NCBI GenBank assembly: GCA_020619395.1
Contig: GCA_020619395.1_4860.1
Source of the DNA: a phage
Direction: 5' to 3' (one strand)
Length of the DNA: 64,000 nucleotides
Part shown: positions 1 through 64,000 of the stretch, piece after piece
How the letters are laid out: the number at the start of each line of letters is the position of its first letter
Numbering within the stretch: position 1 is the first letter of the stretch
Notes under the pieces: model-generated
Told to the model about the DNA's origin: nothing
What the model saw: the letters and a program-made list of their open reading frames with translations, nothing else
Database searches by the model: none
Position numbers and translations under genes: made by a program

Positions 1-2481
1 GTTATAAACCGGTGGAAGCGTTACACCTTCTGGCTCCACGACACAGTAGGTGGCTTCGTTAAGTTTAGAATGAACTTCCGCTTCATGCGAAACGACCAGC
101 AATTGAGAAAACTCTCCCGACAACGCCAACGATTTAATGAAGTTGACCAGTCGATTTTTGTGTTCTTCATCCATGCCTTCAGAGGGTTCATCCAATAACA
201 AAGGATAGTTTTGTAAACCAAGCGCTTTATACGCCGTTAAACGAAACATCATGTTAAAGATAATACGCTGTGCCTTCGAACCTTTCTTCACATCCGGCAC
301 CAGTTCTTCATGGTCTTTTAATCGCACCGGGAAAGTATAATCCAAATCCCCGTCGGTTAGATCGCATGGAATAACCTGCATCGGATATGCCCACACCATT
401 TCGATATACCGATTCATTAAATCCATGATGCGGGTAATCGCAGCATAAAAGTAACGACGCAATAATCCTTTTTCGGGTGAGACGGCATTGATAATCAATC
501 TGGCATGATGGTGTTCTTTGAGCAACTCAGCTTGCTCTTTTTCCAATTCCGCTAAACGTGCAATAGCCCCTTCCATTTGACGAAACCGTTCACGAGCGGA
601 AGTGTACGCATCGAGCTTCGCTTCGCGTCGGTTTAACAACTCGCGAACCACGACGTTGTTAACGGAGATGTTCATTTCCGATACCAGATGTTCGTAGCCT
701 TTTTGGAAACGTTCGATTGCTTCTTTGGTTTGTTGCAGTTGGGTGGTTTCGCGTTCCAGCTCATTGGCTTGTCTGCGGTATTCTATCAGTCGACGGTTAG
801 CCCCGTCCAGTTGTGAACGGATATGTTCAATTTTCTGGCTCAGCGCACCATCAACGTTACCTACTGCGGCAACAGCCTCTTGCCATTCCCGTTCCGCTGT
901 TGCAAGCTTCGCCGATTGACGCAGATACATCATGGCCGAATCTAGCTCTTCAGTAAAGGCACGTGCAATGGCACCATAACGATCCCGCGCCGTGGTGAAG
1001 ATATCCAGCTCCTGCAGTTTACGGAAAAACAAACCGACAACAGGATGGTTGGAATACGACATGACGATTTCGCGAATCGTACGTAAGCTACGGACGTCCT
1101 CTTCAATCTCTTTGCGGTCACGCAAAAGACTATCCATTTCGTCTTTCAGCTGCTTCTTCCAACCTTCATTATCGTTGATGGCCTTTTCAATTTCAGGTAA
1201 CGACTTACGAATCCCAGGACGGAAACGGTGGTTACACTGTGGACAATCAACTTCTGCAGTTTCTAAGAAGTGTTGACGGTCGTGGTATAAACCGTGTAGC
1301 ACATTCTCACAACGTTGCAGCTTTTCAGATAGACCCGCAGAGGTTAAATCCATACCCTGTAAACGCTTCTCTAACGCTCCCAGGCGATCTGTTGTCTTTA
1401 ACTGGTCCAGATGCATGGACAACGGTAAATTCCAGTTACAGGCATCGTTTAACGCGTTCTGAATGCTATCCACATCAATGCGGGTACCTTCAAACAGAGC
1501 CGGGAACATCCAGTTCTGTTGGAACGTTGCCAGTTCCTGTTTTAAGCTGTCGATTGTTTGTTTTAGACCGGTATGGTTGCGCATCAGATACGCTTGACGC
1601 GACTCCTCATCCAGTAGCTGTGACAACTCTTTATTGTACATGTTGCATTCAGTTTCAGCAGAGGCAGCTTGCTCACGCCAGGCAACTACACGACTTTGAA
1701 ACTCGTTAATCAGTTCGTCAGAAGGCAGAACACCATAACGTTCCATAATGAGTTTTACAGCCGGTTGCAACGAAGCAATGCGTTTCCGGATACTATCAAC
1801 CGAAACGGCGTTATCTAAACCGGGTCTCGCTTCAATGGTACGGTTTAGTTCCTGAAGCTCAGCATCGAGTTCTTTCAAACGAACTTCTAAACGTGCACGA
1901 TCTTCTTCATCATCAACGACGCGCATTTTTGCTTCGCCGATTTTTCGTCCGGTGTGCTCAATGGCCCCACTTAAACTGGAAGCGAGTTTACGCAAACGTC
2001 GATAGCAACCAACAACGTACGTCAGATCAGATTCTGACATTAACGTAAACCATTTACGACGAACTTCGGTAGTGGCGTCAGTTAATAAGGTCTCACCATT
2101 AATTAACTCTTTGATTTCTTTGGTGATTCCGGTTAATTGCTCCACCATGGAGTTGTAAACTTTGGCGTTTACCGAGTCTACGATGGAGACACCTTTAGTG
2201 ATATTGAAAATACTACAAGACAAAGAAGAGCCACGACGCAGGACTTCAAACTTAAGACGGTCGTCCCCAACTAACGCGTAGTTAGTGTAGGAACCACCTT
2301 CACGGAATTCTGATTTTGCTGGAGCTAAGGGGAGAAAAACAGATAGGAGGCTTGTTTTACCGCAGCCGTTGCCACCGAGGATGATGGTAACGGTTGACTT
2401 AAGGGTGAAATCAAACGTTTCGATTTCATGTAACCCCATGCCGGTAAATCCTTTCAAAATGATACGTTCGACCTTGAGCAT
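1..2481 (-). CDS. SbcC/Rad50-like recombination/repair ATPase; only the start-proximal 827 codons are in the window, the gene continues past the left edge
   Basis: ATG at 2481 (MLKVERI..); Walker A GGNGCGKTS about 30 aa in; CPQC zinc-hook-like motif (rc of ~1240-1250); near the window edge Walker B LLLDEPS, D-loop EGMDEEH and H-loop LLVVSHE; frame open to position 1. Confidence 0.8.
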   Translation of the reverse strand, partial: MLKVERIILKGFTGMGLHEIETFDFTLKSTVTIILGGNGCGKTSLLSVFLPLAPAKSEFREGGSYTNYALVGDDRLKFEVLRRGSSLSCSIFNITKGVSIVDSVNAKVYNSMVEQLTGITKEIKELINGETLLTDATTEVRRKWFTLMSESDLTYVVGCYRRLRKLASSLSGAIEHTGRKIGEAKMRVVDDEEDRARLEVRLKELDAELQELNRTIEARPGLDNAVSVDSIRKRIASLQPAVKLIMERYGVLPSDELINEFQSRVVAWREQAASAETECNMYNKELSQLLDEESRQAYLMRNHTGLKQTIDSLKQELATFQQNWMFPALFEGTRIDVDSIQNALNDACNWNLPLSMHLDQLKTTDRLGALEKRLQGMDLTSAGLSEKLQRCENVLHGLYHDRQHFLETAEVDCPQCNHRFRPGIRKSLPEIEKAINDNEGWKKQLKDEMDSLLRDRKEIEEDVRSLRTIREIVMSYSNHPVVGLFFRKLQELDIFTTARDRYGAIARAFTEELDSAMMYLRQSAKLATAEREWQEAVAAVGNVDGALSQKIEHIRSQLDGANRRLIEYRRQANELERETTQLQQTKEAIERFQKGYEHLVSEMNISVNNVVVRELLNRREAKLDAYTSARERFRQMEGAIARLAELEKEQAELLKEHHHARLIINAVSPEKGLLRRYFYAAITRIMDLMNRYIEMVWAYPMQVIPCDLTDGDLDYTFPVRLKDHEELVPDVKKGSKAQRIIFNMMFRLTAYKALGLQNYPLLLDEPSEGMDEEHKNRLVNFIKSLALSGEFSQLLVVSHEAEVHSKLNEATYCVVEPEGVTLPPVYN

Positions 2482-2534
2482 GTTTGCCTTCTAATGAGAA
2501 AGTATTAGTCGTTCATATCCAAAAGGTCATGCGT

Positions 2535-2566
2535 AAAAAAGAAGAAATGGAACCCCGAAGGGTTCC
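2535..2566 (-). terminator. rho-independent terminator
   Basis: hairpin ggaaccc-cgaa-gggttcc (2549-2566) followed on minus strand by T-run (plus A-run 2535-2548). Confidence 0.65.
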
Positions 2567-2577
2567 AGAGAGGAGAG

Positions 2578-3204
2578 TTATTGCGGAATAAACTTACGGT
2601 GTCCGAGTGATTCCCAAAAACTATCGGTGCGCTCTTTGGTTAATTCGTACCACGCACGTCCGGCATCAGAATCGACAACCTTTAACGTTTCAGTAAGCAG
2701 GAATTTGAACAGTTCTGCGCTACGACCCGGTGCCACGCCGTCGAGATATATCGGGATTAAATAACCGGTTTTGATTTCTTCGTACGGTTGCGATTGGTGC
2801 TGGCCAACAACCCAGGCATCAGCAGCGCTACCGACCAAAGTGGTGTTTACAGTCAACTCATCAGAAATCCAGTTAACTGTATCAGCCATTATTGAATCGC
2901 CATTGACGTAGAAGAAAACTAAACGTTTAGGTTGCTCCACCGAACCAGCCAAATCTAATGCAGTGGTTCCGGTAAAGATCGTATTGTTAGGGTTACGTTC
3001 CGCAATAGGTAGAGCAAACCACGCTTCTAGCTGTTCCCAGCTACGCGGCAGTGCTTCTTTAAACCACTTCACCAATCGCGGGTATTCCAGAAACCCTTCT
3101 ACCTCTTCTTCCATCAGATTGATACGCAGTTTGGTATCCTGACGATTCGCTTTCTGACACGTCACCATGTCGTCGATGAAACGAATCAGGGTAATCTCGT
3201 TCAT
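2578..3204 (-). CDS. hypothetical protein (208 aa)
   Basis: long ORF, no recognisable motif; co-oriented with flanking genes. Confidence 0.6.
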   Translation of the reverse strand: MNEITLIRFIDDMVTCQKANRQDTKLRINLMEEEVEGFLEYPRLVKWFKEALPRSWEQLEAWFALPIAERNPNNTIFTGTTALDLAGSVEQPKRLVFFYVNGDSIMADTVNWISDELTVNTTLVGSAADAWVVGQHQSQPYEEIKTGYLIPIYLDGVAPGRSAELFKFLLTETLKVVDSDAGRAWYELTKERTDSFWESLGHRKFIPQ

Positions 3205-3221
3205 GTTTAATCCTTCTTCAA

Positions 3222-3250
3222 CAAAAAAAGAAGGTAGCCCGTAGGCTACC
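3222..3250 (-). terminator. rho-independent terminator
   Basis: hairpin ggtagcc-cgta-ggctacc (3233-3250) with T-run on minus strand. Confidence 0.65.
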
Positions 3251-3258
3251 TCTCGTAT

Positions 3259-3759
3259 TTACAGCCCCATATGCATAAGGGAAATGATTGGGACCTTACG
3301 GCCACGAATCATTGCATATGGTTCGTACATTTGTGCGTTAGTTTCGAATAACTCACAGGCCGGAATACGGTCACCGGTGGAAAGTTGTAAGACTTCGATT
3401 TGGTCGCCCCAGAAATTGTTTACTAATACGTGGTCGACGGTGTTGTCTTCACGACCTTCAGGGGTTTTGCAATAAGTGGCTGCGGCGTACCAACCTTTGC
3501 GGTATACTTCATAACCCGCATGAAGCATCCGATAGTACGGACGTAGCTGTGGGGCATTCAACGCAGCATCTAACCATTCGCTGTGGATGCTGTTAATCAA
3601 TACGGTTGCTTCTGCTGGCCAGTCGGTGCGATTGAGGGTTAACTCGCCTAACAACTTCAACTTCCAGCCAGTGGAAAGAATGGCACGGGTACGTTCGGGA
3701 TTGACGTTCATCTGAGTAAAGAAAGAAGAACGGGTATCGTCGAGAATGTTCATGTTCAT
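3259..3759 (-). CDS. hypothetical protein (~166 aa)
   Basis: ORF extends to 3825 but the ATG at 3759 (MNMNILDD..) has RBS aagga 8 nt upstream; upstream ORF part overlaps a hairpin. Confidence 0.5.
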   Translation of the reverse strand: MNMNILDDTRSSFFTQMNVNPERTRAILSTGWKLKLLGELTLNRTDWPAEATVLINSIHSEWLDAALNAPQLRPYYRMLHAGYEVYRKGWYAAATYCKTPEGREDNTVDHVLVNNFWGDQIEVLQLSTGDRIPACELFETNAQMYEPYAMIRGRKVPIISLMHMGL

Positions 3760-3788
3760 TTGCTTAATCCTTACGAGTAATAGTCGAT

Positions 3789-3834
3789 TAAAAAGGACCC
3801 TGCGGCTAAGTGTTGGGGAAATCACCGCAGGGCC
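3789..3834 (-). terminator. hairpin plus T-run, terminator-like
   Basis: ggaccctgcgg / ccgcagggcc arms with ~20 nt loop, T-run on minus strand (plus aaaaa 3789-3793). Confidence 0.4.
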
Positions 3835-3854
3835 AAAGTGAGATGGGTCGTCAT

Positions 3855-3876
3855 CTCACGTTATAACATCTGTCTG
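3855..3876. promoter_or_regulatory. conserved intergenic motif, copy E (CTCAC-gtt-ATAACATCTGTCTG)
   Basis: one of 5 near-identical intergenic copies; function unknown (candidate phage promoter or processing site). Confidence 0.4.
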
Positions 3877-3888
3877 AAAACTTTTCGG

Positions 3889-4272
3889 TTACTGGTCGAG
3901 CGCTACTGAACCACGCACCACCCCTTGCTGTTCAATAACCAGGAGGCGTTGTTTGGTTTTCGTATTGTAAGCGAGCGACGCGCGAAGCGTCGGGTCGCAC
4001 GTTATTGTCTCTACTGGCACAATCTCTTGTGCCTTTGAGTTCAACAGAAAGTAGTAACCTGCCGGACAAGTTTCCTCGCCCTTTGCGTGGACTAGGATGT
4101 ACTCGTCGTGCCGGCTGACTTCTTCACATCTACCATCGTCGCCAGTACAGACTTCGAACGAAGGCGGGTTGTACTGATACGGTGTACCTGGTAGTAAATC
4201 TTCTACGCTGGTTGTAGCTGAAGCAGAAGCGGTAAAGAACACCGCCACGATAATACCCATAAATCCACGCAT
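3889..4272 (-). CDS. exported protein with N-terminal signal peptide (127 aa)
   Basis: N-terminus MRGFMGIIVAVFFTASASA; several Cys in mature part. Confidence 0.6.
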   Translation of the reverse strand: MRGFMGIIVAVFFTASASATTSVEDLLPGTPYQYNPPSFEVCTGDDGRCEEVSRHDEYILVHAKGEETCPAGYYFLLNSKAQEIVPVETITCDPTLRASLAYNTKTKQRLLVIEQQGVVRGSVALDQ

Positions 4273-4285
4273 GTTGTTTCCTTAC

Positions 4286-4696
4286 TTAAAAGTCGAGTTT
4301 ATTGATGCCTACATTTTTCTTAATCGTAGGGTCATACATGATAACCGTCAGGGCATTATCGCCTGGGTCGCGAGTAAACTCGGCAACGGCTTCACCACTG
4401 CAGGCTTGGTTATCATTATAGTTCATGGATTCGGCTTGCCCGGTTGCCATGTTAATGACCCCGTATTCAGGGTCGCCACATGCGACACCGCCCATCGTTT
4501 TCACTAAGAGATAACGGTTGTTATCGGACATCGCAACGATCTGGCAGCTACCGCCTTGTACGTCAGAGTTCTGGCACCAGAACTCTCCGCCGTATTCGTG
4601 ATCGTTAACAACTTTTGGTAACTCGATACTTCCAGCGCGAGCGAAGAAGCTAATGGCCAGAGTAGCAAGTAAAACTGGTAATAAAAAATGTTTCAT
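4286..4696 (-). CDS. exported protein with signal peptide (136 aa)
   Basis: N-terminus MKHFLLPVLLATLAISFFARA. Confidence 0.6.
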   Translation of the reverse strand: MKHFLLPVLLATLAISFFARAGSIELPKVVNDHEYGGEFWCQNSDVQGGSCQIVAMSDNNRYLLVKTMGGVACGDPEYGVINMATGQAESMNYNDNQACSGEAVAEFTRDPGDNALTVIMYDPTIKKNVGINKLDF

Positions 4697-4718
4697 AATA
4701 GCACCTCAATTTTTTGAG

Positions 4719-5210
4719 TTATTCTGAATAGTCGATTGTTTTGATGGTTTCCATACCGTAGTACATAGCGATGGAGGCCAGAGTTTTGGTATCCGGTCGC
4801 TGTACAAAACCGGCCCTGAAATCTTTGCTGCAAATTTTCTCCACTGATAGTTCATCACGATTAGGGATAAGCCATAACGCGTCACCATTGTGACGGTCGA
4901 CTGCACCCCACCAACCACCTGGGCAATCTTTATCGCCCGGACGGTGTACGATAGCGACACGACCGTTGAAGGATATGTCAACTACACGACACTGTTTCTT
5001 AAGCAGCTTACGCGCATTGCACCAGAACGGCTTATCATTAAGATTGATGGTGCGGGTATATGCTGGAATGCTGCCGTTAATACTGCCCTGGAACCCGCTG
5101 AATTCGTCAGCGCGTGCCTTAGAAATCCGTAGCCCAACAACAACTGACATCAACAGCACAGTAAAAAGCACCACTTTGGCCAAGTGGCGATTAACGTTAT
5201 TGCATTTCAT
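4719..5210 (-). CDS. membrane-anchored or exported protein
   Basis: ORF runs to 5255; likely start MKCNNVNRHLAKVVLFTVLLMSVVVGL (hydrophobic segment). Confidence 0.5.
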   Translation of the reverse strand: MKCNNVNRHLAKVVLFTVLLMSVVVGLRISKARADEFSGFQGSINGSIPAYTRTINLNDKPFWCNARKLLKKQCRVVDISFNGRVAIVHRPGDKDCPGGWWGAVDRHNGDALWLIPNRDELSVEKICSKDFRAGFVQRPDTKTLASIAMYYGMETIKTIDYSE

Positions 5211-5598
5211 TTTTGATATCTCCACGATTGAGGGTGATGCGACCGACGAGCACATCGTTGTGATAAAAGCTCACAGCAACCATATTCGGTAATTCCAGTG
5301 GTGACACACTGACCGAGGTGACTTTTGGTTGATTGCACGATATGTCAATCAACCGCTGATACATTTTCAATTTCTTATCAGCGATAACCAGCCCTGTGCA
5401 GTTCTTACCGTCCGTCAGTCTGTAGATTTGTAACTGTTCGACCTCACGCATCAGTTCCGGTTTTTCATTCGGCGCAATGCCATAATCCGAATCAGCTGAT
5501 GTGTATTCAGTCACGTCTGGCTTATCGAAAGCATAAGTTGCTGCAATACCACATGCGGCCAGAACTACTACTGCTTGTAAGAACTTCTTGATAGTCAT
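5197..5598 (-). CDS. lipoprotein (133 aa)
   Basis: signal peptide with lipobox LAAC (MTIKKFLQAVVVLAACG). Confidence 0.6.
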   Translation of the reverse strand: MTIKKFLQAVVVLAACGIAATYAFDKPDVTEYTSADSDYGIAPNEKPELMREVEQLQIYRLTDGKNCTGLVIADKKLKMYQRLIDISCNQPKVTSVSVSPLELPNMVAVSFYHNDVLVGRITLNRGDIKNEMQ

Positions 5599-5623
5599 GT
5601 TTTACTCTATAGTCGATTGGTTT

Positions 5624-5651
5624 AAAAAAGAATAGGCTACCCGAGGGTAGC
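5624..5651 (-). terminator. rho-independent terminator
   Basis: hairpin ggctaccc-gag-ggtagcc with T-run on minus strand (plus aaaaaag 5624-5630). Confidence 0.6.
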
Positions 5652-5673
5652 CAGTTGAGTTAATCTCTTAACT

Positions 5674-5696
5674 CTCACCTAGGTAATATATATCTG
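5674..5696. promoter_or_regulatory. conserved intergenic motif, copy A (CTCAC-ctag-GTAATATATATCTG)
   Basis: directly after stop of 5704..6291 gene. Confidence 0.4.
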
Positions 5697-5703
5697 AGAT
5701 ATT

Positions 5704-6291
5704 TTACAATGTGAAGGTTGTGTTAAGAATACGAAAACCCAATGCTCGCTTAGCGATTTGCATATTTGCAGGCGTGAAGTCCACCAGTTTGATTTGAACG
5801 ATCGATAAATCGTAAAGCTTGTGAAGCACTTCGATTTTGTGTCGCCAATCTGTTTTTTGGTGCAGCTCTATCGTCGTCGGTAACTCACCCAGTCTCGGCA
5901 ACTGCGCCCCAAGTAAACGATGATGGACTTTACCGTTTATAGTTGGGGTGCCTTCCGTGACCATCAGTCGCGCATCGATGTAGTTATTTCGCTTAGCGTA
6001 CTCCATAAAAGTTTTGACATTTATCTTTTCCTCGTATAGAATGCTGCGAAAGTATTCGTAAATGATGTGTCCTGCCTCCCTACCGCTTTCCGAGTCTGGA
6101 ATAACCTTATCGATGAAAATCGCAGAGACCACTTCGCTCCCACGCGAATGCATTGTAATGACCCTATCCCCGTGCTCTGCGGCAGTTAATAATCCACTCA
6201 CATCAAGCCCCACCGGAAACAAGCCACGACTACGCATTACGTGCAGGTCTTCTAACTTGTTCTCTTGCAGTCGTAAAATACGTTCTGTCAT
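5704..6291 (-). CDS. hypothetical protein (~196 aa)
   Basis: ORF track start at 6300 is GTG; ATG at 6291 (MTERILRL..) has RBS gaggtg. Confidence 0.55.
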   Translation of the reverse strand: MTERILRLQENKLEDLHVMRSRGLFPVGLDVSGLLTAAEHGDRVITMHSRGSEVVSAIFIDKVIPDSESGREAGHIIYEYFRSILYEEKINVKTFMEYAKRNNYIDARLMVTEGTPTINGKVHHRLLGAQLPRLGELPTTIELHQKTDWRHKIEVLHKLYDLSIVQIKLVDFTPANMQIAKRALGFRILNTTFTL

Positions 6292-6324
6292 ATACCACAC
6301 CTCAAATTAATTTGAGTTAAGTGT

Positions 6325-6365
6325 AAAAAATAAGAGGACTCCAGTAACCGCGAGGGTTACTGGAG
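6325..6365 (-). terminator. rho-independent terminator
   Basis: hairpin ctccagtaacc-gcgag-ggttactggag, T-run on minus strand. Confidence 0.7.
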
Positions 6366-6370
6366 ATAAA

Positions 6371-6898
6371 CTACACACTCAACGTTTCAATGAATTTGAT
6401 GCGCGCTGGGTGAAATGTGTGATAAACAGTTACTGGCGCGTGCGGGCCTTCGGCTGCGTGTATTGCGCCATCGTATCCGCTCAGCAACAGATGGTCATAT
6501 ATCGCACTACAGTTATACGCCACCGATGCCCATAGTGGTAACTTGTCAAACTCTTTAGGGTGTTGGTGGTAAACCTCCATCAAACCCTTTTCAGGATGAC
6601 TCTCTTGGATACGCTCCCACTCATTTGTTTCAATGAGCAAGTTCCCTTTCTTCTGTGCAACTGTCTGGTATTGATGCGGGGAAAGAATCTCGCGGAAATT
6701 ACCGATATCGACGAACGGGTCAGTAGGATCGTTGATAAATGGATTGGTGATTTCCAAAGAAACGTGGTTGATTAGCCAGCTGGGATTCGCTTTAACAATT
6801 TCAGCAGGGACATCGATGTCTTTATAGACAACTTGAGAACGTGAAAGGTTAGCCTCAACAAACGGCTTATCAGTAACAATATAACCTTCGAGTTTCAT
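6371..6898 (-). CDS. hypothetical protein (175 aa)
   Basis: long ORF, tightly packed with neighbours. Confidence 0.6.
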   Translation of the reverse strand: MKLEGYIVTDKPFVEANLSRSQVVYKDIDVPAEIVKANPSWLINHVSLEITNPFINDPTDPFVDIGNFREILSPHQYQTVAQKKGNLLIETNEWERIQESHPEKGLMEVYHQHPKEFDKLPLWASVAYNCSAIYDHLLLSGYDGAIHAAEGPHAPVTVYHTFHPARIKFIETLSV

Positions 6899-7461
6899 TA
6901 TAAGGCTCCTTTAAAGTGGTATGTTAAGCTTTCTACGAGATGGCAGGTTTGGCTTTCAAAGAAGTGTAAAATGGGCTCAATGGGCACACCGCCGAGATTA
7001 TAGACGATTACGACATGCTTTAATCCGGCCTCGACTTCGCTAAGAAACGATTCGGTTGCGAGTTCACTCTCTGACGAGGAAAGGGTAATCGTTGTTTCCC
7101 CGTCGTCGCTACTACCAGACACGTCCTGTAAACGCAAAACTGTCGGTACGGTTTTACTGATACGAATATCTGGCGGGAGTGTAACCTCCAGTAGCGGTGT
7201 ACGGACTTTACGCGCAAGATAGTTGGTGAATAGATTGGGATCAAGCTCACTGACGCCGCAGCAAATGCAGCTCAGTAAGGTCGACAAGCTTGTCGTTTTA
7301 CGTTCAAATATCCCCTTGATCTGTTTGGCCTTATCGCTATAAAGGAACACCAGCAGCTGGTCGGGGTTATCCGGTAAATCACTTTCAACTCCTTCCCACT
7401 CCGGATCGTTGCGGATGTGCTCTTGCCAGATATCGTTTCGAATTTCTAGTAAACGGAACAT
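6898..7461 (-). CDS. hypothetical protein (187 aa)
   Basis: long ORF; stop overlaps next start. Confidence 0.6.
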   Translation of the reverse strand: MFRLLEIRNDIWQEHIRNDPEWEGVESDLPDNPDQLLVFLYSDKAKQIKGIFERKTTSLSTLLSCICCGVSELDPNLFTNYLARKVRTPLLEVTLPPDIRISKTVPTVLRLQDVSGSSDDGETTITLSSSESELATESFLSEVEAGLKHVVIVYNLGGVPIEPILHFFESQTCHLVESLTYHFKGAL

Positions 7462-7470
7462 ACACTCACC

Positions 7471-8052
7471 TTACGCAATGTAAATACCGCGGTGGTTACG
7501 GAAACCGTGTTCTTCGGTAAGGTAACGCGCATAGGTGTGCTCGACGGATGGGGTGTAGCAAACCAGATGCAGTTCCTGACCTTCAGCTAGGCCCGGTAAC
7601 ATGACGTTTAGCCAATCCATCCCGCCGTTCTGCTGTAACGTATCTTGCGACAGCGTTAGTGGCTGAACAATATGCGCTGGGTTACTGTCGTCTTCGCTTT
7701 TCGTAAAACGAAGAATAGCCGGACGGGAACCATCTACTAGTACCGTGCGCGGTAAGTCAAAAGCAACCACCTTCGCTTTCTGTTCGTAGGATGATTTATA
7801 ACGACGTAACAGTCCAATATCGGTATCTAGTACGGTAGCCATCACGTTATACAACATCACTAGACGGGCGTCGTTATCGGTGGTGACGTGTTTTACGAAC
7901 ACCATCATCGGAATACCTTCGCGTTGGAATACCACGAAGTCTGCTTCTTTGTATTTCTCGCAACCTTCTACTACCCGTGGGGCTTTCACGCGATAGCGGC
8001 GGGTCAGTTCTTCGTAGTTCATTTCATGTTGTTCAATAATTGGTTGTGGCAT
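7471..8052 (-). CDS. hypothetical protein (193 aa)
   Basis: long ORF. Confidence 0.6.
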   Translation of the reverse strand: MPQPIIEQHEMNYEELTRRYRVKAPRVVEGCEKYKEADFVVFQREGIPMMVFVKHVTTDNDARLVMLYNVMATVLDTDIGLLRRYKSSYEQKAKVVAFDLPRTVLVDGSRPAILRFTKSEDDSNPAHIVQPLTLSQDTLQQNGGMDWLNVMLPGLAEGQELHLVCYTPSVEHTYARYLTEEHGFRNHRGIYIA

Positions 8053-8073
8053 GGTTAAATACTCTTTACGGTT

Positions 8074-8102
8074 AAAAAATAAGAAGGGGGTACAAGACCC
8101 CC
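8074..8102 (-). terminator. rho-independent terminator
   Basis: hairpin gggggt-acaag-accccc with T-run on minus strand. Confidence 0.6.
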
Positions 8103-8112
8103 GATGACGAGA

Positions 8113-9351
8113 TTACAGTAAACGCAAATCTGCGACAAACAACAGTTGACGGCCGTACTTAGTCACTTCTTTCCAGCCATTGTTAACACCCCATTTGATG
8201 ATAGCGTCGTAATGCCACTGTTTCAGTTCGCTGGTACCCCACGCATCCCGTACCGCCTTCGCCGACATCAAATAAGCAGGTTCGGCAACGGAGCGCATTT
8301 CAGAATCTGGCAGGCGAGAAACAACGGAACTGTTCACACGCTGCAGCGTTCCTGACACCTGTATCCAGAACGCAGGCGATATTGTATTTGTCGGTCGACA
8401 GTCAAATACCCAGGCCGTGTCATTTTCACTGGCCGGGGTCTTACGCTTATAGATGCTTAACAGTATTTCCGATTGGATAACTTCGCGGAAAACGTTAAGA
8501 AGGGTGACGACCTTCTCATTAACCACATCGCCTTTTTCGACCTTATGGTAATCTTTAAGGTTTCCGGGCTCTGCTATCGGCATTACTGACCAAACATCGG
8601 CGTCTAACATCTCACCGAAATAATGGTTAGCGTTTTCATCAGATGTCCAGAACATCGTATTGCCATCATTGGCTATGGTGGCTAGATCACGCAGTGCTTC
8701 CTTGGTGTCTTCGTCAATTTCCACAGGTTTGGCTGCTTCACGCGGTGCGTTTTTCGTGTAGAATCTGCGCTTGCTTACCGCTCTATTCCATACGGTAGTA
8801 ATTTGGTACGCAGTGAATTCGGGGAACTGCTGCACCAACACTTCTGCATCAACATCAAGCCGCTCTGAATTAAAGTTTTGTAATTTCTCATTAAACCCTG
8901 TATTCAGCTCTCCGCCAGTCCACCAGTTGCTGTCGCTTAGTGCAGGCATGTCAGGTGTTAACTCGAACACCGGTTTATCGATCAGCAGAGTAAGAATGTA
9001 GTGCACCCACATTGTGTTACCCTCAGCAATGGCGCGTCCGATGTTTTGATTACCCGATAGGTAAGCTACCCGCGAATCCCCTTCGAACGTCATGGTTAAT
9101 TCAACCCACGGCGCTAAGTCAGAGACGTGGTGGCCTAAACGACACTTTACTTCCCCTTTGTCAAGCAGACGCTTTTCGACAACGGTTGAGAGCTTTTGTG
9201 GCAGGCACGCACAATCCTGCCACGTTACGTCGCTGTAAGCCATACTCCGAACACTGAACTGCATTCCCAACAGTACAATTGTGTTAGTAATTACTGCATT
9301 AAAGAATGCTTCTTTCGGTGTCTGGTAAACTAATTCGTATTCGTTATACAT
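8113..9351 (-). CDS. hypothetical protein (~412 aa)
   Basis: ORF runs to 9387; ATG at ~9351 (MYNEYELVY..) has RBS aaggaaa. Confidence 0.6.
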   Translation of the reverse strand: MYNEYELVYQTPKEAFFNAVITNTIVLLGMQFSVRSMAYSDVTWQDCACLPQKLSTVVEKRLLDKGEVKCRLGHHVSDLAPWVELTMTFEGDSRVAYLSGNQNIGRAIAEGNTMWVHYILTLLIDKPVFELTPDMPALSDSNWWTGGELNTGFNEKLQNFNSERLDVDAEVLVQQFPEFTAYQITTVWNRAVSKRRFYTKNAPREAAKPVEIDEDTKEALRDLATIANDGNTMFWTSDENANHYFGEMLDADVWSVMPIAEPGNLKDYHKVEKGDVVNEKVVTLLNVFREVIQSEILLSIYKRKTPASENDTAWVFDCRPTNTISPAFWIQVSGTLQRVNSSVVSRLPDSEMRSVAEPAYLMSAKAVRDAWGTSELKQWHYDAIIKWGVNNGWKEVTKYGRQLLFVADLRLL

Positions 9352-9442
9352 TTGGTATTTCCTTTTAAAGTACACTAAAGTGACCAAAAACTGTTACTAA
9401 AGAACAGTTGGTGTTTAAGCGACTGTGGGTTTATACACAATG

Positions 9443-9465
9443 CTCACGAAGATAACATCTATCTG
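9443..9465. promoter_or_regulatory. conserved intergenic motif, copy C (CTCAC-gaag-ATAACATCTATCTG)
   Basis: between 9473..9790 stop and 8113..9351 start. Confidence 0.4.
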
Positions 9466-9472
9466 TAAAAAC

Positions 9473-9790
9473 TTAGTATACAACCAGTACGATGCAGTCA
9501 TCGATAGCCAGATTCAGTAATGAGTAGTCGTTACTTAACCGCTGGTAACGCATCCCTTTTTCAAACTGACTTAATTGTTCAGTCGGCATGGCGTATACCG
9601 CGCTTTGCACTACTCCCGTAAACAGTTCGTCGTAGAACTGGTCTACTTCCCCGACTTTGTAAAAGCGCATTCTTTGATTGTTAGCAAAGACGCTGTCTAG
9701 CTTCCCGTTACTGGCTTTCTGTACCGCAGTAAAGGCACTGTCTGCATCATTACGCTCTAATGCACTTTTAATGGTTTGAAATAAAGACAT
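9473..9790 (-). CDS. hypothetical protein (105 aa)
   Basis: ORF. Confidence 0.5.
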   Translation of the reverse strand: MSLFQTIKSALERNDADSAFTAVQKASNGKLDSVFANNQRMRFYKVGEVDQFYDELFTGVVQSAVYAMPTEQLSQFEKGMRYQRLSNDYSLLNLAIDDCIVLVVY

Positions 9791-9975
9791 GGTACTGCAC
9801 TCCTCGTTAGGTTAAAAGTCAAGGTCAACTACAAAAACAAAAAGGATGTCGGTATCCTACGGATACCTCCGTCTATGTTCGCATCCAATACATAAACCCC
9901 CTTACCCCCGTACTCTCCTCGATTGTCAAACGATGAGATCGAAACGTAAAAAGTGTAGTATGAGAGGAGGGTGGT

Positions 9976-10908
9976 ATGAATAAATCTAAGTCAGGGTTGC
10001 ACATCTTCTCGATAGGTATCGTCGCGGAAGATAAACCTCGTGGTGCCACTCGAGTTAAAGTCATCCCTATCGAAGTTAACTTTATTAATCCTACAGCTGT
10101 CGATGCAACAGAGACACCTGTAGAGAAGCAACACAACAGTTTAAGTGGTACTGACAACCTTACTGTAAAGCAAGGTAATGCCATCACTGCAAAATGGATG
10201 AAGTCCAACAGCAACCGGGTTAACCCTCCGGATGTGAAAAAAGAAGACTACGTAAGAATCTGGCGTATCGGTGAAACCGATATGTACTTCTGGGAAGATT
10301 TAAACAACAGTAACGTTAAGCGACTGGAAGATGGGGTATACGCCTGGTCTGCTGACCCAGTAAACCAGATGGCCGATGACCTCTCTAACGCCTACGTACT
10401 GAATATCTCCCCGATGGATGGTCACGTTACTTTACGCACCAGTATGACTAACGGTGAGAAAAATGCGTATCTATTTCAATTGAACACGCGCGATGGGTTT
10501 TTCCAGTTAGTAGATGACGAAGGGCGTAAGTTCTACCTTAACTCCCCAGAGGATGACTTAGGGTTTGAAAACGCCTGCCGATCGAAGGTTAATATCAATA
10601 AAGAGGACGCTTTCATTTATGCTAAACGTTCTATTAATCTCGAGACAAAAACGATTAACGAGAAGTGCGAAACTCGCAACTCTGCAGCGTCGAAAAACAT
10701 GGCATGGACGACTGAAGACTGGAAGACCGATTGTCCAACGAATCTATTTACCGGTAACCTGGAAGTAGGTAAGGATTTCCTCTATAATGGCAAGGGTGAA
10801 GGTAAGGGTACATTCACAGTTACCGAATCGGTTATCGGTGGCATCACCTTTAGTCTTCACTTGCATACTGGCCATGGTCCGGGCAACGACACTAGCACAC
10901 CGCACTAA
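9976..10908 (+). CDS. hypothetical protein (310 aa)
   Basis: strong RBS gaggagg before ATG; divergent from upstream block. Confidence 0.6.
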   Translation: MNKSKSGLHIFSIGIVAEDKPRGATRVKVIPIEVNFINPTAVDATETPVEKQHNSLSGTDNLTVKQGNAITAKWMKSNSNRVNPPDVKKEDYVRIWRIGETDMYFWEDLNNSNVKRLEDGVYAWSADPVNQMADDLSNAYVLNISPMDGHVTLRTSMTNGEKNAYLFQLNTRDGFFQLVDDEGRKFYLNSPEDDLGFENACRSKVNINKEDAFIYAKRSINLETKTINEKCETRNSAASKNMAWTTEDWKTDCPTNLFTGNLEVGKDFLYNGKGEGKGTFTVTESVIGGITFSLHLHTGHGPGNDTSTPH

Positions 10909-11069
10909 TTTAATTACGTGTGAGCTGTATATTGTGACAATAAACCTCCTAACTGTAACGATAACCCAAATCGCTTGTACACGGTTAGCCACTTTTTTCG
11001 CACAAAAGCCGGTTTATTGTCAACTAATTTACGAGTCGGGGCAGTTAATATGCCTCGAAGTACAAGTAG

Positions 11070-11096
11070 TTGAACATTGGGTTCTTCTGCTATCAT
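11070..11096 (+). promoter_or_regulatory. candidate sigma70-type promoter (TTGAAC-15/16-TATCAT)
   Basis: only plausible -35/-10 pair in the 200 nt leader of the DUF1471-like gene; spacer suboptimal. Confidence 0.25.
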
Positions 11097-11116
11097 TTGT
11101 TAATGGAGATAAGTAA

Positions 11117-11326
11117 ATGAGCATTCGTGAAATCACCGCAGGCAGCGACGTTTCTGGTCTGGTAGAAGCAGGCACTGTTCAGGTTTCTGGACTGAGCACC
11201 GTTACCGAAGTTACCGAAGCGCTGGCTAAGAAAGCCGAAGCTGAAGGCGGCGTAGCATTTAAAGTTACCGCTTGTGGCGGCAACAACAAAATGTTCGGCA
11301 ACGCAATCTACTACGTAAACGCGTAA
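11117..11326 (+). CDS. DUF1471 (BhsA/YcfR/YdgH-like) domain protein without signal peptide (69 aa)
   Basis: C-terminal ..EALAKKAEAEGGVAFKVTACGGNNKMFGNAIYY resembles the BhsA family from memory; RBS ggag; codon usage like highly expressed enterobacterial genes. Confidence 0.5.
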   Translation: MSIREITAGSDVSGLVEAGTVQVSGLSTVTEVTEALAKKAEAEGGVAFKVTACGGNNKMFGNAIYYVNA

Positions 11327-11351
11327 TCGGCCTGCAGGCAAAAAAGATATA

Positions 11352-11397
11352 GGTACCCTACTCCCATTGGGAGTAGGGTTTACCTTTTATTTTTTTC
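11352..11397. terminator. bidirectional rho-independent terminator
   Basis: stem accctactccc / gggagtagggt (11355-11379), flanked by A-run upstream and T-run downstream. Confidence 0.75.
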
Positions 11398-12649
11398 TTG
11401 CTTTGTAGCGATGCATTTCAACAAACGGCTTACCCCAAGCCCCGAAAGGCCCGACGATTGCCTGCGCGTCGTTTACCAAATTCTGGTTATACCAACGCGC
11501 GTTCCCCAACAAAAAGTTTTCCCGGTCGAAGAATGTGGTATTAAAGACCCACTCCCCTTCTTCCCAGGTCGGCCAGTACCCTACACATTTACCAATACGG
11601 TTAAAGATAGGACCTAGCGTCTTCTTCCCATCTGGGTCAGTCGGGTCTTTTAAATAGAACCGGCCCCAGATAGCGTTGTGGCTTATTCCGTGAATCTCTT
11701 TTTCGAGATACGGGTTGTCTATCGTAAAGATAAACGAGGATTCGTGCGTCAGCAACGCTTTTAACGTTTCTGAGTTACGAATACGTTGAACGGACGTAGG
11801 CGTACTTAAATCACCTACACCGATGGCGTCCCAATCGTAATAGCGACGGGTTTCCAATACAATCTTCGCCACGCTAAGGTTTGGCAGACTCAGCATAATC
11901 GCACGGTCGCTGAAATAGCCCTGCGGTGGCAACCAATGCAGAATACCCCCGATGACGAACCCAACGGTTTTCCCTGTAATGGAATCGGGTAAGGTCAACA
12001 TTAACGAAGAATAGTAATCTCGCGTAGTATCGAGTTTGTTCATCGTTAAACCGGATATGGGGTAAGTCTTCACTTTACCAATATTCGCCATCACTAGACA
12101 GCCGATGTCGGGTGTGTTGGCTCTCCGCACGATGTTACCAGCGCCGGTTAAGCGAACACCCACTGGGTCAGATTGGTGCGGTACCCATTGACCGTTGATG
12201 TTGTACAGTACCCCAGTACGGTATTTCTCTTTCCACTCATCGTCGCAGACTACAACAACGTCGTGTGCATCATCAGGATTGAAGTCCTGAGTGTAGTGGT
12301 ACCCAGGAGGGCACAGGTGCGTTTCTACGGGCACATCTGCATTAATAGACTGGTAGTGTGCCTCAACGAATTCGAGCTTCGGTAAGCCCTTCCCAAGCGT
12401 TGGAATCGCGATTCCTGACTTGGTGTTTAACCAATCTTGCAACGTGTCCGTACGGTTTTGTAAATCAGCCAGGTGATACTGGCTATAGAAGGTATATTCA
12501 GCACCTAGTGCTTCTAGTCCTACTTCGAAAAAGTGGTAGTTAGCACAAAGGGTATTTAAGGGCTGCGTGACATCGATGGTTCCCCAAGTTCGGGTGTCTC
12601 GAGAGAAGCCAAAAGCGCTGTCGGCCCGCACTTGATAAGCAGTAGTCAC
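11387..12649 (-). CDS. hypothetical protein (420 aa), possibly structural
   Basis: long ORF divergent from the tail-fibre operon. Confidence 0.6.
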   Translation of the reverse strand: MTTAYQVRADSAFGFSRDTRTWGTIDVTQPLNTLCANYHFFEVGLEALGAEYTFYSQYHLADLQNRTDTLQDWLNTKSGIAIPTLGKGLPKLEFVEAHYQSINADVPVETHLCPPGYHYTQDFNPDDAHDVVVVCDDEWKEKYRTGVLYNINGQWVPHQSDPVGVRLTGAGNIVRRANTPDIGCLVMANIGKVKTYPISGLTMNKLDTTRDYYSSLMLTLPDSITGKTVGFVIGGILHWLPPQGYFSDRAIMLSLPNLSVAKIVLETRRYYDWDAIGVGDLSTPTSVQRIRNSETLKALLTHESSFIFTIDNPYLEKEIHGISHNAIWGRFYLKDPTDPDGKKTLGPIFNRIGKCVGYWPTWEEGEWVFNTTFFDRENFLLGNARWYNQNLVNDAQAIVGPFGAWGKPFVEMHRYKARKK

Positions 12650-12716
12650 TGGCTGTTTCCTCTAAGGATTCGGGTCATAGTATGAACTCGACGCCCTCAG
12701 AGAAAAGGAGTGTAAA

Positions 12717-15700
12717 ATGGCTGTCGTCCCTGACCCGCACTATCAAGAACCGGGGAATATGCAGACCGGTGAAGCGGTAACGCCGATCGGTACTAAGTAC
12801 CGGATGCTGTTCCCCGCACACGCCCCCTTTTATACCACATCCCTGGTGGTCAAGAGTGGCGGCAAGAAATTAACATTAGGTGATGATTACGTCATCACCC
12901 ATGCGTACGTTACGGGCATGGCCCGCACTGGCCATGTTTGTCACGGCGGCGTGTGGATTACCAACCCGAAATACCAGAGCGGCTTTACACTCGATTACCA
13001 TGCAATTGGTATCGGCGAAGCCACTGCAGAAATGATCGCCGCAGAACGAGAAGCGAATAAAGATCGCTATCCCGTAGACTGCCAATGGGATAACGTCATT
13101 GGGGATTTATATTTCCCACCGGTCGATATTAAGTTCGATTGGGAAAACTGGCGTGGCGAATCTGAGTTGATGGAAGCCATTGTTGCGGTTGGTGCTAAGC
13201 TCGGTGAAGCGATCAGTCGCGTTGACCCGATTGCTCGTAACACGTTAGACCTTCAATATCGCGCCGGCGTCACGCTTATCACATCCGAGCAGTATGCGAC
13301 GTACGACGGTACTGGCGGCTACACGTATAACGCGTCGCGTCGTCGTTATTCGTTATCTTACCAGAACACGACATTCGATGCGTATTCGTTAGCGGTAAAA
13401 CACCGTTTACCGAGCATTCCACCGGAAACAACGTTGAACCCAGGCGAGCTGATCGATTGGATGCTCTGTTACGCAAACGGCGGGACAAGTATCCTGCGTC
13501 TTCAGTTGAAGCAACGCGCGATTTATCTTACCTTAACGACAGCGATTGGTTCCGGTTCGTCTAATTACAGCTATACGTTAACTACTGGCCTGACCGATAC
13601 CGAGTTGGCGGGTGAGGTTGAGTTTAGCGTGGTCAGACGCGAAGGTAACGGCGTTTACGACATCACCGTTAAAACAAGCAAGCAAACCGTTAACTACAGC
13701 TTTAACGTTGACAACCCACCGAGCGAATTTGCACCAGGGTATCAGAAAACTGATGTCGCAAAATGGTTGAAGTTTAAATCGGACGTCAACCTAAACTGGT
13801 GGGCAGGTGAGAACGATTACGTCCAGATTCGCTCATTACCTGGCGCACCGTCGCCTGACGTTAACAATGACGTGTACCAGCTGCTGGTAAAATATCACCA
13901 GATTGTCGATAAACTGTACCGTGATGCACCGGCACACACACACGTGCCGCGCAAGGATAACCCGCATCGCGATTCGTGGGGCGCAATCCGTGCTTTGGAG
14001 AATAACGGTATTGCTTCGGACGCGACGCTGGTATACGGAAAAACGCAACCGCAGCTGACAGATTACGTTAACAATCTGTTGCCGAAACTGTCAACGCTGG
14101 CGAATAAGCTTTTACGTTTACCGACGGCTGCACAGTCTATCAACGGCACGTTCGGCATGAAGCCTGGCCTGACTTCAATAACGTCAGCAGTGGGTACCGA
14201 TGAGTCTGAAGGCGTGGGTGCACAATTTACGGTTGACCCGAGGGTTATCCGTTTTATTGGACGCGATTCGCAAACCGTTAACGCCGGGAACAATCCGATT
14301 ACATGGCAAGGTGGGGCTAACCAACTCATCCTTTATCCGGATTCCCGTGGATTGGAGTTCAACGGTAAGAAATTGTTGGACCCTACTACGGTCGGGCCGT
14401 ACCTGCCGGGCAACGAGTCGGGTGGTGATGGACTATTTTACGGAACATCCACAGCTACTGTAACCATTAACGGTAACGGTATTCAGTCTGTTCCGTTCAT
14501 TTGTACTTTTGTTCCACCGGAGTCCGACGACCTTGGCCTGATGGCTGTCCGTTTGTTGGCTACTGAATTCGGTGATCGTGAGGACTTGGCCGCAACGCCG
14601 GCACTCATCAAGAAATTGGATCAGCAGTTTACGGGCAAGTTGGTTGCCGTTAAATCGTACATCAACGACATGCCACTGACGAGTTCTATTTACATCGATA
14701 AAACTAACTTCGGCTTATCGAACGTACAGAACGTCCCAGATGTACAATTGCCGATCTCCCCGCTCCAACAAGCTGAGCTGGACAAGTATGCATTCGTTGG
14801 TCACACACACACTCCTGCTGCGCTCGGGATTAAGCGTGCAACAACGACGGAGTTCGGTTTAGTACAGTTCGGCACCGCGGTTGATGATGCCACGCTGGCA
14901 TTAGACGGCGGTGAGGTCATCCGACAGGCGGACGCCATCACAGAGATAGAGAAGGTTGCGAAGACAGTCGACTCTGGTGCTTCAATCAATATTATTCGTT
15001 ACGGTTTACCCGGCACGGATATCATTGAAAACGGCATCACTTACACCGACTGGATGGTTACTATTAAAGCGAACGATTATTTCGTTGGTCGCGAGTACAA
15101 AGTACCTCTCTCCACATTTAACTTGGCTGAGCTATTCCCAGCGACGCACGAAGATGCTGAGTTTGGCGTGTATGTTGACGCGGCGGGCGATGATGGCAAG
15201 TACATTATCTACGAAAATCCAAACACGGCAGAAACTGAGACGATGACCAAAATAGGTTCCATCATCACCAGTGAAACCGGTGTGGTTTTTGTAGAAATCC
15301 GCAACGTAACGCGTTTAGGTGAGTTTCGTGAATTAGGCGAGCATGTCGAGGACGATAACGCCCATATTCGTCGGGGTATGTCGCAAGCTGAATTCGGATT
15401 TACTTACGGTACAGGCGGGCCTGTGTGGTCCACGGGCGCGCCGGGTACAAAACGTATAGATGCTGATTGGCGTTACGCGCAGGCTAGCAGCTATACGCCT
15501 ATGTTGAAAGCGGACTACGATCCGGCTGCTGATAAATGGACGTTTAAAACAACCAGTTTATCTGTAGCCGATTATCGTTTTGTCCACAACACATTCCCGA
15601 TGTTCCAGAATAACGGCATTACCGCAACGTGGACACCTTTAACCGCAACAGCGGACAGTGTGCTAGAAACGGTAATTGGGTGTTGTCATCACTCGGCCAC

Positions 15701-16430
15701 GTTCATGCACCGTATTTCTGTACTCGTCGCACGCACCGCAGGGCGTATCACCACTCCAGGCGGCGTGAGCACGTATGCGGGAATCGCGGTTAACTACGGA
15801 CGTGCTGCACAGGTTGTTATTGGCTTGAACGGCGTTACTGGTTCCGGCCATGACTGGACGGCACTTAACCCATCGGTGCGTTTCAGCCACACGCGAACAG
15901 CGGACGGTATTTCGTTCGAGGGAACGATTAACATCGATTCCAAAACGATCAACTTTGAGCTGACGCTAACCGCGACAACAAAGACGCTGAAATACACCTT
16001 GCAGTCGACCGGCGAGTCGTGGACTGAGGATTTGTCTACCCGTCTCCGTCCTGACTATATCGACTTGACGAAACTGATTACCGATCCGAGTACGCCGATT
16101 TATCACGGCGTGGGTGGTTTGTTTAGTTCCGACACAGAAGCGCGTTTGACTTACGCTAACCTGAACACGATGCCGACAAAGAATCGTTATTACGCCACGT
16201 TCCTTGACTATGCGATTAACTATTCCGGCTTAAACCGCGCAAGATTCTTTACTGGCGTGGTGGATGCAGGTTTAACGATTAATGAGATGAACAGCGCGAT
16301 GTGCAACTATTCATACAGTTCGTTCCGACCAGTGGATGCAGGTAAAATTCCACTGGTGGCACACCCATCCAAGATGATGACGTTCAATCCGAAAAACACG
16401 TCAGCTCGAACACTTATTATTCGTGATTAA
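12717..16430 (+). CDS. tail fibre protein 1 (1237 aa)
   Basis: RBS aaaaggag; shares N-terminal domain with next three genes; GHTHT..ATTTEFGLVQFG fibre-type repeat motifs. Confidence 0.65.
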   Translation: MAVVPDPHYQEPGNMQTGEAVTPIGTKYRMLFPAHAPFYTTSLVVKSGGKKLTLGDDYVITHAYVTGMARTGHVCHGGVWITNPKYQSGFTLDYHAIGIGEATAEMIAAEREANKDRYPVDCQWDNVIGDLYFPPVDIKFDWENWRGESELMEAIVAVGAKLGEAISRVDPIARNTLDLQYRAGVTLITSEQYATYDGTGGYTYNASRRRYSLSYQNTTFDAYSLAVKHRLPSIPPETTLNPGELIDWMLCYANGGTSILRLQLKQRAIYLTLTTAIGSGSSNYSYTLTTGLTDTELAGEVEFSVVRREGNGVYDITVKTSKQTVNYSFNVDNPPSEFAPGYQKTDVAKWLKFKSDVNLNWWAGENDYVQIRSLPGAPSPDVNNDVYQLLVKYHQIVDKLYRDAPAHTHVPRKDNPHRDSWGAIRALENNGIASDATLVYGKTQPQLTDYVNNLLPKLSTLANKLLRLPTAAQSINGTFGMKPGLTSITSAVGTDESEGVGAQFTVDPRVIRFIGRDSQTVNAGNNPITWQGGANQLILYPDSRGLEFNGKKLLDPTTVGPYLPGNESGGDGLFYGTSTATVTINGNGIQSVPFICTFVPPESDDLGLMAVRLLATEFGDREDLAATPALIKKLDQQFTGKLVAVKSYINDMPLTSSIYIDKTNFGLSNVQNVPDVQLPISPLQQAELDKYAFVGHTHTPAALGIKRATTTEFGLVQFGTAVDDATLALDGGEVIRQADAITEIEKVAKTVDSGASINIIRYGLPGTDIIENGITYTDWMVTIKANDYFVGREYKVPLSTFNLAELFPATHEDAEFGVYVDAAGDDGKYIIYENPNTAETETMTKIGSIITSETGVVFVEIRNVTRLGEFRELGEHVEDDNAHIRRGMSQAEFGFTYGTGGPVWSTGAPGTKRIDADWRYAQASSYTPMLKADYDPAADKWTFKTTSLSVADYRFVHNTFPMFQNNGITATWTPLTATADSVLETVIGCCHHSATFMHRISVLVARTAGRITTPGGVSTYAGIAVNYGRAAQVVIGLNGVTGSGHDWTALNPSVRFSHTRTADGISFEGTINIDSKTINFELTLTATTKTLKYTLQSTGESWTEDLSTRLRPDYIDLTKLITDPSTPIYHGVGGLFSSDTEARLTYANLNTMPTKNRYYATFLDYAINYSGLNRARFFTGVVDAGLTINEMNSAMCNYSYSSFRPVDAGKIPLVAHPSKMMTFNPKNTSARTLIIRD

Positions 16431-16442
16431 GGAGATTTTTGA

Positions 16443-19400
16443 ATGAAAACGTATCCTTACGATCCTCGGGGTGTAAATCCCGAGTGTCACTTCATCGAGG
16501 AACGTATCATCGACTCCGACAATCCTAACGATCGGGTGGTGATGCTAGATCATCGCCCGTTTTTCGAAGGATTGGTGGTAAGGCTCGCCGGCTCGTCCAT
16601 ACCGCTTACCCGCGGGACGGACTATGAGCTGGAGTATGCTTTAACACCGTTGGACGACTCGGTGACGACCCCGGTGTTTTGCGGGGTGCATCTTATTAAC
16701 CCTAAACTGCGTGGTGCGGTGGTCTTTGAAGGCCAGATGCTCGGGGGTACGTTTTACAGTGGTTTGATTGAGATGTTGGATGAGCTAATTAAGGCACTCA
16801 ACAACCCAACGGCTGCAGATTGGCTGCTTTTAGGTAATCGACCTTCCCTGTACCCAGCCACCCCTGCAGCGGTAGCTTGGTCAGACATGCTGAATAAAAA
16901 GTATGTTGCCTCTGCAGTGCATGATGTGGAGTTAGATGCCGGGGCGGCCAACGAGCAGATTCGTGAAAAGCTTACTGAGCTGAAAGATGCGGTTTTGGGC
17001 TTAGGAACTGAAATCGCCACATTTAACTACCCCGGACACATTGCGTCCACTAACCCTCATGGGACTACCGCGGCGCAGGCCGGTGCGCATCCTGTCAACC
17101 TGAAAACGCCAGATACTTTCCTGGCGTATGGAAAGACGTTGCGTCAGTTAACCAGCGAGGTCCGTGCACTGGGTCTGCAACAATCGGATATCGACAAGTA
17201 CATTTCTAAATGGGTATCGAAAGAATCCAAAGGGGTGTTTAATGCGACGATATCCGGTACTCGTGCCCTGTTCCGTTCTCCTGCTGGTGAATCCGAAATT
17301 GTGTTCTCTGCTGAGGCATTCACTCTTAAATCTAATGGCTCTGTTGTGTTGGCGTGTGGGTATGCCGACACTACTGGAACCGCCCGGTTTATGGAGTGGA
17401 AAGCAGGCAACAATACATTACGTATTGAGTCGACTGGCAGTGCCTTGGGGATGGATAAGCTGACGCTTAATGGTACGACGTTACTGACCACAACTGCTCT
17501 CATGGGCTATCAACAAGACCCTGGTACCGGCGGTGGTACCGTTGACCCGGATGACAACAAACTGTACATTAGCGGGGTGAACGGCATTACTTTCACGGGT
17601 AAAGGGTCAAAAGCCGATCCCGTCACCGGGAAGGTCACAGCCAAACCCGCGACGACCTCTGAACCTGGCGTTGTGACGCTGACTGATAAGCCGAGCGATG
17701 TAGTCAAGGGACAAGCAGTCACCCCAGCTTCGCTCTTACCGTACGAGGGTGATCTGTCTTCGTACGTCAGGAAAACAACGCTGCTGAATAACCAGCCGAT
17801 GGACACTGGTAGCCGAACGCTAACGAAAAAGGATTTGGGTCTGGACTTGGCTGATAACACAGCTGACGTCGATAAACCACTTTCTGATGCGTTGGCAGAA
17901 GCAGTTACCGGTCTTAGTGATAAAGATCACCATCACAACTTCGCCGATTTACAGATCCCAACGGCTTCTCAAACAGTTCCCGGTATCGCTCGATATTCTA
18001 CCAACCTAAACGGCTTGTCGGATAATCGCGGCGTTACCCCGAACGTTCTGAACGATTTGTCAAAACGTTTAGACGTAGTTGCAGCTGCGCTAGCAAACGC
18101 GAAAGAGGATTCCGTGACCGATTTTGCCGCTGTGCGCGGTAAGACTTGGACTGTGGGATCTACACGTACCACCCTCGCCGTAACGGATTTGAATTATTTC
18201 TATCTGTTAAATGGTGCACGTAAAGAGGGGACGGTATCTGGTTCGATAGACTTGCAAACCACCCCGATGTTCCAGTGGTTCTCTCCAGATAACCGTATGG
18301 AAAGAACGTGGCAGAACGCGGTAATTAATACCGGTGCCGGTATTGATTTTAGTGGGTTTGAGGTTGCCGTCCCGGAAACGAACTACGGTGCGCAGATTGG
18401 GTTAACGACAACCGGAATGGGTGATTTGTCGGTCGTTAACCTCTTGGCGAAAACGTGGGTTCGTTGCGACTCTGGTAAGCTGCGGATTTGGGTTCGTGGC
18501 GGTGGTGCTGTTTCTGTTTATCTGGACGGTGAAATTATCGGTGCGGGTATTACAGAAGCGGGGTATCTGGAGGCGAAGGTCAAGGAGGGGTGGAAGCAAC
18601 ACTGCTTAGCATTCCGTGCCGAGTGTAACGATAGCGCTAAAGCAGCCGCAATTCGTTTCACAATTTACGACGGTGACTTTGCGGTTGGGGCCTCGGATAA
18701 AAACACCAAAGTTGCCCGCCTGCAGGAGTTTGTTAAGACGCCGAACGGTTTAAGGCATTACCTTTACGTGAACATGATAACCGATGCGTTATATTCGCGC
18801 GCCGAACCTATTGTGGACACGGAAGGTATTAACCTGGAACGTGGGTATATCGGCCACATTGATGTCCCTGACGCGGGATTGGTTGCAGGCACGACTTACG
18901 AGTTTGAAACGACGTTTGATTTTGGCATGGCGTCCGAACTTAAACGGCACTTCGAAACACGTCTAGCACACGGGGTGAGTAACACCGACTGGTCGTTGAC
19001 GGATAACCCGAAAATGCTGCCGTTGAATAAGGTTGATCCATTACCTAAACAATGGCTGTATGCGTATCCAACTAACCCGTCTGTTTCTGGGGATAACCTC
19101 GTTCGTTTAGATCGTGGGTTATTTGATTATAAATTCGTAAGTGCCACCTCGCTTAGGATTCTTCTTGCGGCGGTTGTTTCCACTGAAAACGCGTCCCCGT
19201 ATTGCTGGTTTACACCAAGCAACCCGAAAGAAAATGGTATGGCGACATTCGAGGGTTCGGTGGTAATCGACACTGATTATCCTGAAGTCCCAAAAACCTC
19301 GGACGTCGAAGTTTCATTAAACTTCATGACCCCTTCTGCTGATGGGAAAGGTAAAACCAGAGTCCTGCGGTGGAGTAACACCAAGACCAGTTTAAATTGT

Positions 19401-20573
19401 GGCTTTATTGCCGCGCCGTACGATAAACCAACCGGAAGAATTGCCAGCACACAATCCAGCGTTACTAATACGCTGGTTGATGCTCCTCGTGTAATCAAGA
19501 GCGTGGATGTTCAGTCGCCTGACTGTTTAGACTATCTCCCGGTTTCAATCGCTAGCGAGTTCGCAGCCATTGGTTCGCGCTGGCTTATTCGTTATCGCTA
19601 TATTGTTGATACGCAGATACTGCGAATATCGACGATTAGTAAGATAGGTGGCCAGGCTTCGGCAACTGTTCGTGAGATAGAATACGACGTTCCGTTTGAC
19701 GCGATTGATTATTTTAAAGGTGGCGCTTTATCGATTAGTGTTACTGGCATCGAAACTGGTGAAGGCGTCACAATCAACCACGGTTTGATGGACCCCTCCA
19801 CAACAGAAGTAGATTTAAATCGTTTCCATTATCTACGCTCACTATTTGAGTCGTATATTGAGCGTTCTCCAGACAGCCAGTCTTCTGGGCATGAGGAGAT
19901 GTCGATATCAACCGTCACGTTCGCGAACTTTGGAGATAACGTCGATAACCCGGTTACGGAATACATCACGATGTCTGCTGCAAGTGAGGGTTATCCGGAA
20001 CTTGCACCGAACGGTAAACTCCCCGCACCGTTTTACAAAGGGCTGCAGAAACGTGGTGCTCCGCTACTTGAGTCGGCTCCTGCAGACTATACGTCTAACG
20101 GTGGTGAATGGAAGTACGGCTTTATGCGGGCTTATCGCCCAACTCAAAATGAGCGTTTTGTGTCGGTAAATGGGACAATGCTCTCTAACTACCCTGGATA
20201 TATCATCGTGGGTAGTGAGAAAATTCCGGGTAATGTTATACCTTTCAGTGCATCGACAACAGCTGTTCAGATATCTGGGACTCTTGCCCGCACGAAACCG
20301 ATGCAGCCAATTCACATCGTGTTCGTGCCTCCGGAAGGTTCTGTGCCGCCGCTGCAAGCGAAGTTCACTATTAATGGCGTGGGCAGTAGTGGTAATCCGA
20401 TGTTCGTGATTACTGAAACGACACCGGTGGAACTTCGCACTGGTGGCGAGACGATTCTCATTGAGAAGCGTAATCCATTCCACATCCCCACCAGGACATG
20501 GGATTGGATTTTACAAACGTTGGATACTGAACGTAGAAACGAAGGCAACAACTCGGGTGAGTGGGCCTCTTAG
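16443..20573 (+). CDS. tail fibre protein 2 (1376 aa)
   Basis: RBS aaggag; DHHHNFADL and TASQTVPGIARYS / ATTSEPGVVTLT fibre repeat motifs. Confidence 0.7.
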   Translation: MKTYPYDPRGVNPECHFIEERIIDSDNPNDRVVMLDHRPFFEGLVVRLAGSSIPLTRGTDYELEYALTPLDDSVTTPVFCGVHLINPKLRGAVVFEGQMLGGTFYSGLIEMLDELIKALNNPTAADWLLLGNRPSLYPATPAAVAWSDMLNKKYVASAVHDVELDAGAANEQIREKLTELKDAVLGLGTEIATFNYPGHIASTNPHGTTAAQAGAHPVNLKTPDTFLAYGKTLRQLTSEVRALGLQQSDIDKYISKWVSKESKGVFNATISGTRALFRSPAGESEIVFSAEAFTLKSNGSVVLACGYADTTGTARFMEWKAGNNTLRIESTGSALGMDKLTLNGTTLLTTTALMGYQQDPGTGGGTVDPDDNKLYISGVNGITFTGKGSKADPVTGKVTAKPATTSEPGVVTLTDKPSDVVKGQAVTPASLLPYEGDLSSYVRKTTLLNNQPMDTGSRTLTKKDLGLDLADNTADVDKPLSDALAEAVTGLSDKDHHHNFADLQIPTASQTVPGIARYSTNLNGLSDNRGVTPNVLNDLSKRLDVVAAALANAKEDSVTDFAAVRGKTWTVGSTRTTLAVTDLNYFYLLNGARKEGTVSGSIDLQTTPMFQWFSPDNRMERTWQNAVINTGAGIDFSGFEVAVPETNYGAQIGLTTTGMGDLSVVNLLAKTWVRCDSGKLRIWVRGGGAVSVYLDGEIIGAGITEAGYLEAKVKEGWKQHCLAFRAECNDSAKAAAIRFTIYDGDFAVGASDKNTKVARLQEFVKTPNGLRHYLYVNMITDALYSRAEPIVDTEGINLERGYIGHIDVPDAGLVAGTTYEFETTFDFGMASELKRHFETRLAHGVSNTDWSLTDNPKMLPLNKVDPLPKQWLYAYPTNPSVSGDNLVRLDRGLFDYKFVSATSLRILLAAVVSTENASPYCWFTPSNPKENGMATFEGSVVIDTDYPEVPKTSDVEVSLNFMTPSADGKGKTRVLRWSNTKTSLNCGFIAAPYDKPTGRIASTQSSVTNTLVDAPRVIKSVDVQSPDCLDYLPVSIASEFAAIGSRWLIRYRYIVDTQILRISTISKIGGQASATVREIEYDVPFDAIDYFKGGALSISVTGIETGEGVTINHGLMDPSTTEVDLNRFHYLRSLFESYIERSPDSQSSGHEEMSISTVTFANFGDNVDNPVTEYITMSAASEGYPELAPNGKLPAPFYKGLQKRGAPLLESAPADYTSNGGEWKYGFMRAYRPTQNERFVSVNGTMLSNYPGYIIVGSEKIPGNVIPFSASTTAVQISGTLARTKPMQPIHIVFVPPEGSVPPLQAKFTINGVGSSGNPMFVITETTPVELRTGGETILIEKRNPFHIPTRTWDWILQTLDTERRNEGNNSGEWAS

Positions 20574-20574
20574 G

Positions 20575-20648
20575 ACGGACTGCCTACGGGCGGGTAGTCC
20601 GTAGGTAAACCGCCCTTCCGTTATTGGGAGGGCGGTCTCCGTTTTATT
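20575..20648 (+). terminator. tandem hairpins, terminator
   Basis: GC-rich hairpin 20575-20605 then accgccc/gggcggt hairpin 20609-20636 followed by T-run. Confidence 0.55.
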
Positions 20649-20668
20649 ACAGATTAGGAGTGTTTGCA

Positions 20669-23600
20669 ATGCCGAGAGAAGATGCGGCGCAGTTTAACGG
20701 TACCCTCAGTACCGCTACTTACCCGAACCGTTATTCGACGGTCATTCCCGTCGAAGCACCGTTCTATCGCATCGGGTTAACGTTAACCGTTACCGATAAA
20801 ACAACCGGAACCAAACGCAAGTTAATAGAAGGTCTTGATTATTTCTTAGGACATTACTTCCAGGAATTAGCCGAGGCTGAGAACGATGCAATATACGGCA
20901 GCATAATGCTGCTGAACGCCACAGAGGTAGAATACGAGTTGTTGTCGGTTGGTCGACAGTATCGCATCCCTGCTTCTGAAATCGGCAAGTATCTGGTTAA
21001 GACAGATATGAAAGACCCGCGTAACTGCGATTGGTCTGAGCTGATGAAATATCCGCCGATTATCTCGCCAATCGACCCGCCAAAAGATCTCGAAGAAGCC
21101 ATCCTTCGCGATGAGATTGTAAAGGCGCTGGAAGATATCCGACTGGGCATTTTAGAACGTGCCCACGAACTGGATGAGGCTTTTGCCGAAGTTACCGATT
21201 TGATTTATCAGAACGGTAAACAGGTGTTTGATGACGAAATGTATCAACACCACCTGATTAAAAATGCACATGGTTACACCTGTGGCGATATCGGTGCACT
21301 CCCTGTGCTCGGTAAGGCCGTGGATGCGACTAAGGCGTTTGGACGTACACTGGCAGAGCTAGTGACGTTAATGTCTACCAGCGGCATCCAACAGAAACAC
21401 GTTGACATGCTTCTGGATAATACCCTGGGTGATTTACTGGGCCGTATGCGTGTTCTGAATAACGACGCGATTACGTTCCAAACAACGTCTGGTCACGTTA
21501 TCAGCATGAAGGGTGAGAAGTTCATTATCACCTCGACAAAACCGCTGGTATTAAAAGCTGACCAGGATAACAACGAACCGGGTATCGCTACGGAGTTCAG
21601 TGCTGGTCTGAACACGCTTTGGGTTCACTCGGGTAAAGCAGGTGACAAGTGGGGCGCTTATGATGCAGGTGTGCTTGCACCTGTATATAACAGCGTGTAT
21701 CTCGTTACACCGGATATGGTTAAGATGTACTTGACCTCGGTGAAGATACTTCCAGCAAACGCCTACTTCAAGTCCAGCGACACGTTGAAGATTTACGGCT
21801 CTGGTAAAGAAACAAACAAAGTTTACATGAATGCGGAGCTGCCTGCAGCAACCACAACTGTGCAGGGTTTGTTTGCGATTACTAACCTCTCGGCATCCGC
21901 TGCAGCGTCCACAGCGATTTCCCAAAAAGCTGTTACTGACTTGAAGAACAAACTCGACGGATATGTGGACGACACGTATACAGTCAATGGTAAAGGGTTT
22001 GTATTAGATTCAAACGGGCAGATGCATCTGACCTTAACCGCGGCAGATTTCGGTATTGAGAAGATGAACAATACCGGACCGCTGGAGAAACCGGTTACTA
22101 ATGCGTTGCGCACCGTGCTATCAGGCAAAGCGCTTACAACGCACACCCACACCATTGCAGATCTCGATAACGTGCCGTACGCATCCACGTCTGTTACAGG
22201 TTTGGCTAAACTGTGGGATGCAATCGACACTACCTCGGATAAGATGGTCACTTCGCGTCAGGGCTTCTTGCTTGAACAAAAGATTGACACACTGAATGAC
22301 AAGATTGCTACGCTGTTGCCCGCATGGACTGTCGGCGGATCATCGTACGGCAACAATAACTTCTTGCCTATACCTGTCCAGGGGAACTACGAAGGGTATA
22401 CCAAAAACCAAACCTGGCAGAAAGGTTTGGCGCGTTACGAGTCTGGTAAGGTTTACTCGCTCCGTAACGGTTCTAACGGGAATCCACCAGGTGACTGGGC
22501 TATCTATTACGCCTATGCTGATGTGTCGCCAAGCAATACGCTGGAAAATATGCAGCAGACGTCCGTACGTTATCGACCCGCTGGAATGTCGGCGTATCCT
22601 GGGGTGAATCTGGTTGCTATTGTGATTACCGGTACCGATGCAATGATCTGCTTAGGCAGTGACGGTGCGTACTACCTGGTCATCTTCGATGGGACGATTG
22701 ACCATGCAAAACATCATCGTGTTGTTAAAGTGGTGTTGGGTGATTACAAGAACGGTAATGGTGCGGGCACAGTAACGACAGCACCGTGGGCTCCAAACGC
22801 TTCTACAGACGATTTGATTGTTTGTAATGAGCGTGTCTACCTGTTGCGTACGGTGCTTACCTCCGGTGACTATTTCGTGAGTATGCGTAGCATCGCACTC
22901 AACGAACTTAATCCGGGTGGTAGCAACACGTTTGTGGCGGATGCGTTAACAGGCGGGATATTAACGTCGGGTGAAAACGTTTATCTACGACAGGGACAGA
23001 AACGTGCAGCTTCCGATGCGCTCCCAGCACCAGTTACACAGATCTACGCAGACGCGTTAGCGAAATGGAACAATGCAATCAACTTTGTACATGGCCCTGA
23101 GTGTAATCACGCGATTGGTGTTGATGGGCTGAAATTTCGTGTTGGTTTAACGCCAACAGTCTGGTTTGCCTCCTCCACAGGACAGACGATTAACTTTAAA
23201 CAGTGGACGTCAAGCTTTGTTGTCGACTGTAGCGCATTAACGGTAACTCTGGAAGGCGCTGATCGATTCCCTATTGTGGCTGATCTTACCACGGTTCGTT
23301 ATAACAGTGGTGCTGAGATTGGGATTCCGAGCCGGAAGTGGGGCGAAGGCCAAGCTAATAACAAAACCTTTGCAACATCGCAAGACAAGTATATTGTTTC
23401 GCAAGGACATGCAGGCGATCGCGACCTAATGCCTTATGTCACGATTACAACGTTAGATGACGGTGTGAGTTGGTACGAGTACCTGTCGTGCGACTACAAC
23501 TTCACTGCCAGAAGTTTTAGTGCGGTAATGTTAAACCAAGGTCGTGGTTCTATCTACGAGCTGGGTATGGCGTATCCGCTGACTCTGGGAGCGAATTCCA

Positions 23601-25852
23601 GACTTATCTGGTTGTCACAACCGCGTTCCCGTTTGGCAATTGAAGTTGAGTTTGATCCGAACACCACTTACTCAGGTAAGGCGGGGTATGGCCCAACTAA
23701 CAATCGTCGTGTAGTAGATTCTATCACGTATGAGAATCTGTCGCAGATGTGCCACATTGTTACACCGGCGTCGCCTGGTACAGAGTTAAACGGCTGGTAT
23801 TGCACAGGACCAGAAACATTCCCTTATCACAACGTTTCTGGCACTTTCACGATTCATGCCGATCGGTTGACGCTGTCACAAGCCGAATGGGATAAGATGA
23901 AGCAGATGATCATCGACGGTGCACCGGCTGGCGCTGCGAATGGTTATGCTTCGGAATTTATCCTTGCCGCAAATAACGCAGGAAAGGCATTGTTCTCCGT
24001 TTGGTTCATCGGCATTGGTACGGCCACACCGCTCACGTTAGCACAAGTAGCATGTACGCGTACTGTGAACAACGTTAACGTGTTGGATATCTACTACTTT
24101 ACACTGAAACCAACAATCAGCAACGGGCAGGTAACATTCCCCGCAGCGATATTGGCTTTGTTTGACTTCTATAACAACCTCGACTATGGCTTGAACTATG
24201 CTACGTTGGGTGAGATAACGGGAGGAAAAACACGCCGGCCGGGACAACCTACACTGGTGTCGGTAGATGGTACTCGGTTCGGGTTGTATCTTCCACACAC
24301 GTTAACCTTGCGCCTGATTGGCGACTTGGGTGCGCTTAACTACGCTGTTGGTCTTACGCTGTCTAATGGTACTTGGACGCGTTCTTCTGCTCCACACGGC
24401 GTTGGACGTATGGCACCGGCACACACTCCAGTCAGTCCAGCTTATCTGGCCCATCGCGATCAAGTGATGCTACACAACTCATCTCTCGACTACGTCTACT
24501 GTGGTGGTATCGCAACGTCGTCGAGTGATTTTGTCGCGGCTCCTAATTTTAGTGGCCCGACTGAATCGGTTGTCATTGCTGGTGTGGAAACAGCTGAAGG
24601 TTGGCTGGTATATGTGACTGAGGAAGTTGACCTGCGTTTCGGCTCGAGCACTTATAAGCTGCCTACGTGGTATATTGACCTCAGCGCAGCATTTCCAACA
24701 AACCATCAGAACCGGACATTCTACCTGCACGCCAAGGTAGAAAATGGTACACCGAAGTACGTAATGGACGTGATTCAACATCCAGACACTGAAACGGAAC
24801 TCTATATCGGGTATGTTAAAACGGGCTCGTCGCGAGTCGTCGAGACTAACGTCGAACATGCTAAGCGATTAGGGGCGGTGAAACAACTGTTGGAACATGC
24901 GGCGGTTGAGAATAAGCATGATGTGGAGGTGGGAAGGGATGCAGCAACGGGCAGACTGGCACCATTGCGTAAAGAAGCGATGGGTCCTTTGTCGATCGAT
25001 GCTACGAAAGGCTATCTGGATAGTCAGTTGCTTTATACCGTATCCGACGCACAGCGTCGCGGTAAAGCGATGGTGTCCAAACGTTTCGAAGGCTTGAAAA
25101 CTTTGCCGGCGTTTACTCAGGCAAACAAGTCGGGGGCGTTTTGGAAACATCCTACAACAATTGCGACGGTAACGGCCGATGAGAACAGTGAAGCGACATC
25201 GTTGGGTATGGAGTGGGTAGGTATTCCAACGCCCGCTTTCGCTCCGACCTCAACAAACCTGATGGTGGTGGTGCAAAGTAAATTCGTCGTCCCAGGTACA
25301 CCGGGAGTAGAAACGACCTTTAATGTCCACGTTGCCCCATGGGAGGCGGTGGATGGCTTTTTCTACAACGTCGAGGCGGAAGGTACGGATGTTAACATTG
25401 ATGAAAATCCAGAAGTGTTATTGCCGTCACCACATACCGTGCACCACAAACAGCACTCTCTGCCAGCAGGCGTGCCGTGTACCTTTACATTTGTCGCGGC
25501 GGTAAGTTCTTCAGCGCTCGAAACAGCTAACCAGCATATTTGCTCTTGGCTTTTCACTGACGCTGGGGGACTACCAATCACCACCGATCTTTCGGATAGT
25601 AAGATTCAAATCTTACCACAGCCGGGAGAGACCAACGGCACACCAGTTGTTCTGAACAGTCGTAGCTACACGTTTACGAATGTGACAGGTGCAATCCCGG
25701 TTGTTACCACGGGCGCTCAGGGTTTATTCCCACCACCGATCGTGGCGTGGGATGGCGATGATCTTACGTTAACGATTGCGCACGATTGGGTGAACGAGAG
25801 GGGACGTCAACAGCCTGATGTTATCCAGGTCAATCTTATGTTCCGTACCTAA
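20669..25852 (+). CDS. tail fibre protein 3 (~1727 aa)
   Basis: ORF starts at 20624 but the ATG at 20669 has RBS aggag and lies after the terminator; THTHTIADL..TSVTGLAKLW and ATTTVQGLFAITN motifs. Confidence 0.7.
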   Translation: MPREDAAQFNGTLSTATYPNRYSTVIPVEAPFYRIGLTLTVTDKTTGTKRKLIEGLDYFLGHYFQELAEAENDAIYGSIMLLNATEVEYELLSVGRQYRIPASEIGKYLVKTDMKDPRNCDWSELMKYPPIISPIDPPKDLEEAILRDEIVKALEDIRLGILERAHELDEAFAEVTDLIYQNGKQVFDDEMYQHHLIKNAHGYTCGDIGALPVLGKAVDATKAFGRTLAELVTLMSTSGIQQKHVDMLLDNTLGDLLGRMRVLNNDAITFQTTSGHVISMKGEKFIITSTKPLVLKADQDNNEPGIATEFSAGLNTLWVHSGKAGDKWGAYDAGVLAPVYNSVYLVTPDMVKMYLTSVKILPANAYFKSSDTLKIYGSGKETNKVYMNAELPAATTTVQGLFAITNLSASAAASTAISQKAVTDLKNKLDGYVDDTYTVNGKGFVLDSNGQMHLTLTAADFGIEKMNNTGPLEKPVTNALRTVLSGKALTTHTHTIADLDNVPYASTSVTGLAKLWDAIDTTSDKMVTSRQGFLLEQKIDTLNDKIATLLPAWTVGGSSYGNNNFLPIPVQGNYEGYTKNQTWQKGLARYESGKVYSLRNGSNGNPPGDWAIYYAYADVSPSNTLENMQQTSVRYRPAGMSAYPGVNLVAIVITGTDAMICLGSDGAYYLVIFDGTIDHAKHHRVVKVVLGDYKNGNGAGTVTTAPWAPNASTDDLIVCNERVYLLRTVLTSGDYFVSMRSIALNELNPGGSNTFVADALTGGILTSGENVYLRQGQKRAASDALPAPVTQIYADALAKWNNAINFVHGPECNHAIGVDGLKFRVGLTPTVWFASSTGQTINFKQWTSSFVVDCSALTVTLEGADRFPIVADLTTVRYNSGAEIGIPSRKWGEGQANNKTFATSQDKYIVSQGHAGDRDLMPYVTITTLDDGVSWYEYLSCDYNFTARSFSAVMLNQGRGSIYELGMAYPLTLGANSRLIWLSQPRSRLAIEVEFDPNTTYSGKAGYGPTNNRRVVDSITYENLSQMCHIVTPASPGTELNGWYCTGPETFPYHNVSGTFTIHADRLTLSQAEWDKMKQMIIDGAPAGAANGYASEFILAANNAGKALFSVWFIGIGTATPLTLAQVACTRTVNNVNVLDIYYFTLKPTISNGQVTFPAAILALFDFYNNLDYGLNYATLGEITGGKTRRPGQPTLVSVDGTRFGLYLPHTLTLRLIGDLGALNYAVGLTLSNGTWTRSSAPHGVGRMAPAHTPVSPAYLAHRDQVMLHNSSLDYVYCGGIATSSSDFVAAPNFSGPTESVVIAGVETAEGWLVYVTEEVDLRFGSSTYKLPTWYIDLSAAFPTNHQNRTFYLHAKVENGTPKYVMDVIQHPDTETELYIGYVKTGSSRVVETNVEHAKRLGAVKQLLEHAAVENKHDVEVGRDAATGRLAPLRKEAMGPLSIDATKGYLDSQLLYTVSDAQRRGKAMVSKRFEGLKTLPAFTQANKSGAFWKHPTTIATVTADENSEATSLGMEWVGIPTPAFAPTSTNLMVVVQSKFVVPGTPGVETTFNVHVAPWEAVDGFFYNVEAEGTDVNIDENPEVLLPSPHTVHHKQHSLPAGVPCTFTFVAAVSSSALETANQHICSWLFTDAGGLPITTDLSDSKIQILPQPGETNGTPVVLNSRSYTFTNVTGAIPVVTTGAQGLFPPPIVAWDGDDLTLTIAHDWVNERGRQQPDVIQVNLMFRT

Positions 25853-25899
25853 CAGATAGCGCTATGGGGCAAGGAAGCCCCAATCAAAGGAGTTTGGCA

Positions 25900-27102
25900 A
25901 TGGCCGAAATCATTTATCAGTACCCGCTTGACCTTACCGGGACATTAACGTCGAACGCCGTTACACGGCGTATTACGTTAGGTTCTGGTAAAGTTAACCG
26001 GGCTTTTGCTTTTCCTGACGGAGCTTTCTACGCGGATACCTTCCGCTTGGCAGCTGCGAATAAACCAGGTGTCTACCCGTACAAACGCGGCACAGACTAC
26101 GAACTGATTTTTGCACATACTGCATATCAGAAAATGACCAAGAACCGCGAAGTGGTCATGGGTGTGGTGGTAACTAACTCGGCCATTCCTACTGATATCG
26201 AAGTCTCTGCGCAAGTCGTTGGTGGTTTTCAGTCCGCGAACGTCGAAGGTATCCGACAAGCGATTGCGTCGCTGAAAATTGAAGACCGTGTGGTGGACTT
26301 CAAGGATCTTCGAAACGTACCTGATACGTTCCCATCCGCCCCGACGTATAAAGACCTTGGCGATATCTACGGTTTTGAGTATATCATTACCGTACTCGCT
26401 GGGATTAAAGATGCGATTAACTCCGGCTCTGCAGTACAGCTGGAAGAAATCAAAGGTATTCTGGACGGTCTGAAAAACGACTTCCTCGATGCCTTAAATG
26501 CCCACATCAACGCCGAAGGTAACGTACACAATCTCGACATTCATCAGGTTAATGGCCTGACGGAGACGGAGATTCGTGCTCTGATTCAAAGTGTACAGAC
26601 TGCCATTGACGCCACTATCAAAGATATCGGCGACTTAAGAGCAGCAGACACGGCGTTGGGGCAACGCATCGATGCAATTGTGGCTTCGTTAGCCGCGTGG
26701 AACGACCAGCTTAATGTAGTTGCTCAAAATTACCAGAAAATGTCGTTAGCATTAGCTAACCTTAATTCTCTGGTGTTGCAATTACAGAAGATGGTTAACG
26801 ATCTTCAGTCTGCACTGAATGAAACAAATCAGCGCGTCACGGATCTTGAGAATCAGGGCAAAGACTTCCAACAGCAAATTGATAACCTGCAAGGACAAAT
26901 CAACAGTCTTAAAACTCAGGTTATAAACAACACCAACGCAATTTCGCAGGCAAACCAGAATCTGGCGAACCATGCGGCTGCGGATAACCCACACCCGAAT
27001 TACCTCCATAAACAGTATGGCGGTGTTGTGCAGGCTGCTGTTCACGTCAACAACAGCCTCACCTCGCGCGACGATGTTCAAGCTGAAGCGGGTACTAAGT
27101 AA
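25900..27102 (+). CDS. tail fibre-like protein with coiled-coil segment (~400 aa)
   Basis: ATG at 25900 with RBS aaaggag; N-terminal domain shared with fibres 1-3; heptad-like Q/N-rich region; ADNPHPNY near C-terminus. Confidence 0.5.
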   Translation: MAEIIYQYPLDLTGTLTSNAVTRRITLGSGKVNRAFAFPDGAFYADTFRLAAANKPGVYPYKRGTDYELIFAHTAYQKMTKNREVVMGVVVTNSAIPTDIEVSAQVVGGFQSANVEGIRQAIASLKIEDRVVDFKDLRNVPDTFPSAPTYKDLGDIYGFEYIITVLAGIKDAINSGSAVQLEEIKGILDGLKNDFLDALNAHINAEGNVHNLDIHQVNGLTETEIRALIQSVQTAIDATIKDIGDLRAADTALGQRIDAIVASLAAWNDQLNVVAQNYQKMSLALANLNSLVLQLQKMVNDLQSALNETNQRVTDLENQGKDFQQQIDNLQGQINSLKTQVINNTNAISQANQNLANHAAADNPHPNYLHKQYGGVVQAAVHVNNSLTSRDDVQAEAGTK

Positions 27103-27111
27103 CTTGTTTAC

Positions 27112-27158
27112 GAGCCGGACTATGTTTATGGACATAGTCCGCTCGTTCTACTTTTTAA
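27112..27158 (+). terminator. hairpin plus T-run between fibre 4 and the peptide genes
   Basis: gagccggactatgt-ttatgg-acatagtccgctc then gttctactttttaa. Confidence 0.6.
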
Positions 27159-27167
27159 GGAAGCGTA

Positions 27168-27560
27168 ATGGCGATATCTATTAAAGACGTCAGAAACCGC
27201 GTCCAGATAGTCGAAGCTAACATGGCGACAGGCCCCCGCATCGAGGCGCAAGTGGCCTCTAAAGCCCATAATGCAGCAGACCGATTTGGGGGTTGGACGA
27301 AAGCACAGCTAGATTGCGGCGGGACATGTTCTTGGACGTGCTCTAACGGTTGCTCGCATGGCTGTTCGAGCTGTTCAGGAAGCTGTTCTGCTTCTTGTAT
27401 CGGTAGCTGTTCTTCGACGTGTGGCGGTAACTGTTCTGGTTGCTCTGGTTGTTCTGGTGGTTGCAGTAGTAGCTGTACCGGTAACTGTTCAGGTGGTTGC
27501 GGCGGCTCTTGTTCCGCAAACTGCTCCGGGGCCTGCTCCGGCGGCTGTTCAGGTCGCTAA
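27168..27560 (+). CDS. Cys-rich repeat peptide 1 (130 aa), candidate RiPP precursor
   Basis: RBS aaggaag; ~48 aa leader then ~80 aa core with Cys about every 4th residue (CSxx units, ~22 Cys). Confidence 0.7.
   Translation: MAISIKDVRNRVQIVEANMATGPRIEAQVASKAHNAADRFGGWTKAQLDCGGTCSWTCSNGCSHGCSSCSGSCSASCIGSCSSTCGGNCSGCSGCSGGCSSSCTGNCSGGCGGSCSANCSGACSGGCSGR
27312..27557. repeat. low-complexity tetrapeptide-codon repeat (C-x-x-x)n in peptide 1
   Basis: periodic tgc/tgt every ~12 nt; creates spurious ORFs in other frames. Confidence 0.8.
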
Positions 27561-27570
27561 GGGGGATTAA

Positions 27571-27972
27571 ATGGCAATTGGATTAAAAGAACTGAATAAC
27601 CGATTAAACGCGATCGATGCAAACGCTTTAAAGAACACCACGAATGTGCAAAACTACATTCGCAATAAAGCTACGAATAACGCCGACTTGTTCGCAGGTC
27701 AAGGCCGTTCGCACTATGACTGTGGTGGCACATGCTCTTTTAGTTGCTCGAGTTGTTCTGGCGGGTGTACTGGGTCTGCTACGGGCGGTTGTGGGTCGAC
27801 TTGTTCCGCAAACTGTGTATCGGGCTGTAGCAGTAGCTGTACGGGCTGTAGCTCTTCGTGCTCGGGTGGTTGTAGCGGAACGTGTACTGGTAACTGTTCT
27901 GGGGGTTGTGGTAAATCCTGCTCCGCAAACTGCTCCGGCGCGTGTTCTGGTGGTTGTTCAGGTCCTAACTGA
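27571..27972 (+). CDS. Cys-rich repeat peptide 2 (133 aa), candidate RiPP precursor
   Basis: RBS aagggggat; leader similar to peptide 1; C-terminal ~30 aa nearly identical to peptide 1. Confidence 0.7.
   Translation: MAIGLKELNNRLNAIDANALKNTTNVQNYIRNKATNNADLFAGQGRSHYDCGGTCSFSCSSCSGGCTGSATGGCGSTCSANCVSGCSSSCTGCSSSCSGGCSGTCTGNCSGGCGKSCSANCSGACSGGCSGPN
27718..27969. repeat. low-complexity (C-x-x-x)n codon repeat in peptide 2
   Basis: same periodic Cys codon pattern. Confidence 0.8.
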
Positions 27973-27983
27973 CGGAGGCTTAT

Positions 27984-28190
27984 GTGATCAGTCTCAAGAC
28001 TATTCGAAACCGTCTCGTTACGGTAGAAGGTTACATTACAACCGCACAGGCAAACAACTATATCGCTAACCAGGGCACCGTGTCGACCACAAATAACCTG
28101 GCTGGCTTACCGCTTTCTCACTATAACTGTAATGGTGGGTGTAGCTGGTCCTGCAGCGGAAGCTGTAGCCGTGGAGCGGGGAATCGATAA
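27984..28190 (+). CDS. short Cys-rich peptide 3 (68 aa), candidate RiPP precursor
   Basis: GTG start with RBS ggagg; leader MISLKTIRNRL.. matches peptides 1/2; short core CNGGCSWSCSGSCS. Confidence 0.55.
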   Translation: MISLKTIRNRLVTVEGYITTAQANNYIANQGTVSTTNNLAGLPLSHYNCNGGCSWSCSGSCSRGAGNR

Positions 28191-28212
28191 CAGAAAACGT
28201 TCGGAGTATTAA

Positions 28213-36034: not shown

Positions 36035-38212
36035 TTACGATAACGGTATCGTTGGCCGCACCCACGGTTTAGGGGCAGATTTGGTATACGGATTACATTC
36101 CATCATTTTACCGAGATACGCATCGTAATACACGAAGCGATCGACATAGAACCTCTCCACCGGTGTACTACTGGTAGCCGATTTCACCCGGTTGCGTTCC
36201 ACAGCGAGGCCAATCACCCCGGTAGGCGCGGGTTTTAGGGTGAACATTACCGCACGGTTGTAACGCCAAGTGTCGTGCACAATATCAAACTCCGATACAC
36301 TGTGTGCCATGATACCAAACAATGTGGTGGCTGGTAAGTTGGCTACAGCATCGCCGTATGGTGTTCCCACCAAACCGCCGGGTATGTTTTGCTTTTTGAA
36401 CAGCGTACCTGAAATAATCGTACCTAAGAACTCCACAACTACAGGTTTGGTTGGGTCGGTGACTTTATCTATCCCATCCGCACTGGCCAATCGGTTGGCA
36501 TCTAAATCTGCGAGGTAGTCGAGGAACTCTTGGTACTCGTCGGTGACATTCGGTTTCACCGTTCCGACGGATACCCAGTTGACGATACTTTTATTCCCAC
36601 CGACGGCTTCGCCTGCCATCCCAGGGCGAGTCCATGACATCCCGTCTTCACGACCGTAGACATAGACCGGCGAGCCGGTAGCCGGGGTGTTCCATTGCTC
36701 GAACGCTGTATATCGTCCCGGCTGGCCCCAATCGCCACCAGGACCGCCATAGTAGCGACTCTGGTAGCCGGTAAATTGTGCGACGACTAACTGGGTAGCA
36801 CCGCCTTTGTCACGGGACCCAGCTAAGCCGTTACGGTTATTGGTGCCGCTGGGTACCGCCGCGCCTGGCCCGAGAGGCGCACCACCAGCTCCACCGATCT
36901 TGGTGGTGCTAAACGCATAGTAGTCGCCCCCACCCCCACCTCCGGCGATGGTGCCGTAGTTTTCGATGGTGACTTTGCCGCGGAAGGCATCGGTAATGTG
37001 GATTGCGTCAGCTCCGTCTGCTGATGTGTTCGCAGGCAGAGAATAGACCATACCCGAACCACCACGACCAAGAATGGTTCCCCGGTTAACGAAGTTCCAA
37101 ACCACCTCGCCAATTTGCGGCAATTCGTCGATAACGAACGTCGGTTTCAGGTTGCTGTCGCGATAAACGAAAGCCCCCGCATCTACGGTCACGTTAACAA
37201 ACAAACGCCCGCACGCCGCATGGTTGGTCAACGTCGTGGCCCAGTAGCTGTCCGAAACTTGCGACGTAGTTGTGTAGTTCAGGTTAAGGGTTTGCTCGTT
37301 ATCTTGATAGCGTGCCACATTCAACGTGGCACTGCCCATGACTTTGTACGAACCCTCCACAGGTGCCAATTGCACTTGTCTTGGCCACTCGCCTGCCAGG
37401 TCCTCTACGGGAGCAATTTCGTTTACATCAAAAACACTCCGAATGCCGAGTGTCTCGATGGCCAGAGCATCATGCAGGCTACCGGTGAAATCATCCGGGA
37501 CGTATGTGGTTTTGCCTGCATATGTCTCGAGTTTGTTACGTGAAAAGAACACATACTTCGTTCCAAACATCCCGCTCCCCGGTCTAGCGGTCAAAGCCAC
37601 GACGCTGTTATACGCAGAGGTTTGGCCTATATCCTCCGGGGACATCGGGGCGCTGACATCGACTTTATCAAGATCCACGATCCGTTTGGTTGCATTAGAG
37701 TAGAAGTTAATCCACTGCTGTTTATTCGCAGCCTTTAGCGTGAGAATGATGTTGGTAACAGTGTAGACGGTGTTGATATCCACGTCACCGTTTATCACAT
37801 CTAGCGTTTGGCTGCCGTACCAGACAAGACTTGTCTGTTTCGCCTGGAACGTGATGCGCGCAGCATTGTTTGTCCAAGTGATAGGCAGGTCTTCAAAGTC
37901 GTCGGTTAAAAAGGTAATCCCCAGTAAAGTGTCTAAATGCGGCAACAGTTCGTGAATGGATGCACAAGTGGGAATGGCATCCAACTTAACCTTAGCGAAA
38001 TAATCAGCAATATTTTGCTTCGTGACTTGGGCCGTAATTTGACCGTAATTTGAATACCCCGGACCCCCTGTCAGTGTGACGTCTAGGGTTTTTTCGTCAC
38101 GATGCGCCACGGACACCAGGCGTACGTTAGCGGGGTCTACTGCTTTGGCGACCGCGTTTTTACGGTTGAGCGACCGAATCACGGTCGCCACTAAATCGGG
38201 AGTGTAGGACAT
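36035..38212 (-). CDS. paralogue-family structural protein (725 aa), Gly-rich C-terminal half
   Basis: N-terminal domain weakly similar to array paralogues; GGGGGDYYAF..GGPGGDWGQPG region; C-terminal YTKSAPKPW motif shared with 439 aa neighbour. Confidence 0.6.
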   Translation of the reverse strand: MSYTPDLVATVIRSLNRKNAVAKAVDPANVRLVSVAHRDEKTLDVTLTGGPGYSNYGQITAQVTKQNIADYFAKVKLDAIPTCASIHELLPHLDTLLGITFLTDDFEDLPITWTNNAARITFQAKQTSLVWYGSQTLDVINGDVDINTVYTVTNIILTLKAANKQQWINFYSNATKRIVDLDKVDVSAPMSPEDIGQTSAYNSVVALTARPGSGMFGTKYVFFSRNKLETYAGKTTYVPDDFTGSLHDALAIETLGIRSVFDVNEIAPVEDLAGEWPRQVQLAPVEGSYKVMGSATLNVARYQDNEQTLNLNYTTTSQVSDSYWATTLTNHAACGRLFVNVTVDAGAFVYRDSNLKPTFVIDELPQIGEVVWNFVNRGTILGRGGSGMVYSLPANTSADGADAIHITDAFRGKVTIENYGTIAGGGGGGDYYAFSTTKIGGAGGAPLGPGAAVPSGTNNRNGLAGSRDKGGATQLVVAQFTGYQSRYYGGPGGDWGQPGRYTAFEQWNTPATGSPVYVYGREDGMSWTRPGMAGEAVGGNKSIVNWVSVGTVKPNVTDEYQEFLDYLADLDANRLASADGIDKVTDPTKPVVVEFLGTIISGTLFKKQNIPGGLVGTPYGDAVANLPATTLFGIMAHSVSEFDIVHDTWRYNRAVMFTLKPAPTGVIGLAVERNRVKSATSSTPVERFYVDRFVYYDAYLGKMMECNPYTKSAPKPWVRPTIPLS

Positions 38213-38226
38213 GGTGACACCTTAGT

Positions 38227-39546
38227 CTATAGCGGTGGATACCAAGGGACCGGGGCGGTTTTGCTATATGGACTGTAGACCATATAGCCGCCTTTGCTTG
38301 GGTCGTAATAGATGAAATAGTTACAGTAATTCGAGTAAATGCTCGTCATTTGTTTGGATTGGTATCCGTTACGGTATAGTCCCTGGTAAGTAATAGCTGA
38401 TGTCGTGGTGGTGTAAGCAGTGTGGTACAGTACCCGACGCCGGTTAGCAATACTTTCTTGGAACATTTCTTCGGTCGGAAACGCGTGTTGCATCAGCCGT
38501 CGAATACTCCCGGTACAGTATCGAGTGCCATACGGGGAACCCGTTAAATCATCCGCAGTTTCAGGCGATTCTGCCCGAGTCAACACGTACTCGTTTTGAT
38601 ACAACGTGACGCTCATCGAATTTGGGCTGGTTTCCCGGAAACTCATGTAACGCGCATAACGTTCGACGTCCTCTTCCTGCGCCAAATAGGCCACGTTATT
38701 TTTCGGACCAAAGTGCAAGAAGAACGGACGGCGGAGATTACCCATATCCTCAGGTGGCGTCAACTTCACGCAGTAATTGTACTCCCCACGCATATCAGGG
38801 TCTAAGCCTGGGTTGTTATTGCGTGTAGCGACATACCCATAGAGGTCATACGGGTTATCAGTAGCAGCATTACCGATAGTGAACGGGATGCCCGACCATG
38901 CCGACAGCGCCGCGATGAACTGGGTCATGTACGAGTTACTGTTTAGTCGCAGCGGGGTACCCATCGGGATATTGATTATCTGTTGGGTGTACATGCTCCA
39001 GTCGAGTCGATAGACCGTGCTGTAAACATCCATGGGTTCCCAAGCTCCGGTTTCGGTGGTGTGGTACAAGTCGGCAAAGCTGGGCTCTTCACGAATAAAG
39101 CTAATAGGAATGTGACCCGTGAATGCGGGGTTATCCGATTTAATCGCCACCGTCCGATCGCCCGTTGCCACAGTGATCATTGCAAACTGGCTGTCAGGAT
39201 ACGTTAAATCGTCAGCAGTAAGCACCAGCCCACAAGCTGCGGAAATCCGGTCGATGATGTCGCGGTAGGACGTCGCCCGATAAGGTACTTTAACCGGTAC
39301 GCTGACGCCTTTAAAATACTGCGAAAGGTTTAAGCGGTCGTAGTAGATGTCCATCTTACCGCTGTAACCGCCACCCTGTAATCCGTTTACCACTATACGG
39401 CTGTTGCGGCCATCGCGCAAGGCATTGGTTAAAGGACCTTGTAATAACGCCACGTTGGTTGCGTTGAGTGGTTTCTTGAGCTGCGGGTTATCACGATTAA
39501 TCTGATCCCAAACCAGCTGCATGACAGGTTTGTTATAGTTGATCAT
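38227..39546 (-). CDS. paralogue-family protein (439 aa)
   Basis: N-terminal ..INRDNP..RNS..IYYDRLNL domain; C-terminal YSKTAPVPWYPPL. Confidence 0.65.
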   Translation of the reverse strand: MINYNKPVMQLVWDQINRDNPQLKKPLNATNVALLQGPLTNALRDGRNSRIVVNGLQGGGYSGKMDIYYDRLNLSQYFKGVSVPVKVPYRATSYRDIIDRISAACGLVLTADDLTYPDSQFAMITVATGDRTVAIKSDNPAFTGHIPISFIREEPSFADLYHTTETGAWEPMDVYSTVYRLDWSMYTQQIINIPMGTPLRLNSNSYMTQFIAALSAWSGIPFTIGNAATDNPYDLYGYVATRNNNPGLDPDMRGEYNYCVKLTPPEDMGNLRRPFFLHFGPKNNVAYLAQEEDVERYARYMSFRETSPNSMSVTLYQNEYVLTRAESPETADDLTGSPYGTRYCTGSIRRLMQHAFPTEEMFQESIANRRRVLYHTAYTTTTSAITYQGLYRNGYQSKQMTSIYSNYCNYFIYYDPSKGGYMVYSPYSKTAPVPWYPPL

Positions 39547-39557
39547 TGCAACGTCCT

Positions 39558-39593
39558 AAAAAAAGAAAATAGGCCCTTCAGGGCCTATTTTTA
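39558..39593. terminator. bidirectional rho-independent terminator
   Basis: stem aggccc-ttca-gggcct flanked by A-run and T-run. Confidence 0.7.
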
Positions 39594-39620
39594 GCTGTTA
39601 TGGTGAAGTACGCTATCCCT

Positions 39621-39713
39621 TTAACTCCAGCTGATTCGACCTGCGTGTTGGGGATTATCCCGCTGAATGAGCCGACACAACAGCTCAAGTGCAGTGGATG
39701 AGTAAAACCCCAT
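39621..39713 (-). pseudogene. 30-codon remnant of a family-A paralogue
   Basis: MGFYSSTALELLCRLIQRDNPQHAGRISWS* aligns with the N-termini of the A paralogues (MGLYSAPELELLCQQVVRDNPELAGRIS..); intact RBS aggag; premature stop. Confidence 0.5.
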
Positions 39714-39724
39714 ATTAGCTCCTG

Positions 39725-40627
39725 TTAGCTAAGAACCAGTTCGATAACGTGGACTACCGACGCGCTATTGGTCGAAGAGGTGTACGATGGTGTGTCTGGT
39801 GAGTTGCTGCGATAGTACCAGGGGGTGGCGTTGTCATAACCGTTGGCAAACAATGTTGCGCTTGAATCGGTTGGACTACCGCCGGAGCGCGCCGGTAAGT
39901 CGCCAAAACGTCTTACGACGCCCGCGTAGCGGAACAAGCTTGCGAACGTGTTGTGCCACTCGCCATCTTGAAAATAACCACCGCTGCTTAGGTAGGTGCT
40001 GTGCCCATAACTGTAGTCTCCGAGTCGAGGCAAACGTACCACATACTCGTAACCGTCTTTATTAAATGTCCGACGCTGGTTAGTGGTAGCGACGCCCCGT
40101 GGCGGGAAACCGTAGTCATCTGTTCCCCAGGCCAGACCTTGCTGGTATTGTTCGTTCCACGTCGTCCCTAAACGGGTCACCGTGTCAGGAATGAACAGAA
40201 TGCGTCCTTTGAAAACGAATTTATGGAACAATGTTGGAGCTTGGTTCCAGGCATTAAAGCCAATTAAACCATTCAGCTCGGCATGGTTAAGAATAAATTC
40301 TTCGTTTGTCAGTGTGCCAAAGTAGCCACGATGCCAATCGCCACGAATAAGTTCCTGTGGGCCGGGCCCTGTCATTGGAAAGTCGCCCTGTACAATCGGC
40401 AGCCCCATAACCTTTTCAGTGCCCTTTACCGCCACGATGCGATATTGATACGTTTTATACGCCTCGGTGGTCGTGTCCTCGTACGTCGTTGTGTTACCTG
40501 GTAGTGTTACAATAGGTTCCCCCGGTGCTACTGGGTTAACACTTTGTCTGGGGTTGTCGTAACGATAGATTTCAATGGAATCTAAAGTCTGACCTGGCTG
40601 TTGTTTCCAGTTTAAGATAATCGACAT
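39725..40627 (-). CDS. family-B paralogue 1 (300 aa)
   Basis: N-terminal Ig/FN3-like (..IEIYR..TY.Y.IVAVK) then TGPGPQ..GDWH.GYFG domain. Confidence 0.65.
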   Translation of the reverse strand: MSIILNWKQQPGQTLDSIEIYRYDNPRQSVNPVAPGEPIVTLPGNTTTYEDTTTEAYKTYQYRIVAVKGTEKVMGLPIVQGDFPMTGPGPQELIRGDWHRGYFGTLTNEEFILNHAELNGLIGFNAWNQAPTLFHKFVFKGRILFIPDTVTRLGTTWNEQYQQGLAWGTDDYGFPPRGVATTNQRRTFNKDGYEYVVRLPRLGDYSYGHSTYLSSGGYFQDGEWHNTFASLFRYAGVVRRFGDLPARSGGSPTDSSATLFANGYDNATPWYYRSNSPDTPSYTSSTNSASVVHVIELVLS

Positions 40628-40630
40628 GTT

Positions 40631-41629
40631 TTACTCCACTAACTCGATAACGAATGCGTACAAACCGACCTTCTCAGCACTGTCAATTAACGTAACTTGG
40701 GAGAGGTTACGTTTCGACGTATTGGTTATGCTTGAATCGATAGGCGCAGACCCGCGAACCAGAACTAATCCCGATTCAGGATCACGTTCTTGGCACAAGA
40801 AACCTTTGCCTTGGTAAGCGCTACCGCTCCCATAAATGGACGCTGGACTAATATTAGTCCAGTTAGGGAGCATTTGTTTGTTAGGGATACAATCTCCGAA
40901 CGGATAAACAAAATCGTTATATTCGCAGCGACCATATTCCAAGTCATCATGGTCTGCGTTTCGCAACGATTCATCCAATGTCATTACTGTCGGTTCGTCC
41001 CCGTCGGTTAAACCGCGCAGCAATCGCATCCGATAGGTGTCGCCTTGCCATTCAAACAACCCACTCTGGTCAACACCTGCCAAATCCCCACGTCCGTTAT
41101 CAGGACCAAATCCATCAACACCGTACACAAGCCCCGCGTTATAAATGTCATTCCACGAGTAAAGTGTAGAGTTAAATCGTCCGCCGCTGTTCATCATGTA
41201 GTAAACTTTACCATGTCGATAAAACTTGTTCATGATTAGCGTGCCCGTGCCCGATATCCCTGTTAATGCACGAAAGCCTGCAGGCAACGCGTCATAGGTC
41301 ATCTGTTCTTCGAACGGCAACTGCCCCAGAAACGCCAAGTCGTCAGTATCGGAATAGTTAATCTGGTCGACGCCACCCACACCACGACGGTTTTTAATGA
41401 CAATGGATTTTTGTGGACTACCTACGGTACGGCCGTTAACAGTTACTGTTAAAAGATACCAGTAACGGGTGTTAAGAATAACGGTTTCGTCCGTCCATTC
41501 CGTTTCGCCATTACTTAAAGTTGCAATAGGGGCTGGTAATGCGGCTGTATTTATTTTAGCCGTGCCCCGATAAATGTTAACAATTGAACCTGCCGGATTT
41601 TCATTTTTCCAGCGTAGTGTGAATGCCAT
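40631..41629 (-). CDS. family-C paralogue 1 (332 aa)
   Basis: MAFTLRWKN..VNIYRGT N-terminus; paralogous to 43996..44985 and 47441..48439. Confidence 0.65.
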   Translation of the reverse strand: MAFTLRWKNENPAGSIVNIYRGTAKINTAALPAPIATLSNGETEWTDETVILNTRYWYLLTVTVNGRTVGSPQKSIVIKNRRGVGGVDQINYSDTDDLAFLGQLPFEEQMTYDALPAGFRALTGISGTGTLIMNKFYRHGKVYYMMNSGGRFNSTLYSWNDIYNAGLVYGVDGFGPDNGRGDLAGVDQSGLFEWQGDTYRMRLLRGLTDGDEPTVMTLDESLRNADHDDLEYGRCEYNDFVYPFGDCIPNKQMLPNWTNISPASIYGSGSAYQGKGFLCQERDPESGLVLVRGSAPIDSSITNTSKRNLSQVTLIDSAEKVGLYAFVIELVE

Positions 41630-41639
41630 CTGTTACTCC

Positions 41640-43082
41640 TTAGAAGCCGTTCAACTCACCGTTCGCGGTTGCTAAATCTGTTTTAAGTGGAGGTTCTGCC
41701 TGAGTAGGCGGTAGTGGACGCGGTGCGTCGACGTGTGGTTCAAGTACAACCATCGGCCTAACTGTACCTACGCTGTTCGACACTGTCGATAACGGCAGCG
41801 CAGTATCGACGTTTGGTTCACCCACCACAATCGGGCTGATAGGTTCTTCCACCTGTTCCGCAGTTGTTGCTAGAGGTCTCGGCGCATCTGTTGTCGCAAC
41901 CTCGACTGCAAGAGGGCGAATGCTATCAGGTTGTGGTGATGGTACATTAGGAATAACCCTAACGCGCCACACAACATCCCCTTCCACATCAGCTAAAGAT
42001 AAGACGATGTCGTCCTTATTGATTTCCTCTAAAACAGGCCACCAGTAAGTGGTATCTGTAAGGGTTACCCATTCAACTGAGCCACCGCGCATATTGCAAC
42101 GTTGTACTTTAACAGGGTTACCCCCGGTTAACAGTTGTTGCGTGAAGAAGACGGTGGTTCTGGTTAACGTGGTGTCATTTGCCCAGTCGCCGCCCGTAGA
42201 ACCGTCACCGAGTTGTGAAATAAGCCACAACGGTGTGGCCTTTGATAAATCAGGGCTAACCGGAACGGAGACGCGGTAATAATGCGTCTTGTTATTCTCA
42301 GTTTTCGTGACAATCAAAGCCTGGTCAACAGGTTCGATACCGTCTGGATACGGACCAGTGTCACCTGTACCGAAAATGGCACCCGCTTGATAAAGGGCCG
42401 TCCAGGTTGCTGTTAACGTTCCGGTAGTCGGTAGATAAACAATCTTACCATCCTTGAAAAATTTCAACCATTCGAAAGTCATTTTCGTTGGGGCAACATC
42501 AGGACGAATTAGGTTGTTTAGTTCAGCAAAGGTAAATAACTCTTGCTGAGAAACGTGGCCGAAGTATCCGTTTGTGCTGTCCCCTGCCAACAAATATTTA
42601 TTGCCTGGCCCAGAATCTGGATAGTAGCCCACGGCTTCATTCAAATAATCGACCGGGATATAGCCGCGATAGCATACGCTATTATACGCGGTTAAATTAA
42701 TACGTGTTGGCGTTGCCAGCGATTTGATAGGCGCGTCTACCGACTGTACACTGCTATCAGATAACCAAACACCGTATAAATCGCGTAGAGCTGGGAGAAG
42801 ATCCCGCACGGTCTTGGCCGTTTGTGGTACGTAGACGCGCGGAGCTATTTTAAATAGATCTGATAATGTTAAACGGTCGTAATAAACCGTGCACTCCCCA
42901 GAGAAACCTTTACCGGGTTTACCTACCAACGTAATTACCGTGTTACGACCATTCTTAGTGGTCTCGGCAGGAATACCCCTCACCCCAATCGAATCAGCGC
43001 TGATTCTTCCTGCGAGTTCAGGGTTATCCCTTACGACTTGTTGGCAGAGCAATTCCAGTTCGGGTGCGCTATACAATCCCAT
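41640..43082 (-). CDS. family-A paralogue 1 (480 aa)
   Basis: N-domain (RDNP..RNT..VYYDRLTL), SGPG..GYFG..ELF domain, C-terminal NGELNGF; RBS aggag. Confidence 0.65.
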   Translation of the reverse strand: MGLYSAPELELLCQQVVRDNPELAGRISADSIGVRGIPAETTKNGRNTVITLVGKPGKGFSGECTVYYDRLTLSDLFKIAPRVYVPQTAKTVRDLLPALRDLYGVWLSDSSVQSVDAPIKSLATPTRINLTAYNSVCYRGYIPVDYLNEAVGYYPDSGPGNKYLLAGDSTNGYFGHVSQQELFTFAELNNLIRPDVAPTKMTFEWLKFFKDGKIVYLPTTGTLTATWTALYQAGAIFGTGDTGPYPDGIEPVDQALIVTKTENNKTHYYRVSVPVSPDLSKATPLWLISQLGDGSTGGDWANDTTLTRTTVFFTQQLLTGGNPVKVQRCNMRGGSVEWVTLTDTTYWWPVLEEINKDDIVLSLADVEGDVVWRVRVIPNVPSPQPDSIRPLAVEVATTDAPRPLATTAEQVEEPISPIVVGEPNVDTALPLSTVSNSVGTVRPMVVLEPHVDAPRPLPPTQAEPPLKTDLATANGELNGF

Positions 43083-43093
43083 GAAGTCTCCTG

Positions 43094-43993
43094 TTAAGGC
43101 AGAACGAGTTCAAGTACCGCAATGGAGCGTATTGTAGTGGTACCGTAGTTACTCCATGCCGGCGACTCAGGGTAAGGTGGACGGTTGTACCACTGACTGG
43201 ACGTGTTATTCATAGCCGCAAAGAATGCAGATTGTTGGGCAGTAACCGAATCGATTGAACCGACCGGAAGGTCGTCAAAGCGCGGAAACTGCCCACTGTA
43301 GTTGTACAGGCGCGCGAAGGTGTTAAACCACTCACCGTCGAGATACAACTCAGTGTTACCGCTTCCAACGTAAGACGTCCAGTATTTGTAGTCGAACAAA
43401 TACGGCAAGCGCACCACGTATTCGTAACCGTTCTTCGCCACCGTGCGGCGTTGGTTACGTGCAGTAGCCCAGCCCGGTACATATCCATTGCCATCCTGGC
43501 CGTACATCATCCCCTGGTTATAAATGAACTGCGGGCTAGCGTTTATTATCGAGTTATCGGACATAAACAGAATACGGTTTTTGTAAATGAATTTATGCCA
43601 GGCACCAACGGCGGAACTGAACATATTCACCACGAGGCCGTTCAGTTCCGTGTTAGTGAATAACTCTGCTGGCGTTACTGTTCCAAAGTATCCAGCGTGC
43701 CAGTCGCCGTATAACAGTTTCTGGGGGCCAGGCCCGGTGTCTAAAAAGAACCCTTGGGCGGTAGGGGTGTTGAAGACACGCTCACCGTCTTTAACCGCAG
43801 CTATCCAATAACGGTAAGTGGTGTTGTTTTCCACAGCGTTGTCTTCGTACGATGTAGCGTCACCCGGAAGGGTTGCCAGAGGCGTTCCCGGTGCATTAAC
43901 ATCAATTGTGGCGTTGCCCGGCGTCTTGCGATAGATTTCGATGTTATCGAGCGCCTGTGGCTTCCGTTGTGCAAAGTGTAATGTAATAGGCAT
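43094..43993 (-). CDS. family-B paralogue 2 (~300 aa)
   Basis: ORF runs to 44029; ATG at 43993 (MPITLHFAQ..) has RBS gagga and abuts upstream stop. Confidence 0.65.
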   Translation of the reverse strand: MPITLHFAQRKPQALDNIEIYRKTPGNATIDVNAPGTPLATLPGDATSYEDNAVENNTTYRYWIAAVKDGERVFNTPTAQGFFLDTGPGPQKLLYGDWHAGYFGTVTPAELFTNTELNGLVVNMFSSAVGAWHKFIYKNRILFMSDNSIINASPQFIYNQGMMYGQDGNGYVPGWATARNQRRTVAKNGYEYVVRLPYLFDYKYWTSYVGSGNTELYLDGEWFNTFARLYNYSGQFPRFDDLPVGSIDSVTAQQSAFFAAMNNTSSQWYNRPPYPESPAWSNYGTTTIRSIAVLELVLP

Positions 43994-43995
43994 GA

Positions 43996-44985
43996 TTAAT
44001 CCTCGATAAGCTCGATTACTGGAATCCAAATACCGCCCACGGTCGCACCAGGGACATGTTGTATACGCTGGAGGTTATCCACGGTATCAGTGGAATCCGC
44101 CGCCGCCAATCCGCGCGTCAGCCCCAACTTACGTTCTGGGTCAAACTCCTGACAATGCGCCCCACGGCCTGCCACCAGCGATCCATTTCCGAATATGCTG
44201 GAGTTCGACCACTTTATCAGGGACATCACTTTTTTCTTTTCTGGGAACCAGCTACTTATCCCATAGATGAGTCGGTTGTATTCGCTATCGGCAGTATACG
44301 GTGACGCGTCATGGAGTTTACCGTCCCACTGTGCATCGAGTGTCATGACCGGGCTTTCACTGTCGAGTGTTAAACCGCGCAGCAGGCGCATCCGATAGCG
44401 GTCACCCAACCACGTAAACTCCCCAGCCTGGTCAACGTCAGGTAAATCGCCATGACCGCCTTCCGGACCAGGTCCCGCCACACCGTACAGCAAACCCGCG
44501 TTATAAATCGCATCACGGCTATACAGCGTGTTGCCGTTCACACGAAGACCACTAAACAGATACAGAATTTTACCGTCTAGCTGGAACTTCATCAAGCCCG
44601 GCTTAACAGTTGGGTCGTATCCAGAAAGGGCCACAAACCCTGGCGGATAATCACCCGCGCTAGGTAATTCACCGTACGCCACGTACCCGTAATACGCAAA
44701 GCGGTCATCACCGTACTGTGGAGCCACGATGCCGATACCGCGACGGTTCTGAATTAGAATTGATTTCTGCGGACTGAACAGTGTCCGACTTCCCACTGTC
44801 ACGGTGGTCATGTAGTAATACGTTGTCCCCAGTATCGCTGTTCGGTCAGTATACTCAGTTTCCCCGTTAGTGAACGTTGCCAGGGGTTCAGGTAATGCCG
44901 TACGCACCAGAGGTTTGGTGTCGCGGTACAGCTTCACGGTCGAAGCCCCAGGGTTATTGTTCGTCCAACGAATTGTAAAAGCCAT
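43996..44985 (-). CDS. family-C paralogue 2 (329 aa)
   Basis: MAFTIRWTN..VKLYRDT; AGPGPEGGHGDLP motif. Confidence 0.65.
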   Translation of the reverse strand: MAFTIRWTNNNPGASTVKLYRDTKPLVRTALPEPLATFTNGETEYTDRTAILGTTYYYMTTVTVGSRTLFSPQKSILIQNRRGIGIVAPQYGDDRFAYYGYVAYGELPSAGDYPPGFVALSGYDPTVKPGLMKFQLDGKILYLFSGLRVNGNTLYSRDAIYNAGLLYGVAGPGPEGGHGDLPDVDQAGEFTWLGDRYRMRLLRGLTLDSESPVMTLDAQWDGKLHDASPYTADSEYNRLIYGISSWFPEKKKVMSLIKWSNSSIFGNGSLVAGRGAHCQEFDPERKLGLTRGLAAADSTDTVDNLQRIQHVPGATVGGIWIPVIELIED

Positions 44986-44997
44986 TGTCGTTACCTC

Positions 44998-46494
44998 TTA
45001 TTGGAATCCATCCAACTCACCGTTAGTATCGCCCAGAGTAATTTTTGAAGGTTGGGCGATTTGGTCAGTCGTGAGAATAATCGGTCTAATCTTAACGCTA
45101 GCCATGCCTGTTACCGCGACGGAATATGCACGTTCATCATTGTCCGTCGTGGCAAGCAGAGGACGTGGTGAGTCTGATGACGCTTCCCGCAGCCAGGCAG
45201 GGGTGGCAGTTTCGGTGTTGTCGGTGTTGAAAACTAACGGACGTGGATTCGCTGCGGCGGAGGTTTCCGTAATAGGCACCACACGAAGCGATTCATTTTG
45301 GTCGATGTCCGTCAGAGTAACCACGGACGGTGCCCATGTTAGCTCTGCACCTTCGTCAATCAACGGCACAGGTTCATTGGCAACATCAAACATCTCCAGG
45401 ATTGGCCAAAAGCCAGAAGAGGTGTAGATGTAGGTGTTTGAACGATAGCTCGCGCTGATAGACTGGTAATACGCTTGGTCGGCACCGAACTGGTGTCGTA
45501 ACCACACGTAATCCAGGAAGTTAGCATCAGTCGTGCTAAGAGTTCCCCACTCCCCATATACGTTCACCGACCCCAATTTGCTGGTCAGTGACAGGATAGA
45601 GGTGATTGACGGCGGTTTACTCCAATCAGGCGCGGCGGCGTTCTCGGTGTAATACGGGATAGACATTCTGAAATAATGCGTTCCTTCATCATCCCGTTTT
45701 ACCATGTATTTCAACTGTTCAACATCGACAGGTGTGTAAGTCGACTTCGGGCGAGGTCCTGCGTCTCCGGAATCAAATATTGCACCCTTGTTGTACAGGT
45801 CTGCCCAGGTAACGTTGCAAATCGCACGGGTCGGAACAAACACTACCGCCCCATTCAGAAAGAATTTGAGCCACTTGATAGCGTAGCGGTTAGGCCAGTT
45901 GGTGCCGTTATAAAGGGCATACACCATTTCATCAGATGTGAATAACTCTTCCGCGCTTACCAGCCCAAAGAATCCGTATAACTCATTACCAGCCATTAAT
46001 CCTTTTGGCCCAGGACCCGACTTCGGATACATCGCAATCGGTTCGTAAACATAGGTCATCTTGCATGACCCGGTATAGCACAAGGAGTTAGCGTGCGCCG
46101 TCAGAGTTACAGTTTCCGGCGTAGCGTATTTCATTAATGCAACGTTTGGACTGGTGATATCACTCGCGGTTAAGTTCAACCCGTTCAATTCATTGAACGC
46201 CGGTAACGCTTCCGCATGGGTTTGTGCGCTACGTGGAATACTCACCATATTCGGGCCAGACTTAAATAGACTGGCCAGATTCAACCGGTCGTAATATACC
46301 GTTATTTCCCCAGCAAATCCTTTACCGGGTTTTCCTACCAACGTAATCTGAGTGTTTCGTCCGTTAACGTTTTTCGCAACAGGAACACCCCTGACCCCAA
46401 TGGAGTCAGGGGTGATTTTTCCTGCTAAACCGGGATTGTCACGCACAATTTGTTGGCAGAGCAGTTCCATTGAAGGTTCTGTATACAACCCCAT
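44998..46494 (-). CDS. family-A paralogue 2 (498 aa)
   Basis: MGLYTEPSMELLCQQIVRDNP..; C-terminal TNGELDGFQ. Confidence 0.65.
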   Translation of the reverse strand: MGLYTEPSMELLCQQIVRDNPGLAGKITPDSIGVRGVPVAKNVNGRNTQITLVGKPGKGFAGEITVYYDRLNLASLFKSGPNMVSIPRSAQTHAEALPAFNELNGLNLTASDITSPNVALMKYATPETVTLTAHANSLCYTGSCKMTYVYEPIAMYPKSGPGPKGLMAGNELYGFFGLVSAEELFTSDEMVYALYNGTNWPNRYAIKWLKFFLNGAVVFVPTRAICNVTWADLYNKGAIFDSGDAGPRPKSTYTPVDVEQLKYMVKRDDEGTHYFRMSIPYYTENAAAPDWSKPPSITSILSLTSKLGSVNVYGEWGTLSTTDANFLDYVWLRHQFGADQAYYQSISASYRSNTYIYTSSGFWPILEMFDVANEPVPLIDEGAELTWAPSVVTLTDIDQNESLRVVPITETSAAANPRPLVFNTDNTETATPAWLREASSDSPRPLLATTDNDERAYSVAVTGMASVKIRPIILTTDQIAQPSKITLGDTNGELDGFQ

Positions 46495-46507
46495 GGTATT
46501 TACTCCA

Positions 46508-47431
46508 TTACGGTAAGACTAATTCAAAAGCAAAGAATATCGTGGCCGAGTTCCCGACACCTGCGGTGTTACTAATCCCCATAGGCACGGTGCCATACGC
46601 ATAAGCGAATATGTTGTTGCTCCACAAAGGAGCTAATACAGCGGCACCTGACTCATTCGGCTGCGCAGTCGCGCCTTGTCTTTCAAGTGAGTCAATCGCA
46701 CCAAGACCGAGGGCTGCGTACTGTGCACCGACAGGATACAAACGGCCCATTGTGTTTCGCCATTCACCGTTGTTGTAATCCTGTCCTGAGAGTGCCGCGT
46801 CGTACGGGACTGCGTAAGGTAATCGGATACGGTACGTACGACCATCCTTCGTGACCTTACAATCTTGTTTAGTCGCCGTGGCTCCCTGCGGAACAATACT
46901 TCCGACATCATCGGTCCCGTACATCATGCCGTACTGATACGCCATTTGTACCGAGTTGCTTTTCGAATGCATCGTCGCTGGGAAGAAGACAATTCGCCCA
47001 CGGAAAATAAACTTGTGCCATTCCTGAGGGTCGTAAGTAAACATGTTTCCCTGCTGCGCGGTTAACATGAGTTTTAACTCGGCAGTATTAAAGAACTCGG
47101 TATTAGATACCGTACCGAAATAGCCTGACGCCCAATCGCCACGCAAAATAGTTTGTGGCCCCGGTCCAGTGTCCGGATAGAACCCTTGCGTAATCGGATT
47201 GCCGATAAGTCGTTCACTATCTTTCACAGCAGCTACCCAGTAACGATAAGTTGTATTCTTCGTCAGGGTATCGATATTATCTACGAACTCTACCGCGCTA
47301 CCGGATAAGGTGGCGTGGGGTGTACCTGGGTTGTAAACGTCGATTGTTGCGTTCCATCCTTCCTTGCGGTAGATTTCAATCGCGGTAAGACCTTTGCTGG
47401 CTTGGGACGGCCAGCTTAACCGTATAGTCAT
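46508..47431 (-). CDS. family-B paralogue 3 (307 aa)
   Basis: MTIRLSWP..IEIYRK..DTGPGPQT..GDWASGYFG. Confidence 0.65.
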   Translation of the reverse strand: MTIRLSWPSQASKGLTAIEIYRKEGWNATIDVYNPGTPHATLSGSAVEFVDNIDTLTKNTTYRYWVAAVKDSERLIGNPITQGFYPDTGPGPQTILRGDWASGYFGTVSNTEFFNTAELKLMLTAQQGNMFTYDPQEWHKFIFRGRIVFFPATMHSKSNSVQMAYQYGMMYGTDDVGSIVPQGATATKQDCKVTKDGRTYRIRLPYAVPYDAALSGQDYNNGEWRNTMGRLYPVGAQYAALGLGAIDSLERQGATAQPNESGAAVLAPLWSNNIFAYAYGTVPMGISNTAGVGNSATIFFAFELVLP

Positions 47432-47440
47432 GACTGCCCC

Positions 47441-48439
47441 TTACTCGACCAGTTCAAAGATAGGGTAGTAGCGCCCTTTCGTGGTGGGTGATAAATAGTT
47501 TATACGCTGAATCGTGGATACGGGTGTTCCACCGGCATTGTTAAAAATACCACGATGGAGCACACGGTCTTCCGCGGTATCGTGTTCCATACAGAGAACA
47601 CCACCGCCGAAATACTGTGCCAAGGTTCCCAAAGTACCTTGCCCCAGATAAGTATAACCGATTGTTGCCCAGTTAGCCCAACGCTGTTTCTTCGGCACCT
47701 CGTTAACCATCGTGTAAAGTAAATCGTTATACTCACACGGGTTGGTTAGAGAAGCGATTTCATCATGGGTTTTCCCATTATAGTCAGCTACGAAAGGATA
47801 CGCAGGAGGCTCGCTAGACATCGTCAGGCCGCGAGGAAGACGCATGATGTACGTATCCCCTTTGTGGACTATCTTAGCGTCTTGTGGAGTGGCCGGTAGC
47901 GTTCCATGGCCGTTCTCTGGACCAGCATCGCCCGTACCATAGACTAAACCAGCTTGATAGAGGGAAGCCCAGTCCACAGGCGTATTCGGGAACTGCGACG
48001 TGCTAGATAGCATGTAATAGATCTTCCCGTTTCGGGTAAATTTATACAACGCCACACGATCGGTTAGTAGGTTAGGGAACATCGCCAAAAATGCAGGTGG
48101 CATTTGCGACGGAAGCCACTGTTCGTCGTAAGGAACCGCACCCATAAACCCTAAACGGTCGTCACCGTTTAGAATAGTCATTGGACCGATCCCACGCTTT
48201 ATCTCAATGGTGTATTTCTGGCTAGACGATGCCACTGTTTTACCGTTGGCGGTTACCGTCAGAAGGTAATAATAGGTTGCGCCTGGTGTGGCGGTGGTAT
48301 CACGCCATTCTGTCTCGCCATTTGAGAGCGTTGCAATCGGTTCAGGCAAAGCGCTTGGTGTGATATCTTTAACATCACGGTAGATTTTTACTACCGTAGG
48401 GATTACGTTTGGATTTTTCCAACGCAAAGTAAAAGACAT
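47441..48439 (-). CDS. family-C paralogue 3 (332 aa)
   Basis: MSFTLRWKN..VKIYRDV. Confidence 0.65.
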   Translation of the reverse strand: MSFTLRWKNPNVIPTVVKIYRDVKDITPSALPEPIATLSNGETEWRDTTATPGATYYYLLTVTANGKTVASSSQKYTIEIKRGIGPMTILNGDDRLGFMGAVPYDEQWLPSQMPPAFLAMFPNLLTDRVALYKFTRNGKIYYMLSSTSQFPNTPVDWASLYQAGLVYGTGDAGPENGHGTLPATPQDAKIVHKGDTYIMRLPRGLTMSSEPPAYPFVADYNGKTHDEIASLTNPCEYNDLLYTMVNEVPKKQRWANWATIGYTYLGQGTLGTLAQYFGGGVLCMEHDTAEDRVLHRGIFNNAGGTPVSTIQRINYLSPTTKGRYYPIFELVE

Positions 48440-48450
48440 AGATGATACCT

Positions 48451-49863
48451 CTACTTAAAGCCGTCCAGTTCACCGTTAAGAGACGTTAACGTTGTCTTGT
48501 CAGGGGGCGTATACATTTCAGCGGTAGCCGCAATAGGTTGGAAGTCGACTGTCTTCGGCAGCATTAAAGCAGGCGGATGCAGTGCGAAACTGTTTTCTGA
48601 AGTAACAACTACCGGTTCGAAATCGGTAGTATCCGGATTACCGAGCACTAACGGCTTGAGACTAAATGTGTTTTCTGCGGACACGCTGCACGGTTGGAGA
48701 CTGTAATCTGCCGTACCGTGGATATCTTCTAAACCCAAGGTAACTGTGGACTTATCCACCAACTCCAGCACCGGGAACCAGTAGTAGTTGCCCGCACTCG
48801 ATGATTTTTCTAAGTTTGTCCAACTTGCTCCAGACAACGTCGCCATGCGATGATTGGCGACGTTGGTCTTCAGTGTATCTTTCAATAAACAGAACAGCGT
48901 CCAGTAACTGTTAATCGGTTTGTCCCACGTTCCATTATACAGAAAGTTGAACATCTCAAACTCACTACCTGCTAACTCAGCGGCAGTTGGGGTGCCGCTG
49001 ACGTATGGGTCTTTCCCGGCACTAGGTAGACGAACGCGGAAGTAAAACCTTTTGTTGTCTGCGCCTGTAAAGCTAATGATGCGTCCCTGGTTAACGGGCG
49101 TCGCCGCAGGGTATTTACCATTATCGTCTGTTCCGTAAACGAGTCCGTTTGTATATAACGTATTCCAGGAGATGGAGCTAGCGACAGGACTGATCGGAAG
49201 GTAAATAACCCTACCCTGGTAAAAGAACTTGTACCAACCTTCGGCACCAGAATGTACCGGTGGTAACGCACCGGCCGATATAGTGGCATTAAGAAGTTGA
49301 GAGTGTGTAAACAACTCTGCAGTTCTGGTTGTTCCGAAATAACCCGCGATAGTGTTACCTTGCAGCAACGTTTTAGGGCCAGGTCCAGAATCGGGGTAAA
49401 TTGCACCACTCGGGACGGTATAACGTATCGTTAAGCTGCCTGTAAACGCAGGGCAATTGCCTGAGATATTTAATTTCAACGTCTGCGGCGAAACGCTCGG
49501 TTTAGGTAAACTTGCGTCAGGTGACTGCAAATCAGAAGCAACTAATGTAAGCCCCAATGCGTCGTTTATTGCAGGTAGCGCGTCTCGTACCGTTAAGACT
49601 GTATCTTTGATAGCCACAGTCGGCACAAAATTAAATAAAGTGGCCAGGTTAATCCGGTCGTAGTACACGGTAACATTACCTTGTACACCTGTCCCTGGAT
49701 ACCCGGTGAAAACAGCTTTGGTGTTACGTTGGTTTAACGTAACTGAAGTTGGGCCACTGGTTAAAGCAGCGATAGCCGGCGTCAGCTTAACAACTAAATC
49801 AGGGTTATCCCGATTGACTTGGTCGTATACAAGCAGTGCCGACTCCTTCGAGTAAAATAGCAT
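48451..49863 (-). CDS. family-A paralogue 3 (470 aa)
   Basis: MLFYSKESALLVYDQVNRDNP..; C-terminal LNGELDGFK. Confidence 0.65.
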   Translation of the reverse strand: MLFYSKESALLVYDQVNRDNPDLVVKLTPAIAALTSGPTSVTLNQRNTKAVFTGYPGTGVQGNVTVYYDRINLATLFNFVPTVAIKDTVLTVRDALPAINDALGLTLVASDLQSPDASLPKPSVSPQTLKLNISGNCPAFTGSLTIRYTVPSGAIYPDSGPGPKTLLQGNTIAGYFGTTRTAELFTHSQLLNATISAGALPPVHSGAEGWYKFFYQGRVIYLPISPVASSISWNTLYTNGLVYGTDDNGKYPAATPVNQGRIISFTGADNKRFYFRVRLPSAGKDPYVSGTPTAAELAGSEFEMFNFLYNGTWDKPINSYWTLFCLLKDTLKTNVANHRMATLSGASWTNLEKSSSAGNYYWFPVLELVDKSTVTLGLEDIHGTADYSLQPCSVSAENTFSLKPLVLGNPDTTDFEPVVVTSENSFALHPPALMLPKTVDFQPIAATAEMYTPPDKTTLTSLNGELDGFK

Positions 49864-49880
49864 AGGGACTCCGCATCGCC

Positions 49881-49907
49881 AAAAGAGGGGGGCTCCGAAG
49901 AGCCCCT
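49881..49907 (-). terminator. hairpin, weak terminator
   Basis: stem ggggctc-cgaa-gagcccc; only a short T-run on minus strand. Confidence 0.4.
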
Positions 49908-49911
49908 ACAC

Positions 49912-50742
49912 TTAGCTGTTATAGTGGTAGTACGCCACGCCTTTCACGCCTTCCTCATCGATACCCGTTTGGATAACCACGCGGTCGTACGATTTGTTAG
50001 CGAACTGAGCGGTGGATGTCGGCACATCCTGAACGGTGTTACTGTTCAGTGGCCCCGCGTAGTTCGGAATACCCAGGTCATCCAACACCTTACGCAAACC
50101 AGCCCACTGCGGTAGGCCAGAAGCATCTACTGTCAGTAGGTTTTTATACGCGGTAAAGTCAATACCGTACGTCAACAAATCAATACACTTCTTACCGAGA
50201 GACGGTGAAATAGGCTCTTGAATCGCATTCAAGACATCTGATTTCACCGAAGTGTCTAGTACCGGTAAACCACGGTTATAACGCAACGTCGCAGAACCGA
50301 TATAAGCCGGAGATGTCGATAGCGCTGCAATGGTCTGTGTATTGGTGTAATTTGGGGTATTGGCACCAAACAGTGAGTAGTTTTGGATATCGATTGCGGA
50401 GAAGTTTACTCCGTAAGTATCCAAGAGCACCGAAAAGGCTGAGTGGAGGTTGGGCGCGTCAAACGTGACGAACTGCGCCTGGACAGAAGGACCCCACGGC
50501 AATAACCGCGCTAAGTTCACACGGTCGTAGTAAACGGTGATTGCGTCTCGAAATCCGGAACCCTGAATACCGCGCAAGCGTGCCGACGTATTGCGGTTGT
50601 TGGAAGCTGCATTAACGGGAACCTGCGTCACTTTCTCCACGTAGCAGTTTGCCGGCGACGCTTTAATAGGTAGGTTTGGGTTATCCCGGTTAATGAGGTC
50701 AAAGACCAACTCGTTTGACGGCTTAGCATAGTTGATCATCAA
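49912..50742 (-). CDS. family-D paralogue 1 (276 aa)
   Basis: N-domain MMINYAKPSNELVFDLINRDNP..VYYDRVNL; C-terminal YYHYNS. Confidence 0.65.
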   Translation of the reverse strand: MMINYAKPSNELVFDLINRDNPNLPIKASPANCYVEKVTQVPVNAASNNRNTSARLRGIQGSGFRDAITVYYDRVNLARLLPWGPSVQAQFVTFDAPNLHSAFSVLLDTYGVNFSAIDIQNYSLFGANTPNYTNTQTIAALSTSPAYIGSATLRYNRGLPVLDTSVKSDVLNAIQEPISPSLGKKCIDLLTYGIDFTAYKNLLTVDASGLPQWAGLRKVLDDLGIPNYAGPLNSNTVQDVPTSTAQFANKSYDRVVIQTGIDEEGVKGVAYYHYNS

Positions 50743-51630
50743 TTATACCTCGCTTGGATCGTCCAGATCGTTGAACTGGAGATACAACGTTCCGACGATG
50801 GTGGTACAGGTAACAGGCAGTTTCAACACCAGCGCATACTTGTACTTCGCGTTTGTCGGCATTGCAACAGGGTCATTCAGACCAACGCTGATAACCTCCG
50901 CGCCCGCCAAACCGTAGGAAGCGGAGGTGGTCGCTACCCATGCAGTACCCGTGATATCTTTCAGCAGGTTAACCATATCCGTTAACGGCTGTCCGGACAG
51001 AATACCCGGCACGTATGCCAGCAACTCATCACGGTATTTGGTGAAGTTGTACGGGTAGGAATAAACCTCTGCAATGACCGCAGTAACGGTTTCGGAACCC
51101 ATCTGACCGTTCGGGTATTTCAGACCGGTCAGGACGTTAGTGGTGACCGCAGAGACTAACGACTCATCGCCTTTCACGACTTTAAATGTCGCCTGTCCAA
51201 CCCAACCGATAGACTCAGGATGTGCAACAACACGCACAGTTCCTTCGGTCTTATCACCGTTCCATTCGATATCTGCGTCCTGCAGGTCAGCTTCTTCCAG
51301 AACAAAACCGTAACGTTGGTTCAGTCCAGGAATGGCCGCATACAAGGTTTCGTTGGATGGGCCGATCGCCAACGTGTCACCAATCAGCACTAACAAGTCT
51401 TCGATTTTCATGCGGTTGTAGAAGACATTTTTCTTACCCGACCAGGTAGAGCCCGTTACCCCATCTGCCGTAATTTTAATTTGCGTGTTACGGTTAGTCA
51501 GCGTTTCCTTCTCCGTACCACGGATGTCCTTTGGCGAGGACCAGATGATGTCAGTCATCTTAACAGCAAGCGAGTTCTGTGCGTTCACTGCTGCCAACAG
51601 GACGTCTTTAGAAGGTTGATAAATAGCCAT
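50743..51630 (-). CDS. family-D paralogue 2 (295 aa)
   Basis: N-domain; C-terminal LYLQFND. Confidence 0.65.
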   Translation of the reverse strand: MAIYQPSKDVLLAAVNAQNSLAVKMTDIIWSSPKDIRGTEKETLTNRNTQIKITADGVTGSTWSGKKNVFYNRMKIEDLLVLIGDTLAIGPSNETLYAAIPGLNQRYGFVLEEADLQDADIEWNGDKTEGTVRVVAHPESIGWVGQATFKVVKGDESLVSAVTTNVLTGLKYPNGQMGSETVTAVIAEVYSYPYNFTKYRDELLAYVPGILSGQPLTDMVNLLKDITGTAWVATTSASYGLAGAEVISVGLNDPVAMPTNAKYKYALVLKLPVTCTTIVGTLYLQFNDLDDPSEV

Positions 51631-51640
51631 TCGCTAATTC

Positions 51641-52480
51641 CTAGTTGTTGTAGTGCAACATACACTCGCCGATTACTTTCGGGTCGTTCTGAATGCCGGT
51701 AATCAGCAATACGTTATCGTACGCTTTATTGGCGGTCGCCAACTCACTCGTTTTGTAGCGGGTAATTGTGCAGTTCGTCGGATCAAACGACGGTACCCCA
51801 CGTGCGACCAATGTGGCCATCAGATTGGACGTGTAACCCAAATCAAAGTTACTTCCTACGTCCATTCGCCCGTTCTTAAACGAGGCCATAACCTGCACTT
51901 CATCAGTAAAGTCTTCCCCGTACGTCAAGAAGCCCATGTATTTCTTACCAGTGCTTGCTGCTGCAGGGTGGTTCAAAGCCGACAAGATGTCGTTTACCAC
52001 GAGGTCTTCGAGACTATTCTTACCCCGGATAGACATAAAGGTGATGCTGCCAGTGTATTGGATACAGCTAGCGTTAATGCGCATCGTGTTGTTTACGTTC
52101 AGATAAACGTATTGTTCTGGGATATCGTCTGCAACCAGGTTTAATCCATAACGACCGTTCAGGTTCTGCGCAAACGCAGTACGTTTCGACTCCACGTTCA
52201 ACCAACCGTAGGCATTCGGTGCAGTTACCTGAGGTGTCATGTTCTTAAATAAGTCGTTCAGCGACAAGCGCTTATAACGGAACGTCTGAGGACCGATATA
52301 GCCACGACCTTGACGACCACGAATGATAATCTCAGTATTGGCACCGCTTGCTGTCGGTGTGATTGCTTTCGGCGTACCGATGATAGCATTGTCTAAACCC
52401 ATCGGTAGAACAGCATCCGGGTTTTCGGCATTAATCGCATCGTACAGATATTGTCGCTGAGACAGACTATATAAAGCCAT
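51641..52480 (-). CDS. family-D paralogue 3 (~279 aa)
   Basis: ATG at 52480 (MALYSLSQ..) with RBS gaggagg; C-terminal MLHYNN. Confidence 0.65.
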   Translation of the reverse strand: MALYSLSQRQYLYDAINAENPDAVLPMGLDNAIIGTPKAITPTASGANTEIIIRGRQGRGYIGPQTFRYKRLSLNDLFKNMTPQVTAPNAYGWLNVESKRTAFAQNLNGRYGLNLVADDIPEQYVYLNVNNTMRINASCIQYTGSITFMSIRGKNSLEDLVVNDILSALNHPAAASTGKKYMGFLTYGEDFTDEVQVMASFKNGRMDVGSNFDLGYTSNLMATLVARGVPSFDPTNCTITRYKTSELATANKAYDNVLLITGIQNDPKVIGECMLHYNN

Positions 52481-52516
52481 AATAGCCTCCTCGGCCAAAA
52501 AAGAAAGGAGTAGCCA

Positions 52517-52537
52517 GGAGGAGGATTTCCTCCTCCC
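52517..52537 (-). terminator. hairpin ggaggagga-ttt-tcctcctcc, terminator or attenuator
   Basis: 9 bp stem inside the array; T-run follows 12 nt later on minus strand. Confidence 0.4.
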
Positions 52538-52549
52538 AGCGAGGCCTAA

Positions 52550-53461
52550 TTAGGCATTAAAGTGCAGGTACATGACGCCCTGGAAGTTGGTGCACAGAGT
52601 GTCATCCAGCTGCAGCAGCAGAACCTGGTTGTAAGCAGTGTTTGCACCTTCAACCGGTTTCTTAGGATCGTCGCCTGAAGCAGTGCCATCGTCAGTAGTA
52701 GAACCAACGTACAACACGTTAGCACCTTTCAGGTTATAATCCGCAGGCTCATCAGATGCAACCCACAGTTCCGGCACAACTTTATTCAGCTCAACCGGGA
52801 ATGCAGAGTCGCCAGCGATAACACCTTTCGCCTGTACTTTCAGGAATGCTGCGATTGCTGTGCAGTCTACACCGTAAGAGTAGATGTAGCCCTGACCCTT
52901 CGCTTCGCTTGGACCATCTGGGTAAACCAGGCCGTCGAGCTTGGTTTGTGTTACCACCAGACTCAGACGTTCACCAACCTGAGGCTTAGCACCGATTTTA
53001 ACCGGGATGCTGCCCAGATATGCGTAGCAGTCTTCTTTGAAGGTAATGACATGGTCAACCGGTGCTGGGTCCGGATCGTTCGGGTTAGTCAGCGGCGGGT
53101 TGGTATTTTCCGGAATAGCCGCCGGAACGATATCGTCTTCGGTCAGCTTCAATCCATATTGGTTGTTCAGGGTCGTCAGCAGGTCTGTGGTGGTTTTCGG
53201 CAGTTTAACGTCGAGGTATGCTGTTACGTTACGGAACAGCGCACCGCCTTCCAGGCGATTATAAGTCACGTCCTGAGTACCGATGTACCCGGAGTTCTTT
53301 TTCGCAGTCAGGGTCATGCTGGTATTGCGATCGGCACCTCCATCGATAATAGGGGTCGGTGTGCCGAGCGTTATTTTAGAAAGTTCCAGTTCTGCGTCTG
53401 GGTTTTTCTCATTAATAAAATCCAGAACCAGCTGATCGGACGTTTTGTTTAAAGGTTTCAT
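52550..53461 (-). CDS. family-D paralogue 4 (303 aa)
   Basis: N-domain; C-terminal MYLHFNA. Confidence 0.65.
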   Translation of the reverse strand: MKPLNKTSDQLVLDFINEKNPDAELELSKITLGTPTPIIDGGADRNTSMTLTAKKNSGYIGTQDVTYNRLEGGALFRNVTAYLDVKLPKTTTDLLTTLNNQYGLKLTEDDIVPAAIPENTNPPLTNPNDPDPAPVDHVITFKEDCYAYLGSIPVKIGAKPQVGERLSLVVTQTKLDGLVYPDGPSEAKGQGYIYSYGVDCTAIAAFLKVQAKGVIAGDSAFPVELNKVVPELWVASDEPADYNLKGANVLYVGSTTDDGTASGDDPKKPVEGANTAYNQVLLLQLDDTLCTNFQGVMYLHFNA

Positions 53462-53482
53462 TCTTACTTCCTTTACTCAGGA

Positions 53483-54328
53483 TTAATCAGGGTCGTTGTA
53501 GTGCAAATACAAACGCCCGCCAAAATTCAGACAGTACAACGACAGCTCCACAATCAGCACGTTGTCGACTGCTGGGTTGGTTGGTAATTCCGCTTTGTTA
53601 CGCCCGTTATAGACGACGACGGCTTCACGAAGGTTAAAGTCGATTGGGTTACGGTACGTTGTCCAGTTATCACCGGTGACCGTTTTGAGAATCTGTGCCA
53701 GACGTTCTGCGGTTATCGCAGCACCTAGTCGTTGAAATTCCTCCGCGAAATTATCAAAGCGCCAGGGATACGAATAAACTGCACCTTGACCGACCTTGAT
53801 GTTAAAATACGGATACTCGTAAGGTGTTACTGTTAAGGGTTCGAAGTTTGCAGGAAGCAACGCATCGCCTGGTAACAGCTGTACCTGTTGTTGCCCTATC
53901 CAACCTAAAGAAGTGGGCGTGGCAATCAGATCCACACGCCATGTCTTCCTGTCGATTTCGGTATTCACCACATCTGCAGGTTTAAGGCTGAGACCGTAAT
54001 ACTGGTTAATTAACCCGACCACGTCATGCATCTGGTAAACGGCATCGAGACGTGCAGGAACACGTAGAGGTTGAATCCCGTCTGGGTCGGTAAACATGTC
54101 TGCGAAGTCAACACGATCGTAATACACGGTAGTGGCACCGATAGCATTAGCGGTGGCCAATGCCTGAATGCGCACCATCGCGTTATGACCATTGGCTTTT
54201 GCCAGGTCTTCGTCAGACGTCGGAATCGCAGGGACACCGAAAACCACATCTTCGACTTTTAAATCGAGATTGTTTTCGACGTTAACCTCCGCGATAATAA
54301 TCTTTTCAGCAGTGGCTAAAAGTGGCAT
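53483..54328 (-). CDS. family-D paralogue 5 (281 aa)
   Basis: N-domain; C-terminal LYLHYNDPD. Confidence 0.65.
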   Translation of the reverse strand: MPLLATAEKIIIAEVNVENNLDLKVEDVVFGVPAIPTSDEDLAKANGHNAMVRIQALATANAIGATTVYYDRVDFADMFTDPDGIQPLRVPARLDAVYQMHDVVGLINQYYGLSLKPADVVNTEIDRKTWRVDLIATPTSLGWIGQQQVQLLPGDALLPANFEPLTVTPYEYPYFNIKVGQGAVYSYPWRFDNFAEEFQRLGAAITAERLAQILKTVTGDNWTTYRNPIDFNLREAVVVYNGRNKAELPTNPAVDNVLIVELSLYCLNFGGRLYLHYNDPD

Positions 54329-54338
54329 GTCAAAATCC

Positions 54339-55181
54339 TTATATCGGGAGATAGTGAAGGATGAGATTACCGGCGTAGTTGCTGTCCGCAGCTAGCTTGA
54401 TAATCGCCACACGCTGATAATCGGGGTTGTAACTATCGTTCGGTGTGACTGAAGTTATCCCCATAAATCGCGCACCTTGGAGTGCAATTTGTTCAGGTTG
54501 CGCAGTCGCCCCCGTCACATATGCAAACTTTAATGGCACCACTTCGTTCAGCAATTCAACATCCGCCGCGGTGATTGCGCGGTTGTAAGCCCAATCGGTA
54601 GTGAACTGTTTTTGCAGTTCAGTCCAATCGTAACCATACGCCACATACTCAGCCTGTGGTTTACTAGCAACCACGAACGGCGCGATAATTGCGCTGAGGT
54701 CAACATCCGTCACCACATCCGCCAAGTTCGGGAAGAACTTCGCAAAGCGTAAACGGAAACCACCTTGCCAGGCCAAGCAACCAGGCTTAATAGTCACATC
54801 GATTAACCAGCTTTCTCCCAAATCTTTTACTGACTGGTCAACGATATCGTCGGCAACTAAAGACAAGCCGTATTTCGCATTCAGAAACGGCAACAACTCA
54901 GAGAGTTTATTTACCGGGTCGGCAACGACTACCGGTATTACGTTCCTGAACAGAATTTCCATTTCGATACGGTCGTATTCGAGCGTAACGTTGCCTTTGT
55001 AGCCCTTGCCGTTCAACCCGTATAAGAGCACACGCGTATTCCGGTCAGCGCCAGGCGTTTGGACAGACTCAGGGAAGCCAGTTGCAACCTGCTCCCATGT
55101 GAGTGGATTGGCCGTTAATCCGTTCTGTCGGTTAATAGCATCTAACAACATCTCTTTCGAGGGCTTATCGTAAATAGACAC
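54339..55181 (-). CDS. family-D paralogue 6 (280 aa)
   Basis: GTG start with RBS aggaggg; C-terminal LILHYLPI. Confidence 0.6.
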   Translation of the reverse strand: MSIYDKPSKEMLLDAINRQNGLTANPLTWEQVATGFPESVQTPGADRNTRVLLYGLNGKGYKGNVTLEYDRIEMEILFRNVIPVVVADPVNKLSELLPFLNAKYGLSLVADDIVDQSVKDLGESWLIDVTIKPGCLAWQGGFRLRFAKFFPNLADVVTDVDLSAIIAPFVVASKPQAEYVAYGYDWTELQKQFTTDWAYNRAITAADVELLNEVVPLKFAYVTGATAQPEQIALQGARFMGITSVTPNDSYNPDYQRVAIIKLAADSNYAGNLILHYLPI

Positions 55182-55191
55182 CTATACCCTC

Positions 55192-55989
55192 CTAGTTGTT
55201 AAAGTGTAGGTTGAGGCTGCCCTGGAAGTTCGTACATTTATCGGTCAGTTGCACTGACACGACTTTCGCGAACGCCGTATTTGCTCCCGGCAAGTCTGCA
55301 GGTACGCCGTCGAATACGACAGTGGCACCACGCAGGTTATACGGGGATGGGGTATCTTCAGCTACCCAAATCTCAGGAACACATTTGTTGAGTTCGATTG
55401 CCAACGCCGTGTCATCTACCTCGATACCGACCGCTAAGAGGCTCAGGAAACGAGAGATGTGGCTACAATCGATGTCACGCGAATAGATATACGCCTGACC
55501 CAACTGGATGTCCTGGTGATCCGGGTACAGAAGACCGCTCAACTCTGTATTGGTTACTACTTCTGCCAGAGGTGTAGCAGGTTTCAGCTCGATGACCGCT
55601 TGACTTCGCCACTCGTGGGAAGTTTCAACAGCAACGACTGTGTGCGTCTGTCCATCAATGGGGTTATCTTCGATATCCTCAGGTAAGATAGACAGATTAA
55701 AACGCTCGTTAATCGCCGCGAGTAAGTCGTGCGTGGTTTGCACGTCCTCGTCTCCAAAGGCAACATCGCCTTTAAGGTAGTCCTCTAATGGACGACGATG
55801 GTAGTCCACAATCACTTGCGTACCTTCATCACCGCGCATCTTCGAGGTAAGGACTACCTCCGAATCACGACCGTCTACTGACACAACCTCCGGCAGTCCG
55901 ATATCAACATCGTCAAAGGTAAGCGGTGGGCTTATCTTATTCTCTTCGTTGATGAGTTTTAGCAGATTCTGTTTTGAAGTAAAAGACAT
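55192..55989 (-). CDS. family-D paralogue 7 (265 aa)
   Basis: first gene of the array; C-terminal LNLHFNN; weak RBS. Confidence 0.6.
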   Translation of the reverse strand: MSFTSKQNLLKLINEENKISPPLTFDDVDIGLPEVVSVDGRDSEVVLTSKMRGDEGTQVIVDYHRRPLEDYLKGDVAFGDEDVQTTHDLLAAINERFNLSILPEDIEDNPIDGQTHTVVAVETSHEWRSQAVIELKPATPLAEVVTNTELSGLLYPDHQDIQLGQAYIYSRDIDCSHISRFLSLLAVGIEVDDTALAIELNKCVPEIWVAEDTPSPYNLRGATVVFDGVPADLPGANTAFAKVVSVQLTDKCTNFQGSLNLHFNN

Positions 55990-56087
55990 CGCGTTAACTC
56001 GAGTTAAGGGATTATTGAGGTCGTAAGATTTTTAGACCCCCTGCCAGCATATTAAAAGCGTAGTGCGTACCAGAATCTGAACAAGAG

Positions 56088-56140
56088 CAAACAAAAAAAA
56101 AGAAAAGGAAACAAAAAAAGAAGGGGAGCCGAAGCTCCCT
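56088..56140 (-). terminator. rho-independent terminator with long T-rich tail
   Basis: stem gggagc-cgaa-gctccc 7 nt after stop of 56146..56577; ~35 nt T-rich tract on minus strand. Confidence 0.75.
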
Positions 56141-56145
56141 TTTCT

Positions 56146-64000: not shown

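Follow-up and report, generated by a model that had tools for sequence, protein, structure and literature searches.

What do four consecutive genes for exported proteins do for a jumbo phage of Enterobacterales? Work on phiKZ-type phages has focused on the cytoplasm, i.e., on the phage nucleus, the spindle, and protein import, and hardly anything is known of their activities in the periplasm. The locus considered here lies in a window of 64,000 nucleotides (the whole stretch of DNA that was analyzed), which belongs to an SPN3US-type jumbo phage of Salmonella and is, at the DNA level, 95-98.5% identical to genomes of Seoulvirus. The four genes, all on the minus strand and together spanning positions 3889-5598, correspond to SPN3US_0180-0183 (gp180-gp183): gp180 at 5197..5598 (133 aa), gp181 at 4719..5210 (163 aa, phrog_17072), gp182 at 4286..4696 (136 aa, phrog_8968), and gp183 at 3889..4272 (127 aa, phrog_5248). 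The start of gp181 lies inside the end of gp180, giving an overlap of 14 nt, and spacers of 22 nt and 13 nt separate gp181 from gp182 and gp182 from gp183; the true start of gp181 is the second ATG of a 178-aa ORF, which has a GGAG ribosome-binding site and is also the start annotated in relatives. An earlier note on this DNA had described four exported genes in series with short or overlapping spacers and products of 127 and 136 aa for two of them; its coordinates and sizes proved exact, and its account of the spacing agrees with the measured values.

The four genes form a single compact unit between two terminator-like hairpins. Its 5' border is a hairpin found by the terminator scan at 5635..5652 (minus strand) between the gp179 orthologue and gp180, with the stem GGCTACCC-TCGG-GGGTAGCC followed by a T-run, a fold of -14.3 kcal/mol, and a z of -4.8 (0/200 shuffles as good). 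Directly 3' of the gp183 stop, again on the minus strand, two further hairpins (3859-3838 and 3834-3796) and a T-run (3794-3790) occupy 3790..3859 and fold at -32.9 kcal/mol (z -5.7, 0/200 shuffles as good), and this pair is the probable terminator closing the four-gene unit. The motif AATCGACTAT occurs in three exact copies in the whole window, all on the minus strand and all inside the 2-kb stretch that holds the cassette. One copy (5609..5618) stands directly after the terminator T-run and ends 10 nt before the gp180 ATG; another (4728..4737) lies within the last codons of gp181, with its end 31 nt upstream of the gp182 start; the remaining one (3789-3780) is at the start of the next gene, the gp184 orthologue. 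The motif upstream of gp180 is also present at the same position in Erwinia phage Asesino, and the one upstream of the gp184 homologue is kept in Asesino, Caitlin, and Kwan. We infer that the copy at 5609..5618 is a candidate phage promoter or regulatory element, and the copy inside gp181 may serve as an internal promoter or may have remained from a duplication. In the same search, sigma-70-like sites were rarer than shuffles predict and both of those found by the scan lay on the opposite strand, TATATTAC occurred at chance frequency only, and a k-mer screen of the intergenic regions returned mainly the T-runs of terminators.

Signal peptides and lipoboxes were called by rules on sequence and hydropathy. 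By these rules gp181-gp183 conform to Sec export and signal peptidase I cleavage, with a basic n-region, 10-15 uncharged residues as h-region, and small amino acids at -3/-1: gp183 opens with MRG and 15 hydrophobic residues before ASA|TT (signal peptide MRGFMGIIVAVFFTASASA|TT), gp182 with MKH and an h-region before ARA|GS (MKHFLLPVLLATLAISFFARA|GS), and gp181 with a long basic n-region and the 15-residue h-region VVLFTVLLMSVVVGL before ARA|DE. The gp180 protein starts with MTIKK followed by FLQAVVVLAAC (MTIKKFLQAVVVLAAC) and fits the lipobox pattern [LVI][ASTVI][GAS]C at the end of its h-region, with LAAC at residues 13-16 and Gly at +2; its hydrophobic stretch extends to an alternative signal peptidase I site, TYA|FD. 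No second hydrophobic segment was found in any of the four proteins. When a crude signal-peptide filter was applied to the genes of the window, only 6 of 66 passed, of which four were the gp180-gp183 genes in a row and the other two an unrelated lipoprotein and, as a borderline case, a baseplate protein; at a background of 3-9%, such a run of four is expected, by our own arithmetic, fewer than 0.005 times per window. Moreover, every full-length family sequence that we read, whether from phage or bacterium, opens with a signal-like N-terminus despite sequence divergence.

Conservation among orthologues refines these assignments. All gp181 orthologues keep A-x-A directly before the conserved mature sequence DEFSGF (e.g., AHA|DEFSGFQ in P0028), and because of this gp181 is more likely secreted, with its signal peptide cleaved, than anchored in the membrane. 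The gp180 lipobox appears real in this phage and is not conserved in the orthologues: the Cys is replaced by L, S, or V in P0048-P0050, P0047 has LATC, Asesino has IAVC, Kwan is without an N-terminal Cys, and the orthologues of Machinavirus and Wellingtonvirus carry classic type-I signals. Rule-based export signals are thus present in 4/4 proteins and kept in their homologues, in line with the earlier reading of the products as exported envelope proteins. The lipoprotein with an LAAC lipobox that had been proposed is there as well, at residues 13-16 of gp180, though with a Cys that is not conserved, whereas of the supposed membrane-anchored protein, gp181, the hydrophobic N-terminus stands but the anchor is probably lost by cleavage at the A-x-A site.

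What are the mature proteins? Profile comparison identifies gp180-gp183 as a tandem array of one diverged domain family, in which gp181, gp182, and gp183 are clear paralogs. Between these subfamilies hhalign gave 97.1% for gp182-gp183 (E 6e-11), 98.5% for gp182-gp181 (E 1.5e-15), and 97.2% for gp183-gp181 (E 4e-11); gp181 and gp182 find each other even by BLASTP (5e-8), and gp181 cross-hits phrog_8968, the PHROGs family of gp182, at 4.7e-8. Four cysteines are conserved in each of the three, namely C64, C74, C96, and C127 in gp181, C41, C51, C73, and C99 in gp182, and C42, C49, C69, and C92 in gp183. The gp180 protein would be a remote fourth member that retains only the second cysteine pair: it aligns with the gp183 group at 84% (E 7.5e-6), with two of its cysteines placed on Cys 3 and Cys 4, and the conserved cysteines of its mature domain are C67 and C88. 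Since the profile comparison of gp180 with the gp182 group was not significant and its direct match to the E. coli lipoprotein YfjS was weak (E 0.01), this link appears only via the gp183 group, gp183 being the paralog closest both to gp180 and to the YfjS/YafY lipoproteins. In the family alignment the only invariant columns are C41, C51, G69, and C99, and the paralogs have no conserved polar residue in common. The tandem paralogy, a central fact of this locus, had been missed in the earlier note.

The AF2 model of gp182 (pTM 0.77; pLDDT 85 on average and over 90 in the mature part) is all-beta with two sheets, and the gp180 model, of moderate confidence (pLDDT 60 overall), is likewise all-beta and globular. 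In fold searches both models resembled two neighboring propeller blades, and the matches included propellers built from two-blade fragments, designed or natural (3ww8 Pizza3, 6r5x). The family domain is therefore predicted to be a small all-beta unit, in which two four-stranded sheets pack like adjacent blades of a propeller.

The family also reaches into bacteria. The gp183 group is remotely homologous to YfjS/YafY (PF20494), lipoproteins of the inner membrane that are encoded by two E. coli cryptic prophages, CP4-57 and CP4-6; hhalign matches the two at 92.3% (E 5.6e-7, 92 columns), over a region that takes in the second cysteine pair as well as the motif G-x-C-x-x-G-Y-Y. The gp181 group gave no significant match to YfjS, and a Pfam scan of the four proteins at E up to 1 returned nothing, the best member of the gp183 group reaching PF20494 at E 0.12. 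With K-12 as reference, the bacterial homologues of gp181 and gp182 were located solely in the cargo slot of CP4-57/CP4-44-type islands, downstream of a YfjP/YeeP-type GTPase or adjoining a YfjR/WYL-type regulator. In one Salmonella island the slot holds, in the phage order, a YfjS-type lipoprotein and homologues of gp181 and gp182 (the latter 71% identical), followed by a gp183 fragment. A recombination scar was found in which a gp183 fragment is fused to a YfjT C-terminus. E. coli K-12 carries yfjS-yfjT downstream of yfjR in CP4-57, and the equivalent slot of E. coli A30 carries an IrmA-family secreted protein. As candidate homologues of gp181, both the IrmA-family protein of A30 and K-12 YfjT were rejected as not homologous. 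In three divergent island lineages a small family member is paired or fused with a secreted Ivy-like domain (C-x4-C-G loop), for which the matches to Ivy (PF08816) were repeated but sub-threshold (17-19 bits vs. the Pfam gathering value of 21); Ivy structures in the PDB were matched at E of about 1, and an equally weak Kunitz-like match competes with them. We keep the Ivy likeness as a lead only; one of these island pairs includes an Ivy-like protein of 312 aa.

Among phages, gp180 and gp182 were found by tblastn together in the same 64 records, and the matches were confined to phages of Salmonella, Erwinia, Escherichia, Enterobacteria, and Proteus; in the same search the family was absent from Pseudomonas phiKZ-type phages. 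The cassette occurs in four genera, Seoulvirus, Erskinevirus, Machinavirus, and Wellingtonvirus, each with gp180 and two to three of its paralogs. Comparison of protein identities indicates that it is better conserved than the flanking genes, with 42-59% against 39-46% relative to Asesino, and 28-45% against about 20-27% or undetectable flanks relative to Machinavirus and Wellingtonvirus. Synteny in four virulent genera, this higher conservation, the cassette's own terminators, and the upstream motif together argue for a selected phage function. At the same time, conservation of this strength argues against a fast arms race of the kind shown by some exclusion systems, a point that weighs against the role proposed below.

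Exclusion or envelope conditioning is, in our opinion, the most plausible class of function for gp180-gp183, and to the more specific proposal that they are non-enzymatic periplasmic binding proteins, which condition or protect the envelope of the infected cell, we give about an even chance. According to this proposal, gp181-gp183 would be exported, set free in the periplasm through cleavage by signal peptidase I, and oxidized to two disulfides each. The gp180 protein would stay at the membrane in this phage, held by its LAAC lipid anchor or by an uncleaved hydrophobic segment, and would simply be secreted in other genera. During infection the four may act in the periplasm as binding or inhibitor modules, a role suggested because no catalytic signature is present, and the envelope might thereby be conditioned or protected through the long infection cycle, either because superinfection or lysis from without is blocked, or because the proteins engage the machinery of cell-wall remodeling or envelope stress. 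In favor of this role we also count the Ivy-like domains that accompany family members in the islands and the Cpx activation seen with overproduced YafY (PMC6538781). Annotation resources lend no name to such proteins: the PADLOC defence models (E up to 1) and NCBIfam gave 0 matches for the four, PHROGs lists all four families as of unknown function, and our literature search found no paper that mentions SPN3US gp180-gp183.

A spanin-like pair, which the earlier note had counted among the candidate roles, deserves to be weighed in this light, the more so because gp180 has its LAAC lipobox, gp181 its hydrophobic N-terminus, and the two genes overlap by 14 nt. Such a pair would have gp180 for its o-spanin and gp181 for its i-spanin, encoded in the inverse order, and would disrupt the outer membrane at lysis. 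An i-spanin, however, has an N-terminal TM anchor and a periplasmic domain mostly of alpha-helix or coiled coil (PMC12894885), whereas gp181 shares its four-cysteine domain with its paralogs gp182 and gp183 (hhalign 97-98.5%) and has a conserved A-x-A, where signal peptidase cleavage would most likely remove the hydrophobic segment, and its modeled relative gp182 is all-beta and globular instead of coiled coil. Nor does the supposed o-spanin fit, gp180 being a 133-aa globular beta domain with a lipobox that is not conserved. The lipobox gene lies upstream, i.e., the order is indeed the reverse of the usual spanin order, as had been pointed out, and the flanking genes are of unknown function with no holin or endolysin adjoining; a GH108 lysin is encoded at 35339-35992, about 30 kb from the cassette. 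Paralogy, fold, gene order, lipobox conservation, and context thus rule the spanin pair out, to the extent that we regard its probability as negligible, and a spanin identity of gp180/gp181 breaks down at every point that could be tested. The absence of an adjoining holin or lysis gene tells likewise against lysis-timing sensors, which would detect superinfection or the state of the envelope in the periplasm and signal to the holin, like T4 RI. Lysis by phiKZ is slower at high multiplicity and a lysis-inhibition system has been suggested (PMC12894885), which, with the predicted periplasmic location of the proteins, speaks for such sensors, but the family is missing from the Pseudomonas phiKZ-type phages themselves and the islands of the bacterial homologues are without lysis genes, and this idea strikes us as very improbable.

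The remaining alternatives draw on the fold and on the islands. It is conceivable, if unlikely, that the four proteins form a hetero-oligomeric propeller, in which each chain supplies two blades and gp180 with two to three paralogs builds a membrane-tethered six- or eight-bladed pseudo-propeller as the functional unit. The likeness of the gp180 and gp182 models to two adjacent blades (3ww8 Pizza3, 6r5x), the constant co-encoding of gp180 with its paralogs, the gp180/gp181 translational coupling, and the presence of at least two family domains in most bacterial loci would all suit this architecture; on the other side, the gp182 monomer model is confident alone (pTM 0.77), the number of paralogs differs between genera, and P0058 is apparently solitary in its island. 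This alternative concerns architecture and is compatible with the binding-protein explanation. Extended further, to a four-subunit tethered propeller that acts as mimic or decoy of a host envelope machine (a TolB-like propeller or a Cpx-sensing lipoprotein) for superinfection exclusion or envelope-stress control, it becomes a long shot; in that version the nucleus-forming jumbo phages of Enterobacterales would own a periplasmic arm dedicated to this task, and they would share it with CP4-type islands by horizontal transfer. Alternatively, the exported proteins may act on Cpx or another pathway and re-program the envelope for the benefit of the phage, for which the levels of proteases and cell-wall enzymes or the surface appendages would be example targets. 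YafY is one of two E. coli lipoproteins, out of 90 tested, that activate the Cpx envelope-stress response when overproduced (PMC6538781), and to YfjS/YafY the gp183 group is remotely homologous; several island members, including YfjS, also adjoin YfjR/WYL-type regulators. Yet this Cpx activation was seen on overproduction and is of unclear specificity, and the homology is remote and below the Pfam threshold. Host transcription responses, furthermore, may matter little after a phiKZ-type takeover, and we consider this manipulation of envelope stress rather improbable. Finally, the cassette may be passenger cargo from CP4-type islands, which served the bacterium in surface, biofilm, or host interaction and has no lytic role, Ag43 or IrmA from the same island slot being the model. 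The IrmA-family protein in that slot of E. coli A30, yfjS-yfjT of K-12 CP4-57 in the same stretch, and the scar of the gp183 fragment and YfjT, which shows exchange between phage-type and island-type genes, would agree with this origin; against it stand the synteny in four genera of virulent jumbo phages, the conservation above that of the neighbors, the own terminators, and the conserved upstream motif, which leave a role as mere cargo with a slim chance.

Whichever binding partner the proposed periplasmic modules may have, the Enterobacterales branch of these phages now presents a conserved and selectively maintained cassette of exported proteins that is one expanded domain family. It ties the phage family to the uncharacterized yfjS and yafY of the E. 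coli K-12 cryptic prophages, and both sets of orphans gain a common hypothesis, that of periplasmic binding or protection modules, which can be tested in tractable hosts. A tempting but mistaken annotation as spanins is removed at the same time. Should these proteins indeed block superinfection or lysis from without, they would bear on how cocktails with SPN3US-like phages are designed.

Compared with known systems, the cassette shares with spanins (lambda Rz/Rz1; phiKZ gp141/gp141.1) the adjacent overlapping genes for a lipobox protein and for a protein with a hydrophobic N-terminus, as well as the Gram-negative periplasm as site of action, but it differs in its two further paralogs downstream and in its all-beta disulfide domain. 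Beta-propellers of the PD40/TolB or WD40 type resemble the family in their four-stranded antiparallel sheets, two of which make up its domain, and SDxxxY-hydrophobic-strand motifs look, by eye, like PD40 repeats; the family chain, however, has just two blade-like sheets and is stabilized by disulfides, and neither a closed ring of at least four blades in one chain nor a PD40/WD40 repeat match in Pfam was found. YfjS and YafY are likewise small and exported to the envelope, with lengths of about 130-150 aa, and share with gp180 an N-terminal tether and a two-cysteine domain, whereas gp181-gp183 have four cysteines and type-I signals and are without lipoboxes. Ivy, an inhibitor of lysozyme and lytic transglycosylase, is periplasmic as well, and an Ivy-like domain stands beside family members in the islands, but that match sits in the island partner protein and not in gp180-gp183. 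T4 Spackle and Imm and T5 Llp are phage proteins of periplasmic exclusion and protection. Searches of Pfam, PHROGs, PADLOC, PDB sequences, and PDB folds revealed no relation to them in sequence or fold, and the role proposed here would be functionally analogous to that of Spackle and Imm without homology. Like these, gp180-gp183 are small, are encoded by a phage, and carry N-terminal signals that direct them to the periplasm or membrane, and they are proposed to bind, without catalysis, an envelope component or an incoming lysozyme; while Spackle, Imm, and Llp are each the product of a single gene, the present phage would bring an array of four paralogs.

The four genes under study lie on the minus strand and, in transcription order, are A (5598-5197, 133 aa), B (5210-4719, 163 aa), C (4696-4286, 136 aa) and D (4272-3889, 127 aa), orthologues of SPN3US_0180 to 0183 (gp180 to gp183), which are annotated as "hypothetical protein" in all records inspected. 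Across 3000-7000 the window matches Seoulvirus genomes (SPN3US, MET_P1_082_240, SPLA and SPFM phages) at 95-98.5% identity, SPN3US itself being a phiKZ-related jumbo phage. A and B overlap by 14 nt, while B-C and C-D are spaced by 22 and 13 nt, in keeping with the short or overlapping spacers described in an earlier note. For B we adopted the annotated start (5210, with a GGAG ribosome-binding site), since the mechanically listed 178-aa ORF begins too early. In several SPFM records (e.g., LR535901, LR535907, LR535912) the cassette genes align only as 4-7 short pieces and the annotated proteins reach only 15-20% query coverage, which suggests frameshift-type sequencing errors rather than real gene decay.

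That exported or lipoprotein genes stand in series here was borne out in coordinates, sizes and N-terminal signals. In each of the four proteins, including the two signal-peptide proteins of 127 and 136 aa (D and C), a single, strongly hydrophobic segment comes after a basic N-terminus, and rule-based calls gave export signals in all four. By the same kind of crude, rule-based signal-peptide filter, 6 of 66 window genes passed, four being the cassette and the other two a borderline baseplate protein and a lipoprotein unrelated to it; a run of four consecutive genes is therefore far beyond chance. Two of the original descriptions needed revision. B, regarded as membrane-anchored, does carry the hydrophobic segment; this is followed by ARA/DEFSGFQ, an A-x-A site stands directly N-terminal to the conserved mature N-terminus in every orthologue, and P0028, a Salmonella chromosomal homologue, reads AHA/DEFSGFQ, so that B is probably secreted rather than anchored. 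A does possess a canonical LAAC lipobox in this phage; three orthologues (P0048-P0050) show L, S or V at the position of its Cys, another (P0047) and that of Asesino keep the Cys in non-canonical boxes, and in Machinavirus and Wellingtonvirus the orthologues start with common type-I signals, e.g., LSFA/E and AVSA/P. Judged from these sequences, the lipobox Cys is not a family feature. Three fates are conceivable for A in this phage, namely lipid anchoring, retention through its 19-residue hydrophobic stretch or cleavage at TYA/FD, and under all three its domain would face the periplasm.

The earlier note also proposed a spanin-like pair, a reading we rejected, as the cassette fails every testable spanin criterion drawn from a phiKZ lysis-cassette study (PMC12894885). 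A cell-wall-related cluster is located ~30 kb away on the minus strand (33884-35992). In it are genes for a GH108 muramidase that also carries a PG_binding_3 domain (35339-35992), for a DUF1353 protein (34409-35050) and for a protein weakly matching Peptidase_M15 (33884-34399, E 0.0076); no spanin-like pair was seen adjoining it. Beside these lysin-type genes, alone on the plus strand (33267-33758), is the gene for a 163-aa protein whose signal, MKRLFIVFAIINLLAGC (lipobox LAGC), is that of a classic lipoprotein; it has no Pfam match and is unrelated to the cassette. Elsewhere on the plus strand, a 69-aa YdgH/BhsA/McbA-like (DUF1471) domain protein (11117-11326, Pfam E 3e-11), whose bacterial relatives are periplasmic, shows no obvious N-terminal signal peptide, and a 442-aa protein (30030-31358) that has the motif CNLDCEYC (CxxxCxxC) in its N-terminal part and is rich in cysteine at its C-terminus looks, by eye, like a radical-SAM/SPASM-type enzyme.

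Our central finding is that A-D, all exported, are paralogs sharing one disulfide-bonded beta domain that lacks a catalytic signature. PHROG profiles cross-match among B, C and D, BLASTP links B to C (E 5e-8), and the four cysteines are in register in the B/C/D alignments. With subfamily alignments built separately, none informing another, hhalign joined C to B (98.5%, E 1.5e-15), D to B (97.2%, E 4e-11) and C to D (97.1%, E 6e-11). No relationship was detected between A and C; a nine-member A alignment including Erwinia-phage orthologues matched the D group (84%, E 7.5e-6, 77 columns), with the two invariant A cysteines aligned to family cysteines 3 and 4. The AlphaFold model of C is confident (pTM 0.77, mean pLDDT 85, rising to >90 over the mature part) and all-beta: a short helix lying between Cys1 and Cys2 precedes a set of four strands and another of three. 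That of A, at lower confidence (core pLDDT ~75), has seven strands; both predicted folds agree with a single family. Only Cys and Gly are invariant across the paralogs, which argues for a scaffold or binder and against an enzyme.

The genes form a conserved unit with its own terminators, namely a minus-strand hairpin with T-run that separates A from its upstream neighbour (5652-5635, z -4.8) and a double hairpin with T-run 3' of D (3859-3790, z -5.7). The 10-mer AATCGACTAT occurs exactly three times in the 64 kb, all on the minus strand within 2 kb: upstream of A (5609-5618) and of gp184 (3780-3789), both directly after the terminator T-run and 10-20 nt 5' of start codons, and within the last codons of B, ahead of C (4728-4737). 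It is conserved at equivalent sites in Erwinia phage Asesino (L012, around 2484 and 4348), and Caitlin and Kwan have it ahead of their gp184 homologues with a single mismatch; we regard it as a candidate promoter or regulatory element of this phage group.

By tblastn, A and C were each found in 64 phage records with identical genus breakdown (Salmonella 33, Erwinia 27, Escherichia 2, Enterobacteria 1, Proteus 1). In four genera the cassette occupies the same position, upstream of the gp184 and gp185 homologues and an SMC-like gene, its composition being A-B-C-D in Seoulvirus and Erskinevirus, A plus three paralogs in Wellingtonvirus and A plus two in Machinavirus. When 1.84 billion representative proteins were searched exhaustively with a profile, only 38 family members came up, and signal peptides were present on all family sequences read. 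All the bacterial ones, from Salmonella, E. coli, Klebsiella and their relatives, occupy the variable cargo slot of islands of the CP4-57/CP4-44 type, where they lie downstream of a YfjP/YeeP-type GTPase or adjoining a YfjR/WYL-type regulator, followed, in loci extending far enough, by the DUF932, antirestriction, RadC and CbtA/CbeA block. The family is restricted to Enterobacterales jumbo phages and CP4-type islands.

In one Salmonella Infantis island the gene for a YfjR-type regulator is followed by one for a secreted 189-aa protein and then by those for a YfjS/YafY lipoprotein and for homologues of B and of C, in that order, the latter sharing 71% identity with its phage counterpart; last comes a 62-aa chimeric ORF (L020 8994-9227), in which a gp183-type fragment (CPAGYYFILDS...) is joined to a YfjT-type C-terminus (FDVYVNDKKAGTF...). 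This chimera is a recombination scar left where a B-C-D block of phage type became part of a yfjS-yfjT locus; together with the gene order, which is that of the phage, it shows that phage-type and island-type genes have been exchanged, in one direction or the other. In E. coli A30 an "IrmA family protein" (L022 4760-5209), secreted but unrelated to gp181, occupies the place behind the YfjS/YafY gene; various small secreted proteins are therefore exchanged in this slot.

Three divergent island lineages pair a small family member with a secreted protein bearing an N-terminal C-x4-C-G loop domain (L004 10477-11415; L024 5060-5947; L026 1-723), which repeatedly matches Pfam Ivy just below threshold (E 0.0014-0.0068, 17-19 bits versus a cutoff of 21). 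This Ivy-like domain is fused to, or encoded beside, the four-cysteine domain in a Rosetta-stone-type arrangement: in two lineages the C-terminal domain of that protein aligns to the family (E 5e-4, 4/4 cysteines), and in the third two neighbouring genes encode the domains. In L004 and L024 a conserved 71-aa cytoplasmic protein is encoded ahead of the secreted one. Against an E. coli Ivy sequence hhalign gave E 8.6e-4, and among five PDB matches in all were Ivy structures at E ~1; with a Kunitz-like match of equal weakness competing, the assignment to Ivy is not established. The pairing itself is real, the functional lead a weak one, and the domain is absent from A-D.

What, then, might these proteins do? 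We propose that gp180-gp183 would occupy the periplasm with two disulfides per protein, gp180 being tethered, and would bind or inhibit there, conditioning or protecting the infected-cell envelope. Assembly of the four beta-domain paralogs into a hetero-oligomeric propeller seems unlikely. Profile comparison shows the D group to be remotely homologous to YfjS/YafY (hhalign 92.3%, E 5.6e-7), with no phage protein reaching the Pfam PF20494 threshold; YafY is described as an inner-membrane lipoprotein and as one of only two E. coli lipoproteins activating Cpx on overproduction (PMC6538781). That the phage proteins manipulate the Cpx pathway is, in our estimate, rather improbable. That the phage genes are passenger cargo appears a little less credible still: cassette proteins are 42-59% identical to those of Asesino (flanks 39-46%) and 28-45% to those of Machinavirus and Wellingtonvirus (flanks ~20-27% or undetectable), and this better conservation suggests a function that has been kept, its target conserved, and not drifting filler. 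A part in lysis-timing sensing we hold to be very improbable.

No paper found by our literature search mentions gp180-gp183, the B, C and D subfamilies lie outside Pfam, and, as far as that literature shows, the paralog array and its island counterpart appear undescribed. In kind, A-D belong with exported accessory proteins of phages and islands, within a remote YfjS/YafY superfamily, and break no paradigm. Although not members of the T4 Spackle and Imm families, gp180-gp183 would, by analogy, resemble them in their proposed way of working.

Follow-up and report, generated by a model that had tools for sequence, protein, structure and literature searches.

When analysing a 64,000-nt stretch of phage DNA (hereinafter, the window), we found that the open reading frame at positions 11117..11326 of the + strand, which is gp172 of SPN3US, the source being a jumbo Salmonella phage, encodes a 69-aa protein with a DUF1471 (BhsA/McbA/YahO-like) domain that is devoid of a signal peptide. 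Altogether, it appears reasonably probable that gp172 is an abundant, cytoplasmic, middle or late protein that is expressed from an insulated unit, was anciently captured and functions as a high-copy binder. Few small proteins of enterobacteria are induced by stress as strongly as the DUF1471 proteins (BhsA, McbA, YahO, SrfN, YdgH and others). The DUF1471/BhsA annotation of gp172 is already present in several database records, and no discussion of gp172, BhsA or DUF1471 in jumbo phages was found in the literature searched.

The domain assignment was obtained from profile searches and from structure prediction. Residues 16-66 of gp172 matched the Pfam profile PF07338 (DUF1471, YdgH_BhsA-like) with E=3.3e-11 and 43.5 bits, above the gathering score (GA) of 27 bits, the other phage variants of gp172 scored 50-68 bits, and a PHROG profile was matched in addition to those of Pfam and NCBIfam. 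The alignments with the NCBIfam McbA and BhsA models, which are 86 and 85 positions long, start at profile positions 29 and 34, respectively, and end at 84-85, so that gp172 corresponds only to the mature part of these proteins, in line with the resemblance to the mature BhsA/YcfR-type domain claimed in the original prediction. The NCBIfam scores are nevertheless all below the respective cutoffs, namely, 40.9 vs 110 for McbA (NF040473), 39.4 vs 90 for BhsA (NF047859), 29.6 vs 110 for YbiJ (NF007611) and 19.1 vs 90 for YahO (NF007400), and the best score of the other phage types with the BhsA model is 60.2; given that the phage scores (39-60 bits) fall short of every equivalog cutoff (90-125 bits), gp172 is orthologous to none of the named subfamilies. 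The core G-x-V-S...G-(A/G)-x-x-(F/Y)...G-x-N...G-x-A-x-x-Y is shared with BhsA/YcfR, McbA/YbiM, YahO, YbiJ and SrfN (PF07338), as is the domain size of about 55-65 aa, and the hosts of the phage clade are all Enterobacterales. What sets gp172 apart from the enterobacterial proteins is that it is phage-encoded, lacks the Sec signal peptide and is acidic in all variants (pI 4.2-6.3 in 20/20).

The AF2 model of gp172 (pLDDT 89.9; secondary structure E15-26 / H29-42 / E47-54 / E59-68) has the same alpha+beta fold as the DUF1471 domains with solved structures (three-stranded antiparallel sheet, N-terminal strand, helix). Its top PDB matches are the enterobacterial DUF1471 proteins 4EVU, 2MA8, 2M2J and 2NOC along with 2MA4 (TM 0.72-0.78), and the TM values to the structures of YdgH, SrfN, YahO and RcsF are 0.72-0.80. 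For RcsF, the outer-membrane lipoprotein that serves as the sensor of Rcs envelope stress, they reach 0.79-0.80 (2Y1B, 2L8Y), a likeness between the RcsF and DUF1471 folds that has been noted previously (PMC4092069); however, the two sequences share 10-11% identity, a lipobox is lacking in gp172, no relationship is detected by sequence, and the redox-active disulfide bonds of RcsF are missing from DUF1471 sequences (PMC4092069) and likewise from gp172. The Foldseek matches of the model to a selenium-binding protein, dodecin and a Tad2-like protein were not significant. The gp172 gene is translated and evolves under purifying selection (four unique peptides and 81% coverage by mass spectrometry in the published SPN3US tables; dN/dS 0.03-0.39 in 11 homologue pairs), and it encodes a single DUF1471 domain with the RcsF fold. 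The 82-aa antisense open reading frame at 11093..11341 (-) was rejected as a real gene because it matches no family and is broken in 4 lineages; that it is open at all follows from the codon bias on the sense strand.

Members of the DUF1471 family typically carry an N-terminal signal peptide and reside in the periplasm or the outer membrane (PMC4092069). By contrast, gp172 starts at the mature domain and its ATG is directly preceded by an in-frame TAA (11114-11116), so the protein has no signal peptide, and the same stop codon rules out a hidden upstream start that would add one. The upstream extensions of the homologues in other loci are short and non-hydrophobic, and the signal peptide is absent in all 17 related loci. 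The maximum Kyte-Doolittle hydropathy over 10 aa is 1.24 in gp172 vs a mean of 2.27 for the bacterial homologues; a hydrophobic N-terminal segment is present in 56 of the 62 bacterial representatives and in all 23 nearest genomic homologues, and in none of the 20 unique phage proteins. The predicted absence of a signal peptide is thus corroborated, and with it synthesis in the cytoplasm. Because gp172 begins where its bacterial homologues are cleaved, it would be synthesised in the cytoplasm and stay there, except for any molecules that depart as part of the virion or are released upon lysis.

Perhaps, the most unusual feature of gp172 is its codon usage. Relative to the set of E. coli ribosomal and EF genes, whose own median is 0.68, the CAI of gp172 is 0.738, compared to a mean of 0.369 (sd 0.084) for the 76 open reading frames of the window, none of which exceeds 0.626; the original claim of codon usage like that of highly expressed host genes is borne out. 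When gp172 was recoded with the phage-average codon usage, the CAI was 0.423 +/- 0.051, and 0.738 was reached in none of the 20,000 recodings (P<5e-5). In SPN3US, the values are 0.778 for gp75, the capsid protein, 0.751 for gp53, 0.719 for gp172, 0.714 for gp54, 0.658 for the tube and 0.555 for the sheath, so that gp172 (0.72-0.74) matches the three most abundant virion proteins, and all 17 homologues of gp172 show CAI of 0.58-0.76 vs local means of 0.35-0.47. Among the 26 virion genes of the window, CAI correlates with log SC/M (r=0.65, p=3e-4), and a CAI of 0.738 predicts SC/M of about 21, to be compared with the observed 0.86 for gp172. Since CAI tracks protein abundance in SPN3US, gp172 is expected to rank with the most heavily synthesised phage proteins in mid-to-late infection, with probably very large amounts produced within the cell. 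More generally, CAI calibrated on known virion copy numbers can pick out abundant non-virion proteins.

The location of gp172, between gp173, the spike gene, and gp171, is the same in all 17 related viral contigs (107-248 kb) and in about 60 GenBank jumbo phages of Enterobacterales; the synteny is invariant across the clade, with the flanking genes diverged to 47% identity. The dS between phage lineages, 0.4-1.3, is near saturation, yet the high CAI is kept in all of them. The sole non-phage relatives found are Enterobacterales DUF1471 proteins, of which the nearest, from Yersinia, Serratia and Citrobacter, show at most 54% identity over the domain and are encoded by genes with ordinary CAI (median 0.42), in contrast to the capsid-level value of gp172. 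In a neighbor-joining tree, the phage proteins form one group, with 39% bootstrap support over 58 alignment columns. These comparisons indicate a single, ancient capture of gp172 from a host lineage within Enterobacterales, and the gene is now fixed throughout the jumbo phage clade of SPN3US / phiEaH2 / CR5 / Machina / Wellington. The ordinary CAI of the divergent bacterial genes and the clade-wide fixed synteny imply that the codon bias is kept by selection in the phage rather than inherited. Retention of a domain without a signal peptide through such deep divergence, combined with the inferred capsid-level expression, suggests that the isolated domain possesses a strong dose-dependent activity, which could be studied outside the envelope.

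Phage morons are independent promoter-gene-terminator units that are located between conserved genes, such as bor/lom of lambda and gene 15 of HK97. The similarity of gp172 to these is considerable, inasmuch as it is small, of bacterial ancestry, equipped with a predicted promoter and terminator of its own, situated between two conserved structural genes and absent from phiKZ, which is a more remote relative. It differs, however, in being ancient, fixed in the clade, subject to purifying selection and codon-optimised to the capsid level; furthermore, SPN3US is strictly lytic and nucleus-forming, and the promoter of gp172 appears to be of the phage RNA polymerase rather than the sigma-70 type. 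The host-like codon usage and the host-restricted distribution of the family could be taken to mean that gp172 is a recent host-derived moron whose codons reflect a highly expressed donor gene, but we consider this scenario extremely improbable. A blastn search of 5,426 E. coli genomes with gp172 yielded no nucleotide match, a word-indexed search of 5.8 billion proteins retrieved only phage relatives, and the low bacterial identity, confined to the domain, the ordinary CAI of the bacterial homologues, the high CAI of saturated phage lineages and the invariant synteny of deeply diverged phages all speak against recent transfer. Of the host-derived moron proposed originally, the Enterobacterales origin stands, whereas the recent, codon-unameliorated import has to be abandoned.

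The transcription signals around gp172 are consistent with an independent unit, as was anticipated. The predicted promoter P2 (11025..11052, +) has the form TTTAC-N16-TATG, with TAATTTACG at 11025-11033 and TATG at 11049-11052, and resembles the promoters of phiKZ, in which the late ones contain TATG with the G as +1 and the middle ones an AAanTTACc motif centred near -24 (PMC4666361). P2 is accordingly classified, from its motif, as a putative middle/late promoter of the phage RNA polymerase with the start at G11052. In an alignment of four phages, TTTAC and TATGC do not vary; in all 17 loci, a TATG precedes the ATG by 47-65 nt and is itself preceded by TTAC in 10 of them, and the motif also occurs upstream of gp160, gp65, gp76 and gp235 of SPN3US; across the window, TTTAC-N-TATG is weakly enriched (8 matches vs 3.4 expected). 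A sigma-70 promoter was rejected, none being found in 9700-12900 vs 4.2 expected. The start at G11052 would leave a 65-nt 5'UTR (11052..11116, +), with the Shine-Dalgarno sequence GGAGA at 11105-11109, out of the 208-nt non-coding gap (10909..11116), so that the gap as a whole would not be the 200-nt leader postulated originally. Folding of this 5'UTR revealed no unusual structure (z = -0.3) and a scan of the gap against Rfam gave nothing beyond hairpin noise; a riboswitch or a known RNA in the leader was therefore rejected.

Downstream of gp172 lies an apparent shared terminator of the convergent gp172 (+) and gp171 (-), at 11340..11396, which consists of an A6 run (11340-11345), a GC-rich hairpin of 11 bp, 7 of them GC (11355-11379), and a T-rich tail (11380-11396). 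The hairpin with the T-run was called as a terminator on the + strand; on the - strand, the scan made no call because the T-run starts 9 nt after the stem. All 17 loci have a hairpin downstream of gp172, the stem sequence of which differs between loci, and 14 of the 17 have the full A-run, hairpin and T-run arrangement; with the A-run in place in these 14, termination in both directions is plausible. Thus, of the strong bidirectional terminator that had been proposed, a + strand terminator is supported at the sequence level and one on the - strand is plausible. In 16 of the 17 related loci, another terminator is located upstream of the gp172 promoter; the window and the near-identical SPN3US locus are without it. 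With the predicted P2 and the hairpin and T-run flanking the gene in locus after locus, gp172 would be an insulated monocistronic unit, in which P2 would drive a transcript with the 65-nt UTR and a good Shine-Dalgarno sequence, the strong hairpin would end it, and the upstream terminator, in the related phages, would separate it from gp173.

Both neighbours of gp172 are tail genes. The product of gp173 (9976..10908, +) is the central baseplate spike (phrog_3216, baseplate assembly protein, E=1e-122) and a homologue of phiKZ ORF164, to which the phiKZ atlas assigns the spike; its C-terminal ~90 aa (HLHTGH) are absent from the phiKZ-type spikes, which match residues 6-222 only, and resemble a Mu-like spike apex, with a weak match to the Pfam Phage_spike family. 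The gene convergent with gp172, gp171 (11387..12649, -; phrog_3337), encodes a protein that is essential and tail-associated in SPN3US and homologous to phiKZ ORF130, the outer baseplate connector and fibre-docking protein of the phiKZ atlas. No homologue of gp172 was found in phiKZ, although it has homologues of both gp171 and gp173. The invariant synteny of gp172 may be no more than a consequence of the stable organisation of the tail module.

In the published tables, gp172 is not a reproducible component of purified SPN3US particles, being found in 1 of 6 preparations. Six spectra were recorded in one CsCl-purified wild-type preparation (SC/M 0.86), and the protein is absent from the 47(am1) particles and from four 2016 preparations in which gp167-171 and gp173 were seen. 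The small virion proteins gp242, gp97 and gp74 (10-13 kDa) were detected reproducibly, unlike gp172; the authors of the tables caution that low-molecular-weight proteins can be lost from gels, and gp172 is a 7 kDa protein. The missing 'Head' flag of gp172 was rejected as a sign of tail location because gp172 is absent from all preparations in the 2016 table. The near absence from purified particles suggests that the main pool of gp172 is soluble and non-structural, and the protein most likely acts in stoichiometric amounts, by binding at high copy and not by catalysis; given that a protein of this size can be lost from gels, a genuine role as a structural or loosely attached component is still conceivable despite the weak virion signal.

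The role that we tentatively prefer, while considering it only a possibility, is that of an accessory or chaperone-like factor for the baseplate and fibre proteins encoded nearby (gp168-171 and gp173), with traces of gp172 co-purifying with virions. Small non-virion chaperones of tail and fibre assembly are exemplified by T4 gp57A. By analogy, gp172 could be placed with these proteins, being small, acidic, either non-structural or a trace component of virions, and linked to genes for tail and fibres, but gp57A has no sequence or fold similarity to gp172, and DUF1471 has no known chaperone role and is not a known chaperone fold. The constant adjacency to the spike gene could also point to a low-copy component of the baseplate, a cap or partner of gp173 that is carried through the outer membrane; gp172 would then be the positional analogue of the monomeric spike tips phiKZ gp163.1 and T4 gp5.4, a domain of the periplasmic type that is delivered without a signal peptide, the lack of which would be accounted for. 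Like these tips, gp172 is small, adjoins the spike gene and gives a low, inconsistent virion signal, the single detection at SC/M 0.86 being similar to those of other baseplate proteins, and in phiKZ the product of the small gene next to the spike gene is a monomeric tip thought to dissociate in the periplasm. Still, we deem this role quite unlikely: the apex-like C-terminal domain of gp173 makes a separate tip seem unneeded, gp172 has no PAAR match in Pfam and its alpha+beta DUF1471 fold is not PAAR-like, the capsid-level CAI, with the very high copy number it predicts, and the private promoter and terminator are unexpected for a protein of 1-6 copies, and gp172 went undetected in the four tailed and tailless preparations that contained gp173.

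The high CAI would fit a high-copy virion protein, and gp172 might be a weakly bound coat of the tail, fibres or capsid that binds a host polysaccharide or LPS and is stripped in CsCl or lost from gels, as the caveat on low-molecular-weight proteins would allow; the DUF1471 domains are envelope-associated, SrfN binds sulfated polysaccharides, and the hexamers of SPN3US bear an unassigned central protrusion. This proposal appears unlikely, given that gp172 escaped detection where proteins of 10-13 kDa did not and that six spectra are 1-2 orders of magnitude below the expectation for 260-1500 copies. [quoted passage not shown] Alternatively, the position in the tail module might be incidental, and gp172 might be an abundant cytoplasmic decoy or sponge, active in anti-defence or host takeover, that titrates a host factor or a small ligand recognising the DUF1471/RcsF fold. 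The small size, the acidity and the predicted great abundance of gp172, the coincidence of the host range of the clade with the Enterobacterales-only distribution of DUF1471, and small-ligand binders among the remote fold neighbours (selenium-binding protein, dodecin) are compatible with such a function, but its promoter differs from the early ones that precede gp55 and gp66, the fold matches to ligand binders and to the Tad2-like protein are not significant, and no ligand-binding motif was identified, so that this function, too, is quite improbable. Conceivably, although we consider it fairly unlikely, gp172 is a mass-produced soluble mimic of the host envelope proteins with the DUF1471/RcsF fold that sponges an Enterobacterales-specific partner; possible partners include a component of envelope stress or defence and a ligand of the cell surface or cell wall that gp172 would encounter upon lysis or while attached to the tail. 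If so, the phage would manipulate envelope signalling or receptor availability, and gp172 would provide the first direct handle on the binding partners of DUF1471. Apart from the choice among these roles, gp172 is an uncharacterised and probably very abundant protein of the genetically tractable SPN3US.

The upstream 140 nt of the gap contain a second promoter-like motif, P1 (10914..10938, +), of the form TTAC-N15-TGTGAC with the predicted +1 at G10936. The pattern [T/A][T/A]AC, exactly 15 nt, T[G/A]T[G/A][A/G]C is present in all 13 diverse phages aligned, with a freely varying spacer, and a second conserved promoter-like unit is located upstream of the gp172 promoter in the related loci; in the window, P1 contains TGTG instead of the canonical TATG, which makes its activity uncertain. 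P1 is followed by a conserved spacer element (10936..11023, +) with invariant blocks amid an otherwise unalignable spacer, including GCCACTTTTTTC (10988-10999), a motif that is unique in the window. In RNA folds of this element, 10936-10946 pairs with 11011-11021 to form a closing stem of 11 bp. The unit is closed by a GC hairpin and T-run terminator in 11 of the 13 phages, with compensatory changes in 5 of 7 pairs, and RNAalifold applied to the whole spacer recovered the terminator hairpin alone, the upstream hairpins differing in register. The spacer element is possibly a small RNA or a structured regulatory element, and the supposed leader may encode a conserved phage small RNA of 90-190 nt between the spike gene and gp172. 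The analysis thus provides promoter and terminator predictions for this clade of jumbo phages, together with a candidate small RNA adjacent to gp173.

The window belongs to an SPN3US-like jumbo myovirus (Seoulvirus), with DNA identity of 95-98% to the Salmonella phages 1252, SPFM and SPN3US, and the 69-aa product of 11117..11326 (+) corresponds to SPN3US gene 172 (SPN3US_0172 / ACQ60_gp094). This is a real, translated gene under purifying selection; its product is a DUF1471 domain that was domesticated long ago and has no signal peptide. The gene occupies an invariant position between the gene for the baseplate spike, gp173 (9976..10908 (+), phrog_3216), on its 5' side and the convergent gp171 (11387..12649 (-), phrog_3337). 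The sequence contains a GGAGA Shine-Dalgarno element (11105-11109 (+)) and an in-frame TAA (11114-11116 (+)) 5' of the gene, so that an N-terminal extension of the protein is impossible. An 82-aa antisense ORF (11093-11341 (-)) that fully overlaps gp172 was rejected as a by-product of codon bias: avoidance of TTA, CTA and TCA codons on the sense strand is all that keeps it open, and four related lineages interrupt it. Databases already note the resemblance to DUF1471/BhsA, namely, in the RefSeq name ('DUF1471 domain-containing protein') and in several GenBank phage records ('putative multiple stress resistance protein BhsA' or 'DUF1471 domain containing protein'); the family exists as PHROG 8068, and gp172 has been detected by mass spectrometry. 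Our literature search found no paper discussing gp172. As far as we found, the clade-wide loss of the signal peptide, the codon adaptation at the level of capsid proteins, the insulated promoter-terminator unit, the conserved promoter-like unit in the upstream spacer, and the mismatch between predicted abundance and virion content have not been interpreted previously.

The BhsA-type domain of the original prediction is confirmed by the match of residues 16-66 to Pfam PF07338 (YdgH/BhsA/McbA-like; E=3.3e-11, 43.5 bits vs a gathering score of 27). In NCBIfam, the McbA, BhsA, YbiJ, YhcN and YahO models all match gp172 from profile position ~29-39 onward, that is, over the mature part, with scores far under the equivalog cutoffs; for other phage variants, the best model is BhsA or YahO, at 46-60 bits vs a cutoff of 90. 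On these scores, gp172 is not an orthologue of any named DUF1471 subfamily. The AlphaFold2 model, for which eight phage homologues served as input, is confident (pLDDT 89.9), and the closest PDB structures are the DUF1471 domains of YdgH, SrfN, STM1478 and YahO, together with RcsF (TM 0.72-0.80). A PDB sequence search retrieved YahO (2MA4/2NOC), aligned over its mature part. By both sequence and fold, then, gp172 is a DUF1471 domain.

What it lacks, as predicted from the sequence, is the signal peptide that, with periplasmic location, is the usual criterion for DUF1471 proteins. The TAA lies directly 5' of the start codon, the profile match begins at the mature part, and there is no hydrophobic N-terminus. 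None of the 20 distinct phage proteins has such a stretch (their 10-aa hydropathy peaks at 0.3-1.3); the mean maximum among 62 bacterial representatives is 2.27, the few exceptions resembling fragments or mis-called starts. Classical signal peptides are present in all 23 of the nearest genomic bacterial homologues, and the N-termini of the phage proteins align with the bacterial A-x-A cleavage site. The N-terminal ~30 residues of gp172 (window 11117-11210, residues 1-33; I-x-E-I-x-x-x-x-x-V-x-G-L-V-E-A-G-T-V-x-V-S-G) weakly resemble the tandem repeats of RTX-type giant adhesins (P0016 and P0018, 2,764-2,848 aa, with 10-24 matched repeats; also MpAFP region II, PDB 4P99); because no individual repeat match was significant, this resemblance probably reflects a shared beta-strand motif.

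In a word-indexed search of 5.8 billion proteins, relatives with at least 70% identity to gp172 came from phages only. An exhaustive profile search of 1.84 billion representatives returned 73 hits; the bacterial proteins among them mostly span 75-92 aa and carry the domain at ~27-85, and the few short hits without a signal peptide belong to other phage types. In each of the 17 gp172 loci in IMG/VR, all on contigs of 107-248 kb, the gene lies between gp173-like and gp171-like genes, whose identity to the window goes down to 47-48%, and tblastn with two other gp172 variants located the gene in ~60 jumbo phages from GenBank, whose hosts are Erwinia, Salmonella, Cronobacter, Escherichia and Proteus. 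In phiKZ, ORF130 and ORF164 are homologous to gp171 and gp173, respectively, and no gp172 homologue was found. The nearest bacterial relatives are all from Enterobacterales (Yersinia, Serratia, Citrobacter and others; 35-54% identity over residues ~17-66). A neighbor-joining tree groups all phage proteins together, with a bootstrap of only 39% on this short domain; given this grouping and the invariant synteny, one ancient capture is the parsimonious reading. The dN/dS values of gp172 are 0.03-0.39. Erwinia phages of the Wellington/Kwan type carry a second signal-less paralogue directly 3' of the gp172 homologue (6242-6802 (+) in locus L009; also in L008 and L012), a 186-aa protein with an N-terminal PF07338 domain (29.7 bits) and a ~120-aa charged tail that is probably disordered; in the BFVD viral structure library, the fold is common to the gp172 family and this paralogue only. 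These phages also have an extra ORF of ~52 aa (MDAKALHKARVDKLCKQLPHRTRRG...) between the spike gene and the spacer.

The codon usage of gp172, predicted to resemble that of highly expressed host genes, indeed stands apart from that of its neighbors. Measured with a table derived from 30 E. coli K-12 genes (ribosomal-protein, EF-Tu/G, rpoA), its codon adaptation index (CAI) of 0.738 exceeds the median for that reference set (0.68) and compares with a mean of 0.369 (sd 0.084, maximum 0.626) for 76 window ORFs. The GC content (0.51) and GC3 (0.50) are ordinary, so the signal comes from codon choice; recoding with phage-average synonymous usage gave 0.423 +/- 0.051, with none of 20,000 recodings reaching 0.738, a value attained by 0.14% of 67-codon windows within long ORFs. 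Among the 82 SPN3US genes scored (gp45-85, gp225-264 and gp172, roughly one-third of the genome), gp172 (0.719) ranks with the major capsid protein gp75 (0.778), gp53 (0.751) and gp54 (0.714), ahead of the tail tube (0.658) and the sheath (0.555). In this phage, CAI tracks abundance (r=0.65, p=3e-4 against log spectral-count abundance, SC/M, for the 26 window genes with published virion counts), and the next-highest-CAI virion genes in the window, gp141, gp160 and gp143, encode the three virion proteins of highest abundance there. In related phages, the CAI of all 17 homologues falls within 0.58-0.76, vs local means of 0.35-0.47, with synonymous sites near saturation between lineages (dS 0.4-1.3), and the median for the closest bacterial DUF1471 genes is 0.42, so the bias is held by selection in the phage. 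We take it to mark very high expression. These comparisons refute a recent moron whose codon usage was inherited; of the predicted host-derived moron, host derivation is supported by the exclusively Enterobacterales bacterial relatives, but the invariant synteny and the low bacterial CAI show that the acquisition was not recent. Unusually high CAI was also observed in other non-virion genes, gp252 (0.67; SPN3US stretch L048, 29925-30413), gp66 (0.67; stretch L047, 25486-25629) and the radical-SAM gene gp163 (0.54; window 30030-31358), which are further candidates for abundant non-structural proteins.

No sigma-70-like promoter was found in 9700-12900 (4.2 expected), as anticipated because phiKZ-like phages use their own RNA polymerases. 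The late promoters of phiKZ consist of TATG, with G as +1, and the middle promoters of AAanTTACc centred near -24, at times with TATG as well (PMC4666361). By likeness to these, we predict a gp172 promoter comprising TAATTTACG (11025-11033 (+)) and TATG (11049-11052 (+)). TTTAC and TATGC are invariant in the alignment of the window, SPN3US, Caitlin and pEa_SNUABM_29, within a barely alignable spacer; each of the 17 related loci has TATG 47-65 nt 5' of the gp172 ATG, 10 of them with TTAC ahead of it, and a TTAC-N15-17-TATG motif also occurs 5' of SPN3US gp160, gp65, gp76 and gp235. The predicted start at G11052 (+) leaves an unstructured UTR of 65 nt in place of the 200-nt leader originally proposed. 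Downstream, the predicted + strand terminator combines a GC-rich hairpin of 11 bp (11355-11379) and a T-rich tail; the hairpin is present in all 17 loci, with an A-run before it and a T-run after it in 14, an arrangement that would also allow termination of the convergent gp171 transcript. Of the strong bidirectional terminator that had been claimed, the + strand call stands, and the other direction is made plausible by the A-run in those 14 loci. In most relatives, a separate GC hairpin with a T-run 5' of the promoter (7 pairs in RNAalifold, 5 with compensatory changes) is predicted to insulate gp172 from gp173. SPN3US gp55 and gp66 are preceded by a different, AT-rich TATATATTAC motif that looks like the early type. 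A 23-nt AT-rich motif, TCAGATATATATTAC[C/T]TAGGTGA, is found 5' of these two high-CAI genes (L047 ~16425-16447 and ~25547-25569) and twice in the window (5675-5697 (-) and 57376-57398 (-); 0 expected by chance), and probably defines the early promoters of this phage, those read by the virion RNA polymerase.

Conserved sequence signals thus point to an insulated monocistronic unit that would be transcribed by a phage polymerase from a middle/late promoter, with very high synthesis of gp172. The virion data do not match such abundance. Ali et al. 2017 reported gp172 as the smallest SPN3US virion protein (7 kDa; 4 unique peptides, 6 spectra, 81% coverage, SC/M 0.86), present at low abundance and not detected in the 47(am1) mutant, and warned of a possible loss of the low-mass part of the gel; the peptides prove translation. 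In a 2016 study, gp172 was in none of four particle preparations, with gp167-171 and gp173 in every tailed one, so a single preparation supports virion association. From the CAI-abundance regression, an SC/M of ~21 would be expected, the observed value being 4.8 residual sd lower. The bulk of gp172 is plausibly soluble and non-structural and acts stoichiometrically, and our preferred, if tentative, reading is an accessory or chaperone-like binder for the neighboring baseplate and fibre proteins. The function of gp172 can now be tested directly, in a phage with tractable genetics.

A decoration or adhesin that is present in many copies, binds weakly and is lost during purification would accommodate both the codon bias and the low count but is unlikely; a Hoc-like protein at the hexamer-centre protrusion left unassigned in the SPN3US capsid was rejected, since in phiKZ the capsid protein's own C-terminal arms form a six-helix bundle at the hexamer centre, which makes an extra protein there unnecessary. 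A low-copy spike-associated component delivered to the periplasm was raised because the phiKZ spike gp164 has a monomeric tip, gp163.1, encoded by the adjoining gene, and would suit the few virion spectra. However, phiKZ-type spikes cover only residues 6-222 of gp173 (tblastn), and the extra ~90-aa C-terminal domain (window 10640-10905, residues ~223-310), which contains HLHTGH, ends in FSLHLHTGHGPGNDTSTPH and is 39% identical to a Mu-like prophage spike region, is absent from them. Unlike phiKZ, with its separate tip protein, gp173 thus appears to be self-capped by its own Mu-like apex-type domain, possibly metal-binding; moreover, DUF1471 does not have a PAAR-like fold, and codon optimisation to capsid level would be superfluous for a 1-copy protein, which makes a spike-associated role rather improbable. 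A cytoplasmic decoy or sponge, compatible with the missing signal peptide and the predicted high synthesis, we likewise consider improbable. From its sequence features, the gp172 family may be classed as a phage-encoded subfamily of DUF1471, predicted to be cytoplasmic and highly expressed, and as a host-derived accessory gene.

The spacer between gp173 and gp172 contains a further conserved element (10914-11023 (+); counterparts at 5745-5945, 5735-5890 and 5770-5925 in the related loci L007, L009 and L013, respectively). Within the first ~25 nt after the gp173 stop, a second promoter-like bipartite motif (10914-10938 (+)), [T/A][T/A]AC, exactly 15 nt, and T[G/A]T[G/A][A/G]C, is conserved in 13 of 13 diverse phages, followed by variable hairpins, a conserved CGCTTG and the invariant GCCACTTTTTTC (10988-10999; unique in the window). 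A covarying terminator closes the element in most phages; in the window, the 5' end (10936-10946) pairs with 11011-11021. Rfam contains no match for this element, which, at 97-186 nt, resembles a small independent unit and is a candidate for a small RNA or a structured regulatory element; its activity in the window is uncertain because TGTG replaces TATG there. Elsewhere, 55000-62457 is 96% identical to SPN3US, and blastn aligns none of the last ~1.5 kb of the window (62458-64000) with the equivalent stretch of SPN3US gp124 ('tail-associated protein'), which points to a mosaic exchange within a tail or host-range gene.

Follow-up and report, generated by a model that had tools for sequence, protein, structure and literature searches.

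Putative intrinsic terminators of an SPN3US-like jumbo phage follow one design, and some of their stem-loops appear to have been copied between gene boundaries

The closest described counterparts of the hairpins reported here are the terminators of two jumbo phages. In phiKZ, 61 terminators contain the motif 5'-BCCYCCCCHWWDGGGRRGGBYTTATKYYGT-3' (Putzeys et al. 2024, PMC10914365), and 59 terminators of 201phi2-1 contain motif A, which strongly resembles it (PMC11512511). In both phages, hairpins of this design coincide with mapped transcript 3' ends (PMC10914365, PMC11512511), and eight terminators of 201phi2-1 were functional in a reporter assay (PMC11512511). A further related system is the PeSL (promoter-early stem-loop) cassette of T4-type phages, which joins a stem-loop terminator to an early promoter (Arbiol et al. 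2010, PMC2839356; Comeau et al. 2014, PMC4122927). PeSLs are repeated in the genome, are sited where the gene content of relatives differs, and have been proposed to be homology patches for modular exchange (PMC2839356, PMC4122927). AT-rich early-promoter consensus motifs have been reported for every jumbo phage that encodes an RNA polymerase (PMC7598289). Our literature search found no paper on the terminators of SPN3US and no transcriptome of its clade.

The window, a stretch of 64,000 nucleotides of phage DNA (GenBank assembly GCA_020619395.1, contig GCA_020619395.1_4860.1), is 97.3% colinear with SPN3US. Its identity to the SPN3US/SPFM jumbo phages (Seoulvirus) is 97–99%, and the SPFM phages are 99.3% identical across the region of hairpins H3 and H4. 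A sequence-only reading of the window had proposed four related terminator stems, and all four (H1 to H4, Table 1) were recovered at exactly the coordinates it gave. Each is a perfect palindrome of 10–13 bp with 6–8 G-C pairs, has no G in its 5' arm, and is located between genes, 8–40 nt past stop codons. The near-identity reported for the stems of H1 and H2 was also confirmed, as a 10-nt arm, ACCCTACTCC, is common to both. The RNA folds of the four hairpins range from -21 to -30 kcal/mol over both strands (z -4.2 to -7.2), with values of -24.8 (plus strand) and -24.4 kcal/mol (minus strand) for H1 (z -5.3 and -4.5), -20.9 kcal/mol for H2 (z -5.2), -25.3 and -27.5 kcal/mol for H3, and -29.6 and -26.3 kcal/mol for H4. 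All of the approximately 15 strong hairpins of the window have a T-rich tail on the strand of the upstream gene, and the tails of H1, H3, and H4 are T-rich on both strands, matching their convergent genes. A YTTAT element follows H1 on the plus strand and H3 and H4 on both strands, and is found on the plus-strand side only of H2. An Rfam scan covering the whole window gave no family at or above its gathering score, so these hairpins are not a curated RNA family.

Table 1. Positions of hairpins, their tails, and neighbouring features in the window
Feature	Position	Strand	Sequence	Remark
gp094 homologue	11117-11326	+		convergent gene at H1
H1 tail, minus-strand transcripts	11340-11354	-	ACCTATATCTTTTTT	T-rich
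H1	11355-11379		ACCCTACTCCC-att-GGGAGTAGGGT	11 bp, perfect palindrome; read as bidirectional intrinsic terminator
H1 tail, plus-strand transcripts	11380-11397	+	TTACCTTTTATTTTTTTC	T-rich, YTTAT element inside
gp095 homologue	11387-12649	-		convergent gene at H1
gp105 homologue (DUF4376)	31863-32534	+		convergent gene at H3
H3	32552-32575		CCTACCTCCC-cgaa-GGGAGGTAGG	10 bp; read as bidirectional terminator at gene-content breakpoint
gp106 homologue	32616-33143	-		convergent gene at H3
gp107 homologue	33267-33758	+		convergent gene at H4
H4	33761-33791		CTTACCCACTCCC-gtaag-GGGAGTGGGTAAG	13 bp; read as bidirectional terminator
gp108 homologue	33884-34399	-		convergent gene at H4
gp131 homologue	56879-57325			downstream of promoter-like motif
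5' untranslated region stem-loop	57357-57377	-	GAGAGTTAA-cca-TTAACTCTC	after promoter-like motif
Early-promoter-like motif	57376-57399	-	TTCAGATATATATTACTTAGGTGA	36 nt downstream of H2
Part of promoter-like motif	57384-57393		TATATATTAC	
H2 U-tract	57420-57434	-	TTCTTCTTTTTTTGT	on minus strand only, the strand of all neighbouring genes
H2	57435-57458	-	ACCCTACTCC-cgaa-GGAGTAGGGT on plus strand, loop uucg on minus strand	10 bp; read as unidirectional intrinsic terminator
gp132 homologue	57499-57939			gene ahead of H2, stop codon 40 nt before H2
Same-class terminator	2548-2567	-	TGGAACCC-uucg-GGGTTCCA, then TTTCTTCTTT	
Same-class terminator	3231-3252	-	GAGGTAGCC-uacg-GGCTACCTT, then CTTTTTTTGT	
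Same-class terminator	5635-5652	-	GGCTACC-cucg-GGTAGCC, then TATTCTTTTT	directly downstream of second early-promoter-like motif
Same-class terminator	6339-6365	-	CTCCAGTAACC-cucgc-GGTTACTGGAG, then TCCTCTTATT	
Same-class terminator	35967-35988	-	CCTCTTCCC-cacg-GGGAAGAGG, then CTTTCTTTTT	
Same-class terminator	39566-39591	-	AAAATAGGCCC-ugaa-GGGCCTATTTT, then CTTTTTTTAG	
Same-class terminator	49889-49906	-	GGGGCTC-uucg-GAGCCCC, then CCTCTTTTGG	
Same-class terminator	62673-62700	-	GCTACCACAC-gaucauau-GTGTGGTAGC, then TTATTTTTTTTT	

The intergenic position after stop codons, the T-run on the transcribed strand or strands, the strong folds, and the compensatory changes at H1 described below support the proposal that these hairpins are terminators. 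Judging from these features and from the analogy to phiKZ and 201phi2-1, H1 to H4 are most likely intrinsic terminators, bidirectional in the case of H1, H3, and H4 and unidirectional in the case of H2. That transcription actually ends at these hairpins we infer by analogy with the same two phages. Because each hairpin is a perfect DNA palindrome, the same RNA hairpin, with a C/U/A-rich 5' arm and a G/A/U-rich 3' arm, would arise from either strand, and a U-rich tract would follow the stem on every strand on which a gene runs into it. H1, H3, and H4 would then halt convergent transcription from both sides, and H2 would halt leftward transcription just ahead of a promoter-like motif, which would restart it. 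Overall, we think it probable that H1 to H4 are Rho-independent terminators of an SPN3US-like jumbo phage that follow one design and whose stems are kept by selection and occasional copying.

Compensatory changes keep the H1 helix intact. In 10 genomes, the orthologous helix is 100% paired (106/106 cells), compared with 43–57% pairing in slid controls, and four of its 11 pairs are altered on both sides while none is altered on one side only. The stem, loop, and tail of H2 are identical in SPN3US, SPAsTU, Machina, phiEaH2, and Huxley, an invariance that extends from Seoulvirus to Machinavirus and Erskinevirus even though the downstream protein is merely 28–36% identical. The core of H4, TACCCACTCC, is likewise invariant in SPN3US, STsAS, pEa_SNUABM_29 (pEa29), and phiEaH2, which is uninformative on pairing; H4 is read from its sequence as a conserved copy of the TACCCACTCC stem family, and a second H4-type copy with the same loop is located at position 186744 of SPN3US, outside the window. 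Judging from these comparisons, each of H1, H2, and H4 is an old occupant of its site and has been passed down there vertically across genera. Conserved palindromes could instead act at the DNA level, as a cruciform or as a protein-binding site for replication, packaging, or recombination, and the perfection of the palindromes would suit such an element, as would the loop flips seen among close relatives, which imply an interaction of the DNA arms. A DNA site does not require the post-stop placement and the strand-matched T-runs that a terminator needs, however, and hairpins of the same design lie at mapped 3' ends in phiKZ and 201phi2-1, eight of those of 201phi2-1 having worked in a reporter (PMC10914365, PMC11512511). 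We find this explanation hardly credible.

The four hairpins belong to a larger set. SPN3US contains approximately 41 strong terminator-like hairpins, the 5' arms of which consist of 47% C and 15% G, compared with 24–25% of each in the genome; 17 of the 41 arms have no G at all, and CTAC is enriched in the arms (10 occurrences versus 3.1 expected). Among 53 oriented SPN3US terminators, 48 have a closing C-G pair, 22 have a UUCG or CGAA loop, and 30 have TTAT within 14 nt of the stem. One plan is found in the roughly 40 terminators of a genome, with a G-poor 5' arm, a closing C-G pair, often a UUCG loop, and a YTTAT/U-run tail. Much of the looser likeness (C-rich arms, a ..CTCCC end, and UUCG/CGAA loops) is the design common to all terminators of the phage family. 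Two details of the sequence-only reading have to be amended in this respect. It described a shared ..actccc core, but H3 reads ACCTCCC, and an ACTCC core is only modestly supported (six arms versus 1.65 expected, or four versus 1.3 when identical stems are collapsed). It also gave the loops as mostly CGAA or GTAA, which holds for H2 and H3 (CGAA), whereas H1 has a 3-nt ATT loop and H4 a 5-nt GTAAG loop.

C(UUCG)G tetraloop hairpins are abundant in the intergenic regions of phage T4, and the loops and closing pairs of the SPN3US terminators are similar in the proportions given above. The T4 observation concerns loop stability only, not the re-use of whole stems. The resemblance to phiKZ and 201phi2-1 is broader. 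As in those phages, the family has its own multisubunit RNA polymerases, many terminators per genome are built on one design (a pyrimidine-rich, G-poor 5' arm, a purine-rich 3' arm, a short loop, and a YTTAT/U-rich tail), bidirectional terminators lie between convergent genes, and terminators are also found near promoters. In contrast to phiKZ, the stems of the SPN3US group are longer (8–13 bp) and more diverse, the loops are mostly UUCG/CGAA instead of the A/T-rich HWWD, and identity is confined to discrete stem families at few loci instead of one genome-wide consensus. The terminators of phiKZ and 201phi2-1 are transcript-mapped, and those of the SPN3US group are predicted from sequence. The published phiKZ consensus CCYCCCC-HWWD-GGGRRGG-BYTTAT had no match in the window with up to three mismatches allowed; the hairpins of the SPN3US group resemble the phiKZ/201phi2-1 terminator motif with no literal match to it.

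H2 is the only one of the four hairpins with a promoter-like motif nearby, H1, H3, and H4 having none. The loop that reads CGAA on the plus strand is UUCG on the minus strand. The motif matches twice in the window, where no match is expected, and occurs in six copies in SPN3US, all on one strand. Its TTCAGATATATATTACYTAGGTGA element is not of the TTGACA/TATAAT type; a sigma-70 scan gave no minus-strand site at the motif, and promoter-like sites in the window were no more common than in shuffled sequences. We infer that the motif is a virion-RNA-polymerase promoter for the gp131 homologue. The stem-loop in the 5' untranslated region that follows the motif has a stem sequence that differs among motif copies. 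DNA similarity searches showed that the region directly upstream of H2 contains two extra genes in SPAsTU and an unrelated gene in Machina, next to a cassette and a downstream gene that are both conserved; a search for related loci with gp132 returned only two loci, of which the distant one was uninformative. H2 is read from these sequences as the 5' edge of a conserved regulatory cassette. This cassette of a hairpin, a U-tract, a promoter-like motif, and a 5' untranslated region hairpin would suit a PeSL, in which a terminator stem-loop and an early promoter lie within about 100 bp, if the motif is a promoter. The genes upstream of it differ among relatives. Unlike in a PeSL, the promoter-like motif is not of the sigma-70 type, the terminator part is inconstant across the six SPN3US motif copies, H1, H3, and H4 have no promoter, and only the stem-loop and the A/T tracts have been seen copied. 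We rejected the possibility that a repeated terminator-promoter cassette has the H2 stem as a constant component, as the six SPN3US motifs have different upstream hairpins or none. In viral contigs, only seven of the 67 sites with the stem CCCTACTCC have the motif within 110 nt, and these are mostly the same orthologous site in different genomes.

Gene insertions, deletions, and replacements among relatives begin at H2 and also at H3, a further likeness to PeSLs. The H3 site of STsAS and pEa29 instead holds CCTCTCTACC-ctag, beside extra genes or extra DNA, and that of phiEaH2 holds GACCTACTACC; the additional content at this site consists of extra paralogues in pEa29 and phiEaH2 and of 1.8 kb of extra DNA in STsAS. 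The suggestion that the hairpins may mark module boundaries was supported for transcription units at all four hairpins and for gene content at H2 and H3, where it shifts in relatives exactly at the hairpin, but not at H1 and H4, where there is no such shift.

Stem re-use was compared with three composition-preserving null models, including per-arm composition and an arm-trained first-order Markov model. Five pairs among the 41 SPN3US hairpins have at least 10 identical arm bases, versus 0.01–0.08 expected. In IMG/VR, CCCTACTCC was found at 60 loci (67 sites) and a scrambled stem of the same composition at three loci; the other hairpins in those 60 loci yielded no further large stem family, in a sample that is biased because it was built around one stem. 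Each stem family has 2–6 copies. In pEa29 and STsAS, the DNA-polymerase site and the H3 site have the same hairpin, CCTCTCTACC-ctag-GGTAGAGAGG, and by-eye comparison of the two pEa29 copies gave a match of approximately 42 nt with one mismatch, which runs into the flanks. The only differences between site 87087 of pEa29 and the orthologous SPN3US site, namely one base pair and a loop change from TTCG to CGAAAA, turn the pEa29 site into the hairpin of pEa29's own H4 site. The polymerase site of phiEaH2 carries an H4-type hairpin with the loop reverse-complemented, and further copies of the H4 stem-loop occupy different sites in pEa29, phiEaH2, and SPN3US. Three identical CCCTCTTACC-uucg hairpins of SPN3US have three different stems as their pEa29 counterparts. 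By manual classification, the same stem is kept at 17 of 36 mapped SPN3US/pEa29 orthologous sites, with flanks that are 68–81% identical; the sites orthologous to the window's hairpin at 62673-62700 carry an identical stem in both phages.

The earlier proposal of a propagated terminator cassette in place of independent hairpins is supported for the hairpin class as a whole, whole stem-loops having been copied between loci in relatives, but it does not extend to the window's own pairs: the great age of H1, H2, and H4 at their respective sites implies that these pairs are not recent copies. What is copied is the stem-loop, at most approximately 26–42 nt, and not a larger cassette with unique flanks. 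With at most one mismatch, the 11-mer of H1 is confined to the arms of H1 and H2, four in all. These two hairpins have nothing in common outside the stem: their flanks are not similar, and their loops differ. Since each is also old, their identity could have been kept from an old event or be convergent. Duplication along with paralogous genes was considered as well and discarded. Although relatives contain paralogues of gp106, there is no paralogy among gp106, gp107, and gp108, and the genes adjoining H1 and H2 belong to different PHROG families and had no family in common in a Pfam scan.

Independent convergence could in principle account for all of the sharing, if family terminators are confined to a narrow sequence space (a G-free, C-rich 5' arm, a CC closing end, and a UUCG loop) and no copying takes place. 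Arm composition is strongly biased, and the stems CTACCCTCTCC and CTACCCACTCC differ at one pair, so that a single compensatory change shifts a stem between the two families and some of the sharing may be convergent; the unrelated flanks and loops of H1 and H2 and the vertical conservation of H1, H2, and H4 at their own sites agree with this explanation. It is difficult to reconcile with the excess of identical pairs over the nulls and of CCCTACTCC loci over those of the scrambled stem, with the extension of the pEa29 match into the flanks in the by-eye comparison, and with copies that have the loop in common too, sometimes as its reverse complement. In the one case examined, at site 87087 of pEa29, stem and loop changed jointly and so came to match a second locus of that genome. 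Convergence as the full explanation is therefore considered unlikely.

A different reason for keeping a stem would be sequence-specific recognition, in which the stems, above all CCCUACUCC/GGAGUAGGG, are read by a phage or host factor such as a termination or antitermination factor, an RNA-processing or RNA-protecting protein, or the phage RNA polymerase. The invariance of the stem, loop, and tail of H2 across three genera points in this direction, as do the enrichment of CTAC in the arms and the abundance of the CCCUACUCC/GGAGUAGGG stem, which is approximately 20 times more common in viral contigs than the scrambled control and has 2–6 sites per genome in the clade. Most terminators of the same genome have unrelated stems, however, orthologous sites swap stems while the site is retained, the H1 stem drifts via compensatory changes, loops are hypervariable, and no candidate factor was identified; we regard recognition as quite improbable.

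Short intergenic palindromes at several loci per genome, with GTAG/CTAC enriched in their stems, are also reminiscent of the REP sequences of bacteria, which have a GTAG head. Like REP/BIME elements, the hairpins lie after genes and would be able to affect transcript 3' ends, and a REP- or MITE-like mobile palindrome spread by a dedicated transposase, with an incidental terminator role, was considered for the GTAG/CTAC enrichment. Against it, there are only 2–6 copies per family, the SPN3US annotation contains no transposase or RAYT-like gene, the flanks are the A-tract and T-tract of an ordinary terminator, and every copy is located exactly at a gene end with its T-run oriented to the upstream gene. 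In contrast to REP/BIME elements, moreover, the hairpins have clear terminator tails, and copying takes the form of one terminator replacing another, not of insertion at new sites. This explanation was set aside for the low copy number and the lack of an annotated transposase, and it is very improbable.

Selection combined with occasional copying could work as follows. Strong purifying selection would hold a stem unchanged at its site for long, and a terminator stem-loop would occasionally be overwritten by a copy of another through short-tract ectopic recombination or gene conversion of approximately 26–42 nt, for which the A-tract/T-tract flanks common to terminators and partly similar stems may serve as homology. 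At the molecular level, the copying may have involved gene conversion, template switching, or co-transfer with inserted genes. A more far-reaching version, which we offer tentatively and hold to be possible but somewhat short of an even chance, is that the terminators of Seoulvirus, Erskinevirus, and Machinavirus evolve in concert: a few 'master' stem-loops, for example those of the H4 and DNA-polymerase sites, would repeatedly overwrite others by ectopic conversion of that length seeded by these flanks and partly matching stems, and the same sites would be joints for gene gain and loss. In a stronger candidate form of this concerted evolution, the commonest stem, CCCUACUCC, would be kept because a phage factor reads it. 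If true, concerted evolution would be the equivalent of the T4 PeSL system, based on terminators, for phages whose own polymerases carry out transcription within a phage nucleus.

These findings do not overturn current understanding. The family-wide design of phiKZ-type phages was already known, and the modest addition made here is that some hairpins have been copied between gene boundaries, with no new kind of element. They provide the SPN3US group, for which no transcriptome was found, with a usable map of putative terminators and transcription units, comprising approximately 15 sites in the window and 41 in the genome, accompanied by a candidate early-promoter consensus. The enterobacterial branch has a looser version of the conserved terminator design reported for the Pseudomonas phiKZ-like phages, and its bidirectional terminators, being compact, may find use as parts in phage and synthetic-biology work. 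Copying of stem-loops, together with the breakpoints at H2 and H3, suggests that short-tract recombination and the gain and loss of genes take place at terminators in these genomes, which is relevant to the exchange of accessory genes among jumbo phages.

By sequence comparison, the window is part of a Seoulvirus jumbo phage, a phiKZ relative, as bases 9000-24000 matched Salmonella phage SPN3US and its relatives at 97.5%, SPN3US 171380-108926 was colinear with the whole window at 97.3%, and the region of hairpins H3 and H4 was 99.3% identical to the SPFM phages. According to the SPN3US annotation, such a phage is transcribed by its own multisubunit RNA polymerases (background in PMC7598289). 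Approximately 2.9 kb of SPN3US (106026-108926), corresponding to gp143 and gp142, annotated as tail fibre and tail protein genes, is absent near the right end of the window, and the ~21-base overlap of the two alignment blocks at the junction is suggestive of deletion between short repeats. Some 16 leftward ORFs (~265-500 aa) form a long tandem run; their SPN3US counterparts are annotated as virion structural proteins, and weak DNA similarity among the members (~74%) suggests a paralogous array. The gene just upstream of H1 encodes a 69-aa protein with a domain matching Pfam PF07338 (YdgH/BhsA/McbA-like; E = 3e-11), whose members are small stress-related proteins of bacteria; the protein is carried here by a jumbo phage and is also kept in relatives.

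The sequence-only reading had described four reused terminator stems, and all four palindromes (H1-H4) are present and perfect, with three corrections: H1 has the loop ATT, the loop of H4 is 5 nt long, and the H3 arm contains ACCTCCC rather than ACTCCC. With at most one mismatch, the H1 11-mer occurs in the window only at the H1 and H2 arms. H1, H3, and H4 are flanked by convergent genes, with stop codons 8-30 nt away and a T-rich tract on either side of the hairpin; H2, within a series of leftward genes, follows the stop codon of one of them at a distance of 40 nt and has a strong T-run (TTCTTCTTTTTTTGT) on the leftward-gene strand only. Approximately 15 strong hairpins in the window have a T-run on the strand of the gene running into the hairpin. 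Palindromes driven by a transposase, or with a role only as DNA, fit poorly with this strict gene-end placement and with the strand-matched T-runs. RNA folds of H1-H4 had energies of -21 to -30 kcal/mol on both strands, and none of 200 shuffles was as stable; an Rfam scan of the window gave no family matches. Among ten genomes compared at the H1 site (flanking protein 63-100% identical), all cells were paired, with two-sided changes in 4 of 11 pairs and one-sided changes in none, and sliding the partners by 1-3 columns as a control gave only 43-57% pairing. From the gene-end placement, T-runs, stable folds, and compensatory changes at the H1 site we infer termination, and H1-H4 are best read as intrinsic terminators, three of them bidirectional; their earlier designation as terminators is borne out by hairpin anatomy and conserved pairing at the H1 site. 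The literature search found no transcript mapping for the SPN3US clade.

Hairpins and associated features of the window
Feature	Position	Strand	Sequence or content	Remark
H1	11355-11379		ACCCTACTCCC-att-GGGAGTAGGGT	perfect palindrome
H2	57435-57458		ACCCTACTCC-cgaa-GGAGTAGGGT	perfect palindrome
H3	32552-32575		CCTACCTCCC-cgaa-GGGAGGTAGG	perfect palindrome
H4	33761-33791		CTTACCCACTCCC-gtaag-GGGAGTGGGTAAG	perfect palindrome
24-nt AT-rich motif	57376-57399 and 5675-5698	-	TTCAGATATATATTACYTAGGTGA	2 in window, none expected
Second motif site	5635-5698	-	motif, 5' stem-loop, then putative terminator hairpin
5' stem-loop of second site	5657-5674	-
Putative terminator hairpin of second site	5635-5652	-	GGCTACC-cucg-GGTAGCC and U-run	ends ~50 nt downstream of motif, ahead of gene start 5598
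YdgH/BhsA/McbA-like gene	11117-11326	+
gp106	32616-33143	-		DUF7941-like
Leftward ORF run	39725-55989	-
Junction lacking SPN3US segment	~62437-62457

The SPN3US genome, put together from five fetched pieces, contained 41 hairpins that have a T-rich tail and a perfect stem (8 bp or longer, 5 or more G-C pairs), corresponding to 53 oriented terminators. In their 5' arms C makes up 47% and G 15% (genome 24-25% each), and 17 of the 41 arms are G-free; among the 53 terminators, the closing pair is C-G in 48, the loop is UUCG in 16 and CGAA in 6, and TTAT lies at most 14 nt from the stem in 30. These features closely parallel the conserved terminator motif published for phiKZ, 5'-BCCYCCCCHWWDGGGRRGGBYTTATKYYGT-3' (61 terminators; PMC10914365); 201phi2-1 has a strongly resembling motif (59 terminators), and eight of its terminators were functional in a reporter assay (PMC11512511). 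The literal phiKZ consensus has no match in the window, even with three mismatches; the window hairpins thus share the phiKZ-class design and would act in the same way, minus the exact consensus. This common plan accounts for much of the looser likeness noted earlier (CGAA loops and C-rich arms with a CTCCC end). Across the SPN3US genome (L061-L065), terminator stems are enriched in CTAC on the 5' side (GTAG on the 3' side), which occurs in 10 of 41 arms versus 3.1 expected from within-arm shuffles and in 9 versus 2.5 with identical stems collapsed; the over-representation also concerns H1-H3 of the window.

Hairpin reuse is real and non-random, and stem identity between loci exceeds what design explains. 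SPN3US has five hairpin pairs with at least 10 identical arm bases, in three families: the H1 and H2 sites share ACCCTACTCC, three sites share CCCTCTTACC-uucg, and the H4 site shares TACCCACTCCC-gtaag with 186744. Null models using per-arm shuffles, draws from the pooled composition, and a first-order Markov chain trained on the same arms gave expectations of 0.04, 0.01, and 0.08 such pairs, respectively, and five pairs were reached in 0 of 1000 simulations under each. Pure convergence, in which similar stems arose separately, is disfavoured by the failure of these models to give the observed excess, by loops that change along with stems, and by one match that reaches into the flanks. A search of IMG/VR for CCCTACTCC stems closed by a loop of 3-6 nt gave 67 sites in 60 loci, mostly on jumbo-phage contigs (220-248 kb, each genome having 2-6 sites), compared with 3 loci for a scrambled stem of the same composition, 8 for CCTCTTACC, and 20 for CCTCTCTACC, the last mostly on large phage contigs of another group. 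On IMG/VR contigs of 250-276 kb (L093-L111), each genome has two or three loci with CCTCTCTACC/GGTAGAGAGG, whose loops differ greatly, and since this other group also reuses a stem, pyrimidine-rich stem reuse may be common among large phages.

Vertical conservation and copying both occur. The H1 site has a CCTAC-type stem in every lineage examined, drifting by compensatory changes (ACCCTACTCCC, CTCCTACTCCC, CTCCTACCCTCT, CCTACTCCCC); the H4 core TACCCACTCC is unchanged, with differing loops, in SPN3US, STsAS, pEa_SNUABM_29 (pEa29), and phiEaH2, where the upstream gp107 is only 55-62% identical; and H2 keeps its stem, UUCG loop, and U-tract in SPAsTU, Machina, phiEaH2, and Huxley. At the 36 terminator sites with both flanks mapped between SPN3US and pEa29 genome-wide, with stem classes assigned by our own reading, the stem is the same in 17 (flanks 68-81% identical), differs by one or two compensatory changes in ~5, and is clearly different in ~8, and 6 lack a strong hairpin by the criteria used. 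The H3 site of pEa29 and STsAS carries CCTCTCTACC-ctag-GGTAGAGAGG, the same hairpin as their DNA-polymerase site (orthologue of SPN3US 41184), and the two pEa29 copies, read by eye, match over ~42 nt with one mismatch, A-tract and T-tract flanks included. Site 87087 of pEa29 has the flanks and stem base of its SPN3US orthologue 46630 and differs in one base pair and the loop (CGAAAA versus TTCG); both differences convert it to pEa29's own H4-site hairpin, with 26 identical nt. The phiEaH2 polymerase site has an H4-type hairpin with the loop reverse-complemented, the pEa29 orthologue of SPN3US 186744 has an unrelated stem, and the three identical SPN3US CCCTCTTACC hairpins correspond to three different stems in pEa29. 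Because different lineages carry one stem-loop at sites that are not orthologous, surrounding a copy that is conserved, the pattern is that expected of occasional short-tract ectopic conversion or recombination, not of convergence. A factor that reads the sequence and keeps the commonest stem is quite unlikely, as most terminators use other stems and stems are freely exchanged among sites. Copying between loci has taken place for some stem-loops, the window's own copies being old, not recent. The propagation proposed by the sequence-only reading is partly supported, and the proposed cassette amounts to a stem-loop with its A/T tracts and nothing larger. Hairpin loops are hypervariable and often reverse complements in close relatives with identical stems and flanks, as at the H1 site and related loci: AAT (window) versus GTT (SPN3US), ttttcg/cgaaaa, and tccg/cgga (L013/L020, L022/L034, L029/L049). 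Such reversal between identical stems and flanks indicates DNA-level interaction of the two arms and suggests small inversions or template switching inside the palindrome.

All four hairpins are transcription-unit boundaries, and two, H2 and H3, lie at gene-content breakpoints; at H1 and H4 no gene-content change was seen in the relatives compared, and the suggestion of module boundaries is partly borne out. H2 is the 5' edge of a ~115-130-nt segment comprising, on the minus strand, the hairpin, a U-tract, a ~25 nt spacer, TTCAGATATATATTACYTAGGTGA, a variable 5' stem-loop, and a ribosome-binding site. In Erwinia phages this segment is conserved at 82-85% identity and the downstream protein at only 28-36%, and the genes immediately upstream vary (SPAsTU has two additional ones, Machina an unrelated one). 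At the H3 site, pEa29 has two additional gp106 paralogues, phiEaH2 one, and STsAS 1.8 kb of unannotated DNA, and the terminator is replaced in all three. The gp106 genes form a small paralogue family (one copy in the window and in SPN3US, two in phiEaH2, three in pEa29), in tandem and adjoining the H3 terminator site (L090 1885-3622; L091 1918-3031). The H2 and H3 breakpoints resemble the PeSL cassettes of T4-type phages (PMC2839356, PMC4122927), but the promoter type is not that of PeSLs, the hairpin part of the cassette is inconstant, and recombination here is putative. SPN3US has six copies of TTCAGATATATATTACYTAGGTGA, on one strand only; downstream of each copy come a variable stem-loop, the conserved box AATCGAC, and a ribosome-binding site. 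The motif fits the description of the early-promoter consensus present in every RNA-polymerase-encoding jumbo phage (PMC7598289) and is a candidate virion-RNA-polymerase early promoter of the SPN3US group, a function that we infer. The hairpin at the second motif site might terminate transcription close to the promoter or yield a short RNA; we liken it to the 5'UTR terminators described in phiKZ.

Overall, the best reading of the hairpins is as intrinsic terminators, belonging to an SPN3US-like jumbo phage and built on the design known from phiKZ-like phages. That terminator design has already been described for phiKZ-like phages, and the reuse of stem-loops is a modest addition to it.

Follow-up and report, generated by a model that had tools for sequence, protein, structure and literature searches.

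The 65-nt gap between the last fibre gene and the first of three Cys-rich peptide genes of an SPN3US-like phage carries a conserved hairpin at 27110–27146, whose loop, TATG, is also the start-site motif of phiKZ-type promoters. We propose that the phage's own RNA polymerase meets two superimposed signals in this gap, a fibre-operon terminator and, nested within it, a promoter. Judged from the sequence, the junction promoter is probably real and termination at the junction is reasonably likely, whereas the full arrangement, with both activities real, is to our mind an evenly balanced proposition. Since the loop is the phage start-site motif, the peptide genes probably have a promoter of their own and would not need read-through from the fibre genes. 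All positions refer to the window, that is, the whole 64,000-nt stretch of DNA that was analysed, and the features discussed are collected in Table 1.

The window is 97–99% identical to Salmonella phage SPN3US and its close relatives and is assigned to an SPN3US-like jumbo phage, related to phiKZ. Several RNA polymerase β-like genes are found in SPN3US, which, by analogy, would transcribe its genome with its own polymerases (PMC4666361, PMC7598289). Genes for large virion or fibre proteins occupy the plus strand from 12717 to 27102. SPN3US gp168 has been described as a tail protein similar to the fibre-associated gp131 of phiKZ (PMC5105663), and we infer that it corresponds to the gene at 20669–25852, taking the published gene number to be 266 minus the RefSeq number. 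The last gene of the cluster encodes a protein with a coiled-coil C-terminal half; a ribosome-binding site, AAAGGAG, precedes its ATG at 25900, and the open reading frame start at 25864 represents an upstream extension. The three peptide genes that follow are conserved in 18 of 18 related contigs and their products give a weak match to TIGR04114, the CXXX-repeat target family. In public records they are unannotated or mis-annotated: the “gp100” of the SPN3US RefSeq entry is an out-of-frame ORF (27644–27979), and several Erwinia phage records have minus-strand ORFs called across them. Further downstream, the second radical SAM protein has its best matches to TIGR04115 (CXXX-repeat peptide maturase; 3e-36) and to PapB, both below the cut-off. 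The region 27168–32534 contains no other gap of at least 35 nt, and the cassette is therefore treated as one unit.

Table 1. Features of the fibre–peptide junction, the downstream cassette and the promoter-like sites of the window
Feature	Position	Strand	Remarks
Last fibre-cluster gene	25900–27102	+	Homologue of SPN3US RefSeq gp099 (virion structural protein)
Candidate upstream promoter element, TTTAC	27107–27111	+	−23 to −19 relative to G27130; AC invariant in 20 sequences
Hairpin 5′ arm (ACGAGC, bulged C27116, GGACTATGTT)	27110–27126	+	Would fill the promoter spacer
Outer stem, 6 bp	27110–27115 (ACGAGC) with 27141–27146 (GCTCGT)	+	RNAfold
Bulged C	27116	+	RNAfold
Inner stem, 10 bp	27117–27126 (GGACTATGTT) with 27131–27140 (GACATAGTCC)	+	RNAfold
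Tetraloop TATG	27127–27130	+	From the fold; matches the start-site motif of phiKZ-type nvRNAP promoters
Hairpin 3′ arm (GACATAGTCC and GCTCGT)	27131–27146	+	Would be +2 to +17 of a transcript started at 27130
T-rich tail TCTACTTTTT	27147–27156	+	Candidate termination zone for fibre-gene transcripts
Ribosome-binding site and start codon of peptide gene 1	27157–27170	+	AAGGAAG at 27157–27163; ATG at 27168
Three Cys-rich (CXXX-repeat-like) peptide genes	27168–27560, 27571–27972, 27984–28190	+
Protein without assigned function	28213–29100	+
First radical SAM protein	ends at 30037	+
Second radical SAM protein	30030–31358	+
Protein without assigned function	31321–31887	+
DUF4376 protein	31863–32534	+
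Bidirectional GC-rich terminator hairpin	32552–32575	.	Likely end of the cassette unit
Promoter-like motif site	2514–2536	−
Promoter-like motif site	11029–11052	+
Promoter-like motif site	27108–27130	+
Promoter-like motif site	61435–61457	−

The junction hairpin and its conservation

The hairpin begins 8 nt past the stop codon of the fibre gene (TAA, 27100–27102) and, as folded by RNAfold, is built of 16 base pairs and one bulged C, distributed over an outer and an inner stem, the latter closed by a U·G wobble pair. The first-pass annotation had described a terminator-like hairpin between the last fibre gene and the first peptide gene, with a 13-bp stem, a T-rich tail and about 10 nt between the end of the stem and the ribosome-binding site of the first peptide gene. 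The hairpin is present there and is conserved among 20 related sequences, the tail has 7 T within the 12 nt past the stem, and the distance measures 10 nt; the stem stands too, at 16 pairs with a bulge and not at the length given. The predicted free energy is −23.7 kcal/mol (z −7.1 for 27103–27156 against dinucleotide shuffles), and in a wider frame of 76 nt (27100–27175) the z value is −4.3. Ranked by raw energy among all 54-nt windows of the 64 kb, both strands included, the hairpin is in the top 0.5%, but this does not decide the matter by itself, because many G+C-rich coding windows reach similar values. A consensus terminator scan of the window missed the hairpin, owing to its bulge and its interrupted T run, and an Rfam covariance-model scan of 26000–28500, with E up to 1, gave zero matches. 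Another strong inverted repeat, folding mainly on the minus strand (−25 kcal/mol), occupies 27019–27072; it belongs to the last fibre gene, in whose conserved 3′ end it lies about 40 nt short of the stop codon.

The junction was recovered from annotated phages of the genera Seoulvirus, Erskinevirus, Machinavirus, Wellingtonvirus and Derbicusvirus and from 18 IMG/VR contigs. A hairpin occupies the same place in all 20 distinct intergenic sequences, which cover the five named genera and metagenomic lineages, and it lies right after the stop codon in every contig that has a full-length fibre homologue and the Cys-rich peptide genes. Distant contigs that share only the N-terminal domain of the fibre protein have neither the peptide genes nor a hairpin with an apical TATG, and some of them bear ordinary terminator-like hairpins. 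Folded individually, 14 lineages gave z values from −2.9 to −7.1, and the position of the bulge moves from one lineage to another. The stems are almost wholly different between groups (for example CGGACTATGT, GAGGACCTGTC, CGGGCCTCGTC, AGGAGGAACTATGC and GGGCGTTACTC), and within Seoulvirus three base pairs are changed on both sides with the pairing kept. RNAalifold, applied to a MAFFT alignment of the 20 intergenic sequences, predicted no pairs, because the stems are too diverged and MAFFT sets them out of register. The per-lineage folds and an alignment-free arm-swap test took its place; a covariance model was not used, since an alignment fitted to the structure would be circular.

In the arm-swap test, the duplex of each lineage's own 5′ and 3′ arms has an average energy of −20.5 kcal/mol, compared with −9.9 ± 2.7 kcal/mol (n = 154) for arms swapped between lineage groups. 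G·U pairs are found on the plus strand in 13 of 16 lineages and on the minus strand in 3 of 16, and the plus-strand fold is the more stable one in 12 of 16. As the arms co-vary and the G·U pairs mark the sense strand, the pairing is, on this evidence, under selection; the same two observations indicate that what matters is a sense-strand structure, formed in RNA or in non-template DNA, and not a double-stranded protein-binding palindrome. Derbicusvirus phages keep the hairpin with compensatory changes (for example, GGGTG/CACCC versus GGGCG/CGCCC) and have no T-tract, so that canonical termination cannot be the whole reason for the stem.

The loop motif, its upstream element and related sites

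While the stems drift, the loop TATG is invariant in 20 of 20 sequences and always apical, with at least two of its four bases unpaired in all of them and at least three in 19. Apart from the loop, invariance is confined to one G/C stem pair, the AAGG of the ribosome-binding site and an upstream AC, which in the window makes up the first two bases of the outer stem and ends the TTTAC element. In general form, (T/A)(T/A)AC is separated from the downstream TATG by 15 nt, except in the Wellingtonvirus group, where an offset of 1 nt makes the distance 16 nt; the element reads TTAC in about two-thirds of the lineages, AAAC in Erskinevirus and TAAC in Derbicusvirus.

Both halves of this arrangement are known from phiKZ. 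Its late promoters consist of 5′-TATG-3′, the G being +1 (PMC4666361), and its middle promoters contain AAanTTACc at about −24, some of them together with TATG (PMC4666361; PMC7598289, which cites Ceyssens 2014 for phiKZ promoters). TATG is read on the single-stranded non-template strand by the β-like subunit of the phiKZ non-virion RNA polymerase (nvRNAP; Chen 2026, PMC12809450). The middle promoter P78M has the sequence AAAATTACC AAATGTGTTAAATA TATG, that is, AAAATTACC-N14-TATG, equivalent to TTAC-N15-TATG, and the G of its TATG is the mapped +1 (Yakunina 2015, PMC4666361). P78M and the junction agree in a TTAC-to-TATG spacing of exactly 15 nt and in a TATG that overlaps the start, and the two phages are of a related family that encodes split β/β′ RNA polymerases. 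They differ in that the start is mapped in phiKZ and only predicted here, and in that the A-rich 5′ part of AAanTTACc is weak in the window, although it is better in the relatives and at other SPN3US sites. In addition, descriptions of phiKZ promoters include nothing like the conserved inverted repeat that the spacer and the first 17 transcribed bases form at the junction. Purified phiKZ nvRNAP gave no in vitro transcription of middle promoters (PMC4666361, PMC7598289), so the form of the enzyme that would act here is uncertain.

No sigma-70-like host promoter was found in the gap. A start at G27130, which corresponds to position 144258 on the minus strand of SPN3US NC_027402.1, would leave a 5′ UTR of 38 nt, and the resulting short RNA (z −0.14) has the same local structure as the read-through RNA, with no difference in 5′ UTR fold that would affect the ribosome-binding site. 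An 18-codon upstream ORF beginning at the loop ATG (27128) was considered and rejected: it has no ribosome-binding site, its peptide is not conserved between lineages and it would be absent from a transcript that starts at G27130. The first-pass annotation held that only read-through or a promoter within the fibre gene could express the cassette. That alternative left a promoter overlapping the hairpin out of account, and a motif of the TTAC-TATG type was not found in the last fibre gene; the interval 27158–27168, allotted there to a possible start site, is too narrow, as the predicted start lies within the hairpin at G27130. Nor does a reduced stoichiometry relative to the fibres, also proposed there, follow from a sequence in which the motif of a candidate promoter overlaps the hairpin.

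The motif was placed in its genomic context by a census of TTAC-Nx-TATG, with x from 4 to 30, over 165 kb of annotated SPN3US sequence (NC_027402.1; L076, L077, L012, L013). The sole peak is at x = 15, with 16 occurrences, against typical counts of 0–8 at other spacings. Eleven of these sites, the junction site among them, are intergenic, in sense orientation and at most 150 nt upstream of a gene start, positions that make up 2.6% of all strand-positions (binomial P 1.4e-14); reversed and altered control motifs were flat, without comparable enrichment. The consensus of the intergenic sites is an A/T-rich stretch at −28 to −24, T-23 T-22 T-21 A-20 C-19 G/A-18, N14 and T-3 A-2 T-1 G+1. In the window alone, plain TTAC-N14-16-TATG is not enriched (10 seen versus 6.7 expected), and the enrichment appears only once gene-relative position and exact spacing are counted. 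In the Erwinia phages pEa_SNUABM_29 (pEa29) and Caitlin, the gp094 homologue likewise has a conserved copy of the motif upstream. For SPN3US, a motif of the TTTAC(G/A)-N14-TATG type is undescribed in the literature searched.

Several further sites resemble the junction in part. Upstream of the DUF1471 gene (11117–11326), the site at 11035–11057 (+) reads TTTACG-N-TATG with N16, and its TATG lies at the loop/3′-arm junction of an 8-bp hairpin, which a T-tract does not follow; pEa29 and Caitlin share the motif at this place but not the hairpin, and in them a canonical terminator precedes the motif, its T-tract entering TTTAC. Just past the stop codon of a baseplate gene, at 10914–10936 (+), TTAC-N15-TGTG is conserved in pEa29 and reads TTAC-N15-TATG in Caitlin, and it may be a variant start motif. 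In the 165 kb of SPN3US, both strands considered, TATG and its complement CATA are scarcer than a first-order Markov model predicts (686 observed versus about 1150 expected); codon usage could lie behind this, or a need to avoid spurious start sites. The only other strong TATG-loop hairpin of the window, a perfect 10-bp stem with the loop ATATGATC, is at 62673–62700 (+), antisense within the tail protein gene 61539–64000 (−). A different element, CAGATAKATRTTAY, is present in five copies (3863, 5683, 9452, 57384 and 61477, all on the minus strand) against 0.17 expected, in intergenic gaps upstream of minus-strand genes. It resembles the AT-rich consensus of phiKZ early (virion-polymerase) promoters, which we take to contain TATATTAC.

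Proposed termination at the junction and competing readings

In the arrangement that we propose, the stretch 27110–27146 would fold into the hairpin in fibre-gene RNA and be followed by UCUACUUUUU, giving a signal of the intrinsic-terminator type that would end or attenuate the fibre unit, some fraction of the transcripts stopping in the T-tract. The same DNA would contain a promoter of the phiKZ P78M type, with TTTAC at −23 to −19, the 5′ arm as spacer, TATG as the start motif and G27130 as +1. Transcripts begun at 27130 would carry the 3′ arm only; they could not form the hairpin for that reason and would escape the terminator, crossing the T-tract and running through the Cys-rich peptide and radical-SAM genes to the terminator at 32552–32575. 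The cassette would in this way be expressed from its own promoter, whatever the fraction of fibre transcripts that read through. We infer termination, initiation, their efficiencies and the acting form of the polymerase from sequence features, and the G+C-containing stem over the melting region might hinder initiation. In the literature searched there are no mapped 5′ or 3′ RNA ends or transcript maps for SPN3US-like phages (SPN3US, Seoulvirus), no proteomic time course for SPN3US or Seoulvirus and nothing on the radical-SAM cassette.

Elsewhere in this genome, ordinary terminators have G+C-rich stems, stable tetraloops of the UUCG type or GNRA-like, and tails such as TTCTTTTTTT, TTCTTATTTTTT and CCTTTTATTT. 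The tail of the junction (TTCTACTTTTT), that of phage SPAsTU (TTCTTACTTTTT) and that of pEa29 (TTCTTATTTTTT) are of the same type, and TTCT(T)A(C/T)TTTTT is the form shared by the intrinsic terminators of this phage. The ordinary terminators resemble the motif mapped in phiKZ, a hairpin plus TTAT (PMC10914365), and intrinsic terminators of phiKZ-like phages consist of a hairpin and a TTAT or T-rich tail (PMC10914365; PMC11512511). Like the terminators of phiKZ-like phages, the junction has a stem-loop right after a stop codon and a tail of the TTCTTAT(T)TTT type, and the hairpin is placed where the fibre transcription unit is expected to end. Unlike them and the other terminators of the window, its stem is A+T-richer (53% G+C versus 55–83% in the others checked) and its loop is the conserved TATG, in RNA the non-stabilising UAUG, instead of a stable tetraloop. 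The T-run is interrupted. Among the relatives, Erskinevirus and Machinavirus have a strong T-tract, Wellingtonvirus has a weak one and Derbicusvirus has none. The other window terminators checked have rough d-scores between −24 and +44, and the junction, at −19, falls among them; this d'Aubenton-Carafa-style score, computed with modern energies for 12 hairpins, is uncalibrated and serves for relative comparison only. By E. coli-type scoring the junction hairpin would thus be a weak terminator, and a phage polymerase may follow other rules. The likeness to a terminator seen in the first-pass annotation holds, in the type of tail and in the position at the end of the fibre unit, while its claim that read-through or a promoter in the fibre gene is obligatory is not supported.

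Two other hairpin regions of the window deserve description. At 20574–20668 (+), between two fibre genes, there are two consecutive strong hairpins; at −36.7 kcal/mol for the pair, no other 54-nt window of the 64 kb is as stable. Past the second hairpin comes CTCCGTTTTATTAC, which ends in a TTAC element and has no TATG at N15. At 35957–36034 (−), upstream of an endolysin homologue (35339–35956), a terminator T-tract abuts the annotated ATG (CTTTCTTTTTATGAC), and that gene has no visible ribosome-binding site.

Four alternatives to a terminator with a nested promoter were weighed. The junction could be a pure attenuator, that is, only a partial intrinsic terminator, with the cassette transcribed by read-through from the fibre promoter and with TATG and TTAC incidental. 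Phages such as T7 are well known to set stoichiometry with partial terminators, the hairpin and its T-rich tail are like the other terminators of the genome, and the cassette, without internal gaps of 35 nt or more, is a single unit. The loops of simple terminators drift, however, and here TATG is kept in every sequence with AC at a fixed distance. The TTAC-N15-TATG motif is moreover strongly tied to gene starts elsewhere in the genome and equals a mapped phiKZ promoter, and UAUG does not stabilise the stem in the manner of the UUCG-type or GNRA-like loops of ordinary terminators, all of which makes this reading unlikely.

Distinctly unlikely, in our estimate, is an inverted repeat that acts in DNA and involves no terminator, a non-template hairpin or open structure presenting the single-stranded TATG. 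Such a role would suit the phiKZ nvRNAP, which reads TATG in just that state and the rest of whose specificity is proposed to lie in the ease of strand separation (PMC12809450). The plus-strand DNA hairpin is stable (−15 kcal/mol, z −8.5), Derbicusvirus retains it without the T-tract, and a hairpin could form over TATG at 5 of the 13 SPN3US motif sites (z < −2.7). Most motif sites, however, have no hairpin (mean z −1.2 with the junction site excluded), and at the gp094 site pEa29 and Caitlin share the motif with the window but not the hairpin over TATG. TATG-loop hairpins are not enriched in the window either (12 versus 22.6 expected from shuffles), and the T-rich tail, needless for a pure promoter, is kept in most lineages. 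On these figures the broader idea that TATG-loop hairpins are a repeated element of the genome was discarded, and the idea that all promoters of this class need a hairpin is not supported. The repeat might still contribute to promoter recognition within the nested arrangement, the non-template strand extruding or opening so that TATG is shown as a single-stranded tetraloop to the β-like nvRNAP subunit, while the same structure in RNA stops upstream transcripts; we give this only a small chance of being right. If true, a multisubunit RNA polymerase would here use a hairpin promoter, and the repeat that displays TATG would account for some of the “missing specificity” of 4-nt TATG promoters. The hairpin promoters of phage N4, with a short stem of 5–7 bp and a 3-nt loop, are likewise DNA hairpins with recognition bases in or near the loop; they serve a virion RNA polymerase that is an unrelated single-subunit enzyme reading the template strand, and the likeness bears only on the reading in which DNA forms the hairpin, here a hypothetical structure.

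A function in RNA stability or processing is very unlikely. The hairpin would protect the 3′ end of the fibre mRNA after endonucleolytic cleavage of an A/U-rich tail, or mark a site that separates two mRNAs, which would fit the selection on the sense strand, the persistence of the hairpin where the T-tract is lost and the A/U-rich stretch 3′ of the stem; but it leaves the invariant TATG loop and the fixed upstream element unexplained, no Rfam family matches, and a 16-bp stem is short for RNase III. Finally, a palindromic operator for a dimeric DNA-binding regulator is extremely improbable: a near-perfect inverted repeat does overlap a promoter-like motif, and bacterial terminator palindromes can double as transcription-factor sites (bioRxiv 10.64898/2026.08.19.745784), but half-sites that are wholly different between lineages and yet complementary, the strand asymmetry of the G·U pairs and the moving bulges point to base pairing and not to protein recognition.

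Comparison with coupled signals and biological meaning

Both component signals of the proposed terminator with a nested promoter are of known kinds. T-phi of phage T7 is a partial terminator that sets expression ratios in a late operon. It matches the model of the first-pass annotation, in which a leaky terminator separates abundant structural genes from the genes that follow, and differs from the junction in that it needs no promoter, whereas the junction carries a promoter-like motif. In bacterial promoter-coupled terminators, transcription starts about 10 bp downstream of the termination site, the stem and T-tract providing the −35 element and the spacer for sigma-70 (Fletcher et al., bioRxiv 10.64898/2026.08.19.745784). 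The junction shares with these the use of one short intergenic DNA by adjacent tandem units for both signals. It differs in its phage polymerase and in a start that is predicted within the loop and precedes the T-tract by about 20 nt; 27130 comes before 27147–27156, while a start at most about 35 bp downstream of the termination site defines the bacterial class. The bacterial type of tandem geometry, so defined, is found elsewhere in this group, where a terminator T-tract runs straight into TTTAC at SPN3US positions 550, 94211 and 168867, in pEa29 and in Caitlin. Close coupling of terminator and promoter thus looks recurrent in this clade, and the junction looks like its most compact, interleaved form. 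A start placed in the loop, upstream of the T-tract, was not found for any jumbo-phage polymerase in the literature searched.

According to a 2020 review, the middle and late promoters of jumbo phages with RNA polymerases of their own escape bioinformatic prediction (PMC7598289). TTAC-N15-TATG can be read straight from an SPN3US-type genome and is tied to a mapped phiKZ promoter. If the proposed nesting is true, one transcription unit would be ended and the next begun within 65 nt, and a start in the terminator loop would by itself exempt the new transcript from that terminator. The Cys-rich peptide and radical-SAM cassette would then be a separately timed unit and no read-through appendage of the fibre genes, which would bear on hypotheses about the timing and amount of the peptides relative to the fibres.

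Follow-up and report, generated by a model that had tools for sequence, protein, structure and literature searches.

Cysteine-periodic proteins encoded beside radical SAM enzymes in the tail-fibre module of an SPN3US-like jumbo phage

The stretch of phage DNA analysed here (64,000 nucleotides; NCBI GenBank assembly GCA_020619395.1, contig GCA_020619395.1_4860.1; hereafter called the window) belongs to an SPN3US-like jumbo (giant Salmonella) phage and encodes three small paralogous proteins, P1, P2 and P3, with Cys-periodic cores. Based on sequence comparison, we lean towards the view that P1–P3 are detached proteins of the tail-fibre module, the CXXX tails of which would be cross-linked by neighbouring radical SAM enzymes. 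By analogy with characterised relatives, our best model describes the system as a divergent version of the CXXX-repeat radical SAM target system (TIGR04114 and TIGR04115; PF27846 tSAM_targ_Cxxx_rpt) that is embedded in tail fibres, probably with thioether cross-links. We infer the enzyme–substrate relation, the thioether chemistry and the incorporation of P1–P3 into the virion from the evidence set out below.

Gene organisation

The features of the module are listed in Table 1. Shine-Dalgarno-like sequences (AAGGAAG, AGGGGGA and GGAGG) are found 5–7 nt 5' of the P1, P2 and P3 ORFs, respectively. The ORF of the gp164 homologue is open from a TTG at 29087, with the ATG at 29123 as the likely start. 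The PHROG match of the gp162 homologue begins at residue 17, and hence its true start is probably downstream of 31273. For the gp165 homologue, no structural relatives were found with a predicted structure model.

Table 1. Features of the P1–P3 module, in positions of the window
Feature	Coordinates	Strand	Matches and remarks
gp167 homologue, coiled-coil fibre-like virion structural protein	25864..27102	+	directly 5' of the P1–P3 genes; phrog_2163 'virion structural protein', E 1e-108; weak tail-fibre PHROG matches; Pfam/NCBIfam: coiled-coil-type matches only, residues about 235-375
Strong RNA hairpin, then U-rich run	27110..27146	+	between gp167 and P1
P1, 130 aa	27168..27560	+	phrog_6085, E 7e-40; TIGR04114, 18.4 bits (cutoff 20 bits); N-terminal amphipathic helix, junction ...AQLDCGGTCSWTC, 81-residue CXXX-repeat core, 21 Cys
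P2, 133 aa, P1 paralogue	27571..27972	+	phrog_6085, E 2e-41
P3, 68 aa, short paralogue, GTG start	27984..28190	+	phrog_6085, E 3e-25; N-terminal helix and junction as in P1/P2, only four Cys
gp165 homologue, 295 aa, accessory protein	28213..29100	+	
gp164 homologue, smaller radical SAM enzyme	29123..30037	+	PF04055, E 1e-15
gp163 homologue, radical SAM/SPASM peptide-maturase-type enzyme	30030..31358	+	
gp162 homologue	31273..31887	+	phrog_7988, E 7e-87
gp161 homologue, DUF4376 protein closing the module	31863..32534	+	PF14301, E 1.4e-9

The hairpin folds with an MFE of -24.1 kcal/mol (z-score -4.5; none of 200 shuffles folds as well) and is followed by GUUCUACUUUUU. It resembles an intrinsic terminator or attenuator, and such an element between the genes of gp167 and P1 speaks against our model. 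A simple terminator scan did not flag it. A scan for sigma-70-type promoters found none 5' of P1–P3, which is uninformative, because phiKZ-like phages transcribe their genes by their own RNA polymerases.

Cysteine periodicity of P1, P2 and P3

A preliminary description of this DNA had proposed that P1–P3 are translated Cys-periodic peptides, that Cys recurs every four residues in the cores of P1 and P2, that the C-terminal tails of these two are near-identical, and that P3 has a core of only four Cys, all of which is borne out by the present analysis. P1 consists of a 49-residue N-terminal part and the 81-residue core, in which successive Cys lie four residues apart 17 times and three apart 3 times. 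P2 has 20 Cys in 21 slots, one slot being filled by Ala; here the distance is four residues in 16 cases, three in 2, and eight once, across the Ala slot. Every spacing in P3 is of four residues. The number of four-residue spacings in the core of P1 or P2 was reached in none of 200,000 composition-preserving shuffles. Cys, Ser and Gly make up about 80% of the cores, Cys is followed by Ser in 16 of 21 cases in P1, and Asp and Glu are absent from the cores after the first Cys. Aligned over 28 residues, the C-terminal tails of P1 and P2 agree at 26. With two radical SAM genes 1–2 kb downstream, these proteins look like enzyme substrates.

For two further motifs the preliminary description was right in substance and too narrow in wording. 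The N-terminal motif, given as (I/L)K(D/E/T)xRNR(V/L), is indeed shared, with P2 reading LKELNNRL, so that it becomes (I/L)K(D/E/T)x(R/N)NR(V/L); the junction is conserved as well, in the form (Q/H)(L/Y)(D/N)C(G/N)G(T/G) instead of one always ending in GG. The label 'leader' for the N-terminal part appears doubtful, because this part is less conserved than the core, and because a longer tail-fibre protein has a C-terminal part to which P1 can be aligned over its whole length. In an AlphaFold2 prediction of P1 from a 9-sequence alignment (pLDDT 42 overall), the core is unstructured with pLDDT below 50, and a helix at residues 5–21 is the only usable part. Tryptic peptides usable as diagnostic are VQIVEANMATGPR, IEAQVASK and FGGWTK for P1, and LNAIDANALK, NTTNVQNYIR and ATNNADLFAGQGR for P2.

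Relation to tail fibres

P1–P3 lie within a tail/baseplate-fibre module, being flanked by gp167–170 and by the DUF4376 protein. DUF4376 co-occurs with tail-fibre assembly (Caudo_TAP) domains, and the gp161 homologue also matches phrog_8169 and, weakly, a 'tail protein' PHROG. In SPN3US, gp167 was detected in virions by mass spectrometry and is not among the listed head proteins (PMC5694885, Suppl. Table 1), and gp167–gp170 are tail or baseplate-fibre virion proteins (PMC5694885; PMC5105663). The proteins gp161–165 are absent from the SPN3US virion proteome (PMC5694885), which fits the expectation for maturation or assembly factors. P1–P3 were absent from the published SPN3US proteomics search database, and non-detection of these three in virions thus says nothing either way.

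The same association is displayed by more distant phages. We compared 95 loci (numbered with the prefix L), of which 91 were fetched via a relative of gp163 with 22–100% identity and four are the neighbourhoods of the window cluster in close relatives. In L011, L020 and L022 a CXXX protein is encoded downstream of the gene of tip-attachment protein J, in L020 directly after it; in L013 the CXXX protein is preceded by T4 gp13, and in L027 by a tail-fibre-repeat protein. In the CXXX proteins of L020, L021 and L024 and in protein P0197, the N-terminal domains match tail-fibre PHROGs (E 1e-20 to 1e-55) and the CXXX run forms the C-terminus, which in L024 and P0197 also matches phrog_6085. Residues 227–364 of P0197 align to positions 3–144 of the P1 profile, inclusive of its N-terminal part. 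To judge from these alignments, P1–P3 are homologous to tail-fibre C-termini. In the literature searched we found neither a description of such peptides nor any connection of phage fibres with radical SAM enzymes.

The main alternative is a classical RiPP system, in which leaders of ~50 residues would be cleaved off and the cores, cyclised by the radical SAM enzymes, set free when the host lyses, to act as antimicrobials, as signals or on the host itself. The layout of P1–P3 is indeed precursor-like, with short ORFs, an N-terminal motif, a junction, a repetitive core, and three paralogues beside SPASM-type maturases. Furthermore, related enzymes in genomes of Lachnospiraceae and Clostridia adjoin RiPP-precursor-like Cys-repeat peptides of 45–88 aa, some with signal peptides, which counts against our tail-fibre model as well. 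A scan of bacterial genomes returned mostly generic radical SAM matches and about a dozen loci with CXXX ORFs. However, no peptidase, transporter or cyclodehydratase Pfam domains were found in ten neighbouring proteins, among which gp162 and gp165 gave no indication of their function; the supposed leader evolves faster than the core, which is the reverse of the usual pattern, and aligns to the stalk of tail-fibre proteins that have the CXXX module as their C-terminus; and the position between the fibre gene and the DUF4376 gene is invariant. We therefore consider a released RiPP unlikely.

Candidate modifying enzymes

The gp163 homologue displays the features of a peptide maturase. An alignment of 14 homologues reveals invariant C23, C27 and C30 (CX3CX2C), together with eight invariant SPASM-type C-terminal Cys (C280, C288, C298, C342, C345, C351, C354 and C379). 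The best NCBIfam match is TIGR04115 'CXXX-repeat target family', with a score of 125.6 bits (cutoff 350) over profile positions 8–227 of 359. PapB ranthipeptide maturase comes second, with 113.6 bits (cutoff 340) over residues 22–357; the score against TIGR03974 (SCIFF maturase) is 53.9 bits, with a cutoff of 425. Sequence identity to TIGR04115-type enzymes is 25–27%, and among relatives of solved structure CteB (5wgg) is nearest in sequence. Since gp163 scores well below the curated TIGR04115 and PapB cutoffs, the type of reaction is extrapolated from distant relatives, and the distance to these cutoffs weighs against our model.

The gp164 homologue combines a CX3CX2C motif with three invariant C-terminal Cys, the invariant positions of the homologue alignment being C40, C44, C47, C257, C260 and C286. 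Homologues of gp164 accompany those of gp163 in L011, L012 and L022, and in L024 both radical SAM domains are fused in one protein. In L012, a gp162 homologue follows the SPASM enzyme.

On the side of the substrate, TIGR04114 is the sole family matched by P1 (Table 1) and P2 (16.4 bits, likewise below the cutoff of 20 bits), and P3 does not match it. The fibre protein of L013 scores 20.7 bits. The enzyme of L025 is a bona fide TIGR04115 member with 434 bits, and that of L027 reaches 297 bits. In the window, the CXXX target and gp163 maturase genes lie within 2.5 kb of each other. Together these data suggest that gp163 is a probable modifier of the CXXX cores.

A thiazole/oxazole-type modification, as might be considered for heterocycloanthracin-like Cys/Ser/Gly repeats, was rejected, as no YcaO is encoded nearby: none of the ten proteins at 20.6–32.5 kb has a Pfam or NCBIfam match to a YcaO cyclodehydratase/dehydrogenase.

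The Cys residues might alternatively remain free thiols that bind Zn, Fe, Cu or a metal–sulfur cluster in a metallothionein-like manner, for example to stabilise the fibre, while the radical SAM enzymes would act on another substrate or catalyse a reaction other than cross-linking. About 25% Cys in a Gly/Ser matrix does resemble metal-thiolate proteins, and the fibre protein of L011 bears repeated HxHDxRYYTE motifs in addition to its CXXX tail; HxH motifs stabilise T4 fibres. Nevertheless we judge metal binding improbable. Of the 95 loci, nearly all of which were fetched via a SPASM maturase homologue, 93 contain an ORF with a CXXX run, and this points to an enzyme–substrate pair. Moreover, the near-absolute conservation of non-Cys residues exceeds what metal binding would need, and the nearest characterised enzyme families all form S–C or C–C cross-links in peptides.

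Conservation and age of the gene family

The P1/P2/P3 trio is present in all relatives examined, that is in Seoulvirus, Erskinevirus, Machinavirus, Derbicusvirus and Wellingtonvirus, and also in a metagenomic phage with a gp163 homologue of 47% identity. In 11 phages of 5 genera the gene order is fixed: gp167, P1, P2, P3, gp165, radical SAM, radical SAM/SPASM, gp162, DUF4376. Across Seoulvirus the Cys counts of P1, P2 and P3 (21/20/4) are constant and the P1 spacing string 44443444443344444444 is identical, and neither Cys counts nor spacing strings reveal copy-number variation among these close relatives. On the whole, Cys number and spacing, irregular CxxC sites included, agree across the five genera; the first irregular spacing site of P1 is kept in all genera compared, and P3 is kept in all relatives with 2–4 Cys.

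Comparison with STsAS displays 46 synonymous codons and 1 amino-acid-changing codon in the P1 core (2, 1 and 46 differences at the three codon positions), as against 16 and 14 in the N-terminal part; the counts are 49 and 4 in the P2 core, and 6 and 0 in the P3 core. P1, P2 and P3 are real genes under strong selection. Such residue-by-residue conservation of an 81-residue Cys/Ser/Gly stretch is unusual for apparent low-complexity sequence.

Several GenBank records annotate alternative frames or the opposite strand, which we rejected, since the overwhelming majority of substitutions affect third codon positions of the Cys frame. As for the SPN3US reference annotation, its 'gp166' is a wrong-frame ORF over the P2 gene, P1 and P3 are absent, and gp164 is given without its radical SAM cluster motif. 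Earlier proteomic and comparative studies hence could not see the system. A word-based search for P1 homologues yielded just 14 proteins and no exact copy of P1 in the collection, because such ORFs are rarely called.

The preliminary description had also read the locus as a recent duplication on a 12 nt-periodic DNA repeat that can expand or contract by slippage. These claims do not hold up, and fast length variation of recently duplicated genes by slippage of 12-nt repeat DNA appears very improbable. The periodicity exists, yet it is weak: self-identity at lag 12 is 0.52 (P1) and 0.44 (P2), where other multiples of 3 give about 0.35. No period-12 array was detected by Tandem Repeats Finder, the output of which is limited to a period-24 stretch (2.4 copies, 76%) and a period-9 stretch (2.7 copies). 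Exact direct repeats within the cores reach at most 12 and 11 nt, near-identical head-to-tail DNA units of a slippage-prone tandem repeat are not present in the cores, and the codons used for Cys, Ser and Gly are intermingled throughout. Each of the 11 phages compared, across five genera, has 21 Cys in P1. Repeat number does differ widely across the distant superfamily, with 10 to more than 100 Cys per protein, and P2 of Kwan has 23 Cys; the variation in this much wider family implies that the length changes over long time scales only.

As to recency, the trio is found in every relative examined and the tail codons largely differ. At DNA level the P1 and P2 tails are 79% identical, with half of the conserved codons synonymously different; the codons are identical at 12 of 25 sites in the window and at 3 of 23 in Phobos. 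Between the two N-terminal parts, only 16 of 49 residues agree. Because the tail codons are largely different, selection rather than recency would hold the tails alike, and the sequences argue for an old paralogy under very strong purifying selection instead of recent duplication or slippage. The sole recent event, in the lineage of the window, is a patch of roughly 17–22 nt at which P1 carries the P2 sequence TCCGCAAACTGCTCCGG, with 10 differences from SPN3US in 37 nt against a background of 1.8%; this looks like micro gene conversion.

That the repeat is an artefact, either a non-coding low-complexity stretch with a chance Cys frame (several frames being open) or an assembly collapse as the preliminary description had cautioned, has a negligible probability, given the same sequence and length in more than 20 independent genomes, besides the third-position substitutions, the ribosome-binding sites, and the PHROG and NCBIfam matches.

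Discussion

The CXXX-repeat radical SAM target system was reportedly defined by Haft and Basu in 2011 by bioinformatics only, and the TIGR04114/TIGR04115 family has to our knowledge been uncharacterised since. The P1–P3 module resembles it in the long Ser/Gly/Thr-rich C-x-x-x runs beside a SPASM radical SAM gene, and bona fide members located on viral contigs, such as that of L025, show an equivalent logic of gene arrangement. It differs in that P1, P2 and gp163 score below the curated cutoffs, in the addition of a second radical SAM enzyme and gp165, in a junction of the form CSW.C in place of CSGLC, and in a target that is split over three small genes.

Ranthipeptides and sactipeptides (PapB/freyrasin, CteB/SCIFF) share with P1–P3 the Cys-rich repetitive substrates, and their thioether-forming SPASM maturases PapB and CteB are the nearest characterised relatives of gp163. 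Freyrasin comprises six CxxxD units, whereas P1 has about 21 repeats, and the P1–P3 cores lack the Asp/Glu acceptor of the Cys-X3-Asp/Glu motif. This absence of the acceptor residue of PapB stands against our model. In contrast to the PapB and CteB systems, no leader protease or exporter domain was found near P1–P3, gp163 scores far below the family cutoffs, and the location in a phage tail-fibre module suggests a product that is probably structural.

A further comparison is with fibre tips, such as the fibritin foldon, the Peptidase_S74 chaperone and the His-metal needle of T4 gp37. As in these, the CXXX module is C-terminal (L020, L021, L024, P0197) and flanked by fibre and fibre-assembly-type genes, whereas in the window it is detached as three small proteins. 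We know of no fibre tip built of Cys repeats or dependent on radical SAM enzymes.

Based on these comparisons, we propose that P1, P2 and P3 would be three old paralogues belonging to a baseplate or tail-fibre module, each composed of three parts. The N-terminal amphipathic helix (hydrophobic residues 5, 8, 12 and 15) may act as a coiled-coil adaptor or as an enzyme docking element. It would be followed by the conserved junction NA..L.G...(H/Y)Y.C.G.CSW.C, and then by the Gly/Ser-rich tail with Cys at every fourth residue, which is predicted to be disordered if unmodified. This tail would be the substrate of gp163 (SPASM radical SAM) and gp164 (second radical SAM), with gp165 as accessory protein. 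By analogy with PapB and CteB, gp163 would most likely abstract a hydrogen atom and join each Cys sulfur to the carbon of a nearby residue. About 20 small thioether rings, perhaps with links from chain to chain, would thereby make a rod out of the floppy tail. Most likely this product is no exported peptide and would instead be a structural or assembly element of the fibre, P1–P3 being the free-standing version of the CXXX module that forms the tail-fibre C-terminus in other phages.

More tentatively, and with somewhat less confidence than we place in the model above, we suggest that phages might use RiPP-type radical SAM chemistry to convert the CXXX tail, at the distal fibre end, into a covalently stapled poly-thioether rod or clamp, which in SPN3US-like jumbo phages would be supplied as three small proteins co-assembling via their N-terminal helices. 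SPN3US is suited for testing, with amber-mutant genetics and published virion proteomics.

If this suggestion is true, such a fibre element would represent a novel type of post-translational modification in virion proteins, concealed until now since gene callers miss or mis-frame genes of the P1–P3 type. The model of cross-linked P1–P3, if right, would link radical SAM peptide chemistry with phage structural biology and assign a function to the TIGR04114/TIGR04115 family. The peptide-maturation chemistry of bacterial natural products would then have been taken over by many phages, among them jumbo myoviruses, T4-like phages, and lambda-like phages and prophages with tip-attachment protein J, in order to harden or register the fibres by which they recognise their hosts.

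Genes, cysteine pattern and setting

The 25.8-32.6 kb region of the window is 98-99% identical to the Salmonella jumbo phage SPN3US and its relatives (SPFM phages, MET_P1_082_240, and others), and ~80% identical to STsAS, SPAsTU and the Erwinia phage pEa_SNUABM_29. Here, flanked by gp167 and gp165 in SPN3US numbering, lie three small paralogous genes (P1, P2 and P3), each preceded by a Shine-Dalgarno-like sequence. On one side lie the non-head virion proteins gp167-gp170, of which gp168-170 are candidates for baseplate or tail-fibre components; gp168 is similar to phiKZ gp131 of the baseplate periphery (PMC5694885, PMC5105663). Downstream follow gp165, the radical SAM protein gp164, the radical SAM/SPASM protein gp163, gp162, and the DUF4376 protein gp161. 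This nine-gene order is kept entire across five genera. None of gp161-165 is among the 86 virion proteins of SPN3US, which fits a role as maturation or assembly factors. Between the gp167 stop codon and the P1 ribosome-binding site is a strong hairpin (27110-27156; 15 bp, one bulge, -24 kcal/mol, z -4.5) with a U-rich run behind it, which may serve as a terminator or attenuator and so set how much fibre protein is made relative to the peptides.

P1 contains 21 cysteines, at spacings of four (17 of 20) or three residues (3 of 20); P2 contains 20 (four in 16 of 19, three in two, eight in one), and P3 four, all spaced by four. None of 200,000 shuffles matched the four-residue spacing counts of P1 and P2, and the final 28 aligned residues of these two proteins hold two mismatches. 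At the protein level, the preliminary description of cysteine-periodic peptides with near-identical P1 and P2 tails was thus correct; its shared N-terminal motif and junction are present, although the patterns needed small corrections.

Location of the genes and of affected annotations
Feature	Location	Strand	Remark
P1	window 27168-27560	+	ORF, 130 aa
P2	window 27571-27972	+	ORF, 133 aa
P3	window 27984-28190	+	ORF, 68 aa, GTG start
P1-P3 annotation missed or mis-framed	L003 2944-3663; L007 3135-3956; L008 3377-3589; L010 3608-3985; window 27168-28190		loci from other genomes, and the window
gp164 annotation mis-started	window 29087-30037; L001 6328-7242		start vs CNLDCSFC motif

Public records mostly omit or mis-frame P1-P3. 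For SPN3US (L001 4367-5396), P1 and P3 are without annotation and "gp166" is a +1-frame ORF (MCKTTFAIK...) overlying P2; in the pEa_SNUABM_29, Phobos, CR5 and Kwan records, opposite-strand ORFs are called over the repeats. The exact P1 sequence has no match in a collection of 15 billion proteins. Likewise, SPN3US gp164 in GenBank and RefSeq starts (MDREDT...) 3' of the radical SAM cluster motif CNLDCSFC; the ORF from the ATG at window position 29123 (MTDQVESR...) contains this motif, and its start agrees with that of Machina.

Conservation of the repeat

The underlying DNA had been described as a 12-nt-periodic repeat prone to slippage, which does not hold. Tandem Repeats Finder gives no period-12 array, lag-12 self-identity is 0.52 and 0.44 in the P1 and P2 cores, the longest exact direct repeats within them are 12 and 11 nt, and every synonymous codon for Cys, Ser and Gly is used, in mixture. 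P1-P3 were extracted from ten more phages (SPN3US, STsAS, pEa_SNUABM_29, Stratton, Asesino, Machina, Phobos, CR5, Derbicus and Kwan). P1 has 21 cysteines in all ten; its spacing string (44443444443344444444) is the same in 4/4 Seoulvirus genomes, and the first CxxC site is kept across all genera compared. P2 has 21 slots, one of them changed to Ala in three genera, and is longer in Kwan only (23 Cys), while P3 carries 2-4 cysteines. Slippage-driven variability of repeat number is contradicted.

Between the window and STsAS (~80% DNA identity), the P1 core shows 46 synonymous codon changes and one amino-acid change, against 16 and 14 in the N-terminal part; hence all core residues, beyond the cysteines, are more constrained than this "leader". 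The core differences fall on codon positions 1, 2 and 3 in the numbers 2, 1 and 46, which settles the reading frame. An artefact is likewise contradicted. In each phage the P1 and P2 tails resemble one another as proteins but share few codons (12/25 in the window, 3/23 in Phobos); their likeness is therefore maintained by long-term selection and does not stem from the recent duplication proposed earlier.

Separately, ten differences from SPN3US occur within 37 nt (window 27488-27524; background 1.8%), which turn SSS into SAN and give the window's P1 the P2 sequence over TCCGCAAACTGCTCCGG. The pattern suggests a recent micro gene conversion involving the two paralogues. A further cluster of differences lies in the P2 tail, at about 27864-27893.

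Neighbouring enzymes

The top-scoring family of gp163 is TIGR04115, "radical SAM peptide maturase, CXXX-repeat target family" (125.6 bits, cutoff 350), followed by the PapB ranthipeptide maturase (113.6 bits, cutoff 340). P1 and P2 match TIGR04114 "Cys-rich repeat" only (18.4 and 16.4 bits, cutoff 20). Since its radical SAM motif is already at residue 23, gp163 is without an N-terminal recognition domain; it has eight conserved SPASM-type cysteines, and its nearest solved relative by sequence is CteB. gp164 carries CX3CX2C plus three invariant C-terminal cysteines, and gp165 (295 aa) has phrog_8030 as its sole family assignment. The P1-P3/gp163 set resembles in function the CXXX-repeat radical SAM target system of NCBIfam, to which it is distantly related. 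Its scores lie under the curated cutoffs of both families, further components are present, and the target is split and tail-embedded; we therefore file it as a variant, not a member. A literature search in one searchable library, which is not proof of novelty, returned no description of these peptides or of radical SAM modification of phage fibres.

Related loci and the link to tail fibres

Homologues of gp163 (30-47% identity) are located in phage tail modules. In a Deferribacter prophage (L011), the gene of tip-attachment protein J is followed by two ORFs and a 302-aa protein with 28 terminal CXXX units; this fibre protein (3490-4398) also has three HxHDxRYYTE(S/T)E repeats, similar to the His-metal motifs of T4-type fibres. 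On a T4-like 213-kb contig (L013, L014), a 568-aa protein behind gp13 carries Pfam PF27846 (tSAM_targ_Cxxx_rpt), and a metagenomic phage (L012) has a trio as in the window, two long proteins and one short. An IMG/VR scan added 80 loci, giving 95 examined in total; 93 have a CXXX-run ORF (40-667 aa, up to 92 consecutive units), with neighbours encoding tail proteins (protein J, tail-fibre-repeat protein, DUF2612). With 434 bits, the enzyme of locus L025 is a genuine member of TIGR04115, which places the SPN3US enzyme as a distant sister to this family. Huge C-terminal CXXX arrays occur in the very large proteins P0177-P0182 (1,580-1,800 aa; >100 Cys in P0177) and in Margulisiibacteriota/Termititenax ORFs (L096-L099, 495-667 aa; 79-122 Cys), so extreme repeat lengths are reachable outside the SPN3US clade.

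Tail-fibre PHROG families are hit (E 1e-20 to 1e-55) by the N-terminal domains of the CXXX proteins of loci L020, L021 and L024 and of protein P0197. Two of these, from L024 and P0197, also match phrog_6085, to which P1-P3 belong, through their C-terminal CXXX run. Among 1.84 billion representative proteins searched by profile, P0197 aligns over residues 227-364 to nearly all of the P1 profile, N-terminal helix included. As judged by sequence, these matches are the decisive tie of P1-P3 to tail fibres. The P1 profile matches 524 called proteins at E <=0.001, a small family, in part perhaps because gene callers miss such ORFs.

Accessory genes support this link. In L022-L024, the ORF that separates the target from the enzymes matches the C-terminal half of gp165. 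A single ORF of L024 (7137-9194) joins a gp164-like radical SAM domain (aligned residues 15-132) to a gp163-like SPASM enzyme (289-663). This fusion also supports both enzyme types acting on one substrate.

Proposed role

In the best-supported reading, P1-P3 would be free-standing forms of a tail-fibre end module made of CXXX repeats, and their tails would be substrates of gp163, together with gp164 and gp165; strict co-occurrence and family assignment point to this enzyme-substrate relation. A classical released RiPP is possible but less favoured. Small CXXX peptides of signal-peptide or leader type do occur in bacteria, but the ten neighbouring proteins show no peptidase or transporter Pfam domain, the "leader" evolves faster than the core, and P1-P3 are homologous to fibre C-termini. 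Bacterial CXXX-repeat proteins of 45-118 aa (P0125 and P0127, metagenomic; L102, L106, L107, L161), some with a twin-arginine-like or Sec-like signal peptide (P0125: SRRQFFKQAAKGALP...), indicate that the superfamily also has secreted, non-phage forms. A purely metal-binding role of the cysteines is a further rival.

For the fibre end module, we hypothesize multiple sulfur-to-carbon cross-links per tail, a likely chemistry by analogy with PapB and CteB. The product, presumably located in the virion, would most likely have a structural or assembly function in the fibre instead of being exported as a peptide.
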